NCBI GenBank assembly: GCA_963977445.1
Contig: CAXBPH010000024.1
Coordinates: forward strand, 1 to 41,478
Length of the DNA: 41,478 nucleotides
Origin: an uncultured bacterium
Lineage (GTDB): Bacteria > Hydrogenedentota > Hydrogenedentia > Hydrogenedentales > JAEUWI01
Reading direction: 5' to 3'
The notes under the pieces: generated by a model
Told to the model about the DNA's origin: nothing
The model's database searches: none
The model's input: the letters and a program-made list of their open reading frames with translations, nothing else
Shown here: positions 1 to 41,478 of the stretch, in pieces
Position numbering within the stretch: the stretch's first letter is position 1
Layout: the number at the start of each line of letters is the position of its first letter
Program-made: the position numbers and the translations under genes

Positions 1-2
1 CC

Positions 3-1004
3 AAAACCATAGAAACTCTCATAAGCCCTGGACCAAAGACAGGGGGCTTGCCAGTATCTGAAGATAAAACGGCCCTCCCGAAATTCACGATATCGGCAGA
101 AATTTCCAACAACGAAATTTTACCTGGAGCGCCTCTCTATATATATTTGACGGTTGCCCGAGAGCAAAGCGCCACTCAGGACGGAACGAGGGTGTCGATT
201 TCTACTATGAACGACAATATTCTCTTAGGTATCAATACTACCGATGGAAAGGGCACAAAGAAGAGTCCCAAACCACCGTGGGGCGAACTCGATGGTCTTG
301 GATTTTCCTTGTTTGTACCGCTTAGACAAGGCGAGTCCTACACCAAAACGCTTATCATTCATCGTTGGAATTCCACGGCCCTTCCGCCTGGTGACTATAC
401 GGTGGGGGTGGATGTGTCGGGACTTAGTTACAGGATGGAATCCGAGCGCAATACATGGCACCCGCTGTCGGAGGCGTCTTTTCGTCAGTCATTTCCCCTC
501 CGGATACTTCCGCCAGACCCAGGGCGTGTCGCTGGTATATTCGAAGACAAGCTAATCGAGGCGCTAAGGGCAGATATCCCACGAAAGTCTCGCCATCTTG
601 CGCTGGATACGATTTTATTCGCGCAGGGTCAGGCCGCGTTGTCCACCCGGTTGGACCTCTTGGAGGTCATGGAACAAAATGACAAGCTGCGCTTCGGCTA
701 TGGGCAACGCGAAATTGTTTTTATGCTGTGGCATATCGTCCAGGAGGGCGACGTTCGCACCGCACGCGCATTGGTCGATTTGGCCAAAGGCCCCGTGTTC
801 GGACCCTATCTGGATGGCAAAGCGTATACGGGGAGGGGCGTGTTTCCGATGCTGGGTTGGGCTATCCATGAAATTTATCGTACAGGAAGCCCAGAGGCAA
901 AGGCTCTCACAGAATCATTCCTGAAGCGCATACCCGATAAGCCGGATTTAATCGGGACCACCTTTCGAATGCTGGATGGCATGGTTGTAGATAGAGATTA
1001 CTGA
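3..1004 (+). CDS. Hypothetical protein, probably 5'-truncated by the window edge (beta-rich N-part, helical HEAT-like C-part)
   Basis: ORF 48..1004; the same frame has no stop back to position 3, so the true start probably lies outside the window. Confidence 0.6.
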   Translation, partial: KTIETLISPGPKTGGLPVSEDKTALPKFTISAEISNNEILPGAPLYIYLTVAREQSATQDGTRVSISTMNDNILLGINTTDGKGTKKSPKPPWGELDGLGFSLFVPLRQGESYTKTLIIHRWNSTALPPGDYTVGVDVSGLSYRMESERNTWHPLSEASFRQSFPLRILPPDPGRVAGIFEDKLIEALRADIPRKSRHLALDTILFAQGQAALSTRLDLLEVMEQNDKLRFGYGQREIVFMLWHIVQEGDVRTARALVDLAKGPVFGPYLDGKAYTGRGVFPMLGWAIHEIYRTGSPEAKALTESFLKRIPDKPDLIGTTFRMLDGMVVDRDY

Positions 1005-1143
1005 GACGGGCCCTTCGCCAACGACATGACAGTCACGCCCGTCTACGTAAACGAGGGTGCTGCTCAGTGGCAACTCAATTCAGCGCCTTTTTCTCCAGGC
1101 CGTGGTGCATGAGGGCGAGACGGTCCCAACGCCGAAAATTCTA

Positions 1144-1242
1144 TGTCGCCCCGCTGGGACTCGTATCGTTGTGTGTCGACCAAAACCCAGGACTCGCTAC
1201 GCTCGCCGCTGGGCTACGATTTGTCGCCCACTTCGTGGACTG
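1144..1242. repeat. REP-like palindromic element
   Basis: TGTCGCCCCGCTGGGACT ... CCCAG..CTGGG hairpin ... TGTCGCCCACTTCGTGGACT; two related short palindromes flank a central hairpin in intergenic DNA. Confidence 0.55.
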
Positions 1243-1476
1243 AACAGCCCCGTTGCGGGGGCTTTCCTCTTACCCTCGGCTCTGCCGGTGATTGCTGATT
1301 ATGCTGAGCCATGGTGGCGTGTTAGAGTATTGGAGAAGCAAAAAAAAAGAGAGATTAAGAATCCAGGAGTTAGACTCCTGACCGATGTGACGTATATTGA
1401 GAGCGCTGAAGGTTCCCAATATGAGATGGCTTTTCGCATTGAGAAATCAACACGTCTTTGGTGTGCGTAGTCGTAA

Positions 1477-2850
1477 ATGGGGGAGCCCGTTATGAAGTTT
1501 TTTATTGGTTTGAATGGACGGGGAATTTGTCGGTTGATTGTCCTGTTCATCGCCGTCCTGGTCGGTGGGTGGTTTTCACAAGCACAATTGATGTACGAAG
1601 TACGTAATACCACCCTTGTACGATTTAGCACAAAATTCTCCTTCACAGATAGTGCCAAGGGTGGCGTTCTTTACATCGTAAATAATGGCGAGAAGCTGCA
1701 GAAAGAGGTCTCTTTAGATACCGTTCCAGGAGAATCTCCAGAGGCTATGGGAGCGAGAATAAAGGAAGTACTTTATACGGATTCAGTTGAAAATATCATG
1801 CCCACTCAAGGAGGTGAAAAGCGGATCCTTGATGCAGACTATGAAGAATTAGTCACGCGAATTGGCGCGACGATACTCTATGGTGATCAGGGTGCGATCA
1901 TATTGGGTGGGACAGAAACGGGCTTGGGTATACAGCCACCTGCAGGAAGCCTGAGCGCCTACCTGGACAAGGATGCACAAGCCTATGTCTTTCGCTGGCA
2001 TGAAAAAGCCGATTACGATGATATTCGACTTCGCAGAGTTGGCGGCCAATATGATTTATCAGGAAGAGCGCGGCACTATAGGATGGTTACGGGCCAGCCC
2101 TTCGATTATACCGTTCGGTCAGAAGCTCATCATGAGCGCTACCGATACGTGCCACTTTATGTGGTTGGGTTCCAGAATGGCCTTCCGACGAACGCTTCCT
2201 ATATCCTTCTGGGCCCCAATGAGCAAGTCGATTGCTTTTTTCACCCATTTACCAACGGCATGACGACAAACTGGACCGGTTGGTCGCTGGACGAGCCCAT
2301 AGCGACACATTTTGAAGAGCGGCCCTATACGGATACGTGGGCGGCACCAACGCTAGACTCTGGACGTACTTATCCCTATCGAAGTGCCCAGATAATTCAA
2401 AGTAACGCGCCCGGCACGGTAGGGGGCATGTATCGCTCCTTTATCGCCCAGACGCCAGGCCATGCCTATCGGCCTTCAATACGGTGGCGTGTAATGGAGG
2501 AAGTGGCAGACTTTGCGGGCGAATGGGCCGCTGATGTCATGGTAGGCACCATTGATTTTGACCGCTCCTACGAGCTGGACGAGGCAACGCGTATTCGTCA
2601 GGAAGATTCGTGGAAGCTCTTGGAAGAGAGCGGGTCGCAAATCAGGAAATGGTACGTTGACCACAACACGAACAACACGGGCGAATGGATCGTCAGTGAG
2701 ACCGGCGCAGGCGATAGCAATACCACCCAGAACGATATTCTCTTGGGTGAAGATAAGACAGCCATTTTCATCTGTGTCCGGCTGACGGGCATGAAGCCCA
2801 ATGGCGTTGCCATCGACAGCGTCCGTCTGCTCGATGTGACGGAAAACTAA
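1477..2850 (+). CDS. Hypothetical secreted protein, C-terminal jelly-roll/carbohydrate-binding-like region
   Basis: 457-aa ORF; N-terminal hydrophobic segment ending SQA; C-terminus VAIDSVRLLDV resembles CBM-like jelly-roll ends. Confidence 0.6.
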   Translation: MGEPVMKFFIGLNGRGICRLIVLFIAVLVGGWFSQAQLMYEVRNTTLVRFSTKFSFTDSAKGGVLYIVNNGEKLQKEVSLDTVPGESPEAMGARIKEVLYTDSVENIMPTQGGEKRILDADYEELVTRIGATILYGDQGAIILGGTETGLGIQPPAGSLSAYLDKDAQAYVFRWHEKADYDDIRLRRVGGQYDLSGRARHYRMVTGQPFDYTVRSEAHHERYRYVPLYVVGFQNGLPTNASYILLGPNEQVDCFFHPFTNGMTTNWTGWSLDEPIATHFEERPYTDTWAAPTLDSGRTYPYRSAQIIQSNAPGTVGGMYRSFIAQTPGHAYRPSIRWRVMEEVADFAGEWAADVMVGTIDFDRSYELDEATRIRQEDSWKLLEESGSQIRKWYVDHNTNNTGEWIVSETGAGDSNTTQNDILLGEDKTAIFICVRLTGMKPNGVAIDSVRLLDVTEN

Positions 2851-3118
2851 CGGCGTCGTCTCATTGAATCGACCGCCATAAGCTGGCGTATGGAAAAACT
2901 TCGGGTGGCCGTCCATATTTCGTAACGCTCCTTGGGGGAAACAGGGATGGCCATATTTTTGAGAGGAAGTGAACCATGAAAATGCTAGCTTCAACGTGTG
3001 AATCGTTGTCGCGGGTGAGGGCTTGACGGTTAACACAGATTTCATGGCTGCGTTCACTTCACCCATTGTCCAGAAATTGTGGCACATTGCTCGGTCCTTT
3101 TATTACGACTTCCTGTGT

Positions 3119-6100
3119 CTATCGCCCGGCACCTTTCACGGGTGTGAGGTGGAGGCCCCGTACGTCGGCGAGTTCTTTGTTGAGGGGGCCGTCGGGACGG
3201 AGGAGTATGCGGTTCACACCGGCGCGGAGCGTTAAGGTGCCGCTGGGCTGTTCCGTGAAGCGATCGTAGCCGCCCGTGTCGGGCACTTCGCCGCGGGTCT
3301 GACTGCCTTCGGTTTCGATGAGGTAAAAATCGCCTGCAGATTCGTCATCGGCGGCCAGCGTGACGGTCACGTCGTAGGTGCCCGCGTGGGGCACGTCGAC
3401 CTGCCATTCGACCAGGTCTTCGGCGACAACCCAGGGGGCCAACACGTCGAGGGTGGGGCGGTAGGCCAGACGCTGTCCGAAGACGGTGGCTTTGCTGGCG
3501 GGCAAATGAATTTCACCGTTCTCCTTCGGCGTGAGGGCGACTACGGCGTTGCCCGCGTTACCCACCTGCATCAACTCCTCCGCACGCCAGGGGAGGGTCC
3601 GGTCGGCCGCTTCCTTGCGCACCTGGGCGATAAGGGTTGGCTCGACGGGCGGTGCCACGTTGCCCCAGGCCCGGCGGACGTAGCTGAGCACACTGGCGAG
3701 TTGTTCGTCGTCGTAGACGCCAAAGGAAGGCATGCTGAGATTCCAGGTCTGGTCGTTGACCACCACGGGGCCATAGAGGCCATGGAGGACGACGCGTGCG
3801 ATGCGTTCGGGCGGGCCACTTACCCATTCACTGCCGGCCAGGGGCGGGGCCACACCGGGCACGCCGCCGCCGTGGGGCTGATGGCAGGCGGTGCAGGCCA
3901 TGGCATAGAGTTCCTGACCGGCCAACACGCGGGCCTTCTGGACGTCGGTGAGGGGCGATGCATTCCGGGTGAGGGTGTCGGGAAGTTTGGCGCCGGGCCA
4001 GGTGAATTGATTCAAGGCGCGGAGCACTTTTTCGCGGGTGGCCACATCGGCGTTCCCCATGAGGGCGGTCAGGGTGACGGGCTCTTTTTCCAAGGTGAAG
4101 GGCTGGGGATAGCGGATTTGTGCGAAGGCATGTAGCAGGGCATCGCGTTGTGCCATGCCGTCGGCCGGGGTACCTTCGTAGAGATCGAAAAGGGCGGCAA
4201 CGCGTGCAGGTTCGGCCTCTTCGAGGACACACTGGGCCAGGAGGGAAAGGAAGGTGGGATTGTCTACCTTGCGCGCGGTCCATTCCTGGAGGAATTCGAG
4301 TTCATGGCCCTGCAGGCCCGAAGCCACGGCGGTCATGAACAAGGGACTCGATTCCCCGGCAACGAGATCGGCGAGAGTGGTCCGGGCTTCCGGTGCGTCG
4401 AAGGCACCCAGGCTCAGGGCGAGTTGCAGGCGCACGCCCGCACTGCTATCGGTGCTGTGTTCGAGTAGGTCGGGGAGCAGGGTGGGCTCGCCCTCTGACA
4501 GGCGAATGGCCGCTGCCCGCACCCGTTCATCTGTGCTTTTCAGTGCGATGCTGCAGGTGTCGGGATCCAACGCGTTGAGCCCATCGAGGGTCCAGAGGGC
4601 GTGAAGTTGCGCGAGGGGGGCGCCCGTTTTTACCAGCTTTTGCAAGAGGGGGATTGTCTTGGGGTCTGCCCCTTCGATGAGGAGACGCTGGGCCGTCAGG
4701 CGATGCCATCCATTCGGGTGGGCGAGGGTTTTAACCCGTTCTTTCGTCGATGCCGTGGACAGTTTGGGAGAGCGGCGGTCGATGGGCTCGTCTTCTGCGA
4801 CGATGCGCCAGATGCGGCCGAGGTCGTTACCCTGACTGAGATCGCGGTCTTCAATCTGCTTGGTGAGCCAGGGCACCATGAAGATGACATGCTCAATGAT
4901 GCCGTGATACATGTCCGCCACATAGAGGGCCCCATCGGGCCCAACGCGGGCATTGACGGGGCGAAAGCGCTCGTCCGTGGACGCCAGAAATTCCTGTTCC
5001 TCCGGATAAAAACGGGTGGCCTGGGGCGCGATACCGTCATCGAGTTTCAAACGTCCGAGCAAATGGCCGCCCGACTCCGGGACGAAGACATTGCGGTGTG
5101 CATCGGCAGGGTATTGGTGCCCATCGTAGAAACAGGTGCCGCTCGCAATCGTGTAGGTGCGCAGGCGGCCATCATCGCGCAGCTCCAGGGCGCCGAGGGT
5201 GACGGCGGGGGTCACACGGATGGGAAAGACTTCCTGGCCCTGGGGCGCGATGTCCACATTCACCCCAAAGGCGTTGCGGTCGATACCGCCCCGTTCAAAA
5301 ACGCGGCGCACGTGGGGGTTGCGCAGCAGGTATTCGGCAGGAATGTAATCGCCAAAGAGCGCCCGGTTTTCGTAGCACGTCATGAAGCGGCCCGTCTCGT
5401 CGAAAGTCACGCCAAACTGACCCCGTTTAACGGTTTCCTCTTCAACCAGTTTGCCGTCCTTCCATTGGTAGCGGGTCGTCCAATCGGCGCAATGAAGCCA
5501 ATTGTCGATGCCATAGCGGAGGCCGTTGGCCGTGTGTTGGGGATTGCCCGCTTTTCCCATTTCGCCCACTTCGGTGCGACGGTCCGCGCGTAGATCGCCA
5601 TCCGTGTCTTCGCAGAACCACAGGGTCGGCGGCTCCTGCAAAAGGATGCCCCCCTTCACAAAGGCAAAGGAGCGCGGCATGACAAGTTCGTCCATGAAGA
5701 CCGTGCTCGTGTCGGCCTTGCCATCTCCATCGGTGTCTTCGAGCACCACAACACGACAAATCGGCGCATCTTCGTCGCTGCCATAGACGTCGCGCATATA
5801 GCCCTGGTATTCCACTACCCAGATGCGCCCATCGGGGTCAAACTCAAAAAAGATGGGGTTGTGCACCAGGGGTTCGGCCGCCACAAGTTCCACCCGATAG
5901 CCCGGCGCAACTTGAAAGGTTTTTTGCTCTTCTTCCGCCGTGAGCACCGGCGCCGGGGGCACTTCGATGCGCTCCAGCAGGGCTTCGCCCTTTTCCCAGT
6001 CTGCCCACCCCGTCAGTGCGGACGGGGGGCGAACGCGGGGCCGATCTTTGGGCACGGCATCCTGCGCCAGGGCACTGCCCGAACCGGTGAGCATCAGGGC

Positions 6101-6151
6101 GGCCAATAGAAGACGATGACGGATGGGGGCGGAAAAGACAGCTATAGTCAC
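3119..6151 (-). CDS. PVC-type membrane-bound dehydrogenase domain / HEAT repeat / cytochrome c protein with C-terminal CBM-like domain
   Basis: Signal peptide; FQVAPGYRVELVAAEPLVHNPI, LEDTDGDGKAD, FRPVNARVGPDGALYVADMY, GRIWRI propeller motifs; HEAT repeats; CTACH heme motif with distal MPSF. Confidence 0.85.
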   Translation of the reverse strand: MTIAVFSAPIRHRLLLAALMLTGSGSALAQDAVPKDRPRVRPPSALTGWADWEKGEALLERIEVPPAPVLTAEEEQKTFQVAPGYRVELVAAEPLVHNPIFFEFDPDGRIWVVEYQGYMRDVYGSDEDAPICRVVVLEDTDGDGKADTSTVFMDELVMPRSFAFVKGGILLQEPPTLWFCEDTDGDLRADRRTEVGEMGKAGNPQHTANGLRYGIDNWLHCADWTTRYQWKDGKLVEEETVKRGQFGVTFDETGRFMTCYENRALFGDYIPAEYLLRNPHVRRVFERGGIDRNAFGVNVDIAPQGQEVFPIRVTPAVTLGALELRDDGRLRTYTIASGTCFYDGHQYPADAHRNVFVPESGGHLLGRLKLDDGIAPQATRFYPEEQEFLASTDERFRPVNARVGPDGALYVADMYHGIIEHVIFMVPWLTKQIEDRDLSQGNDLGRIWRIVAEDEPIDRRSPKLSTASTKERVKTLAHPNGWHRLTAQRLLIEGADPKTIPLLQKLVKTGAPLAQLHALWTLDGLNALDPDTCSIALKSTDERVRAAAIRLSEGEPTLLPDLLEHSTDSSAGVRLQLALSLGAFDAPEARTTLADLVAGESSPLFMTAVASGLQGHELEFLQEWTARKVDNPTFLSLLAQCVLEEAEPARVAALFDLYEGTPADGMAQRDALLHAFAQIRYPQPFTLEKEPVTLTALMGNADVATREKVLRALNQFTWPGAKLPDTLTRNASPLTDVQKARVLAGQELYAMACTACHQPHGGGVPGVAPPLAGSEWVSGPPERIARVVLHGLYGPVVVNDQTWNLSMPSFGVYDDEQLASVLSYVRRAWGNVAPPVEPTLIAQVRKEAADRTLPWRAEELMQVGNAGNAVVALTPKENGEIHLPASKATVFGQRLAYRPTLDVLAPWVVAEDLVEWQVDVPHAGTYDVTVTLAADDESAGDFYLIETEGSQTRGEVPDTGGYDRFTEQPSGTLTLRAGVNRILLRPDGPLNKELADVRGLHLTPVKGAGR

Positions 6152-6190
6152 AGTGTGTTCCTCGCAGAGCGTATGGGAAAAGGATTGGGG

Positions 6191-7642
6191 CTATTTCGAC
6201 AACCGATCGAGGATATTCTTCGTGATACGTTCCACCTCGGGGTCGCCACCACGGAGGCCATGGGCCCAATCCGTCGTGCCCGACGTAAAGACCGTGCCGC
6301 CCTGAGGTTTGGTGTAGACGCCGAGACACGCGGCCCCGGTGCGGCCCTTCTCCCATTTCTCATACCACTCACTGTCGCCCGGATGCCACCGTGCAGGCGC
6401 GGTGCTGAGCACGGTAAAGGTCTCGGGCGTTCCGTCGCGGTAGGTCGGCGTGGGGAGGCCATCATTCCACTCAAGTTCGCAGCCATCGCACTCATAGCCG
6501 ACGATGGTGTTTTTCCCGCCGAAGCTATCGTCCCGTTTCAGGTCAGTGCCTTCAAAGATCCAGTGGTCGGGCCGGTGCACCGTGAAGGCACCGCTGCCAT
6601 CCATGAATTGGTCGTGGCTCTTGTGAAAACCACCCCACAAAAAGCCGACGCCCGTGAGTTCGTTCTCCGGGCGCTTCACCAGGTGGTGGCTCCACAGCGA
6701 CGTGAGCAAGGTGTAGTCTCCCGTAGCGAAGACGGGGTCTTTGAAATAGTTTTCCTTCCAACAGACCAGCGCGCGACCTTCATCTTCGCTACGCACCTGC
6801 CAGCAGCAGGTGTTGCCACTGAAGAAGGCCACATTGCCGCCACCGGCGATAAAGGCCTCCAGGTTGTCCCGCATGGGGGTGGACCAATACTCATCGTGGC
6901 CCACGCTCAATACCAGCCGGTAATTCTCCAGCAGTTCCGGACGAAATTCCAGGTCGGAATTTACGGCATAATCGAGTTCTATGGCATTGCGCTCGGCCCA
7001 TTGAATAAAGGGATGCTCCCAGTTGGCGAACTGGCTCGACGGGGGGCGGTCGAAGGACACCCGGTTGCCCTGGAGGCCCGCCCGCCCGTTGTAGGCATAG
7101 AGGCTGGAGCCGCCCCAGTTGTTGTAGGCATTGTAGGTGTTGGTCGTTAGCTGGAGAAGAATCTTCGAGTTCTTACCGGGCTCGGCGGCGCGGACGACAA
7201 AGAAACAACTCGACGTGGCGGTACGTTGGCCCCGTTGGACAAAACGACCGCCCCCATCGGCTGCCCGCAAGGTGACCTGATAATAGCCACTGCGCCATTC
7301 CGCAGGGATGGCCACGCGGACCGATTCCGGCCACCCACATCCGTGGGACGACGCCTTCTCCGGCACCGGGAGATTCTGCCCGGGAATGCCCTTCTGGCTC
7401 CACACCGATTCCGCGGTCTCGCCGAGTCGGGTAATCTCCGCTTCAAAGGTTGCCGCTCCCGTCGAGACATGGAGGGTCACCTCCTCGCCGGCCACGACAC
7501 TGAGTTGTCCCGCGTAGCCTTCGATAAACAGGGGGGCTGCCCCATCGGCCATCGCTGTAGAGGAAAAAACGCCCGCCACGAGCGTTGCGCACAGCATGGC
7601 GAGTGCCATGGGAAAGCGGAATAGGGAGGACCATTGCTTCAT
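6191..7642 (-). CDS. Secreted N,N-dimethylformamidase beta-subunit family domain protein (DUF6605-like)
   Basis: TNTYNAYNNWGGSSLY, VSFDRP, LSVGHDEYWS, FFSGNTCCWQVR, VGYECDG motifs; ATG at 7642 after GGAG, followed by a signal peptide. Confidence 0.8.
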   Translation of the reverse strand: MKQWSSLFRFPMALAMLCATLVAGVFSSTAMADGAAPLFIEGYAGQLSVVAGEEVTLHVSTGAATFEAEITRLGETAESVWSQKGIPGQNLPVPEKASSHGCGWPESVRVAIPAEWRSGYYQVTLRAADGGGRFVQRGQRTATSSCFFVVRAAEPGKNSKILLQLTTNTYNAYNNWGGSSLYAYNGRAGLQGNRVSFDRPPSSQFANWEHPFIQWAERNAIELDYAVNSDLEFRPELLENYRLVLSVGHDEYWSTPMRDNLEAFIAGGGNVAFFSGNTCCWQVRSEDEGRALVCWKENYFKDPVFATGDYTLLTSLWSHHLVKRPENELTGVGFLWGGFHKSHDQFMDGSGAFTVHRPDHWIFEGTDLKRDDSFGGKNTIVGYECDGCELEWNDGLPTPTYRDGTPETFTVLSTAPARWHPGDSEWYEKWEKGRTGAACLGVYTKPQGGTVFTSGTTDWAHGLRGGDPEVERITKNILDRLSK

Positions 7643-7852
7643 AGGGTGTTGCTCCAGTTTTGTGCATGAAGGCACCGACGGGGCGTCCCGTAGTTGGTCA
7701 CCCAATCGTGTTCCCGGCGTAAGCCTGCCTCAGCATTACACCGCCGCCTTCTCTCCGACATTCGTTAAATGATAGTAGAGGCTATGAGGCGATAGCATTT
7801 CAAGGAGCGAGTGATATTTGTTCGGTGACGCTTTAGATTGCACCGGGGGAGC

Positions 7853-7930
7853 TTCGGTACAGTCACCCCCGATGACGTCATTGTTTCACTGACGTGCGGA
7901 TGCGTTGTTTCATACGGGGGATACTGTCCC
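7853..7930. repeat. 78-bp palindromic repeat, copy 1
   Basis: 72/78 identical to 9589..9666; ends GGTACAGTCACCCCCG...CGGGGGATACTGTCCC form an imperfect inverted repeat. Confidence 0.85.
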
Positions 7931-8025
7931 TGTCGTGCGATGGCTTTTACTGGTACAGAGAGCCAGCCCATGCCCCATCTTGGCGGTGCGCTGTTTCATA
8001 GCGGAGTCAGCCGGGTGCCGCAGGG

Positions 8026-9402
8026 CTATTCTGAATGAACGCCACGCCAGACGATGTCTCCGTGGACAAAATTATGCTGGCCACCGTCGTCCGTTCCGTT
8101 CCGCCCGACACTGTAGAGCAGAAAGCTATCTCCATTTGGTCTGTAAATAAACGGCATACCGCTGAAGGGGTCCGTAAGGGTGGCTTCTGGAAATTGCTCG
8201 GTAAGCACATCAAGTGTTTCAGGCGGAATGGCAAACTGCTCCAGCGTCAGGCCGAGCTGTAGCAATTGGAGGAGGGCTTCGTGGCGGGCTTGTGAGCCGA
8301 GCGTCGACGGCAAGGATTGCGCGAGCTGCCAGGTATAGGGCGCGAATCCAACGTCCAGCGTTTCATAGTGCTGAAGTGCTTCATAATAGGGGAGAAGGGC
8401 AACGTTCGCGATACGGGTGCCCACTTCGGAAGCATTCGAAAGGTCCCGTTTAATCCAAGGGCGCGCCAGAGGGCTCGAAAACACAAATTGACTGGCTTTT
8501 TGTCGCAATCCCGAGGAGGAAAAGTAAATGGTACGATTCATATTGGAATAACGATCGGCCCAATCGCCCTCCAACAACGTTGCAATATGATTTACATAGG
8601 TGTTCCTGTTTTCCACCAATGTCGGCAGGAGTGGTGCGCGACCTGGATCCTTTTGGACTTCCAAAAAAATTCGCGCTACCTCATTCTCACCCATCATACC
8701 CGGTGGAAAGGCATCCAGAATGGCATGGTAGGTAATCATGGCGCAGCCATATCGCGTGAACTGCGAGATGAGGTTGGGTTCCGGTGCCATGGCCGCAGCA
8801 AACAGGAAGCCTGTCGCTATATCAGCTGCCGCAGCTTCGCCATCACCCGATCGGGCCCGATAGACAATATTCAACGCAAGAAACCTGGCGCTATCCCGTG
8901 CTTCGCGGAGGTGTTCCATGTCCATCGTTTCTGGATAGGGCGGAACGGCGGCCATGGGGCCACCCAGGGCGGAGACCCGCCGAAGTTCGGCCAGAAATTC
9001 TTTATGACCGTTCAGAAAGTTGTCCATACGATCAATGTCTTCGGGAGCCAGCGCTTCCCACGTTTCCGCATCGTGCCAGGTTTGGTAGACGATATCCCAT
9101 TCATCGCCGTTGACTTCATTTTTCTTACGCAGGAAGAAGGACTCCCAGGCGGCGATTGTGTCCAGAGCCGGTTGTAGTTCTGAGCGGGGTAGGCGCAACG
9201 TATCGTCGTCTTTTTCAGAGATTGCCAGGGAAAGTTGGTTGTGGAAAAAGACTTCCGGTGGAACCGTAAGTGTGGCCAGGGTCGCCGCGCTACGCCGGTC
9301 CGTGTCTACGACAAAGAACACCAATCCAATCGAAGTAAAGACAAGGAAGAGCAGCAGTGTCCGTTGAGATCCGAATCGATTTCGTCGCCGATGTTTTCCC
9401 AT
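8026..9402 (-). CDS. Hypothetical membrane-anchored protein with GspG-like C-terminal motif
   Basis: Basic N-terminus plus one TM segment (start MGKHRRR at 9402); C-terminal DPFSGMPFIYR...LLYSVGRNGTDDGG motif. Confidence 0.7.
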   Translation of the reverse strand: MGKHRRRNRFGSQRTLLLFLVFTSIGLVFFVVDTDRRSAATLATLTVPPEVFFHNQLSLAISEKDDDTLRLPRSELQPALDTIAAWESFFLRKKNEVNGDEWDIVYQTWHDAETWEALAPEDIDRMDNFLNGHKEFLAELRRVSALGGPMAAVPPYPETMDMEHLREARDSARFLALNIVYRARSGDGEAAAADIATGFLFAAAMAPEPNLISQFTRYGCAMITYHAILDAFPPGMMGENEVARIFLEVQKDPGRAPLLPTLVENRNTYVNHIATLLEGDWADRYSNMNRTIYFSSSGLRQKASQFVFSSPLARPWIKRDLSNASEVGTRIANVALLPYYEALQHYETLDVGFAPYTWQLAQSLPSTLGSQARHEALLQLLQLGLTLEQFAIPPETLDVLTEQFPEATLTDPFSGMPFIYRPNGDSFLLYSVGRNGTDDGGQHNFVHGDIVWRGVHSE

Positions 9403-9588
9403 AGGTGGCCCCTTCTTGCCCTGTGCCGCGGGCTCTGTGTATAAGGTTCGGGCCCGCCCTATCTCCAAGTATATACATCCACGCCCCGCAATGAACAAAG
9501 GCGGGCTCTGCCTTTTGTGTTCTTTGCGTTCTTTGAGGTTTGATATTTTCCACGCAACCAGGCGGCCCGTGCCCTTGGTGCGCGGGGT

Positions 9589-9666
9589 TTCGGTACAGTC
9601 ACCCCCGCGGACGTCGTTGTTTCACTGACGTGTGGATACGGTGTTTCATACGGGGGATACTGTCCC
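9589..9666. repeat. 78-bp palindromic repeat, copy 2
   Basis: Direct repeat of 7853..7930. Confidence 0.85.
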
Positions 9667-9778
9667 GGCAGGGTGGCGACACGCAGTAGGTTAACTGGAC
9701 GGAATCTGTAACGACTCTATCGTTTTAAGTCGATTCGTCCGTCGCTATTGTATTTGCCGAAAAAACTGGTATAGACAC

Positions 9779-9817
9779 AAAAAAGGCCCAAATCACAGGT
9801 GCTGTGATTTGGGCCTT
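9779..9817 (-). terminator. Intrinsic terminator, original tRNA-His terminator displaced by the integration
   Basis: AAGGCCCAAATCACAG-GTG-CTGTGATTTGGGCCTT hairpin with a U-tract on the minus strand, just past the duplicated tRNA 3' end. Confidence 0.8.
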
Positions 9818-9826
9818 GATTAGTAG

Positions 9827-9877
9827 ATGGTACCTGAGGACAGGATCGAACTGTCGACCTCTGGAACCACAATCCAG
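9827..9877 (-). repeat. Attachment site: 51-bp duplicate of the tRNA-His 3' half
   Basis: Identical to 17441..17491 (anticodon arm through CCA). Confidence 0.95.
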
Positions 9878-9979
9878 ACGGGGCGGTGTCTCCCTGTGTA
9901 TCAGAGTGTACAATAGCCCCGAAAAATAAGGGTGTTAATTCTCCCTTTGTATCCCTTTATCGGCTGTGATAAACTAAAA

Positions 9980-10000
9980 GTGGACTTAATATGGACTTAA
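9980..10000. promoter_or_regulatory. Putative integrase arm-type binding sites (left)
   Basis: GTGGACTTAATATGGACTTAA (TGGACTTAA twice, 11 bp apart), identical to 17362..17382. Confidence 0.7.
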
Positions 10001-10028
10001 GTACGATAAACGCAGAGGGAAATAGGCT

Positions 10029-11279
10029 ATGAAAATCACAGAGAAAGCGGTAAAAGACCTACGCCCGGCTGAAAATAAAAAGCCCTACGAAGTGCGCTAT
10101 GAGGACACGCAAGGCTTCCTAGTTCGAGTTCAGCCAACGGGGCGCATAACGTACTATTTCGAGTACCGCAATTCAGACAAAAAGCGCCAACGCATCAAAT
10201 TGGGCGTATATCCCACTCTGAAAGTTTCAGAGGCGCGGGATGCAGCCGCGATACTAGCGGGTGAGGTGGCGAAAAAGGGCGACCCTGCTGCTGACAAGCG
10301 GGCAGAGCGCCATGCAGTCGCCCCGGCTGACCTGACCTTGCACCAATTCATCGAAGAGCACTACGGCCCGTGGGCTCAAACGAATCTAAAATCCCATGCG
10401 CCTACCCTCACCCGGCTACGGGCTGGATTCGCTCCCTTGCTGTCAAAGCGGCTTGTCGACCTCACGGCACGGGACTTTGAACAGCATCGGCTAGACCGAT
10501 TGAAGCATAAGCTGGCAACGAAGAAGAAGCCACCGACCCCGCAGACCCTCAACCGTGACCAGCAGACTCTTAGGGCTGCACTCACCCGCGCTATAGATTG
10601 GAAGCTTATCGACAGCAACCCGCTTGATAGGGTCAAAAAGGCCAAGGAGGACAGGAACCGCAAAATCCGGGCGTTATCAGCCAACGAGGAGGCCGATATT
10701 CTGGACACCTTCACGCGGCGCAGGCAAAAGGCGGTAGACGGGCGACTCGTGAATTTCCAGAAAGGTGCCAGGAAACAACCCAAAATTCCACGGTACCTGA
10801 ATTTTCTGGAACCGCTATTCGTGCTCAGTCTGGAGACAGGCATTAGGCGCGGTGAAGCCGTAGGGCTGCTCTGGAGTGATATCGATTTCGCAGGGCGCAC
10901 GTTGACGGTACGGGGTGAAGGTGCGAAGTCTGCACAGACCCGCACTGTTCCCCTGAGTACTAAAGCAAAAATGGCGTTGGTCCAATGGCGCGCCCAAGTG
11001 CGGGGGCAAGGTCGGGTATTCATGGGTCTGACCGTGGACAGCCTCAAAGGCCAATGGGTGCGACTGCTCAAGGATGCCAAGGTGACCGGCATTCGCTGGC
11101 ACGACCTACGCCACACCTTCGGCACCCGTTGCGCCGTGGGTGGGGTGCCCGTGGTTACCATTCAACGGATGATGGGCCATGCATCGATTACGACCACGGC
11201 GCGGTACCTGCACGCCACCGACGAAGATATGAGGAACGCTATGGACCGGCTCGAAAAAGCAGCAGGGGGCGGAGCATGA
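10029..11279 (+). CDS. int: Tyrosine recombinase/integrase with N-terminal arm-DNA-binding domain
   Basis: Catalytic motifs TGIRRGE, GAKS, HDLRH, MGH, TTARY; N-terminus GFLVRV..TG..TYYFEYR typical of P4-like arm-binding domains. Confidence 0.95.
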   Translation: MKITEKAVKDLRPAENKKPYEVRYEDTQGFLVRVQPTGRITYYFEYRNSDKKRQRIKLGVYPTLKVSEARDAAAILAGEVAKKGDPAADKRAERHAVAPADLTLHQFIEEHYGPWAQTNLKSHAPTLTRLRAGFAPLLSKRLVDLTARDFEQHRLDRLKHKLATKKKPPTPQTLNRDQQTLRAALTRAIDWKLIDSNPLDRVKKAKEDRNRKIRALSANEEADILDTFTRRRQKAVDGRLVNFQKGARKQPKIPRYLNFLEPLFVLSLETGIRRGEAVGLLWSDIDFAGRTLTVRGEGAKSAQTRTVPLSTKAKMALVQWRAQVRGQGRVFMGLTVDSLKGQWVRLLKDAKVTGIRWHDLRHTFGTRCAVGGVPVVTIQRMMGHASITTTARYLHATDEDMRNAMDRLEKAAGGGA

Positions 11280-11959
11280 ACGAAGAGCGAATAAGCCGAG
11301 CGGCAGAAATGATAGATTCGGCACTTATTGGTGCGTGGGGTATATCTGAATCGGGCGACGCTAGCCATATACCCGCACTAGAATGGCGCTACGAAAGAAT
11401 GCGGGATTACATCTACACAGCAGGCGAACTGCTTTTGAATACAGGGGATGCAGCCCGAGAGGTACGGGCTACCCTCGATTGGGTGGCCGGGCACCTGCCA
11501 AGCGTTGAAGATTTTACGCAGACCAAGGCAAGGGTCACAATGAATCCACGTATGCTGGACCCTGAAATGATGCACAACAGGAGTATGCTCCGTTCGGCAC
11601 AATGGCTCCTGAGTCAATGGGAGCGGCTTTCGATGGCAGCGTCTACGCTTAGGGATATCGCGCACTCTGAGGCCAACAAGGACCCGATGCCGGAAGAAGC
11701 AAAGGGATTGACGGATTCTGCAAAGAAATTGCTACGCGGCGCGCGACGGATTGAGTCACACACGGAGCCGGTCAAGTGGGTTGAGCTAACTGAGGAGGCT
11801 CGTTTCGAAGAACACACAAACATAACAAGTAGGACGACTTTAACGGGCTTGAAGCTGCTCGAAATGATAGGCAAGGGGAATAATTCAAAGTGGCGTCTGA
11901 CACCTCGCGGCGAAGTTGTTGCGCAGTACTTTAGGGATACGGAATGGAAGAAGTGGTAA
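11276..11959 (+). CDS. Hypothetical protein with possible C-terminal winged-helix domain
   Basis: ATGA overlap with the integrase stop; C-terminus LKLLEMIGKGNNSKWRLTPRG resembles a wHTH wing. Confidence 0.65.
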   Translation: MNEERISRAAEMIDSALIGAWGISESGDASHIPALEWRYERMRDYIYTAGELLLNTGDAAREVRATLDWVAGHLPSVEDFTQTKARVTMNPRMLDPEMMHNRSMLRSAQWLLSQWERLSMAASTLRDIAHSEANKDPMPEEAKGLTDSAKKLLRGARRIESHTEPVKWVELTEEARFEEHTNITSRTTLTGLKLLEMIGKGNNSKWRLTPRGEVVAQYFRDTEWKKW

Positions 11960-12072
11960 GTCTCTTACTACCCTCTTACCAGTAAGAGGCTTCGTGCCAA
12001 CGGCTAAAATTTCATGTACGATCTCCTTAGCTAAACCGGAATCACCCGGCGCTAGAAGATGGAGACTGTACA

Positions 12073-12297
12073 ATGGATGCCTTCGAAGATCGAGCACTGA
12101 CTGAGGATGAAGCGGCGGAATTCCTTGGAATGTGCAAGGGCACGCTTCGCACTGCCCGCAGCTTGGGCAAGCGCCCGAATCGTATTGAAAGCCCACCCTA
12201 TTTCAAAATCGGCCCCCGCTGTGTACGCTACAGTTTGAAAGACCTTCACGAATACCGTGAGCGTTTCCGCGTGACCGACGGGGGGCACGCGACATGA
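12073..12297 (+). CDS. AlpA/Xis-like helix-turn-helix protein
   Basis: LTEDEAAEFLGMCKGTL...PPYFKIGPRCVRYSLKDL; RBS GGAG upstream. Confidence 0.85.
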   Translation: MDAFEDRALTEDEAAEFLGMCKGTLRTARSLGKRPNRIESPPYFKIGPRCVRYSLKDLHEYRERFRVTDGGHAT

Positions 12298-14600
12298 CCT
12301 GTCCGAACAAAACGACCCCCGACGCGGTAGGACGCGGCGAGGGCCAAGCAAACTATTTACTCCACAGAGATGATACCCCCAATTGGGGGATACCGTCAAG
12401 CTGGGTTTTCATCCCCATCGAAGGCAAAGCACCCCGCGTAAAGGACTGGCCGAATCACCCCGGCCTGTCTCCCGAGGGCGTCGCGCGGCTGCTGGCTGCT
12501 GGGCAAAACGTTGGTCTACTGACCGGCGAACGGTCTGGGCGTCTGCTGGTGGTCGACATCGACGGCGAACGGCCCGAGGGCCTGCCCGATACCGTGACCG
12601 TCAAGACCGGCAGCGGCGGCACGCACCTGTACTACACCGTGCCGGAGGGCGTGGACATCCCGAAGGCGAACAAGGTCAACCACGTGGCGCCGGGCGTAGA
12701 TATCCGGTATACAGGCGGGCAAGTGGTATATCCCGGCAGCGTTCACCCCGGTACCGGCGCGCTGTATGAATGGGCACCAGGCAAGGCACCGGGAGAAATT
12801 CCCATGGCCGAGGTACCCGGCTGGGTGATTGCTGCGCTGCTGGCCCCGAAGCCCCAAAAGCAGGCCCCGACGTTGCCCCGAGAGCCACGACCGCAGACCG
12901 GGCAGGGGTATCATGCCACCGCACTACAGGGCGCGGCACAGGACATCCGTGACGCAGCACCGGGCACCCGAAATGCTACGCTGAATACGAAGTCCTACGC
13001 GCTGGCCGGGCTGGGCATCGACGCGGGCACAATTGCGGATCACCTGCTACCGGCTGCGCTCGATACTGGGCTGCCCGAAGGCGAGGCCCGCGCAACGATT
13101 CACAGCGGCACCGTGGCGGGACAGGCGGCACCGCGTGACGTTTCGCGGCCGGAAAAACGGCCGGCAGAATCTGTGCCGTCTGTAAGTGGGCAGGACAGGA
13201 ATGAAGTGTCTTGCCCTGCTCCCCGTGCGCTGGCCGATAAGTATCTTACGGACATTCACCCATGTGGGACGTTGCAGTGGTGGCGTGGCGACTGGTGGAT
13301 CTACGACCATGCAACCGGCTGGCGGGCCGTCAAGACACCCGAGCTCTATGCCATCTTGAGCGAAGCTCTAAAGGATTGGTCCTATATCCACACCACAGCC
13401 CGTGGTGACGCGGAGGAGAGGACCGTCTATGCCATCTTGCGGGAATCACTCCTGCGGGACGTTGTCGGACAGCTACGCCAGCCGGGGCGCTCGATACTCT
13501 CGGATGATTCAGACGCCCCCTTATGGCTGGACGGCACGCCGTCGGCATCGGACTATCTTCCGGTGCAGAATGGGATCGTCCACCTGCCAACCCGGCAGCT
13601 ACGGCAGCACAGCCCGAAGTTGTTTTGTCCGCACCGGCTGGCGTTTCCCTTCGAACCCACGGCACACCCCGAGCAGTGGATAAAGTTTTTGCGTCAATTG
13701 TGGCCCGACGATGAGCAGTCGATAGAGCTACTGAAGGAATGGTTTGGCTACCTGCTGACCAGCTCTACACGATTCCATAAAATGATGCTCATGGTCGGTC
13801 CGAAGCGGTCCGGCAAGGGTACCATTGCCCGCATCGCTGAGGCGACGATAGGCGCGGCTTCCTGCTGTTCACCCACTCTCGGCGGGCTATCCCAGAACTT
13901 CGGAGCGGCGGCTATTGTGGGCAAGCGGCTGGCCGTTGTAGGCGATGCTCGGCTGTCCGGCAGGGCTGACGCGGCCATCGTTACGGAACGGCTCCTGTCG
14001 CTGTCTGGTGGCGATTTGCAGACCATTCCACGGAAGCACCAATCAGACTGGATCGGGACTCCCGAAACAAAGTGGATGCTTTTATCGAACGAGCTGCCCC
14101 GGCTACCCGATTCGTCTGGTGCGCTGGCATCCCGCTTCCTATTGTTGCAGACCTCCGAATCGTTCTATGGGCGCGAAGACCACGGCTTGGAAGCACGACT
14201 ACTGGCAGAGCTGCCCGGCATCTTCAATTGGGCCCTTGATGGTCTGGCGCGGCTCCAGGAACGTGGACGATTCTCCGAATTGGCAGCGGCCCGGGACAGT
14301 ATGGAGGCGCTCGAAGACTTGGGCAGTCCTGTGGCGGCCTTCGTCCGGCACTCCTGCGAAGTTGGACCTGGCTACACCACACCCACGTCTACGTTGTATG
14401 AGGCCTTCCGGCGGTGGTGTGGCGATGAAGGGATCGACCACGTATCGACCAATGCGATATTTGGCCGGGATTTGTCTGCGGCATTCCCAGCTATCAGAAA
14501 AATCACTTTTCGTAGCGGCGATGGACGTAGAGAGAAAAATTACAGCGGAATTCGCGTAGTGGCACCAGCTGTCACTAGTGACTTTCCATTGCATGCGTAG
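12294..14600 (+). CDS. Bifunctional primase-polymerase (Prim-Pol) fused to P4/D5-type SF3 helicase
   Basis: VVDID, TGSGGTHLYY, GVDIR..GGQVVYPGSVH (AEP); GTRNATLN (PriCT-like); Walker A GPKRSGKGT; SNELP motif C; C-terminal LYEAFRRWC..EG wHTH. Confidence 0.92.
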   Translation: MTCPNKTTPDAVGRGEGQANYLLHRDDTPNWGIPSSWVFIPIEGKAPRVKDWPNHPGLSPEGVARLLAAGQNVGLLTGERSGRLLVVDIDGERPEGLPDTVTVKTGSGGTHLYYTVPEGVDIPKANKVNHVAPGVDIRYTGGQVVYPGSVHPGTGALYEWAPGKAPGEIPMAEVPGWVIAALLAPKPQKQAPTLPREPRPQTGQGYHATALQGAAQDIRDAAPGTRNATLNTKSYALAGLGIDAGTIADHLLPAALDTGLPEGEARATIHSGTVAGQAAPRDVSRPEKRPAESVPSVSGQDRNEVSCPAPRALADKYLTDIHPCGTLQWWRGDWWIYDHATGWRAVKTPELYAILSEALKDWSYIHTTARGDAEERTVYAILRESLLRDVVGQLRQPGRSILSDDSDAPLWLDGTPSASDYLPVQNGIVHLPTRQLRQHSPKLFCPHRLAFPFEPTAHPEQWIKFLRQLWPDDEQSIELLKEWFGYLLTSSTRFHKMMLMVGPKRSGKGTIARIAEATIGAASCCSPTLGGLSQNFGAAAIVGKRLAVVGDARLSGRADAAIVTERLLSLSGGDLQTIPRKHQSDWIGTPETKWMLLSNELPRLPDSSGALASRFLLLQTSESFYGREDHGLEARLLAELPGIFNWALDGLARLQERGRFSELAAARDSMEALEDLGSPVAAFVRHSCEVGPGYTTPTSTLYEAFRRWCGDEGIDHVSTNAIFGRDLSAAFPAIRKITFRSGDGRREKNYSGIRVVAPAVTSDFPLHA

Positions 14601-14662
14601 TAAAAAAAATAAGTTTTTATATGAAGACACAGTAGGCTGGCACCGGTGACAGCTGGTGCCAC
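14559..14662. other. Candidate replication origin of the element
   Basis: 22-bp inverted repeats (20/22 complementary) at 14559..14580 and 14641..14662 flanking an A/T-only tract at 14601..14622. Confidence 0.55.
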
Positions 14663-14686
14663 CCTACTCCTGAAAGGACCCGAATC

Positions 14687-15067
14687 ATGAAATTCTGGCA
14701 AATATTGAAGCAATACCCAACCTTAACAGCAAACGGATTCACGGACCCGACAGACCCCAACTTTGCCAAGTGGCGTGCAGAGCTGACCACGCGGCCCGAC
14801 GACATCGAAGCCGCTCAGCAATGGGTGAGTCAGTTCCCGAAATCCACGACGGCACGGCTATCCAGCTATCACGCAAAACACATCCTCGAATACGACACCG
14901 GGCGCTACGTCGACGAAGGCTCATTTATCGTGGGCGCGATTCTGGCAGGCTTCACGCCGGGCACGTCGGCACACGGCCCGGCTGGCTTCTTAAATATCGA
15001 CCGTCGCGCACTGAATCGCTTTATCAAATCGAAACCGGCGCTGGTCCTGATTGGACTGGCGGCATGA
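14687..15067 (+). CDS. Hypothetical phage/satellite protein
   Basis: 126 aa, RBS AAGGA; SSYHAKHILE..GRYV.EGSFI..AILAGF motif, recalled from primase-linked small proteins. Confidence 0.7.
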   Translation: MKFWQILKQYPTLTANGFTDPTDPNFAKWRAELTTRPDDIEAAQQWVSQFPKSTTARLSSYHAKHILEYDTGRYVDEGSFIVGAILAGFTPGTSAHGPAGFLNIDRRALNRFIKSKPALVLIGLAA

Positions 15068-15096
15068 CTCACAACCAACCCAACGAAGGAAAAACC

Positions 15097-15723
15097 ATGA
15101 GCGTAGAAAAACACCGAGACCAACTCACCCGAGCAGCCGCAGACCTTGAGGCACTGACCGCCCGCAGGACCGCAGCACAGCAGGCATGGACGGCGGCTAT
15201 CGTTGCCGATGACCAGAAGGCCGAGGTCAAGACGGCCAAGGCGCTGTCCGACATCGACGCAGCCCTTAGCCTGGCCGAATCTAAGATCGCCGTTGTGCGG
15301 CGCTGCCTGCATGATGCCGAAGTCGCAGACATCCCGGACCGTGCGGTCGAGGCGCTGACAGAGTACCGAGCGCTTGCAGACGAGGCCGCAGAATTGGCCC
15401 GTGACGTAATGAAGCACTGGCGGGAGGGGCACAACAGGGCACAGCGAATCCGTGAGCTTGACGGGCAGTGTAGGGCCATTGCTGGCGAATTCCACGAACA
15501 TACCCGCGAATTGGGTCACTATACACCGCTGACCGGCGCACGATTCCCGGTGGAGCTGGCCGAGCTTGGGCGTCTGTACGGGCAGTTCCAGAAATTCGGG
15601 GCTAAGTGGCAGCCATCCGTCGCGACACTCCTACCAGCTAAGCGGGCGCGGCCAGTCGTCGAACCCGTCGAACCTGTCGAACCCGAAACCACAGAGACCG
15701 AAAGCGAGGACACCGCAGCATGA
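15097..15723 (+). CDS. Coiled-coil hypothetical protein
   Basis: ATG after GAAGGA; Ala-rich helical heptads; acidic PVEPVEPVEPE tail. Confidence 0.7.
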   Translation: MSVEKHRDQLTRAAADLEALTARRTAAQQAWTAAIVADDQKAEVKTAKALSDIDAALSLAESKIAVVRRCLHDAEVADIPDRAVEALTEYRALADEAAELARDVMKHWREGHNRAQRIRELDGQCRAIAGEFHEHTRELGHYTPLTGARFPVELAELGRLYGQFQKFGAKWQPSVATLLPAKRARPVVEPVEPVEPETTETESEDTAA

Positions 15724-15803
15724 GCATCACCACGGCCATGGACGACTTCATTCGAAGCAACCCGGGCAACGTTTTTTCTAACCCGAAAGGAATATCACCA
15801 TGA
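15720..15803 (+). CDS. 27-aa translationally coupled micro-ORF
   Basis: MSITTAMDDFIRSNPGNVFSNPKGISP; ATGA overlaps with both neighbours. Confidence 0.4.
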   Translation: MSITTAMDDFIRSNPGNVFSNPKGISP

Positions 15804-16060
15804 AACGATTCACCCCCGAAAGAACAGCAGCCCTGCCCCCCATGGACAGCGGCAGAAATAAGCACCTCCACAGCATGAACAACGATGACCTCATGCGCAT
15901 TCACATCGGCATGGACGATGCAGAGATTCATCGCGTCAACCTGATTGCGGCCCAGACTGCCCGCGATTCGATTGCCGTACTTTGTGATATAAAGCAGTTT
16001 GCCAACGTGACGCAGATCCCCGGCTGGCAGTGGGTGCCCGTTGCCGGTAGTCGCGATTGA
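15800..16060 (+). CDS. Hypothetical protein
   Basis: 86 aa, RBS AAAGGA, in the element operon. Confidence 0.6.
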   Translation: MKRFTPERTAALPPMDSGRNKHLHSMNNDDLMRIHIGMDDAEIHRVNLIAAQTARDSIAVLCDIKQFANVTQIPGWQWVPVAGSRD

Positions 16061-16077
16061 CTCCGGAGGCTTGAAAG

Positions 16078-16557
16078 ATGGCAACAGTAAAACGCAGCAC
16101 GGCGCAGCGTGAAGCCGACCTGCCCGAAATCGCAACCGATTGGGTGATGGGCTTCACACTGCGGGAAATCGCGGCCCGACTGAATGCCCGACGCGACTAC
16201 TCGCTATCGTTCCAGACCATCGCCAACGACGTGAAAACCATCGTGGCACGCTGGCGTGAAGCTTCCACGGCTTCGGTCGCAGAGGCCAAGGCCGTGGAGC
16301 TGGCCCGGCTTGCCGAAGTCGAACGGCAGGCATGGCAGGCTTGGGAGGCATCGCAGCAGGAAGCCGTCCGGACGCTGTCTGAGGAATCCAGCGGCACGGA
16401 TGGCGGGCGCACTCGGCACCAGACCATCGCCGAGGTCAAGCGAGATTCCAGGTACCTGGCAATTATCCGGGACACAATCTCGGCTCGCATAAAATTGCTT
16501 GGGCTTGATGGCGACTTCGCCGAACGGCTCGAAAAACTCGAAAGGAAAGCATCATGA
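16078..16557 (+). CDS. HTH protein, terminase small subunit-like
   Basis: N-terminal HTH (GFTLREIAARL...SFQTIANDV), helical body, RIKLLGLD; RBS GGAGG. Confidence 0.6.
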   Translation: MATVKRSTAQREADLPEIATDWVMGFTLREIAARLNARRDYSLSFQTIANDVKTIVARWREASTASVAEAKAVELARLAEVERQAWQAWEASQQEAVRTLSEESSGTDGGRTRHQTIAEVKRDSRYLAIIRDTISARIKLLGLDGDFAERLEKLERKAS

Positions 16558-16733
16558 AAAACCTATTTGAGCGACTACGTAGGCTCGAAAAACGAATGGT
16601 ACCCGTCGAACCGGCGGCAATATTCGTCATGGCACCGCCTCCCGGCATCGTGGGCAAGAACGTGGACCTCACCCAGTTCTCACCGGCCAGCAATGGCAAG
16701 CCCGGCTGTCTGGTGACATTCCGCAGACCGTAG
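16554..16733 (+). CDS. 59-aa hypothetical protein
   Basis: MKNLFERLRRLEKRM...; ATGA overlap with the previous gene; followed by a hairpin. Confidence 0.6.
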   Translation: MKNLFERLRRLEKRMVPVEPAAIFVMAPPPGIVGKNVDLTQFSPASNGKPGCLVTFRRP

Positions 16734-16741
16734 GTCTAATG

Positions 16742-16769
16742 GCCCGGCTGGCATCGCTGCCAGCCGGGC
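16742..16769. terminator. GC-rich hairpin ending the element operon
   Basis: GCCCGGCTGGCA-TCGC-TGCCAGCCGGGC perfect 12-bp stem; no clear U-tract. Confidence 0.6.
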
Positions 16770-16775
16770 GCACTC

Positions 16776-16804
16776 TTGACAAGCACGACGGCTGGGCGTA
16801 TTCT
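16776..16804 (+). promoter_or_regulatory. Sigma70-type promoter
   Basis: TTGACA-17 bp-TATTCT. Confidence 0.7.
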
Positions 16805-16983
16805 ACCAGTCGGGCTACCGGATTCCCCGGCAAGCTAAGCGGCCCCCGAAGGTGCTACCAACACCAGCGAGGGCCTAGACTCGGATGCAGATGAGTGCAA
16901 ACGAATCCTACGCGGGATTATACCCGTATGGCGTGATAGATTCACCCGCACCCGCCTGTATTCTCACCTTGGAGAATGCACCC

Positions 16984-17271
16984 ATGATTATCACTACCAC
17001 CCTCGAATGCCAAGACCTCGAAGATATCTTTGTCCAGCATCTTGCGGAGCAAAGCCACCACTTCGGCGATATAGACGAATACGTCCGCTCGCTGATTTAC
17101 GCGGCATTCGATGCCCACCCGGATTTCTGGCGTTGCTCCAATCCCGAATGCCTTGAAGCCGTCTACCCCGTTATGACGACCCGGCAGGTATCCGGCCCGG
17201 CCTTCAAGCGGTACGCAGTCGACACGCGGCCCTGTGAGGTATGCCCGGCCTGTGGGACTGCTGCCCCATAG
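16984..17271 (+). CDS. Small Cys-rich (zinc-ribbon-like) hypothetical cargo protein
   Basis: ATG after GGAGA; CSNPEC and CEVCPAC motifs; own promoter and terminator. Confidence 0.6.
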   Translation: MIITTTLECQDLEDIFVQHLAEQSHHFGDIDEYVRSLIYAAFDAHPDFWRCSNPECLEAVYPVMTTRQVSGPAFKRYAVDTRPCEVCPACGTAAP

Positions 17272-17295
17272 CCTACCTATCACCAGCAGCCAGAG

Positions 17296-17327
17296 CGCCC
17301 CGAATCCTGACCGATTCGGGGCGTTTT
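17296..17327 (+). terminator. Intrinsic terminator
   Basis: CGCCCCGAATC-loop-GATTCGGGGCG followed by TTTT. Confidence 0.75.
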
Positions 17328-17361
17328 GCATTCCGTGGAGAATGGCACGAAATCGGGCATT

Positions 17362-17382
17362 GTGGACTTAATATGGACTTAA
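17362..17382. promoter_or_regulatory. Putative integrase arm-type binding sites (right)
   Basis: Identical to 9980..10000. Confidence 0.7.
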
Positions 17383-17399
17383 ACCCGTATTTCAAAGAG

Positions 17400-17431
17400 A
17401 AAGGGCGACCACGAATATTCGCGGTCGCCCT
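17400..17431 (-). terminator. Element-supplied terminator for tRNA-His
   Basis: AGGGCGACC...GGTCGCCCT hairpin directly downstream of the tRNA CCA on the minus strand. Confidence 0.65.
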
Positions 17432-17441
17432 GTGTTTATAA

Positions 17442-17518
17442 TGGTACCTGAGGACAGGATCGAACTGTCGACCTCTGGAACCACAATCCAGCGCTCTAAC
17501 CAACTGAGCTACCCAGGC
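17442..17518 (-). tRNA. tRNA-His (GUG)
   Basis: Cloverleaf GCCTGGG...CTGGA-TTGTGGT-TCCAG...GACAG-TTCGATC-CTGTC-CTCAGGT-A-CCA. Confidence 0.95.
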
Positions 17519-17569
17519 ACGGGGACGATTCATGCACACCATTGGCGGTGCGTTCTGAATCGAAAAAGA

Positions 17570-17599
17570 AGTATATGATTTAGCCATCGTGTAGTGCAA
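17570..17599 (-). promoter_or_regulatory. Sigma70 promoter of tRNA-His
   Basis: TTGCAC-18 bp-TATACT on the minus strand. Confidence 0.55.
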
Positions 17600-17800
17600 G
17601 TTTTCTTCCACCTTCACGGTCGATTCGGTGCCATGGTCTTTCCAGGGCCGACTCGGGTTGTGCATTGTTATTTAGATATGGTATAAATAAGCGCGGAGCA
17701 ACCGTCGGGGGGCGACTACACGGGCTACTGCCTGATATGGGCGATTTAGTATACTAGCCCCTTACCTTGTAATTTGTGTCAAATTCTGGAGTGTACACCC

Positions 17801-18748
17801 ATGGAAAACGTAATCATAATCGGTTCTGGACCTGCAGGCTATACGGCTGCGCTCTACACGGCCCGCGCCGATTTGGCCCCTCTTTGTCTGGAGGGTGAAC
17901 CGAGCAAAGACATTCTTCCTGGCGGTCAATTGATGACGACCACGGAAGTTGAGAATTATCCCGGCTACCCCGATGGTATTGATGGTCCCCAGATGATGGT
18001 GGATTTTAAGAAGCAGGCCGCGCGTTTCGGTACCCGTTTTCTCTATAAGACGGTGACCCGCATCGACGTTTCGAGTACGCCGTTAAAGGTGTATGCAGGC
18101 GAGGAAGTGTGGGAGACGAAATCTATCATTATTGCGACCGGTGCGACCGCCAAATATCTCGGTCTGCCGTCGGAAGCGGCCTTTGAAAATCGCGGTGTGT
18201 CGGCCTGCGCTACCTGCGACGGTGCCTTGCCCCGATTCCGCAACAAACCCCTCGTCGTCGTTGGTGGTGGGGACACGGCCATGGAAGAGGCCCTCTTCCT
18301 TACGAAATTCGCCAGCAAGGTACACGTGGTTCATCGTCGCGACAAATTCCGTGCGAGCAAGATCATGGGTGATCGGGTTATCAATCACGAGAAGACCCAG
18401 GTGGAGTGGAACACGGAAGTGGACGAAGTGCTGGGTAACGATACAGACGGCGTCACGGGCGTGCGGTTGAAAGATGCCGAAACGGGCGAGACGCGGGACG
18501 TGGAGTGCGTTGGCTACTTTGCGGCCATCGGTCACAAGCCCAACACGGATGTCTTCGCGGAGGTCATCGACCTGCACGACAACGGCTACATGAAAACCAA
18601 GCCCGACAGCACCTACACCAATGTAGAAGGTGTCTTTGCCTGTGGCGACGTGCAAGACCACGTATATCGCCAGGCGGTCACGGCAGCGGGGAGTGGTTGC
18701 ATGGCGGCCATCGACGCGACCCGTTGGCTTGAGTCGCAAGAAGGCTAA
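17801..18748 (+). CDS. trxB: Thioredoxin-disulfide reductase
   Basis: IIGSGPAGYTAALY, GGQL..TTEVENYPG, CATC active site, VGGGDTAMEEA, YRQAVTAAGSGC. Confidence 0.97.
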   Translation: MENVIIIGSGPAGYTAALYTARADLAPLCLEGEPSKDILPGGQLMTTTEVENYPGYPDGIDGPQMMVDFKKQAARFGTRFLYKTVTRIDVSSTPLKVYAGEEVWETKSIIIATGATAKYLGLPSEAAFENRGVSACATCDGALPRFRNKPLVVVGGGDTAMEEALFLTKFASKVHVVHRRDKFRASKIMGDRVINHEKTQVEWNTEVDEVLGNDTDGVTGVRLKDAETGETRDVECVGYFAAIGHKPNTDVFAEVIDLHDNGYMKTKPDSTYTNVEGVFACGDVQDHVYRQAVTAAGSGCMAAIDATRWLESQEG

Positions 18749-18874
18749 TGATTCCAGGCGAAAGCCTGAACCTACAATAAACGGCCCCGGGCGGCGGATC
18801 GCGATAATCGCGCCGCCGCCCAGCGCTGTTTGGGGCCAGGTCGGACGTAGTGCATCCCGACCCGGTCAACGGGG

Positions 18875-19006
18875 CTACAGCTGGGTAATGTTGCTTACGC
18901 CGAAGATCAGTCCGAGGAATGCCTCTACCACTGCAACAATTTGCAACAATACATCCAGTACAATTTCGATATTGAATGCCGATTTTGGGGCCACACGCAT
19001 GGTCAT
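18875..19006 (-). CDS. 43-aa small hydrophobic protein
   Basis: GAGGAG RBS before ATG; MTMRVAPKSAFNIEIVLDVLLQIVAVVEAFLGLIFGVSNITQL. Confidence 0.55.
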   Translation of the reverse strand: MTMRVAPKSAFNIEIVLDVLLQIVAVVEAFLGLIFGVSNITQL

Positions 19007-19308
19007 TTCTCCTCTAACTGTGTTGACTTGTATTTCACAGGATAGCTTGGGCCTGTGAACTGTTCCCACTACATCTTACGCGACAGCCGGTATATTGTTA
19101 CGAGACTATCGGTTTTTCAGTTTCATCAGTATAGCACCAATGTGATCAAAATACACTTGTCAAAATATTGCTTGCGGGGTGCCAACGGCCCCTTGTGAAT
19201 CCGGTAAATAAGGGGCGCATTGCATGGCCCGATTTTCTCTGCTATGGTGTGCGTAACAGAGGCCGATTGGGCGGCCTGAGATGGGAAGAAACGGGTGTAG
19301 GAAGTACG

Positions 19309-19875
19309 ATGGGTAGACATTCGGTTAAGTTTGCGTGTCATCATTGTGGACATTGCTGTACAGAGGTGGTTTGCCTGCCTACGCCCTGGGATGTGATCCG
19401 TATGGTGCGCATGGAAGGCGTCAATCCCTATGAGTTCCTCGAGTTTCTGAGCCCCGACGAGATTACCGGCGTCGAGCCCGACGATCCCTCCTGGCTCGAG
19501 GTGGGGGAAGAGCGTTATCTGATGGCCCTGCGTCGCGACGAGTCCGGGTGTCACTTTCTGGATAAGAAAACGCGTCATTGCACCATTTACGAAGCCCGAC
19601 CTATACTGTGCCGCCTCTATCCCTTCGCGCTGCAAGAGTCGAAAGAGGGGGAGTTCCTGGGCTTTACACTGCACGACGACGTGGGCTGCCCGAAAAACCG
19701 TGATGGCGACGTGAAGACCCAACCCCTGCACGACCTCTATCTGGATGACTGTCTCCACCAAGGGGACTATTCCGACCTCGTGGCCGTGTTTAACGCGCGG
19801 GACTACGAAGGAAAATCACCATCAGATTTTATTCAGATGTTCGTTCATTACGAAAAATCCACCCCGCCGTCTTGA
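19309..19875 (+). CDS. YkgJ family cysteine-cluster (zinc/iron-chelating) protein
   Basis: CHHCGHCC, CHFLD..TRHCTIYEARPILCRLYPF, GCP. Confidence 0.9.
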   Translation: MGRHSVKFACHHCGHCCTEVVCLPTPWDVIRMVRMEGVNPYEFLEFLSPDEITGVEPDDPSWLEVGEERYLMALRRDESGCHFLDKKTRHCTIYEARPILCRLYPFALQESKEGEFLGFTLHDDVGCPKNRDGDVKTQPLHDLYLDDCLHQGDYSDLVAVFNARDYEGKSPSDFIQMFVHYEKSTPPS

Positions 19876-20130
19876 TATTGGTGACCAATAGCGAGAAAAC
19901 TACGTAAAGATGCGGAATTTGCGGGGCACCACCTCCAGGCAGGTCGGTTATAGTTGACTCCCGGCAAACTGAGGTGGTACCCTTAAGGCTTCTAGTGCGG
20001 AAACATAATCACTTGACAGGGTATATAATCGTCATACTGTGAACTCAGGGGTCAACAACAACCGTTTGAATAGGCGCCCCATTTCTTTTGAATTCCGTTT
20101 GCGCTTCGCTTTCTCAGGAGCCCTAATTGT

Positions 20131-21147
20131 ATGAAACGTTGGACCGTGATGCTTATTCCCCAAGATCGGGGTGGCACGCAGACTTTCTCATTAGCCGCTT
20201 ATCATTTCTGGATAGCCGTGGGTCTTTTTTCGGCCTTCGCCTTTACGACGGCGTTCTTCTATCAGCGTCATCAGGTAATTGCCCAACAGGCCGTTGCCCT
20301 TCAGGAACAGAATAAGTCGATACAGTGGGAATTGGACACCCGTCCCACGACAGCACCCGTCGTGGCGGAAGAAACGACCCCATCAGACGATCTCGAGGCC
20401 ATCGAGCGTCGCTTGCGTGCCGAATATGAGGCCAGCATCGCCACCATCACGGCCGAGTTGAGCGAGTTGTATGACATGGAGGCCAAGGCCCGGGATATCA
20501 CCGGTATTGCCCCCCGTGAAAAGTCGGCTACCGACGCAACCGCCACCGAAGGTGGTGGGCAGGGTGGTGCGCCTTCCGGTTACATGCCCGTGGCGTATCT
20601 CGGCGTAGACAATCAATATCGCCCGCCCCACGTCATTTATGGACTGTCCCGGCCCTCCGCCGACCTTATTTTGCAGGAAATTCGGGTCCGGCAGCAGAGT
20701 CTGAGCGAACTGGTCGTAGATGGCAAGGCCGCCGCCGAAAAACTTTCCCGTCTTCCCTCTGTGTGGCCTCTTTATAGTGGTGCCGGTCGTATCAGTTCCC
20801 GCTTCGGGCACCGGCGCGATCCCATTAATCGTCGGGTTCGCCATCATGACGGCACCGATCTGGCCGCACCCACTGGCACCCGTATCCGGGCGACGGCCTT
20901 TGGCAAAGTAATTTTCTCCGACTATGACCAGTTTTATGGGAATCTCGTGAAGATTGACCATGGCAATGGCCTCGAGACCTGGTATGCCCACATGTCCAAG
21001 CGCAGTTGTAAGGTCGGAGATTCCGTAGACCGCTCCTCCCTCATCGGTTACGTGGGCAGCACCGGTCGCAGTACGGGCCCCCACCTGCACTACGAAGTTC
21101 GTATAAACGGTGCCCCCGTCGACAGTGAAAAATACTTGAGCGAATAG
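20131..21147 (+). CDS. M23 family metallopeptidase with TM segment and coiled coil
   Basis: HDGTD (HxxxD), YAHMS, GRSTGPHLHYEV (HxH). Confidence 0.93.
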   Translation: MKRWTVMLIPQDRGGTQTFSLAAYHFWIAVGLFSAFAFTTAFFYQRHQVIAQQAVALQEQNKSIQWELDTRPTTAPVVAEETTPSDDLEAIERRLRAEYEASIATITAELSELYDMEAKARDITGIAPREKSATDATATEGGGQGGAPSGYMPVAYLGVDNQYRPPHVIYGLSRPSADLILQEIRVRQQSLSELVVDGKAAAEKLSRLPSVWPLYSGAGRISSRFGHRRDPINRRVRHHDGTDLAAPTGTRIRATAFGKVIFSDYDQFYGNLVKIDHGNGLETWYAHMSKRSCKVGDSVDRSSLIGYVGSTGRSTGPHLHYEVRINGAPVDSEKYLSE

Positions 21148-21319
21148 GTGCCGGTTGGCCCCGACGGATAGCGTGCATATTCGCTTTCTATGATGGGCTC
21201 GTGTACAATCTTCCTATTCGGTCTGTTCTCTTTCGACGCGAACGCTGCGGTTCCGTCGCGGGCTTGGGCCCCCTTATGAGGACAGCACTTACGGAATCGA
21301 TGACCGACAGGATTACATC

Positions 21320-21736
21320 ATGCTTGAATCACGAAAGTCCAAGACCTACAACGAAAACAAGGTCGCCAGCATCATTGGGCAGGGGACCACGATCAAGGGT
21401 GACATCAGTTCTAAAGGCACCATTCGCATTGAAGGCACCGTTTCCGGACAGGTGCAGAGTGGTGACACGATTGTGGTTCAGGAAGGCGGTAAGTTGAAAG
21501 CCGACCTGGTCGCTGGTCAAATCATCATCAGTGGCGAAGTTCACGGCAACGTACTGGCCCACGAACGCCTCGAGATCTGTGCCGGCGGAAAAGTAATCGG
21601 TGATATTACCGCGCCCCGCGTAAGTATTGCAGAGGGTGTTTTGTTTGAAGGTAAGTGCACCATGAAAGCCCCCGGTGCAGCCCCCGCCCAGGCCCCCAAC
21701 ACGGGCAAACAGTCGGCGACTTCAGGCAAAGAGTAA
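21320..21736 (+). CDS. Bactofilin (polymer-forming cytoskeletal protein, CcmA family)
   Basis: SIIGQGTTIKGDI..GTIRIEG.V.G..., IAEGVLFEGKCTM. Confidence 0.92.
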   Translation: MLESRKSKTYNENKVASIIGQGTTIKGDISSKGTIRIEGTVSGQVQSGDTIVVQEGGKLKADLVAGQIIISGEVHGNVLAHERLEICAGGKVIGDITAPRVSIAEGVLFEGKCTMKAPGAAPAQAPNTGKQSATSGKE

Positions 21737-21811
21737 TCCCAGGGAAATCCGGAGCCCTATCACGTCGCAGCGTTGCGCCCATGAGTGGTCACAGTGCTGG
21801 AGTATCTTCCC

Positions 21812-22948
21812 ATGGACCTCGCTCCATCAAAATCTTCAAAAATCCTCGTGGCCATGAGTGGTGGCGTCGATAGTGCCGTCACGGCTTCCCTGCTGGTTAA
21901 GGCGGGCTACGACTGTGTCGGTGTGACCATGCGCCTTGTTCCCGAGCATGAGGAAAAGTCCGTTTTCGAACCCTGTTGTGGTCTCGAAGCGGCGGAAGAC
22001 GCCCGACGGGTCTGTGAAAAGGTCGGCATTCCCCACCAGGTGATGCATGCGGTCGATCGCTTTGATCGCGACATCATTACCCATTTTGTGGAGGAATACC
22101 AGCAGGGGCGCACCCCCAACCCCTGTGCCCGGTGTAACCGCATGATCAAATTTGGTGCCCTCTATCAATGGGCCGATAAGATTGGGGCGGATTACATTGC
22201 CATGGGCCACTATGCCCGTCTTGAGCGACTCGGCGGAAGACATTCTCTGCGGCGGGCCGTTCACCGGCCCAAAGACCAGAGTTATGTACTTTCGCCCCTG
22301 ACACAGCCCCAACTTCGCCGTGCCTGGTTTCCCCTGGGGGAAATGACCAAGCAAGAAGTGCGCGACCATGCCTGGGGACTGGATTTTGGAATGGCAACCA
22401 AAAAAGAAAGTCAGGAAATCTGCTTTATCCCCAATCGGGACTATGCCGGTTGGATTGAGAAGCGGGCCGAAGCCATGCCAGCGGGGCCGATTCTTTCGAC
22501 CGACGGCACGGTGTTGGGACAGCACAACGGAATTATGCACTACACCATTGGTCAACGCCGGGGACTGGGCGTCAGCGGACCACGTCCCTACTATGTTGTG
22601 CGTTTGGACCGGGAACAGAATGCCGTGATAGTCGGGTTTGCTGAGGAAACCTTCTCCTCATCCTTTACCACGGGTCCCATCTGCTGGGGGGGGCTGGGTC
22701 GCCAGGATGAGCCATTCCGATGTCTCGTCCAGTTGCGTTCACGCCATCAAGCGGTGGAAGTAACCGTTCATCCCCATTTGCGGGGAAGCCTTGTGGAGTT
22801 TGATGCGCCTGAGCAGGCTATCACGCCGGGCCAGTGGGCGGTGTTCTATGACAACGACGGCTTTGTGCTGGCCTCGGCAATCGTTCAGGGCTTCCGCCTT
22901 GTAGCCCCCGGTTCCGAGATTGCGGAACGTACGGCAGGCGTTTCCTGA
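21812..22948 (+). CDS. mnmA: tRNA 2-thiouridine(34) synthase
   Basis: AMSGGVDS PP-loop, GRTPNPCARCN, GHYAR, KDQSY, ESQEICF, YTIGQRRGL, AITPGQ. Confidence 0.95.
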   Translation: MDLAPSKSSKILVAMSGGVDSAVTASLLVKAGYDCVGVTMRLVPEHEEKSVFEPCCGLEAAEDARRVCEKVGIPHQVMHAVDRFDRDIITHFVEEYQQGRTPNPCARCNRMIKFGALYQWADKIGADYIAMGHYARLERLGGRHSLRRAVHRPKDQSYVLSPLTQPQLRRAWFPLGEMTKQEVRDHAWGLDFGMATKKESQEICFIPNRDYAGWIEKRAEAMPAGPILSTDGTVLGQHNGIMHYTIGQRRGLGVSGPRPYYVVRLDREQNAVIVGFAEETFSSSFTTGPICWGGLGRQDEPFRCLVQLRSRHQAVEVTVHPHLRGSLVEFDAPEQAITPGQWAVFYDNDGFVLASAIVQGFRLVAPGSEIAERTAGVS

Positions 22949-22960
22949 ACCGGCTTCTAT

Positions 22961-23479
22961 CTAGTAATAGGTAGATCCACCGGTAATCAGTTCGGTGATT
23001 TCCGTGTATCCCAAAGACAGGGCCATGTCGGCGGCCGTCATCCCGTCGATGCATTCATCGCGCTTATTGGGGTCGGCACCGTAGGTCAAAAGTAATTCAA
23101 CAATTTCGCGGTTGCCCGTGACACAGGCCCACTGCAACGGGGTCATTCCGATATTGCTTTCTGCATTTACATCGCAGGTATCCAACAGGGCGATGACCGT
23201 GTCGATGTGACCTTCCCGTACGGCCTTGTGCAATGGGGTTTCGCAAAGGTCATCCAACTGAGACGGATCGGTTCCGATACGCAATAGCGAGTGAATGGCT
23301 TCGGTGAGGCCGAGGTAGGCGGCCCGGTGCATGGGGGGGGCTTTTGTATCCATGACTTTTTCATCGTCTCTCACCTGGCGCAGCATCATTTCTGCCAGCG
23401 CCATGTGTCCACTGCCAAATGCACGATCCAGCGGGGTCTTCCCACTATCGTCCAGGGTGTGTAACCATACAGCTTTCAT
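22961..23479 (-). CDS. Ankyrin repeat protein
   Basis: GKTPLDRA, ETPLHKAV, GMTPLQWAC, LLLTYGADPN; ATG at 23479 spaced from AGGAGG. Confidence 0.88.
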   Translation of the reverse strand: MKAVWLHTLDDSGKTPLDRAFGSGHMALAEMMLRQVRDDEKVMDTKAPPMHRAAYLGLTEAIHSLLRIGTDPSQLDDLCETPLHKAVREGHIDTVIALLDTCDVNAESNIGMTPLQWACVTGNREIVELLLTYGADPNKRDECIDGMTAADMALSLGYTEITELITGGSTYY

Positions 23480-23525
23480 AGGCACTACCTCCTTTTCTCG
23501 GTCAGATTAACTTCCGGTATGTATA

Positions 23526-23541
23526 AGCAAGGAGGGTGCCA
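23526..23541 (-). promoter_or_regulatory. Sigma54 (-24/-12) promoter of the ankyrin gene
   Basis: TGGCACCCTCCTTGCT matches TGGCAC-N5-TTGCW. Confidence 0.75.
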
Positions 23542-24090
23542 ACAGTGTCCTTGCGCGCGTTTCAGAATGGGATAAAATCCTAAGTTTATTGTAGTTAACG
23601 GGTTACGGTGTTCGGTTTTGTTGAGAGCCCAAGGGGTATTCCTTCAAATGGCGTGACCCGTTACCGCGAAATTGCCGACCCCTCGTCAGAGTGACGGAAA
23701 TCGGATAATTGTTCCGTCAGTCGGTTGGTCCCGGGTGGCCACCGGAGCCTTCCGTGGTTGCCCAAACTCATTCATCTATTAATACGTAACCAGTGCATTT
23801 TCGTATCAACGCCGGTTAAATTTTATAGGTGCGTCGTTACTTGCCCCATCGCATCCGTAGAATTCAGGAAAATCGCATTAAAATAGCTCCATTCGCTTCG
23901 CGAGGGATGGGTCAGGCCACAGGGGCTCCCGACATTGGGGGCCCGTGGTTTGGGATTCTGCATCAGGAGACTAATTTTAACGGGTTTGCCCTGCAGTAAG
24001 ATGGCAATTTCGCTTTGATTGTGATAGTCTACCGTATATAGAGGTATGGTGCCGAGAATGGTCTCCATGTCGTTGTTTAGGGAGCTTTGC

Positions 24091-24954
24091 GTGAAGAATA
24101 CAGCTTGGTGCGTCCATGGTGTGGTGGTGATGGTGATGGCCCTTGGGGTTCTCCAGGGCTGTGAAGCACCCTTGCCCGCGACGCCCCCAACCAATGGGGT
24201 ACCTGTTGACACCGCCAATGCTTGGGCCGAATGGCAGGCTATCGCCGCGAAAGACCAGCAAGAATGGGATCTTGAGCAAGCAATTCGCCTTGCGTCGGCC
24301 ATGGCCGAGCGTCCATCGGGGCTACGGCCCATGCTGCTCGCTGTGGGTGATGAGAAGGTGTCTCCCCAGACTAAAGTTTTGGTAGTATTATGTTTGACGC
24401 CAATTAAGGATGTGCTTGCACCCTATGAGGCGATGTTGACAGAATTGATAGACCCCACAAAGGGGTCTGGTGTTCGTACCTTTGGCGCTCACTTGCTCGG
24501 CCTTCTGGAAAGTCCCGAAGCAGTAGCGCAGGTGACCGGGCTGCTTGATGACCCTGATCGTTCCGTACGTGAATCGGCGTTGGGCGTTTTAGTCGCCTTG
24601 CATGGTGACGCGGTTACGGCGCGATTGGACGAATTCTGGGCACGCCCCGATACGACCCTGGCCATACGGGAACAGGTAATTCTGGGCATGGCTCCCGAAT
24701 TGGTGGAACAACATCTTGCGCTCTTTGCGGATACCGTAGTGAATCTGGAAGTGAGCGCCGCAGCGCGTTACAAATCGGCGACGGTGTTGGGGCAGGCTGG
24801 AAACGCGTCGCATAGTACTGCGATGGAGCGGTGTGCGGCCCATGACCCCGATCCTTACGTGCAAGAACGTGCAGAAAATGGTCTGGCGCTTCTACGCGCC
24901 CGTGCCGGTGTGCCAGCAGGGGATCCCGCTGCGGCCACAAACAGCGAACAATAA
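24091..24954 (+). CDS. HEAT-repeat lipoprotein
   Basis: Hydrophobic signal with lipobox LQGC; LLDDPDRSVRESAL and HDPDPYVQERA HEAT-like repeats; start uncertain. Confidence 0.7.
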   Translation: MKNTAWCVHGVVVMVMALGVLQGCEAPLPATPPTNGVPVDTANAWAEWQAIAAKDQQEWDLEQAIRLASAMAERPSGLRPMLLAVGDEKVSPQTKVLVVLCLTPIKDVLAPYEAMLTELIDPTKGSGVRTFGAHLLGLLESPEAVAQVTGLLDDPDRSVRESALGVLVALHGDAVTARLDEFWARPDTTLAIREQVILGMAPELVEQHLALFADTVVNLEVSAAARYKSATVLGQAGNASHSTAMERCAAHDPDPYVQERAENGLALLRARAGVPAGDPAAATNSEQ

Positions 24955-25003
24955 TCCGCAGGCCGCCCACGAAGGGCCAGGCTTGGGGCGAAGGAGTAGA
25001 CAG

Positions 25004-25324
25004 GTGTTATTTGGAAAGGGACGTCGAGAGATCGGTGTACGCCCGAGCGGCACAACGCCGGGATTGTTACAGCCCGAAATGTACGTTGTCGCCTATGAGA
25101 AGATGCTTAAGGGTAACAAACTCGCCCGACGTGGTAAACCCATCCGGCAGGTTGCCGTTGTGGTAAATGGCACGGTTAGACTTGTTACCAGTGGTGATTC
25201 CGTGGATCGAAAGACCTATGAGGCCTTGGTTTTGGGCGGTGTATTACCTGCGGAAGGGACCGTTACGCCCCCGGAGCTAATCGAGGCCGAAGAGCCCCAG
25301 GGCGTTGACCTGACGGACAAATGA
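25004..25324 (+). CDS. Hypothetical protein
   Basis: GTG after AAGGAG; 106 aa. Confidence 0.6.
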   Translation: MLFGKGRREIGVRPSGTTPGLLQPEMYVVAYEKMLKGNKLARRGKPIRQVAVVVNGTVRLVTSGDSVDRKTYEALVLGGVLPAEGTVTPPELIEAEEPQGVDLTDK

Positions 25325-25360
25325 GGCGCACCGCACGTCAACGTGCGGACGCAGGGCTAG

Positions 25361-26518
25361 GTGATTATGGACTTCACAGCTGACGGGACTGCACCGTCCA
25401 ATGTGTCCGTCTCCATGATTGTCCGAAATGAGGCCAAGCGGCTTTCCCGATGTATTGCCTCTCTGATGCCTATTGTTGGTGAGGTGTGTATCCTGGATAC
25501 GGGTTCCGAGGATGACACGGTGGCGGTGGCCCGCTCCCTGGGATGCACCATTTCCCATTTTTCCTGGTGTGACGATTTCTCTGCTGCCCGCAATGCGGCC
25601 CTGGCTCCGTGCCAATACCCCTGGATACTATCGTTAGATGCGGATGAGATTATTGCCACGGAAGACTATTCCGCATTCCGTGCGCTGACTGCGCACCCAC
25701 CCACCTTTGCCAGTCGATTTATCACGCGCAACTATACCAATCAGGTGAGTGCCAGTGGTTTTCAGCCCCTGCAACCCGGCGCGCCCTATAGCGAAGGGTT
25801 TTCCGGGTGGTTTCCCAGTGCAAAGGTTCGCCTCTTTCCTAATCGGGATGACATCTGCTTTGAGGGGGCGGTCCATGAACTGCCAAACCCCTCGCTGGAA
25901 CGGTGCGCGATTCCGGTAGTCGATGCCGACATACCCATCCACCACCACCCCTTATTGCACGCATCTCCCAACGCCCCGGCCGAAAAGCAGCGGCTCTATC
26001 TGGCACTGGGGAAGAAGAAAATAGCGGCATCTCCAGGGGACCCGAAGGCCCACAGCGAATTGGGAGACCAATACGTTGACATGGGCGCCTACGGGGAGGC
26101 CCTGACGGCCTACAGACAAGCCGTGGCGCTGGATCCCGGTTCGGGCATGTGGCTCAAGAACCTGGGTGCCGTTCTTTTTTTGTTGGGGCGGTACGAACAG
26201 GCGCGGCAGGCCTTGCAGTTGGCCGTAGAACGGGCTCCAGAACTCGAAGAGGGCTGGCGCAATCTCGGGGTCGTATTGATTCAACGTGGGGACCCGCAGA
26301 AGGCCTGTGGCGCCCTTTCCCGTGCGTTGGCCCTCAATGACCGCCATCCGGACAACTATCGCTACCTGGCCCTCGCACAGCAGGGTGCGGGCGATGTTGC
26401 CGGTGCCCTTGGGACGCTGGAAGCGCTCCTCCAACGTTTTCCCTATAGCGAAGAGGGCAGAATGCTCTACGAAAACCTGATGGACGGTGGGGAAGACCCA
26501 TCGGGCATTTCCGAATAA
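25361..26518 (+). CDS. Glycosyltransferase family 2 with C-terminal TPR repeats (putative flagellin glycosyltransferase)
   Basis: SVSMIVRNE, DTGSEDDT, DFSAARN, SLDADE, FEGAVHE; TPR repeats; directly upstream of flagellin. Confidence 0.88.
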   Translation: MIMDFTADGTAPSNVSVSMIVRNEAKRLSRCIASLMPIVGEVCILDTGSEDDTVAVARSLGCTISHFSWCDDFSAARNAALAPCQYPWILSLDADEIIATEDYSAFRALTAHPPTFASRFITRNYTNQVSASGFQPLQPGAPYSEGFSGWFPSAKVRLFPNRDDICFEGAVHELPNPSLERCAIPVVDADIPIHHHPLLHASPNAPAEKQRLYLALGKKKIAASPGDPKAHSELGDQYVDMGAYGEALTAYRQAVALDPGSGMWLKNLGAVLFLLGRYEQARQALQLAVERAPELEEGWRNLGVVLIQRGDPQKACGALSRALALNDRHPDNYRYLALAQQGAGDVAGALGTLEALLQRFPYSEEGRMLYENLMDGGEDPSGISE

Positions 26519-26565
26519 GGTGCGTCGACAATAACGCGACGGACAGAATTTCGAGCCTCCGCACC

Positions 26566-26593
26566 TAAAGTTCCCTCCCCTATTTGCCGATAC
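26566..26593 (+). promoter_or_regulatory. Sigma28 (FliA/SigD) promoter
   Basis: TAAA-16 bp-GCCGATAC upstream of flagellin. Confidence 0.8.
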
Positions 26594-26637
26594 TATTTCT
26601 TGAAGCCAGTCGCAGCAACGCGAATGACTTCAGCCAA

Positions 26638-26673
26638 TGCACGGATGCAGAGGCTAGCCCAATCACGGAGGAG
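26638..26673 (+). promoter_or_regulatory. Putative CsrA-binding sites in the flagellin 5' UTR
   Basis: TGC-ACGGAT-GCA hairpin with ANGGA in the loop, plus ACGGAGGAG overlapping the Shine-Dalgarno. Confidence 0.6.
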
Positions 26674-26680
26674 TGTTGTC

Positions 26681-27499
26681 ATGGGTTTACGAATTAATAC
26701 TAACGTTGCCGCCTTGAATACCAGTCGCATTCTGCGGCGCAACACCTTAGACCTCAACAAATCCCTCGAACGCCTGTCCAGTGGTCTGCGCATTAACCGC
26801 GCTGCCGATGATGCCGCTGGTCTGGCCATCGCCGAGGGATTTCGTTCCCAAGTTCGCGGTAGCGTGGTCGCCGCCCGAAATGCCCAGGATGGTATCAACC
26901 TGGTGCAAACTGCGGAAGGTTCTCTCGGTGAATCGTCCAACATACTTCAACGTATCCGTGAGCTGGCTATCCAGGCCGCCAACGGAACCAACAGCACGGA
27001 CAACCGGCTTTCACTGAATCTGGAAGTAACTCAGTTGCTGGAACAGCTGGACGACATCGCGTTGGATACGGAATTCAACGGCGTGCTCGTGCTCAGTTCG
27101 GCACAGACGATTACGTTGCAGACGGGTCCCGAAGCGGGCCAGACTTTGCGGATTATCGTCGGGGGCGCGAAAACCAGCGATCTGGGCGTGACGGGTCTTG
27201 CTATATCCACAGTCGCCTCTGCGGTCACTACCTTAAGCACCGTGGATGTTGCCCTCCAGAGAGTTAATGATCTGCGGGCCACTTTGGGTGCCCTTCAGAA
27301 CCGACTTGAATTCACCATCAATACCCTGGGTATTCAGGAAGAGAATGCAGCGGCATCAGAGAGCGCGATTCGCGACGCAGATATCGCACAGGAAACCTTG
27401 AAGTTCACGAGAAATCAGATTTTGGTCAGTGCGGGTACCACCGTTCTGGCGCAGGCGAATATCGTTCCACAGACGGCTCTCCAGTTGCTTGGTGGATAA
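26681..27499 (+). CDS. fliC: Flagellin (short, 272 aa)
   Basis: MGLRINTNVAAL, ERLSSGLRINRAADDAAGLAI, RATLGALQNRLE, SAIRDADIAQE, LAQAN..PQ.ALQLL. Confidence 0.96.
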   Translation: MGLRINTNVAALNTSRILRRNTLDLNKSLERLSSGLRINRAADDAAGLAIAEGFRSQVRGSVVAARNAQDGINLVQTAEGSLGESSNILQRIRELAIQAANGTNSTDNRLSLNLEVTQLLEQLDDIALDTEFNGVLVLSSAQTITLQTGPEAGQTLRIIVGGAKTSDLGVTGLAISTVASAVTTLSTVDVALQRVNDLRATLGALQNRLEFTINTLGIQEENAAASESAIRDADIAQETLKFTRNQILVSAGTTVLAQANIVPQTALQLLGG

Positions 27500-27624
27500 G
27501 TCTGAATACGTTTTTCTCCTCCACTTTATATTCGCCCGGCGGCCTGACCGCCGGGTGAATTGTTTTGGGCTGGATTGGAAATCAGGGCTTGACTTTATGT
27601 ACGTCGTGGGCCATGATGCGCGGT

Positions 27625-28275
27625 ATGACGCCACTACTCTTGTTTCCATTTAATGGCAATGCCCGCGAGGCGGTGGGGGTTGTTGAGGCCATCAACAAAG
27701 TAAGCCCCACCTGGGACCTGCTCGGCTTCATTGACGATGACCCGGATCGCGGAGACTGCGCACAGGGGAATGTTCCCGTTCTGGGTTCCCGGAGTCGCCT
27801 CAAGGACTACCCAGCGGCAAAACTGCTCGCGGTGCCGGGGCGTCCTGAAAACTATCGCCACCGTCTGGGCATTATCGACGGCCTCGCCGTAGCGGATGAT
27901 CGTTTCGCCACCGTCATACACCCTTCCGCCGAAATTGGCCCGGGATGTTCTATAGGCACCAACGTATTGATTCACGCCGGGGTCGTGCTCACCGTTGGTG
28001 TTGAAATTGGGCGCGATGTGGCTATTCTTCCCAATACCGTCCTGTCGCACGACGTTTGCGTCGGGCGTGGCACACTCATTGGCTCCGGTGTGACCATTGC
28101 CGGCGGCGTTCAGATTCGTCCGTCCGCCTACGTGGGTTCCGGTTCCCGATTGCTCCAGGACATTGTCATTGGGGAAGAGGCACTCATAGGGCTGGGCTCC
28201 ACCGTCATTCGCTCCGTTGAAGCCCGGGCTGTTGTTGCAGGCAACCCGGCACGAACGCTTCGTATTCAAATGTAG
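27625..28275 (+). CDS. NeuD/PglD-like sugar O-acetyltransferase (hexapeptide repeat)
   Basis: LLGFIDD, TVIHPSA, hexapeptide repeats, VLSHD, VVAGNPAR. Confidence 0.88.
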   Translation: MTPLLLFPFNGNAREAVGVVEAINKVSPTWDLLGFIDDDPDRGDCAQGNVPVLGSRSRLKDYPAAKLLAVPGRPENYRHRLGIIDGLAVADDRFATVIHPSAEIGPGCSIGTNVLIHAGVVLTVGVEIGRDVAILPNTVLSHDVCVGRGTLIGSGVTIAGGVQIRPSAYVGSGSRLLQDIVIGEEALIGLGSTVIRSVEARAVVAGNPARTLRIQM

Positions 28276-28347
28276 CGGACTCGTTGACGGACTTCGCTGC
28301 CGTCGATGACCTTCCGTTGCTCCGCCTGAAAAGAGAGAGAACCCAGC

Positions 28348-29739
28348 ATGAAGACTTTCAAGACTCGGAAGGAATGTACGGGGGCCTTGCCATGGCACGT
28401 TGTCCTGGTCATCGTAGGGACGCTGGCGATGTTGCCCATAGAGCAGGTATGGTCACGGGAGGGCACACCCAATGTGATTATTGTGTATACCGACGACCAG
28501 GGAAGTGTCGATGCGGGATGTTATGGTGCCCGTGATCTGGAGACGCCCAATATAGATCGTCTCGCGGCCACTGGCATTCGGTTTACCCAGTTTTACGCCC
28601 CCGCCCCCGTATGCTCTCCCTCCCGCGCGGGCATGTTGACGGGAAAGTATCCGCCCAATGCGGGTGTGCCGGGCAATGTATCGTCCCAGCGCGGATATGC
28701 CGGGATGCCTGCCGAGCAAACCACCATCGCCGAACTCATGAAGGGTGCCGGATATGCCACGGCACATATTGGAAAATGGCACCTCGGCTACACCCCGGAG
28801 ACCATGCCCAATGCCCAGGGTTTCGATCATTCCTTTGGCCACATGGGTGGGTGCATTGATAACTACTCCCACTTTTTTTATTGGGCGGGGCCCAACAAGC
28901 ACGATTTACATCGCAATGGTGAGGAAGTTTTCTACGATGGGCGGTATTTTCCCGATTTGATGGTGGAGGAGGCCGATACCTTCATGACGGCCCACCAGGC
29001 GGAGCCCTTCTTTATTTACTTCGCCATGAATGCGCCCCATTACCCCTACCAGGGAGAATCCTCCTGGCTCACACACTATCGCGAGGCCGGTGTGGAATCC
29101 CCCCGTGATCTCTATGGTGCCTTCCTGAGTAGTCTGGACGCCCGTATCGGGATGCTTATCGACCGGGTCGAGGCCTTGGGTCTGCGTGACGACACCATAA
29201 TTATTCTCCAATCGGATCATGGCCATTCCATGGAGGAGCGTGCCCACTTCGGCGGTGGTAGTGCCGGGCCCTATCGTGGTGCGAAGTTCAGCATGTTTGA
29301 AGGGGGACTTCGGGTGCCGGCTATTATCAGCTGGCCCGGTCACCTCGAAGCAGCGGGCCGACGTGACCAGCTGGCTCACGGCAGCGACTGGTTTCCCACC
29401 ATTGCTGAATTGTGTGGTGTGGATCTTCCGACTTCGCCTATCGACGGGAAGAGCCTGGCACCTCTGCTGGTTGATGGTGATGCGCCCTCACCCCATAACG
29501 TCTTACACTGGGCCACGGGCCAGGGCGAGGGGGCCCAATGGGCGGTGCGCAAGGGAGATTGGAAACTCATCGGAAACCCTGTCGACCCATCGGCACCCAA
29601 GGGTACGGTATTGCCCAAATTGATGCTGGTCAATGTGGCCGACGATCCAGGGGAACAGACGAACCTCGCGGATATCGAAACAGCGCGTCTTTCGGAACTG
29701 CAGGCGTTACATGACCGGTGGTTTGCCCAATTCCCATAG
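28348..29739 (+). CDS. Sulfatase (formylglycine-dependent, Cys-type)
   Basis: PNVIIVYTDD, CSPSRAGMLTG (CxPxR), GKWHLG, SDHG, FEGGLRVP; signal peptide. Confidence 0.93.
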   Translation: MKTFKTRKECTGALPWHVVLVIVGTLAMLPIEQVWSREGTPNVIIVYTDDQGSVDAGCYGARDLETPNIDRLAATGIRFTQFYAPAPVCSPSRAGMLTGKYPPNAGVPGNVSSQRGYAGMPAEQTTIAELMKGAGYATAHIGKWHLGYTPETMPNAQGFDHSFGHMGGCIDNYSHFFYWAGPNKHDLHRNGEEVFYDGRYFPDLMVEEADTFMTAHQAEPFFIYFAMNAPHYPYQGESSWLTHYREAGVESPRDLYGAFLSSLDARIGMLIDRVEALGLRDDTIIILQSDHGHSMEERAHFGGGSAGPYRGAKFSMFEGGLRVPAIISWPGHLEAAGRRDQLAHGSDWFPTIAELCGVDLPTSPIDGKSLAPLLVDGDAPSPHNVLHWATGQGEGAQWAVRKGDWKLIGNPVDPSAPKGTVLPKLMLVNVADDPGEQTNLADIETARLSELQALHDRWFAQFP

Positions 29740-29921
29740 TCGAAATACGTGAAGATGCATCGCAGACCATTTCCAACACATTTAATTGCCCGCCCCCAGT
29801 TATTAAGAGATTGCACGTTGGCCTGCCGTAGCGGCTTGCGTACGTTGCCAAAACGAACTCGCTGGACTTGAGTGCAGCCTGCCATCGCTTCTTCAGGTGG
29901 GAGCATGGCAGGGGCACTAAA

Positions 29922-29961
29922 ATAGAAAACGCCCGACTCCGTGGAGTCGGGCGTTTTCTAT
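29922..29961. terminator. Bidirectional intrinsic terminator
   Basis: ATAGAAAACGCCCGACTCC-GT-GGAGTCGGGCGTTTTCTAT perfect inverted repeat between convergent sulfatase and tRNA-Glu. Confidence 0.85.
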
Positions 29962-29968
29962 ATAAAAA

Positions 29969-30046
<78 letters not shown>

Positions 30047-30116
30047 GCATTGGAAAGCGAATTAGTTTCGTTTGCGGTGACAGTCAAGAAGTTAATCTGA
30101 CCGCCAGAGGAGCCAA

Positions 30117-30146
30117 AGTATAGCATCGTGTTGGTTGCCCTGTCAA
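30117..30146 (-). promoter_or_regulatory. Sigma70 promoter of tRNA-Glu
   Basis: TTGACA-18 bp-TATACT with extended TG. Confidence 0.7.
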
Positions 30147-30197
30147 CAAGTTTTAGCAAGTTTTTTGCAGGGCATACGAAACAGCGATGCAGGCCGT

Positions 30198-31397
30198 TCA
30201 GGACCGGGCCGTAGCCAGGTCTTCCGCCAGGTGGCGACGCAGCCGTTCGACCGCAATCTCCGAGCCGCTGGGGTCTTCATCAAGCAGCAGTCCGCGCAGT
30301 TTGCAACCAAAAGCACCGACCCAGTGTTCCTTGCGGGCGTAGGTCAGCAACATGTCGAAGAAATCGGCGTCCAACTTGGGGCAGGGGAGGGCGTCGCCCA
30401 GCGCGTTGTCGGTATTGCTCCGATCAAATACGGGCTCGTCCTCCAAATAATAACGATAAAGGCTGAGGGAAGCGTTGGCGACCTGTTCTGCACGGGTTAC
30501 TTCGCCATCCAGCCGGGACTGGAAGCCCATCTGGCTGCCGACCTGCTTCAGGGCGCGTGTCGCCCAGTCATTCAGCTCGCGCAGTTTACAGGGATTGGGG
30601 TTGGTGAGGTGATAGGTTTTGCCGGAGGCACCATCACGCTCCACAATTTGCCAGAGCGCTTCGGCGACCCAGTCAACGGGTGCCAGATTGAGGGTGGACT
30701 CTGGATTGCCCTGGAGGCGAAGGCTTTCACCGGCCGGCAACTGGCCACGTTCAATCACGTCCACCATACGGAGGATGCTGTAGAAATTGTGAAACTGGCT
30801 GATGAGACCATCATCGGACGCACCGACAATAATCGACGGCCGGAATACGGCACCCTGAACCCGCTTGGATTCGATAGCGTCACGGAAAAGGTGTTCTGCT
30901 TCCCGTTTGGTCCGTTCATAGGTATTCTTACAACTCGTTTCGAGGAGGTCTTCTTCCATGGCGCGACCATTGTGGTCCCCGGCAACATAGGCGGTGCTGA
31001 CGTGATATAAGGAGATTTCCGTGTCTGCAACGAGATTCATCATGTGGCGCAGGCCGTCAACGTTGGCTGACTGCAACTCGAAATCTTTTTTGGGATTAAA
31101 GCTGATACTGGCGGCGCAATGGATAACCATGTCGAGGTTCTTGCGGAATGCTTCGCGCTGCTCATCATTAAGACCAAGATCGGGCTGGCAGGTATCGCCG
31201 AGCACGATGGATACTTCGTCAAGGCGATCCGCGCAACCTGGAAGGGCCAGTACAGCCCGAAGACGATCCTGCGCGTGCTCCAGCGTGGCATCGCGCATCA
31301 ACACAACCGGCGCAAAGCCTCGTTCTAAGGCCTTTGCGAGCACCCAGCTTCCAAGAATGCCGGTACCTCCGGTAATTAGTATTGAACGCTTATCCAT
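30198..31397 (-). CDS. Extended SDR, fatty acyl-CoA/thioester reductase-like (NAD_binding_4)
   Basis: ITGGTGILG, IHCAAS, HVSTAYV, YERTK (YxxxK), RPSIIVG, PVDWVA. Confidence 0.88.
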   Translation of the reverse strand: MDKRSILITGGTGILGSWVLAKALERGFAPVVLMRDATLEHAQDRLRAVLALPGCADRLDEVSIVLGDTCQPDLGLNDEQREAFRKNLDMVIHCAASISFNPKKDFELQSANVDGLRHMMNLVADTEISLYHVSTAYVAGDHNGRAMEEDLLETSCKNTYERTKREAEHLFRDAIESKRVQGAVFRPSIIVGASDDGLISQFHNFYSILRMVDVIERGQLPAGESLRLQGNPESTLNLAPVDWVAEALWQIVERDGASGKTYHLTNPNPCKLRELNDWATRALKQVGSQMGFQSRLDGEVTRAEQVANASLSLYRYYLEDEPVFDRSNTDNALGDALPCPKLDADFFDMLLTYARKEHWVGAFGCKLRGLLLDEDPSGSEIAVERLRRHLAEDLATARS

Positions 31398-31540
31398 ACG
31401 ATTCCTTTCACACACGTCGCGGTATGTCTTTTTAAAATTGATACTTCCGCACCTGAGGACCAGGTCGGACTCATGACGCGAGTCCGCAGACTATACCACG
31501 AACGAGTTGCTTTTGTTACATCACGTCCGGGGTTTAAGAA

Positions 31541-31601
31541 TTGGGTACGTGGAAGGTCCGAAATGACGATCCGCCGTAACGACACCCGAAGTTGCTTCAG
31601 G
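31541..31601. repeat. 61-bp block identical to 33351..33411
   Basis: Exact duplicate in an otherwise diverged duplicated intergenic region. Confidence 0.9.
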
Positions 31602-32231
31602 CTCTCTGGGATAGCAGAAAATTATAGCAGGCTAGATTCTCAATGTCCATTTTTTTTTACCCGAATGCCCCAACGGGGTACTTATGCCTGGCTTTTTTTG
31701 CTCCGTCGAGGAGGGCAATGGCGGACGCACCTGCTGCCACTGAGCCTGTTTCCGCAGGTAGTTCCCATGGAAGCGAACCGTGGGGGGGCATTGTGGCTTT
31801 ACCGTCGCATAGGCCCCTATTCATTGTGCGCGGGCGCCCAGAGCTCCGCCCTCCCTGCGCCTTGGTATCGGGTGGTGGATTCTGAGATTTTTCCTATTTT
31901 CATCATGGCACAGAGAAAGTAGTCAGAATTGAGTAACTATAAGTGTCCAGTTATTCATATAATTAATAAGAATAAATAGTTTAGTACGCAAATTATTGGA
32001 GGTGAATCCGATCAGTTGGCTACTTTGATGAAGAATAGCCTTCCAGATAGAATTTTTTGTTATCGCCCCGGCGGGCCAATTCAAAAGTTAATCATATACT
32101 ATTCAAAATTGACTACCAATATTAAGTGATCGTTAATAAAATCGTTCATTATTGACAACTATTGCCATCATATGGGCATATTCAAGGTGATCCGTCTTCC
32201 GTTTGTGGTGGTTATTATTGGTTTGCATTAT

Positions 32232-32247
32232 TGGCACGTATCGTGCA
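32232..32247 (+). promoter_or_regulatory. Sigma54 promoter of PEP-CTERM gene 1
   Basis: TGGCACGTATCGTGCA, GG-N10-GC spacing. Confidence 0.7.
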
Positions 32248-32342
32248 TACACACTGGCGGTTAGGTAAGTAAAGAGTCCGGTAGATTGAAGGTTCAATCC
32301 ATACCCCAGCTCAACGCAAAAACTCTCGGAGGAATACTTAGA

Positions 32343-33206
32343 ATGAAAAAGCTCACGTTACTACTTGCAGTGGTCATGACCCTGTCTTTCACCAACGCTG
32401 CAAACGCAATCGACACCAATGGCGACTGGTCTGATTGGTTCACCTACAATCCAGCCGTGAATGATGTAAGCCTTAATGACTGGAACCAGCAGTTTGTAAT
32501 TGATCAGTTGGCTCCCGGTGTTCGTTCCCAGAATCCCGTCGATGGTATTCACACCACGCACGGCGGCAATGTACAGCCCGGTAACACGGATGGCGACGGA
32601 ACGACTCCGGGCTTTGGTGGTCAGGAATATGACGTTGAACAGATCGTTTATTACTTCGAAGATATCGATCCGTTGGACGACAATTCCGGTGGCACGCTCC
32701 ACATCGGTCTTGTGACGGGCTTTCCCCCCACAGGCACGGTGGACTATCTTGCTGGTGACTTCTTTTTCGGACTCGGCCAGGGTTCCGGCTTGACCTACGC
32801 GCTGGGTGTTTCCGAAAATGCCGCTGACGCCGCCCGCTTGGGACAGGTGTTCACCGGTGGACCGATTATCAATCCCGCTCCCTACAACACGGCAGCTACG
32901 ACGCCCTATCGTATGGGTGGAGCGCCTTCAGTACCCTTCACCAATGGATTTGCTCCGGTAGTCGCTTGGGGCAACGTAGGTACCCACTACTTCCTCGAAA
33001 TTGCACTCACGATTGACAGCGGAAGTGAGATTGACCTCACCGGCGACAATGGTGGCCTTAACCTCCACTGGGTGATGGGTTGTGGTAATGACTATATCGA
33101 CGTGAAAGACAACACACCCTTCGCTCCCGTTCCTGAACCATCCACCCTCGCACTCCTCGGAATGGGCCTCCTCGGTGGCGCACTTCGCAAGAAGTTTACA
33201 GCCTAA
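32343..33206 (+). CDS. PEP-CTERM sorting domain surface protein (paralog 1)
   Basis: Signal peptide; C-terminal VPEPSTLALLGMGLLGGALRKK; LHWVMGCGND motif. Confidence 0.92.
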   Translation: MKKLTLLLAVVMTLSFTNAANAIDTNGDWSDWFTYNPAVNDVSLNDWNQQFVIDQLAPGVRSQNPVDGIHTTHGGNVQPGNTDGDGTTPGFGGQEYDVEQIVYYFEDIDPLDDNSGGTLHIGLVTGFPPTGTVDYLAGDFFFGLGQGSGLTYALGVSENAADAARLGQVFTGGPIINPAPYNTAATTPYRMGGAPSVPFTNGFAPVVAWGNVGTHYFLEIALTIDSGSEIDLTGDNGGLNLHWVMGCGNDYIDVKDNTPFAPVPEPSTLALLGMGLLGGALRKKFTA

Positions 33207-33248
33207 CCCGCGTAACGAAAGAACCACAATCGAATCCGATTAAATAGC

Positions 33249-33287
33249 GAGGCAGCCTGGTCCAGACCAGGCTGCCTCCACTTTTTT
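33249..33287 (+). terminator. Intrinsic terminator
   Basis: GAGGCAGCCTGGTC-CA-GACCAGGCTGCCTC followed by a T tract. Confidence 0.85.
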
Positions 33288-33350
33288 ATATAAGGCCAAT
33301 TTATATCACGAACGAGGGGCTTTTTTTGCATCACGTCCGGGCATTAAAAG

Positions 33351-33411
33351 TTGGGTACGTGGAAGGTCCGAAATGACGATCCGCCGTAACGACACCCGAA
33401 GTTGCTTCAGG
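33351..33411. repeat. 61-bp block identical to 31541..31601
   Basis: Exact duplicate, offset 1810 bp. Confidence 0.9.
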
Positions 33412-34053
33412 TTCCATGCAATAGCAAAAAAGTAAGGCAGACCAGATGCTTAGCGACCGTTTTGACTCTCTGGCCAACAGTCGGGGGCATGCCTGGGGCG
33501 GGTTTGGTACTCCGCAGGAAGGGAAGGGGTCTTGCCGGGCGGATCTGCTGCAACAGATGCCTATTTCCTATGGAGGTCCCAGTAGATGCTCTCCGTATTT
33601 GGGCCTCGGAATGGCACGGCTTATTACTAAACGGGACCCCGTGGTCAGGCATAACCACCATGGCGGCGGTCCGGCCTGCGCTCTATTAATAGGGGGATAT
33701 AGTGGGCCTCCTGCCACTTTCTTGGCGCCTCAGGAATAGTCGTCAAAAATGAATAACTATATCCTGCAGAGGGCGCCTACAATTTACAGGCATCGGCTAT
33801 TTTGTAAATAATTTATGCGGAAACATTTTGGTCTACCGGATATTCGGAGTGAACATCTCGCTCATGGTGGAGTTTTTTGCCGCGGCACCTGCCCTATCGA
33901 TTACAAAATTCAATCATAAAGTGTTCACATATGACAACTATGATGCAATCGACACTATTAAAATTGTTCAAGTATGACTACTCATCTAGCAATTGTGGTG
34001 CTATAGCATGGGCATATCGGTGGTTATTGTGCCTTTTAGTTGGTTTGTATTTT

Positions 34054-34069
34054 TGGCACACATCATGCA
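34054..34069 (+). promoter_or_regulatory. Sigma54 promoter of PEP-CTERM gene 2
   Basis: TGGCACACATCATGCA at the homologous position. Confidence 0.65.
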
Positions 34070-34163
34070 TATACATTGGCGGTTAGGTTAAGAAAGAGTC
34101 CGGTAGATTGATGGTTCAATCAATACCCCACCTCAACATTTAAAGTCTTGGAGGAAAAATAGA

Positions 34164-35033
34164 ATGAACAAGCTGACAGTATTACTCGCCGTGGTTATGA
34201 CCGTATCCTTCACCAATGTTGCAAACGCATTTGACACCAATGGTGACTGGTCCGACTGGTTTACCTATGATGGTGACGCCAGCGTCGGAAAAACTTGGGA
34301 CGAGACTAAAGTTGACCTGGTAAACCCGAACATCCGGTCCTTTAATGATGAAGAAGGTCCTACCCCGGGTTTCGGTGGTCAGACCTACGACATCGAACAG
34401 ATTTTTTACTTCTACGAAGACAATGGTGTCGGATTCACTGGCGGTCGTCTGCACATCGGTCTCGTGACCGGCTTCCCTGCGGAAGGCGTGCCTTCCGACA
34501 ATCTTTACTCCGGCGACATGTTCGTTGACTTCGGTGGCGAAGGTAACTTCGATGTTGCTATAGCGACCAGCACCGCGACGACGGTTGGCCACCTGGGCAA
34601 AGGCAATCTTGGAACGCTTACTCCAGATGCCGACTTCTTCGGGAAGGCATGGTCCTATGATGGCAGCAAGTCTTTGGAGCAGGACGTAATCCTCAACCAG
34701 TACGTCGCTTCCAGCCCCTACCGCCTGTCCCGCAAGGACCTTGGCAGCACCACGGAAATTACGAACAGCGCGAATGTCGAAGTTGCCTGGGGCGGCATGG
34801 GTTACCACAACTTCCTCGAGATTGCCTTCGACGTCGATGGTAACATCGAAGAATTGCTCACCGGCCAAGGCGGTCTTGGTCTCCACTGGACGATGGAATG
34901 CGGTAACGACGTCATCAACGTCTCCGACAGCACGCCCTTCGCTCCTGGCGCTCCGGTTCCCGAACCATCTACTTTCGCACTTCTCGGAATGGGCCTCCTC
35001 GGTGGCGCACTCCGCAAGAAGTTTAAGGCCTAA
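34164..35033 (+). CDS. PEP-CTERM sorting domain surface protein (paralog 2)
   Basis: Signal peptide; VPEPSTFALLGMGLLGGALRKK; LHWTMECGND. Confidence 0.92.
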   Translation: MNKLTVLLAVVMTVSFTNVANAFDTNGDWSDWFTYDGDASVGKTWDETKVDLVNPNIRSFNDEEGPTPGFGGQTYDIEQIFYFYEDNGVGFTGGRLHIGLVTGFPAEGVPSDNLYSGDMFVDFGGEGNFDVAIATSTATTVGHLGKGNLGTLTPDADFFGKAWSYDGSKSLEQDVILNQYVASSPYRLSRKDLGSTTEITNSANVEVAWGGMGYHNFLEIAFDVDGNIEELLTGQGGLGLHWTMECGNDVINVSDSTPFAPGAPVPEPSTFALLGMGLLGGALRKKFKA

Positions 35034-35075
35034 CCGACTTAGCGAAAGAACCACAATCGAATCCGATTAAATAGC

Positions 35076-35111
35076 GAGGCAGCCTGGTCCAGACCAGGCT
35101 GCCTCCACTTT
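35076..35111 (+). terminator. Intrinsic terminator (same hairpin as 33249..33284)
   Basis: Identical hairpin sequence. Confidence 0.8.
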
Positions 35112-35250
35112 ATTATGTAAGACCGAATATCGAATTCAGGCCAATGTCGGCGGTTCGCCGCAAATTCGTAGTGTATGTTACACTAGGTTCCCCGCCATCA
35201 GGGCGAGGCCGATTCAGCCGGCTGCTAGAAGAAAAGGGCTTCGAACGTCC

Positions 35251-35775
35251 GTGGTGCGTAAACCAAAACTTACCGAGGTAGTGGCCATCAAGGCCCTCCT
35301 CGATGATGCCGTATCCCACGGCAGCGTCCTGCCCCGTGAATTGCCGGAACTATATGAGAACGTCCGGGATTTCTATGTATATATCGATGAGACGGGTCTG
35401 GGTGGTTGCGTGGCGTTGCATATCGACATGATCGACCTCGCGGAGGTCCGTTCATTGGTGGTCCATGAATCACTCCGTGGCCAGGGTATTGGCGAGCAGC
35501 TCCTGGAGGCGGTGGTGGGTGAAGCACATCGCCTCAACATTGCCCGGGTCTATGCCCTCACACGGGTACCCGTTTTTTTTCAAAAGAGTCAGTTCCGCAT
35601 TGTCGATAAGATGGAGCTGCCCTACAAAGTGTTCAAAGATTGTATGCGTTGTCGGCTGTTTCCGGGCTGCGACGAGGTGGCTGTGGTGCGTGATTTGCCT
35701 GTAGTCGATGACACCCTGGTGGCGTGCGAGGAAGCTTCCGCACTGCCCCGATCGGTTGGAGAAGTAACTTCGTGA
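35251..35775 (+). CDS. GNAT N-acetyltransferase, short ArgA-like N-acetylglutamate synthase
   Basis: VLPR..ELYENVRDF, LAEVRSLVV, RGQGIG, VYALT, LPYKVFKDC..C..FP.CDEVA. Confidence 0.85.
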   Translation: MVRKPKLTEVVAIKALLDDAVSHGSVLPRELPELYENVRDFYVYIDETGLGGCVALHIDMIDLAEVRSLVVHESLRGQGIGEQLLEAVVGEAHRLNIARVYALTRVPVFFQKSQFRIVDKMELPYKVFKDCMRCRLFPGCDEVAVVRDLPVVDDTLVACEEASALPRSVGEVTS

Positions 35776-36584
35776 TAGAAAAGACACTTGGTTTCCTGGG
35801 CTATGGCAATATGGGTACGGCTATACTCGAAGGGTTGCTCGATTTGGGCGTCGTAGCCGCTGATCGGGTCCATATATATGACCCCTCCCCAGACCGTTGT
35901 GCGTTGGCCGCGGCCGTTAACGTTCGGGCGGCCACCAGTCCCGAAGTCCTCGCCGACGAGAGTGACGTGCTGCTCCTGGCGGTAAAGCCCCAGACCATGG
36001 ATGCCGCCTTGACCCAGATTCGGGACAATCTCCGGCCCGGTGTGGTGATAATTTCTATCGCAGCGGGTATTACCATCGACTTTATTCAGACCCGACTTGG
36101 TGGGGAGACCCGCGTAATCCGGGTGATGCCCAATACGCCCTACCTGGCCCATGCCGGTGCTGCAGGTATCGCCGTGAGTCCCCAATGTGAGGATAGCGAC
36201 CGGAATTTGGCCCACGCGCTCTTTGCCTCCATTGGCATCGCGGAAGATGTGGCCGAATCCGATATGGATGTGGTGACGGCCCTGAGTGGCAGTGGCCCGG
36301 CGTATTTCTTCCGCATGGTAGAGTGCCTCGTGGAAGCGGCCGTCTCTCAGGGGCTGGATCGGGCCGTGGCCGAGCGCCTGGCCGGCCAGACCCTCTATGG
36401 GGCCGGTAAACTTCTGATGGAATCGGAGGATTCGGCGGCGCAACTTCGCGTCAAGGTAACGTCGCCCGGGGGCACCACGGCCGCCGCCCTGCAGGCCTTT
36501 GACGACGGCGGACTCGCTCCGCTGGTCGGAAATGCCGTCCAGGCCGCCGTTGATCGGGGTCGGGAACTCGGCGCTTCGAAGTGA
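35772..36584 (+). CDS. proC: Pyrroline-5-carboxylate reductase
   Basis: GFLGYGNMG, LAVKPQ, SIAAG, RVMPNTP, TALSGSGPAY, VTSPGGTT; GTG overlaps the upstream stop. Confidence 0.95.
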   Translation: MIEKTLGFLGYGNMGTAILEGLLDLGVVAADRVHIYDPSPDRCALAAAVNVRAATSPEVLADESDVLLLAVKPQTMDAALTQIRDNLRPGVVIISIAAGITIDFIQTRLGGETRVIRVMPNTPYLAHAGAAGIAVSPQCEDSDRNLAHALFASIGIAEDVAESDMDVVTALSGSGPAYFFRMVECLVEAAVSQGLDRAVAERLAGQTLYGAGKLLMESEDSAAQLRVKVTSPGGTTAAALQAFDDGGLAPLVGNAVQAAVDRGRELGASK

Positions 36585-36648
36585 ATTGAGAAGACTGAAA
36601 AGCGTCTGATAGGCGGGGGTAGCTCAACCGGTACATCGGAGACACGAA

Positions 36649-37254
36649 GTGGATTTGGAACAAGAAAAGAATAAAGTCCTGGAAGAAGTGCTGGGCGATG
36701 CACCCGATCTCACGGTGAGTGACCTATACAGTGCAGATTTCAAAACCGTCTTTCGGGGCTATGACAAACAACGGGTAAACGGATTTCTTGCTCGTGCTGC
36801 CGATGCCTTCGAAGCCCTGCAGCGGGAAGTGATTCAATTGCGGGAACGCAATGAAGACTTGAGCGAGCAAAATAAGACCTACCGCGAAATGGAAAAATCA
36901 CTCACCGAGGCCCTTGCCGGTGCCCAGCAATTGAGCGAAACGATTGTTGCCCAGGCGCGACGGGAAGCCGATGTTATCCGCAGTGAAGCCGAAGTAGCGC
37001 GCAGCGGGTTAGAAGCCAAGGCGGCCGTTCTCCCCGATGTCCTTCGGGAAGAAATTGCGGTACTTCGCGGCAAGCGGTCCCGACTCAAGGCGGATTTGCG
37101 CTCGGTGCTGAATATTCATATGGCCCTGTTGAATGACCAGGGAGTCCCGGACAATGAATCGGTGGAGTTCATGCCGGGCGACAAGACCTATAAAATCGCT
37201 GGATCCGGCGGCGAAGGATGTACAATGCCCCCCTCCGAAGGAGACGATGAATGA
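36649..37254 (+). CDS. DivIVA domain protein
   Basis: LTVSDLYSADFKTVFRGYDKQRVNGFL plus coiled coil; follows proC. Confidence 0.85.
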   Translation: MDLEQEKNKVLEEVLGDAPDLTVSDLYSADFKTVFRGYDKQRVNGFLARAADAFEALQREVIQLRERNEDLSEQNKTYREMEKSLTEALAGAQQLSETIVAQARREADVIRSEAEVARSGLEAKAAVLPDVLREEIAVLRGKRSRLKADLRSVLNIHMALLNDQGVPDNESVEFMPGDKTYKIAGSGGEGCTMPPSEGDDE

Positions 37255-38060
37255 TTGGCGCACTTTTGCTTTGCATGACAGCAACCCTTGCTGCCCCCGA
37301 TGAGTTTGACGACTTCTTCAAGGAATTTGCGGCCAAGCGTGCGGGTATACAGATATTGGAAGCCGATATCGAAGAGCGGACCTTTGAGTTTGACGAGGTA
37401 AATCTCCGGACGGGGCATGTGGTCTTTGGTCAGCCCCGGCGCATAATTTTTCGCTACGATAACGACGAGCCTACCGTGATGGTGGACGACCGCAGGGTCT
37501 ACGAATATGATCCCCTGGAAGAGCAACTCCAGATATATGATATCGACGACAGCCCCGAGTCGGCCATTTTTTTTCTCGGTTTCGACAGTGATCCCGGTGC
37601 CCTGCGTGAGGCCTACGATGTGCGCCTCTTTACGACGAAGAATGACCAGGGGAATCAGGGCATCATCATACGTCCATTCAAAGAGAATATGGAAAACGCG
37701 CCCTTTCAGGAAGTCAGCATTTATCTGCGCGACGAAGATTTTCTGCCCTATATGATTCTCATCAATTTGGATGACGACGCGAAAATGCGCACCGAGTTTT
37801 CGAACTTCAAGACCAACCAGGCCATCCCCCCCTCGAAGACCCAACTGCGGATTCCCGCCGATACGCGGATTATCGAAAATGGTGAAGTTACGATACACGC
37901 GGTGCCGCCTGGCGGGCTGCTGGTTCCGCCCACGCCGCTGGACGTACCCACAGACGCCGCCGGTGTTTCAGAGAAAGAAAAAGACGCGCCCGCGCCAGCC
38001 CCTGCGAGCGACGCCAAAGCCGACGGGCTTGTTCAGGTTGAGGTTTTGCCCGCACCATGA
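37251..38060 (+). CDS. LolA-like outer-membrane lipoprotein carrier protein
   Basis: Signal peptide; GHVVFGQPRRIIFRY, VDDRRVYEYDP..EQL, EFSNFKTN. Confidence 0.7.
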   Translation: MIGALLLCMTATLAAPDEFDDFFKEFAAKRAGIQILEADIEERTFEFDEVNLRTGHVVFGQPRRIIFRYDNDEPTVMVDDRRVYEYDPLEEQLQIYDIDDSPESAIFFLGFDSDPGALREAYDVRLFTTKNDQGNQGIIIRPFKENMENAPFQEVSIYLRDEDFLPYMILINLDDDAKMRTEFSNFKTNQAIPPSKTQLRIPADTRIIENGEVTIHAVPPGGLLVPPTPLDVPTDAAGVSEKEKDAPAPAPASDAKADGLVQVEVLPAP

Positions 38061-38668
38061 CCACGCCTATCATCCTTGCGTCGGGATCGCCCCGTCGTCA
38101 AAGCCTGCTGTCTGCCCTGGGGGTTTCCTTTACCGTCATCACCAGCGATGCCCATGAACCGAACACGGGTGAGTCGCCCCACGATATTGTGGTGGGGAAT
38201 GCCATCATAAAGCGTGATGATGTGGTGTCTCGTCTGCCGACGCCTTCGTTGGTTATTGCCGCCGACACCCTGGTCTTTTACGAAGCCCACGTATTGCCCA
38301 AGCCAAGCGATTTGAACGAGGCCCGCAGGATGCTGCGCCTTCTCTCGGGGAACACCCACCAGGTGCTCACCGGACTGGCCGTCACCCACATGGACACGGG
38401 CACATCGGTGGAAGCGTCGGAAACGACCCATGTGACCTTCAAGGAACTGTCGGATCGGGAAATCGATCGCTTTGTGGAAATCGTAGAGCCCTTGGATCGG
38501 GCGGGGGCCTACACGGTGGATGGTCCGGGCAGTCTCATTGTCGCGGCCTACCGGGGCTGCTATCAGAATGTCCTCGGCCTGCCCATGGTTCGGCTGGAAG
38601 CGATGTTGCAGGGCCTCGGTGTGGACCTCTTTGCATTGATGGACAAAGAGCGGGCTGTTTTTCTGTAG
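38057..38668 (+). CDS. maf: Maf family nucleoside triphosphate pyrophosphatase
   Basis: IILASGSPRR, AADTLV, KP, LSGNTHQVLTG, DRAGAY, NVLGLP. Confidence 0.92.
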   Translation: MTTPIILASGSPRRQSLLSALGVSFTVITSDAHEPNTGESPHDIVVGNAIIKRDDVVSRLPTPSLVIAADTLVFYEAHVLPKPSDLNEARRMLRLLSGNTHQVLTGLAVTHMDTGTSVEASETTHVTFKELSDREIDRFVEIVEPLDRAGAYTVDGPGSLIVAAYRGCYQNVLGLPMVRLEAMLQGLGVDLFALMDKERAVFL

Positions 38669-38713
38669 TGCGGCAATCGAAGGGGGTGTCCGTAGAGGCT
38701 GTTGGGCCATCAC

Positions 38714-38785
38714 GGGGACAGTTTCCGATTGCAGTGTGTCGTGGTGCATCGGAGTGGGGTTGTTAATCAATCGGTAACTGTACCC
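38714..38785. repeat. 72-bp palindromic element (GGGGACAGT...ACTGTACCC)
   Basis: 18-bp arms with 2 mismatches; second copy at 40728..40799. Confidence 0.8.
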
Positions 38786-39082
38786 ACCACCTCAGCGAGC
38801 AATATAAGAATGAGTGACAAAGGTATTGGGGCAAGGGGGCGAAGTCTGCATGGGGCAAGCACGTGTTAATCCCATACTCCTTCCGTTTTTTCATCCTTCG
38901 TACTACTATCCGCCATTGTCTTGCTTTTTGAACAAGAAAATGGATCGCAAGAGTTTGTATCGTCTTGTCATTCTTAAGGTTACAATCGCAAATCAGGGTC
39001 GGAGGAATTTCGAATTCTGGCCACGGATGAAACAATGCAATATTGAAAGCAAGACAGCCCAAGCGAAACACCGAAAAACAAA

Positions 39083-39284
39083 AGGGGGTTGACCATTCCC
39101 GCCACGGCGCGTCTTCGACCTGGTCGACACAAAAGGCACGGTGATTTTCGTGCCCCCCCGTCCATGGCGAAAGGGCGGGAAATGCCAAAGAATGGCGCTC
39201 GGAACTTCACATCACCTGAATAACATCACGGGCCCCGTGGAACCTGACGTGGGCCTTATGTCGACCAGGAATGGTCAACCCCCT
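39083..39284. repeat. Inverted-repeat pair (REPIN/MITE-like)
   Basis: AGGGGGTTGACCATTCC at 39083..39099 and its exact complement at 39268..39284. Confidence 0.7.
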
Positions 39285-39560
39285 GTTGGGCACGTCCGTT
39301 TTTTTCTTCTTCCTTCGTGCTCTTCGTATCTTCGTGGTTCAAAATCTTTGGTTGCGGCCAACGGCTGCTCTTCGTGTCCTTCGTGGTAAGAAAACGCATT
39401 GTTCCATCAAGAAACCAGTCGTTTTCCCAGGTCGCTTCACCCAAGTGAGCTGTCAGGATGGGGGAAGGCAGGCTGTTCTAATTTAGTGGGAATTTTTGGA
39501 GTTCTGCTCTATACTGGGCGTGGGTAGTCGACGAATGATTTCGCTTCACTACACTATCCA

Positions 39561-40286
39561 ATGGATTTGGGGTGGACATGGAGCGACGGCAGAAAGGGAT
39601 ATCTAATGGGCACACCAATGACGAAAGCAGTGTGGGCGCAGAGTATGAAGAATGCAGGTATTTGCGGGGCGGGAGTGATGTTTGTGCTCGGGGTCGTTGT
39701 ACTTCCAGTAAGTTATTTCTTTCAACTTCCTCCCCTTGAAACGGCAATTATTTCGTGTACGGTAGTGCTATGCGCATCACTGATTCCATTTGTCTTGTGG
39801 GTGCTACACCAGTCCAGGAAAGCGGGTCCTGTCGTATTGGATTGTGGGCCCCGGCCCGGCAGATGGATGCTCGTGACGGGCTCCATCCTTGTAGCCCTCA
39901 TCGCTATTTTTCGTCTTTTTCTTTTCTATGCCACTGATGAAACGGGCTTTTCGGCATTTTTTCAAATAGTTCTCTATTTTGACATGGCATTGCTATATGG
40001 CTTTCTGTCGGTTGGGCGTCTGCAAATTCGTGAGCGCGGACTCTGGCAGTGTGAGGGCCTATTGGCGTGGGATAAAATTGAATCCTGGCGGTGGGTCGGC
40101 GATGGGCATCCTACCCTGTTAGTTAAGGCCAAAACACGGTTTCCCTTCCTCCCAAGTGGAGGCGCGCTGCCCATCCCGATAGCACAAAAAGACCAGGTGG
40201 AAAACTTCCTCCGTGAACGGTGCCTGCCGAAGGGAGAAGGCGATTTCGGGGACGGTCATGAGGGTGTGGTGCCCGGAGTCCTGTAA
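39561..40286 (+). CDS. Hypothetical membrane protein (about 4 TM plus a C-terminal PH-like/DUF5673-like region)
   Basis: Hydrophobic segments; QIRERGL...LAWDKIESWRW motif; start uncertain. Confidence 0.65.
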   Translation: MDLGWTWSDGRKGYLMGTPMTKAVWAQSMKNAGICGAGVMFVLGVVVLPVSYFFQLPPLETAIISCTVVLCASLIPFVLWVLHQSRKAGPVVLDCGPRPGRWMLVTGSILVALIAIFRLFLFYATDETGFSAFFQIVLYFDMALLYGFLSVGRLQIRERGLWQCEGLLAWDKIESWRWVGDGHPTLLVKAKTRFPFLPSGGALPIPIAQKDQVENFLRERCLPKGEGDFGDGHEGVVPGVL

Positions 40287-40309
40287 ATGGGAGGCCGTGG
40301 CGGTTAATT

Positions 40310-41478
40310 AATCGGTAACTGTACCCGCCGGGCGAATATTTAACCACGAAGGACACGAAGAGCACGAAGGAAAAAGAAGGAAGAGGATGACCCGCCCCTT
40401 CTAAAGCGGAGCTCAGCGGGCAATATAAGAATGAGTGACAAAGGTATTGGGGCAAGGGGGCGAAGTCTACATGGGGCAAGCACGTGTCAAACCCATATTT
40501 CTTCCGTTTTTTCTTCTTTTTCTTCTTCGTGCTCTTCGTGTCCTCTGTGGCGAAAAAAACGACGTTCTCCGTCAAGAAACCGTTCGTTTTTGGTGAATCA
40601 GTATTTATGTCTTTATATATACTTAACCACGAAGGACACGAAGAGCACGAAGGAAAAATGAAGTAAGACGATGAACCACCCCTTCTGAAAAGGGGATGAC
40701 GGGCCGTGGAAGATGTTGGGCCATCACGGGGACAGTTTTCGATTGCAGCGTGTCGTGGTGCATTGGAACAGGTTTTTTGCCCAATCGGTAACTGTACCCG
40801 CCGGGCGAATATTTAACCACGAAGGACACGAAGAGCACGAAGGAAAAAGAAGGAAGAGGATGACCCGCCCCTTCTAAAGCGGAGCTCAGCGGGCAATATA
40901 AGAATGAGTGACAAAGGTATTGGGGCAAGGGGGCGAAGTCTACATGGGGCAAGCACGTGTCAAACCCATATTTCTTCCGTTTTTTCTTCTTTTTCTTCTT
41001 CGTGCTCTTCGTGTCCTCTGTGGCGAAAAAAACGACGTTCTCCGTCAAGAAACCGTTCGTTTTTGGTGAATCAGTATTTATGTCTTTATATATACTTAAC
41101 CACGAAGGACACGAAGAGCACGAAGGAAAAAAGAAAGAAGAAGATGAGCCGCCCCTTCTAAAGCGGAGCTCAGCGGGCAACATAAGAATGAGTGACAAAG
41201 GTATTGGGGAATGGGAGTGAAGTCTGCATGGGGCAAGCACGTGTCAAACCCATATTTCTTCCGTTTTTTTTCTTTTCATTCTTCGTGCTCTTCGTGTCCT
41301 CTGTGGTGAAAAAACGACGTTCTCCATCAAGAAACCGTTCGTTTTTGTTGAATCAGTATTTATGTCTCTATAAATACTCAACCACGAATGAACACGAATT
41401 TACACGAATATTATTGGCCACAATCAAATAATTGACCACGGATAAATCGGATAACACGGATGCTCAGGGACGGAAATC
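40310..41478. repeat. Array of composite repeats, including a 349-bp duplication (40310..40658 and 40783..41131) and a third degenerate unit
   Basis: Units are bounded by CCACGAAGGACACGAAGAGCACGAAG and the imperfect inverse CTTCGTGCTCTTCGTGTCCTCTGTGG, around a shared ~100-bp core. Confidence 0.85.

Follow-up and report, generated by a model that had tools for sequence, protein, structure and literature searches.

Whether the 7.6-kb block of DNA lying in a tRNA-His gene of an uncultured Hydrogenedentota bacterium lives at the expense of a phage is the question that this locus raises, and we addressed it within a window of 41,478 nt (the whole stretch of DNA that was analyzed). The element, here E1, is inserted site-specifically in the 3′ end of tRNA-His(gtg) (17442-17518, minus strand; 65.5 bits with the Rfam tRNA model). 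A direct repeat that is exact over 51 nt, corresponding to the 3′-terminal 50 nt of the tRNA and one further base, recurs at a spacing of 7614 nt (Table 1), which confirms the exact 51-bp att pair that the earlier note had placed around a gene run beside tRNA-His. The 9-mer TGGACTTAA occurs four times in the 41-kb window, where 0.13 occurrences are expected, and every copy falls within E1's two arms (9981-10000 and 17363-17382). Because the E1 integrase carries an Arm-DNA-bind_3 domain, we propose the left-arm pair as candidate arm-type integrase sites. Just outside attL, a hairpin is probably the original terminator of tRNA-His, cut off from its gene by the insertion.

Between the arms, the E1 ORFs are all co-oriented on the plus strand (10029-17271). 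Four-base ATGA overlaps link int to orf227, the HTH gene to the primase gene, orf208 to a mini-ORF, the mini-ORF to orf86, and orf159 to orf59, so that the ORF coordinates bear out the co-oriented, ATGA-coupled run described previously. The integrase matches PF00589 (2.2e-24), PF13356 (Arm-DNA-bind_3; 1.3e-18) and phrog_1 (2.6e-66), and its translation shows the box I Arg and the HDLRH and ARYLH motifs. Its neighbor orf227 has no match in Pfam, PHROGs, NCBIfam or PADLOC and is dissimilar to the ORFs in the equivalent position of two sister elements, E2 and E3. The 74-aa HTH protein matches PF12728 HTH_17 at 28.1 bits (cut-off 27) and phrog_66, 'excisionase and transcriptional regulator', at 5e-4, with no match to the AlpA-specific PF05930; PF12728 is among the AlpA profiles of the PICMI model as published (PMC10803314). 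The replicase matches TIGR01613 in NCBIfam at 1.5e-44, and its translation shows DIDGE, SGGTHLYY and the P-loop GPKRSGKGT. The replicase-specific inverted repeats and AT-rich spacer at the end of this gene look like a replication origin; an equivalent layout lies downstream of the E2 and E3 replicase genes, with different repeat sequences.

Table 1. Features of E1 and its borders (window positions; a dot marks a feature without strand)
Feature	Position	Strand	Basis or remark
Stranded hairpin and T-run just outside attL	9783..9817	-	inverted repeat; terminator-like, 16 pairs
attL, 51-bp copy of the tRNA-His 3′ end	9827..9877	.	exact direct repeat
Left-arm tandem repeat, 2 x TGGACTTAA, 11-nt spacing; candidate arm-type integrase sites	9980..10000	+	repeat search
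Tyrosine integrase, 416 aa, arm-binding N-terminal domain	10029..11279	+	Pfam, PHROGs
orf227, ATGA-coupled to int; module-specific	11276..11959	+	ORF
AlpA/excisionase-type HTH, 74 aa	12073..12297	+	PF12728, phrog_66
Replicase, 768 aa: PrimPol, D5_N, SF3 helicase (DUF5906), Pox_D5 C-terminal domain	12294..14600	+	Pfam, PHROGs, NCBIfam
Candidate replication origin: 22-nt inverted repeats around 60-nt AT-rich spacer	14559..14662	.	at and just past replicase 3′ end
orf126, orphan	14687..15067	+	weak phrog_9576 match, 1.3e-3
orf208, orphan: three long helices and disordered acidic/proline-rich tail	15097..15723	+	AF2 model, pLDDT 73
27-codon stub (mini-ORF) of a gene that is 102 aa in E2	15720..15803	+	alike N-termini; E2 has 265 extra nt
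orf86, orphan	15800..16060	+	ORF
orf159, TerS homologue, 159 aa	16078..16557	+	profile search, gene context, fold searches
orf59, orphan, ATGA-coupled to terS	16554..16733	+	ORF
Promoter-like site before cargo gene, TTGACA-17-TATTCT	16776..16804	+	10/12 positions; consensus match only
Cargo gene, 128 aa, C-terminal CxxC...CxxC	16885..17271	+	frame favored by dN/dS
Hairpin then TTTTG after cargo; probable terminator	17291..17328	+	inverted repeat; terminator-like site 17305-17321
Right-arm tandem repeat, 2 x TGGACTTAA	17362..17382	+	repeat search
Element-supplied hairpin and T-run, now terminating tRNA-His	17402..17431	-	terminator-like, 13 pairs
attR core, within intact tRNA-His	17441..17491	.	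tRNA call and exact repeat

Domain searches support the earlier picture of a compact integrative element with an int/AlpA/primase-helicase core and no capsid gene. Capsid-related models in Pfam, PHROGs and NCBIfam matched none of the E1 ORFs, among which no capsid, portal, tail or large-terminase gene was recognized; tail, holin, portal and connector genes were likewise not found among the 12 ORFs searched in Pfam and PHROGs, a set that took in both candidate cargo frames, or among the 11 searched in NCBIfam. A decayed prophage remnant could account for an integrase gene at a tRNA and for a single packaging gene of phage origin, but we find this scarcely credible here. The searches brought up neither genes nor pseudogenes for structural proteins, lysis or a large terminase, the largest unassigned ORF being 227 aa, and E1 and E2 keep a like layout and a similar size. 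The accessory proteins, moreover, have no homologue in 87 TerS-bearing phage and metagenome loci (1.18 Mb).

The gene that points to packaging is orf159. Phage TerS proteins have an N-terminal HTH and central helices, assemble into a ring oligomer, and are encoded beside terL. The earlier note had taken this 159-aa 'HTH protein' to be TerS-like, and the claim is upheld by several lines of evidence. A profile built from orf159 and the two proteins nearest to it retrieved 5275 proteins at E ≤ 1e-3 (2166 at E ≤ 1e-10), and PHROG 645 was matched by 78/78 aligned family members sampled. Of 76 viral loci, 75 encode a TerL homologue on the same strand that begins no more than 3 kb downstream (median gap 466 nt), the 76 being those with at least 2 kb of downstream sequence and including many near-duplicates from one sample series. 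Among 13 IMG/VR loci examined of 80 kept, the next large ORF has a TerL match in Pfam in 10 and a portal follows in six, and two cultured phages carry the family member three small genes and one small gene, respectively, upstream of the annotated TerL. Within the same order, a genome carries a prophage with the gene order ParB, TerS, IS110, TerL, MuF, whose TerS-position product is 42% identical to orf159 over 140 aa (E 1e-29). The AF2 model of orf159 (pLDDT 75.5) shows an HTH (residues 8-38) followed by a long helix (45-104), and the fold check proposed for this protein placed Thermus phage TerS first, weakly. All top 10 Foldseek matches in the PDB are Thermus phage TerS (E 5e-3 to 5e-2), and VIA-align ranked G20c TerS first with Z 8.5, generic helical matches following within 1 Z; the structural match has a TM of ~0.3 and an rmsd of 11 Å. 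No Pfam terminase model matched orf159. Judged by its profile and gene neighborhood, orf159 is a true homologue of phage small terminases.

With integration, replication and TerS genes but no virus-shell genes, E1 is most likely a phage parasite of a kind already described, and we think it likely that it is a PICI-like phage satellite with at least one TerS-bearing sister. We propose that a helper phage, on infecting the cell or being induced, would switch on the AlpA-type regulator, that the integrase and the HTH protein would excise a 7.6-kb circle, and that the replicase would fire the origin to produce concatemers. E1's TerS would bind a pac site on E1 and recruit the helper's Terminase_6-type large terminase, and satellite DNA would be packed in helper-made heads. 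Because no capsid-size gene is recognizable, the DNA probably enters full-size heads in multimeric form, as in PICMIs and VEIMEs. Alternatively, capsids may be remodeled by one of the orphan proteins, for instance the coiled-coil orf208.

No helper phage was found in the genome assembly (94% complete, 464 contigs), in which Terminase_6N, Phage_portal, Phage_capsid, TerL_ATPase and Terminase_3 gave no match, nor did tblastn with 18 TerL, portal and MuF proteins from phages of the TerS family. This result would suit a self-replicating island that parasitizes no phage, is tycheposon- or IME-like, moves by vesicles, transformation or conjugative mobilization, and uses its TerS-like protein as a DNA-binding regulator only. 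Such a proposal also agrees with tycheposons of the same int/replicase grammar, most of which (419 of 501) lack packaging genes (bioRxiv 10.1101/2020.12.28.424599), with E3, which shows no TerS up to its contig end, and with the Pfam signal of the orf159 family, which is weak HTH- or sigma-like similarity and nothing else, some members being deposited as 'RNA polymerase sigma factor'. We nevertheless regard it as rather unlikely: the family occupies the TerS position in all but one of the 76 loci described above, orf159 is under purifying selection in E1 and E2 (dN/dS 0.28), and the E1 ORFs showed no relaxase, oriT-type or conjugation gene.

The sister elements bear on whether E1, taken as a satellite, still functions as one. 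By sequence comparison, E1 is one of at least two TerS-bearing elements in its genome. E2, at tRNA-Lys, is flanked by an exact 63-bp repeat and has E1's gene order, with orphan and TerS proteins that are 74-93% identical; the integrase and HTH protein are 52-54% identical (HTH 54%) and the replicase is different. E3 lies at tRNA-Pro and shares orf126. Comparison of the three indicates that integrase/replicase modules have been swapped. Across E1/E2 gene pairs dN/dS is 0.11-0.49, with the cargo gene as the exception, and the orphan and TerS genes, at 0.22-0.49, are conserved. E1 measures 7,614 bp and E2 ~7.5 kb, as estimated across an assembly gap. Two stretches of E2 are missing from E1: ~265 nt, whose absence leaves 27 codons of a 102-aa gene, and ~293 nt in which a MerR/HTH_17 gene lies. 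The earlier description of E1 as intact is only partly borne out; with two genes kept by E2 lost, E1 may be impaired.

A stronger version of this idea is that E1 belongs to a satellite lineage and that this copy is crippled, fixed in the chromosome and no longer mobilizable. The two missing segments would fit, as would the fact that the exact E1 was not found a second time outside its genome. Viromes had been suggested as a place to look for it, and an exact right-arm 30-mer proved to be absent from IMG/VR and from JGI metagenome contigs. However, the att repeats are exact over their full length, the arm repeats do not differ between the two arms, the remaining ORFs are all open and under purifying selection, the catalytic motifs of integrase and replicase are kept, and the mini-ORF is still ATGA-coupled on both sides. 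TerS is also absent from the eight other species of the genus, which fits a recent arrival. We consider a crippled copy decidedly unlikely.

If E1 is a satellite, as we favor, the helper phage would be the most likely target of the orf126, orf208, orf86 and orf59 products, which may interfere with it or support packaging. The only accessory gene common to E1, E2 and E3 is orf126 (92% identity to E2, 53% to E3; dN/dS 0.22 against E2), whose closest Atlas clusters are viral hypotheticals. For orf208 (77% identity to E2, dN/dS 0.41), an Atlas feature match to Psu clusters (score 0.91, rank 28) was not borne out, Psu and Sid being absent among the listed fold matches; the fold check from which the earlier note had hoped to learn its nature returned no informative match. 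orf86 (76% identity, dN/dS 0.49) has no match in Pfam, PHROGs, NCBIfam or PADLOC, and orf59 is 93% identical to its E2 counterpart (dN/dS 0.23). The orphan genes are conserved and under purifying selection but gave no informative match in the searches made. We assign the cargo gene to the plus strand, where dN/dS against the sister copy is lower (0.58, 66 codons) than on the minus strand (1.16, 47 codons), and its ferredoxin-like match to NF007382 is weak (1.1e-3), far below the model cut-off.

The lack of a repressor and a capsid had been put forward as a sign of an undescribed family, an argument that finds no support, as both absences are normal for known satellites and four of the five PICI parts are present. 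The core parts of PICIs in SatelliteFinder are an integrase, an alpA/merR/stl regulator, a primase-replicase, capsid morphogenesis and TerS (PMC10085698). E1 has four of these in canonical order, scored by homology rather than with SatelliteFinder's own profiles, whose TerS set may miss the E1 protein; for capsid morphogenesis, no capsid model matched in E1, and orf126, orf208 and orf86 are possible analogues. PICIs are laid out as int, alpA, pri-rep, ori, interference genes, terS and a 3′ accessory gene (PMC6092414, PMC10085698). Gram-negative PICIs such as EcCICFT073, as outlined there, share with E1 co-oriented genes in the same order, an origin after the replicase, and the lack of an Stl-type repressor and of structural or lysis genes; they are described as having no divergent repressor and AlpA as activator (PMC6092414). 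In their published descriptions, PICIs, PICMIs and VEIMEs normally have no capsid gene (PMC10085698, PMC10803314, PMC9618062), and at 7.6 kb E1 is somewhat below the stated PICI median of 9.5 kb (PMC10085698/PMC6092414). Unlike PICIs, E1 has no recognizable capsid-morphogenesis gene, a TerS of another family (PHROG 645) that Pfam terminase models miss, an orphan module with no homologues outside its genome, and an uncultured Hydrogenedentota host; it is known here from sequence, helper induction being a proposal.

VEIMEs, in the account of PMC9618062, are also small elements with integrase, AlpA, primase/helicase, many orphans and no capsid genes, and some of their modules include TerS homologues closest to those of co-occurring phages; they are defined by concatemers inside particles, and E1 is likened to them by description only. 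PICI-like tycheposons, as their preprint presents them (bioRxiv 10.1101/2020.12.28.424599), resemble E1 in being tRNA-integrated, flanked by partial tRNA copies, and equipped with a tyrosine recombinase, a primase/helicase and a terS or capsid gene. One integrase per tRNA together with module swapping, described for tycheposons, finds a parallel in E1 (His), E2 (Lys) and E3 (Pro). Tycheposons are one cyanobacterial evolutionary group, with which E1 is compared by architecture only, and the PICI-like ones are reported there never to have extra cargo, which sets them apart from E1 with its separately transcribed 3′ gene. PICMIs of Vibrionaceae, as set out in PMC10803314, share the int, alpA and prim core, DUF5906 and PF12728, and no capsid remodelling; their prototype is 6.1 kb, with concatemer packaging a plausible route. 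They lie beside fis, whereas E1 lies in tRNA-His, and E1 has its own TerS whereas the main text of that paper never mentions 'terminase'.

With P4-like satellites, E1 has in common an arm-binding tyrosine integrase that targets a tRNA, together with an AlpA/Vis-type HTH and the C-terminal domain of P4-family primases (TIGR01613). The P4 hijacking genes are psu, sid, delta and epsilon, none of which has a Pfam or PHROG match in E1, and we know of no TerS in P4. A cf-PICI, with its own capsid, portal, head-tail connector and TerL, does not describe E1, given the lack of such matches in Pfam and PHROGs and the size of the largest unassigned ORF.

Given its likeness to marine VEIMEs and PICI-like tycheposons, E1 is not clearly a new family; islands that combine int, AlpA, primase and TerS without a capsid gene are known already as Gram-negative PICIs, VEIMEs and PICI-like tycheposons. 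We tentatively entertain, as a possible but doubtful extension of the satellite reading, that E1 and E2 form a distinct lineage, in which the orphan module, together with the 102-aa gene of E2, would act together with a PHROG-645-type TerS as a new apparatus for hijacking the helper or interfering with it, the unit length would be ~7.5-7.7 kb, and cassettes would be freely exchanged. The fixed length would then reflect whole-number copies filling a helper head of ~40-47 kb, and cassette exchange would allow the sisters to occupy different tRNA genes without cross-talk.

Our search for literature on Hydrogenedentota phage satellites, judged by titles, found none. If active, E1 would extend PICI-type parasitism to a phylum that, to our knowledge, has no cultured members. 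E1 and E2 also constitute a natural experiment, with the same packaging/orphan module and a different integrase, replicase and origin, suited to studying how competition between satellites is avoided and how small a hijacking gene set can be. For the annotation of phages and satellites, recognizing PHROG 645 as a widespread small-terminase family is a practical correction; its label, 'Rnase E', has spread into phage annotations.

We propose that E1, the 7.6-kb element in tRNA-His, is probably a PICI-like phage satellite that carries its own small terminase (TerS). An exact 51-nt direct repeat brackets the element at a spacing of 7614 nt, and because one copy overlaps tRNA-His, the repeat corresponds to the 3′ end of the tRNA. 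The genes between the two copies all lie on the plus strand, and ATGA overlaps couple five pairs of them. The att repeats and co-oriented run at tRNA-His that the earlier note had read from the DNA are thereby borne out, as is a core of integrase, AlpA-type HTH protein and primase-helicase, which is recovered by Pfam, PHROGs and NCBIfam.

Features of E1 (in order along the window) and of the related elements E2 and E3 of the same genome; ORFs are named by length in amino acids
Feature	Location	Strand	Assignment or position	E1/E2 dN/dS
Strong hairpin + T-run	9783-9817	minus	just outside attL	
51-nt repeat, left copy	9827-9877			
int	10029-11279	plus	Phage_integrase, Arm-DNA-bind_3 (Pfam, PHROGs, NCBIfam)	0.11
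orf227	11276-11959	plus		
HTH protein, 74 aa	12073-12297	plus	HTH_17, excisionase/regulator PHROG 66	0.15
Replicase, 768 aa	12294-14600	plus	Prim-Pol, D5_N, DUF5906, Pox_D5; P4-family primase C-terminal domain	
22-nt inverted repeats	14559-14580, 14641-14662		around a 60-nt AT-rich spacer	
orf126		plus	after replicase	0.22
orf208		plus	after orf126	0.41
27-codon ORF		plus	after orf208	
orf86		plus	between 27-codon ORF and orf159	0.49
orf159	16078-16557	plus	TerS homologue	0.28
orf59	16554-16733	plus		0.23
Cargo gene, 128 aa	16885-17271	plus		plus frame 0.58; minus frame 1.16
Second hairpin + T-run	17402-17431		inside right arm, now 3′ of tRNA-His	
51-nt repeat, right copy	17441-17491			
tRNA-His(gtg)	17442-17518	minus	ARAGORN	
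E2	C189 6824-14019 + C370 5377-5584		at tRNA-Lys(ttt); split over two contigs	
E3	C56 4375-11623		adjoins tRNA-Pro(ggg)	

The ends of E1 carry further signs of site-specific integration. Four copies of the 9-mer TGGACTTAA are present in the 41-kb window (0.13 expected), arranged as one tandem pair per arm of E1, which fits candidate arm-type sites for an arm-binding integrase. The hairpin outside attL looks like the former tRNA-His terminator. Ordinary chromosomal genes flank the element (a thioredoxin-reductase-like gene, M23 peptidase, MnmA, flagellin and sulfatase). In an empty-site test, tRNA-His together with the right-flank thioredoxin-reductase-like gene was matched in all eight congeners (G003-G010), the tRNA directly adjoining the right-flank gene in seven and lying elsewhere on the contig in G004. 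The left-flank genes were not found beside the congener tRNA-His, over ~12 kb in two genomes and 1.1-1.5 kb in the rest, and a clean attB with both flanks was demonstrable in none of the eight. Because the genes across tRNA-His differ from the left flank of this genome, the 3′ side of the tRNA looks like a variable region in the genus.

The gene that connects E1 to phage packaging is orf159, which we predict to be a small terminase. A word-indexed search returned just three proteins, namely orf159, its E2 copy and P0003, a 47%-identical TerS carried on contigs of 7,713 bp (the longest in that search) and 14,441 bp and not present in IMG/VR. Searched with a profile, 1.84 billion representatives yielded 5275 relatives at E≤1e-3, a number that falls to 2166 when the cut-off is set at 1e-10 and to 23 at 1e-30. 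All 78 aligned family members match PHROG 645, labeled ‘Rnase E’; Pfam gave them only scattered weak HTH or sigma-region-4 matches, each in at most 6 of the 78, and one Terminase_5 match. A metagenome scan with the TerS alignment found just six distant relatives (31-37% identical), orf159 had no tblastn match in the phage collection, and scans of genome contigs with the TerS alignment and the replicase gave no confirmed relatives.

Scanning IMG/VR with the family yielded 138 relatives, and 80 of the loci were retained. Among 13 loci viewed by hand, the next large ORF has a large terminase (TerL) Pfam match in 10 (Terminase_6N/6C, Terminase_3, TerL_nuclease), and a portal gene then follows in six. 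A script run over all 80 loci placed the start of a same-strand TerL homologue no more than 3 kb downstream in 75 of the 76 loci for which 2 kb or more of sequence follows the gene (median gap 466 nt). Many of these loci are near-duplicates from one sample series, so the 75 do not represent independent cases. With a more central family member as query, the gene was also found in 19 cultured phages of 42-47 kb infecting Bacteroides, Parabacteroides, Alistipes, Croceibacter and Elizabethkingia, where it is annotated as ‘Rnase E’, as ‘RNA polymerase sigma factor’ or as hypothetical. In Elizabethkingia phage TCUEAP2 the annotated large terminase comes three small genes after it, and in Parabacteroides phage PDS1 one small gene after it. 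Based on this position upstream of terL and on the fold, the ‘Rnase E’ label of PHROG 645 looks like a misnomer for small terminase. Phage annotations have taken the label over, and other records name the protein ‘RNA polymerase sigma factor’ (phage records of the family: PQ571267.1, NC_018276.1, OQ116603.1 and MN929097.1).

Within the host phylum, TerS was matched in 2 of 135 genomes, that of the window and G102, a genome of the same order whose prophage reads ParB, TerS, IS110 transposase, Terminase_6N TerL with a LAGLIDADG insert, and Mu-F. Over 140 residues, the G102 TerS and orf159 share 42% identity (E 1e-29). The IS110-family transposase sits between terS and terL of this prophage (positions 2882-13251 of the stretch G102:C696:13000-32999), and its TerL, of 818 aa, has an intein-like LAGLIDADG insert.

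In the AF2 model of orf159 (pLDDT 75.5), residues 8-38 form an HTH and residues 45-104 a long helix, with two further helices at the C-terminus. The top ten Foldseek PDB hits are all TerS proteins of the Thermus phages G20c and P74-26 at E values of 5e-3 to 5e-2 and a TM of just ~0.3, the next unrelated entry appearing at E 1.0. VIA-align also placed G20c TerS first (Z 8.5, rmsd 11.1 Å, 119 residues aligned); it is the sole chain of 48,161 with Z≥8, with generic helical matches less than one Z unit behind. In BFVD, uncharacterised Caudovirales proteins come first and named TerS proteins rank fourth and fifth. Taken alone, the fold evidence is weak, and the TerS assignment rests on synteny and homology. 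The earlier description of this gene as TerS-like thus holds up through its homology (PHROG 645, G102 TerS) and the terL-proximal position of its family, with Foldseek and VIA-align contributing weakly.

Two related elements reside in the same genome, whose assembly (7.1 Mb, 464 contigs, 94% complete) includes the window as contig C24. E2 is bracketed by a 63-bp exact repeat comprising 49 nt from the 3′ half of the tRNA and 14 further nt, its right end lying beside tRNA-Lys(ttt) on C370. Its gene order is that of E1: int, ORF, HTH, replicase, then homologues of orf126, orf208, orf86, orf159, orf59 and the cargo gene. The packaging/orphan regions are 81-85% identical in DNA and 74-93% in protein, whereas int and HTH are just 52-54% identical, and the E2 replicase is different (592 aa, D5_N and DUF5906, without a PrimPol domain). 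Two genes of E2 are missing from E1, a 102-aa ORF and a MerR/HTH_17 gene of 92 aa; the 27-codon ORF of E1 is a stub of the former with a similar N-terminus. E1 had been called intact, which its cis sites and core genes appear to be; relative to E2 it is somewhat reduced, having lost the 102-aa and MerR/HTH_17 genes. The E1/E2 dN/dS values argue that the orphan ORFs are real genes and that the plus-strand frame is the one used by the cargo gene.

E3 combines an integrase and an ORF of 259 aa with a DUF1580/HTH_17 protein, a PrimPol/D5 replicase that shares 42% identity with the E1 replicase, and a homologue of orf126 (53% identity); no TerS is seen up to the contig end. Further integrase/AlpA-like and primase-like loci were seen at C165 1267-4027, C89 331-2208 and C136 13446-14204 (int 33%, alpA 37%, primase 32% and 48% identical). 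By gene content, this genome seems rich in islands of int/AlpA/primase grammar.

Just past the replicase gene, all three elements share one layout built from different repeat sequences: inverted repeats around an AT-rich spacer in E1, two copies of GGTGTACCT plus two inverted copies with an AT-rich stretch between them in E2, and two copies of ATGCAGTTC plus two inverted copies, its own inverted iterons, in E3. The repeats vary in step with the replicase, in support of their being replicase-specific candidate origins, a function that we infer; the PICI origin is likewise described as directly following pri-rep (PMC6092414). Rfam found only the tRNA in E1, apart from a sub-threshold match to WsnRNA46 (Wolbachia sRNA 46; 14537-14680, minus strand; 30.8 bits, gathering score 65.3), which overlies the origin-like inverted repeat and is probably a chance, hairpin-driven match.

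The remaining E1 proteins are largely orphans. For orf126, orf208, orf86, orf59, orf227 and the cargo protein, Pfam, PHROGs, NCBIfam and PADLOC gave no significant match; the best weak ones were orf126 to phrog_9576 (1.3e-3) and cargo to a ferredoxin-like model far under cut-off. PADLOC assigned no defence family to the seven E1 proteins scanned (integrase, AlpA-type HTH and replicase not among them) and, in E2, only a generic HTH match to the MerR-like gene. Among 5.8 billion proteins, orf126 and orf208 had no homologues beyond this genome, and the E1 accessory proteins had none across 87 TerS-bearing phage and metagenome loci (1.18 Mb). The orf208 model shows three long helices and a disordered acidic tail. 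A lead from the Atlas protein-cluster resource pointed to the Psu family (rank 28, score 0.91); we set this aside because the fold searches yielded nothing beyond generic helical hairpins (Foldseek, ESCRT-III-type hairpins, best E 0.18; VIA-align, top Z 11.9), neither result being informative. The cargo promoter region and gene start (16837-16978) are 76% identical to G000:C301:2812-2953 in the same genome, where the cargo protein has no protein-level match.

How E1 relates to described satellites bears on the earlier suggestion of a new family, which was argued from the missing divergent repressor, capsid gene and sid/psu. In SatelliteFinder, a PICI is recognised from five parts: an integrase, a regulator (alpA, merR or stl), a primase-replicase, capsid morphogenesis and TerS. 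Four of them give Type B, the reported median size is 9.5 kb, and genes for tail, holin and portal are forbidden (PMC10085698). As set out in PMC6092414, Gram-negative PICIs do without a divergent Stl repressor and have AlpA as an activator induced by the helper, and their pri-rep origin is followed by interference genes, sometimes terS, and then 3′ accessory genes; E1 agrees with that account point by point, save for a recognisable capsid-morphogenesis gene. E1 shares integrase, AlpA, primase/helicase, the TerS of some members and the lack of capsid genes with marine VEIMEs, which are packaged as concatemers (PMC9618062), and tRNA targeting, tRNA-specific integrases and integrase/replication module swaps with PICI-like tycheposons (bioRxiv 10.1101/2020.12.28.424599). 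The minimal core is common to PICMIs, which insert beside fis and, going by the main text of their description, carry no terminase (PMC10803314). The hijacking genes of P4-like satellites are undetectable in E1. The absences named in that suggestion therefore do not set E1 apart from described kinds, and it is most likely an added member of an already described, capsid-less PICI-like kind. Its interest lies in an orphan module unique to this genome and apparently under selection, in sister elements that share the genome but have swapped cassettes for integrase, replicase and origin, in the host lineage, and in the mislabeled TerS family.

A helper was sought in the host assembly, where Terminase_6N, Phage_portal, Phage_capsid, TerL_ATPase and Terminase_3 were all unmatched and tblastn of 18 TerL, portal and MuF proteins from TerS-family phages gave no matches. 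Since no such gene was matched, the helper is presumably either non-resident, like the virulent phages that serve PICMIs, or was missed in binning. An exact right-arm 30-mer had no match in IMG/VR viral contigs and JGI metagenome contigs, nor did blastn match the whole of E1 to the phage collection. TerS was not found in 14 other species of the family, eight of them in the genus, which argues that E1 is not ancestral.

Unit lengths cluster: 7,614 bp for E1, ~7.5 kb for E2 (against 7.6 kb for E1, estimated assuming that the assembly gap is collinear with E1) and 7,713 bp for the P0003 TerS contig. It is possible that this clustering reflects a packaging-size constraint or circular assembly.
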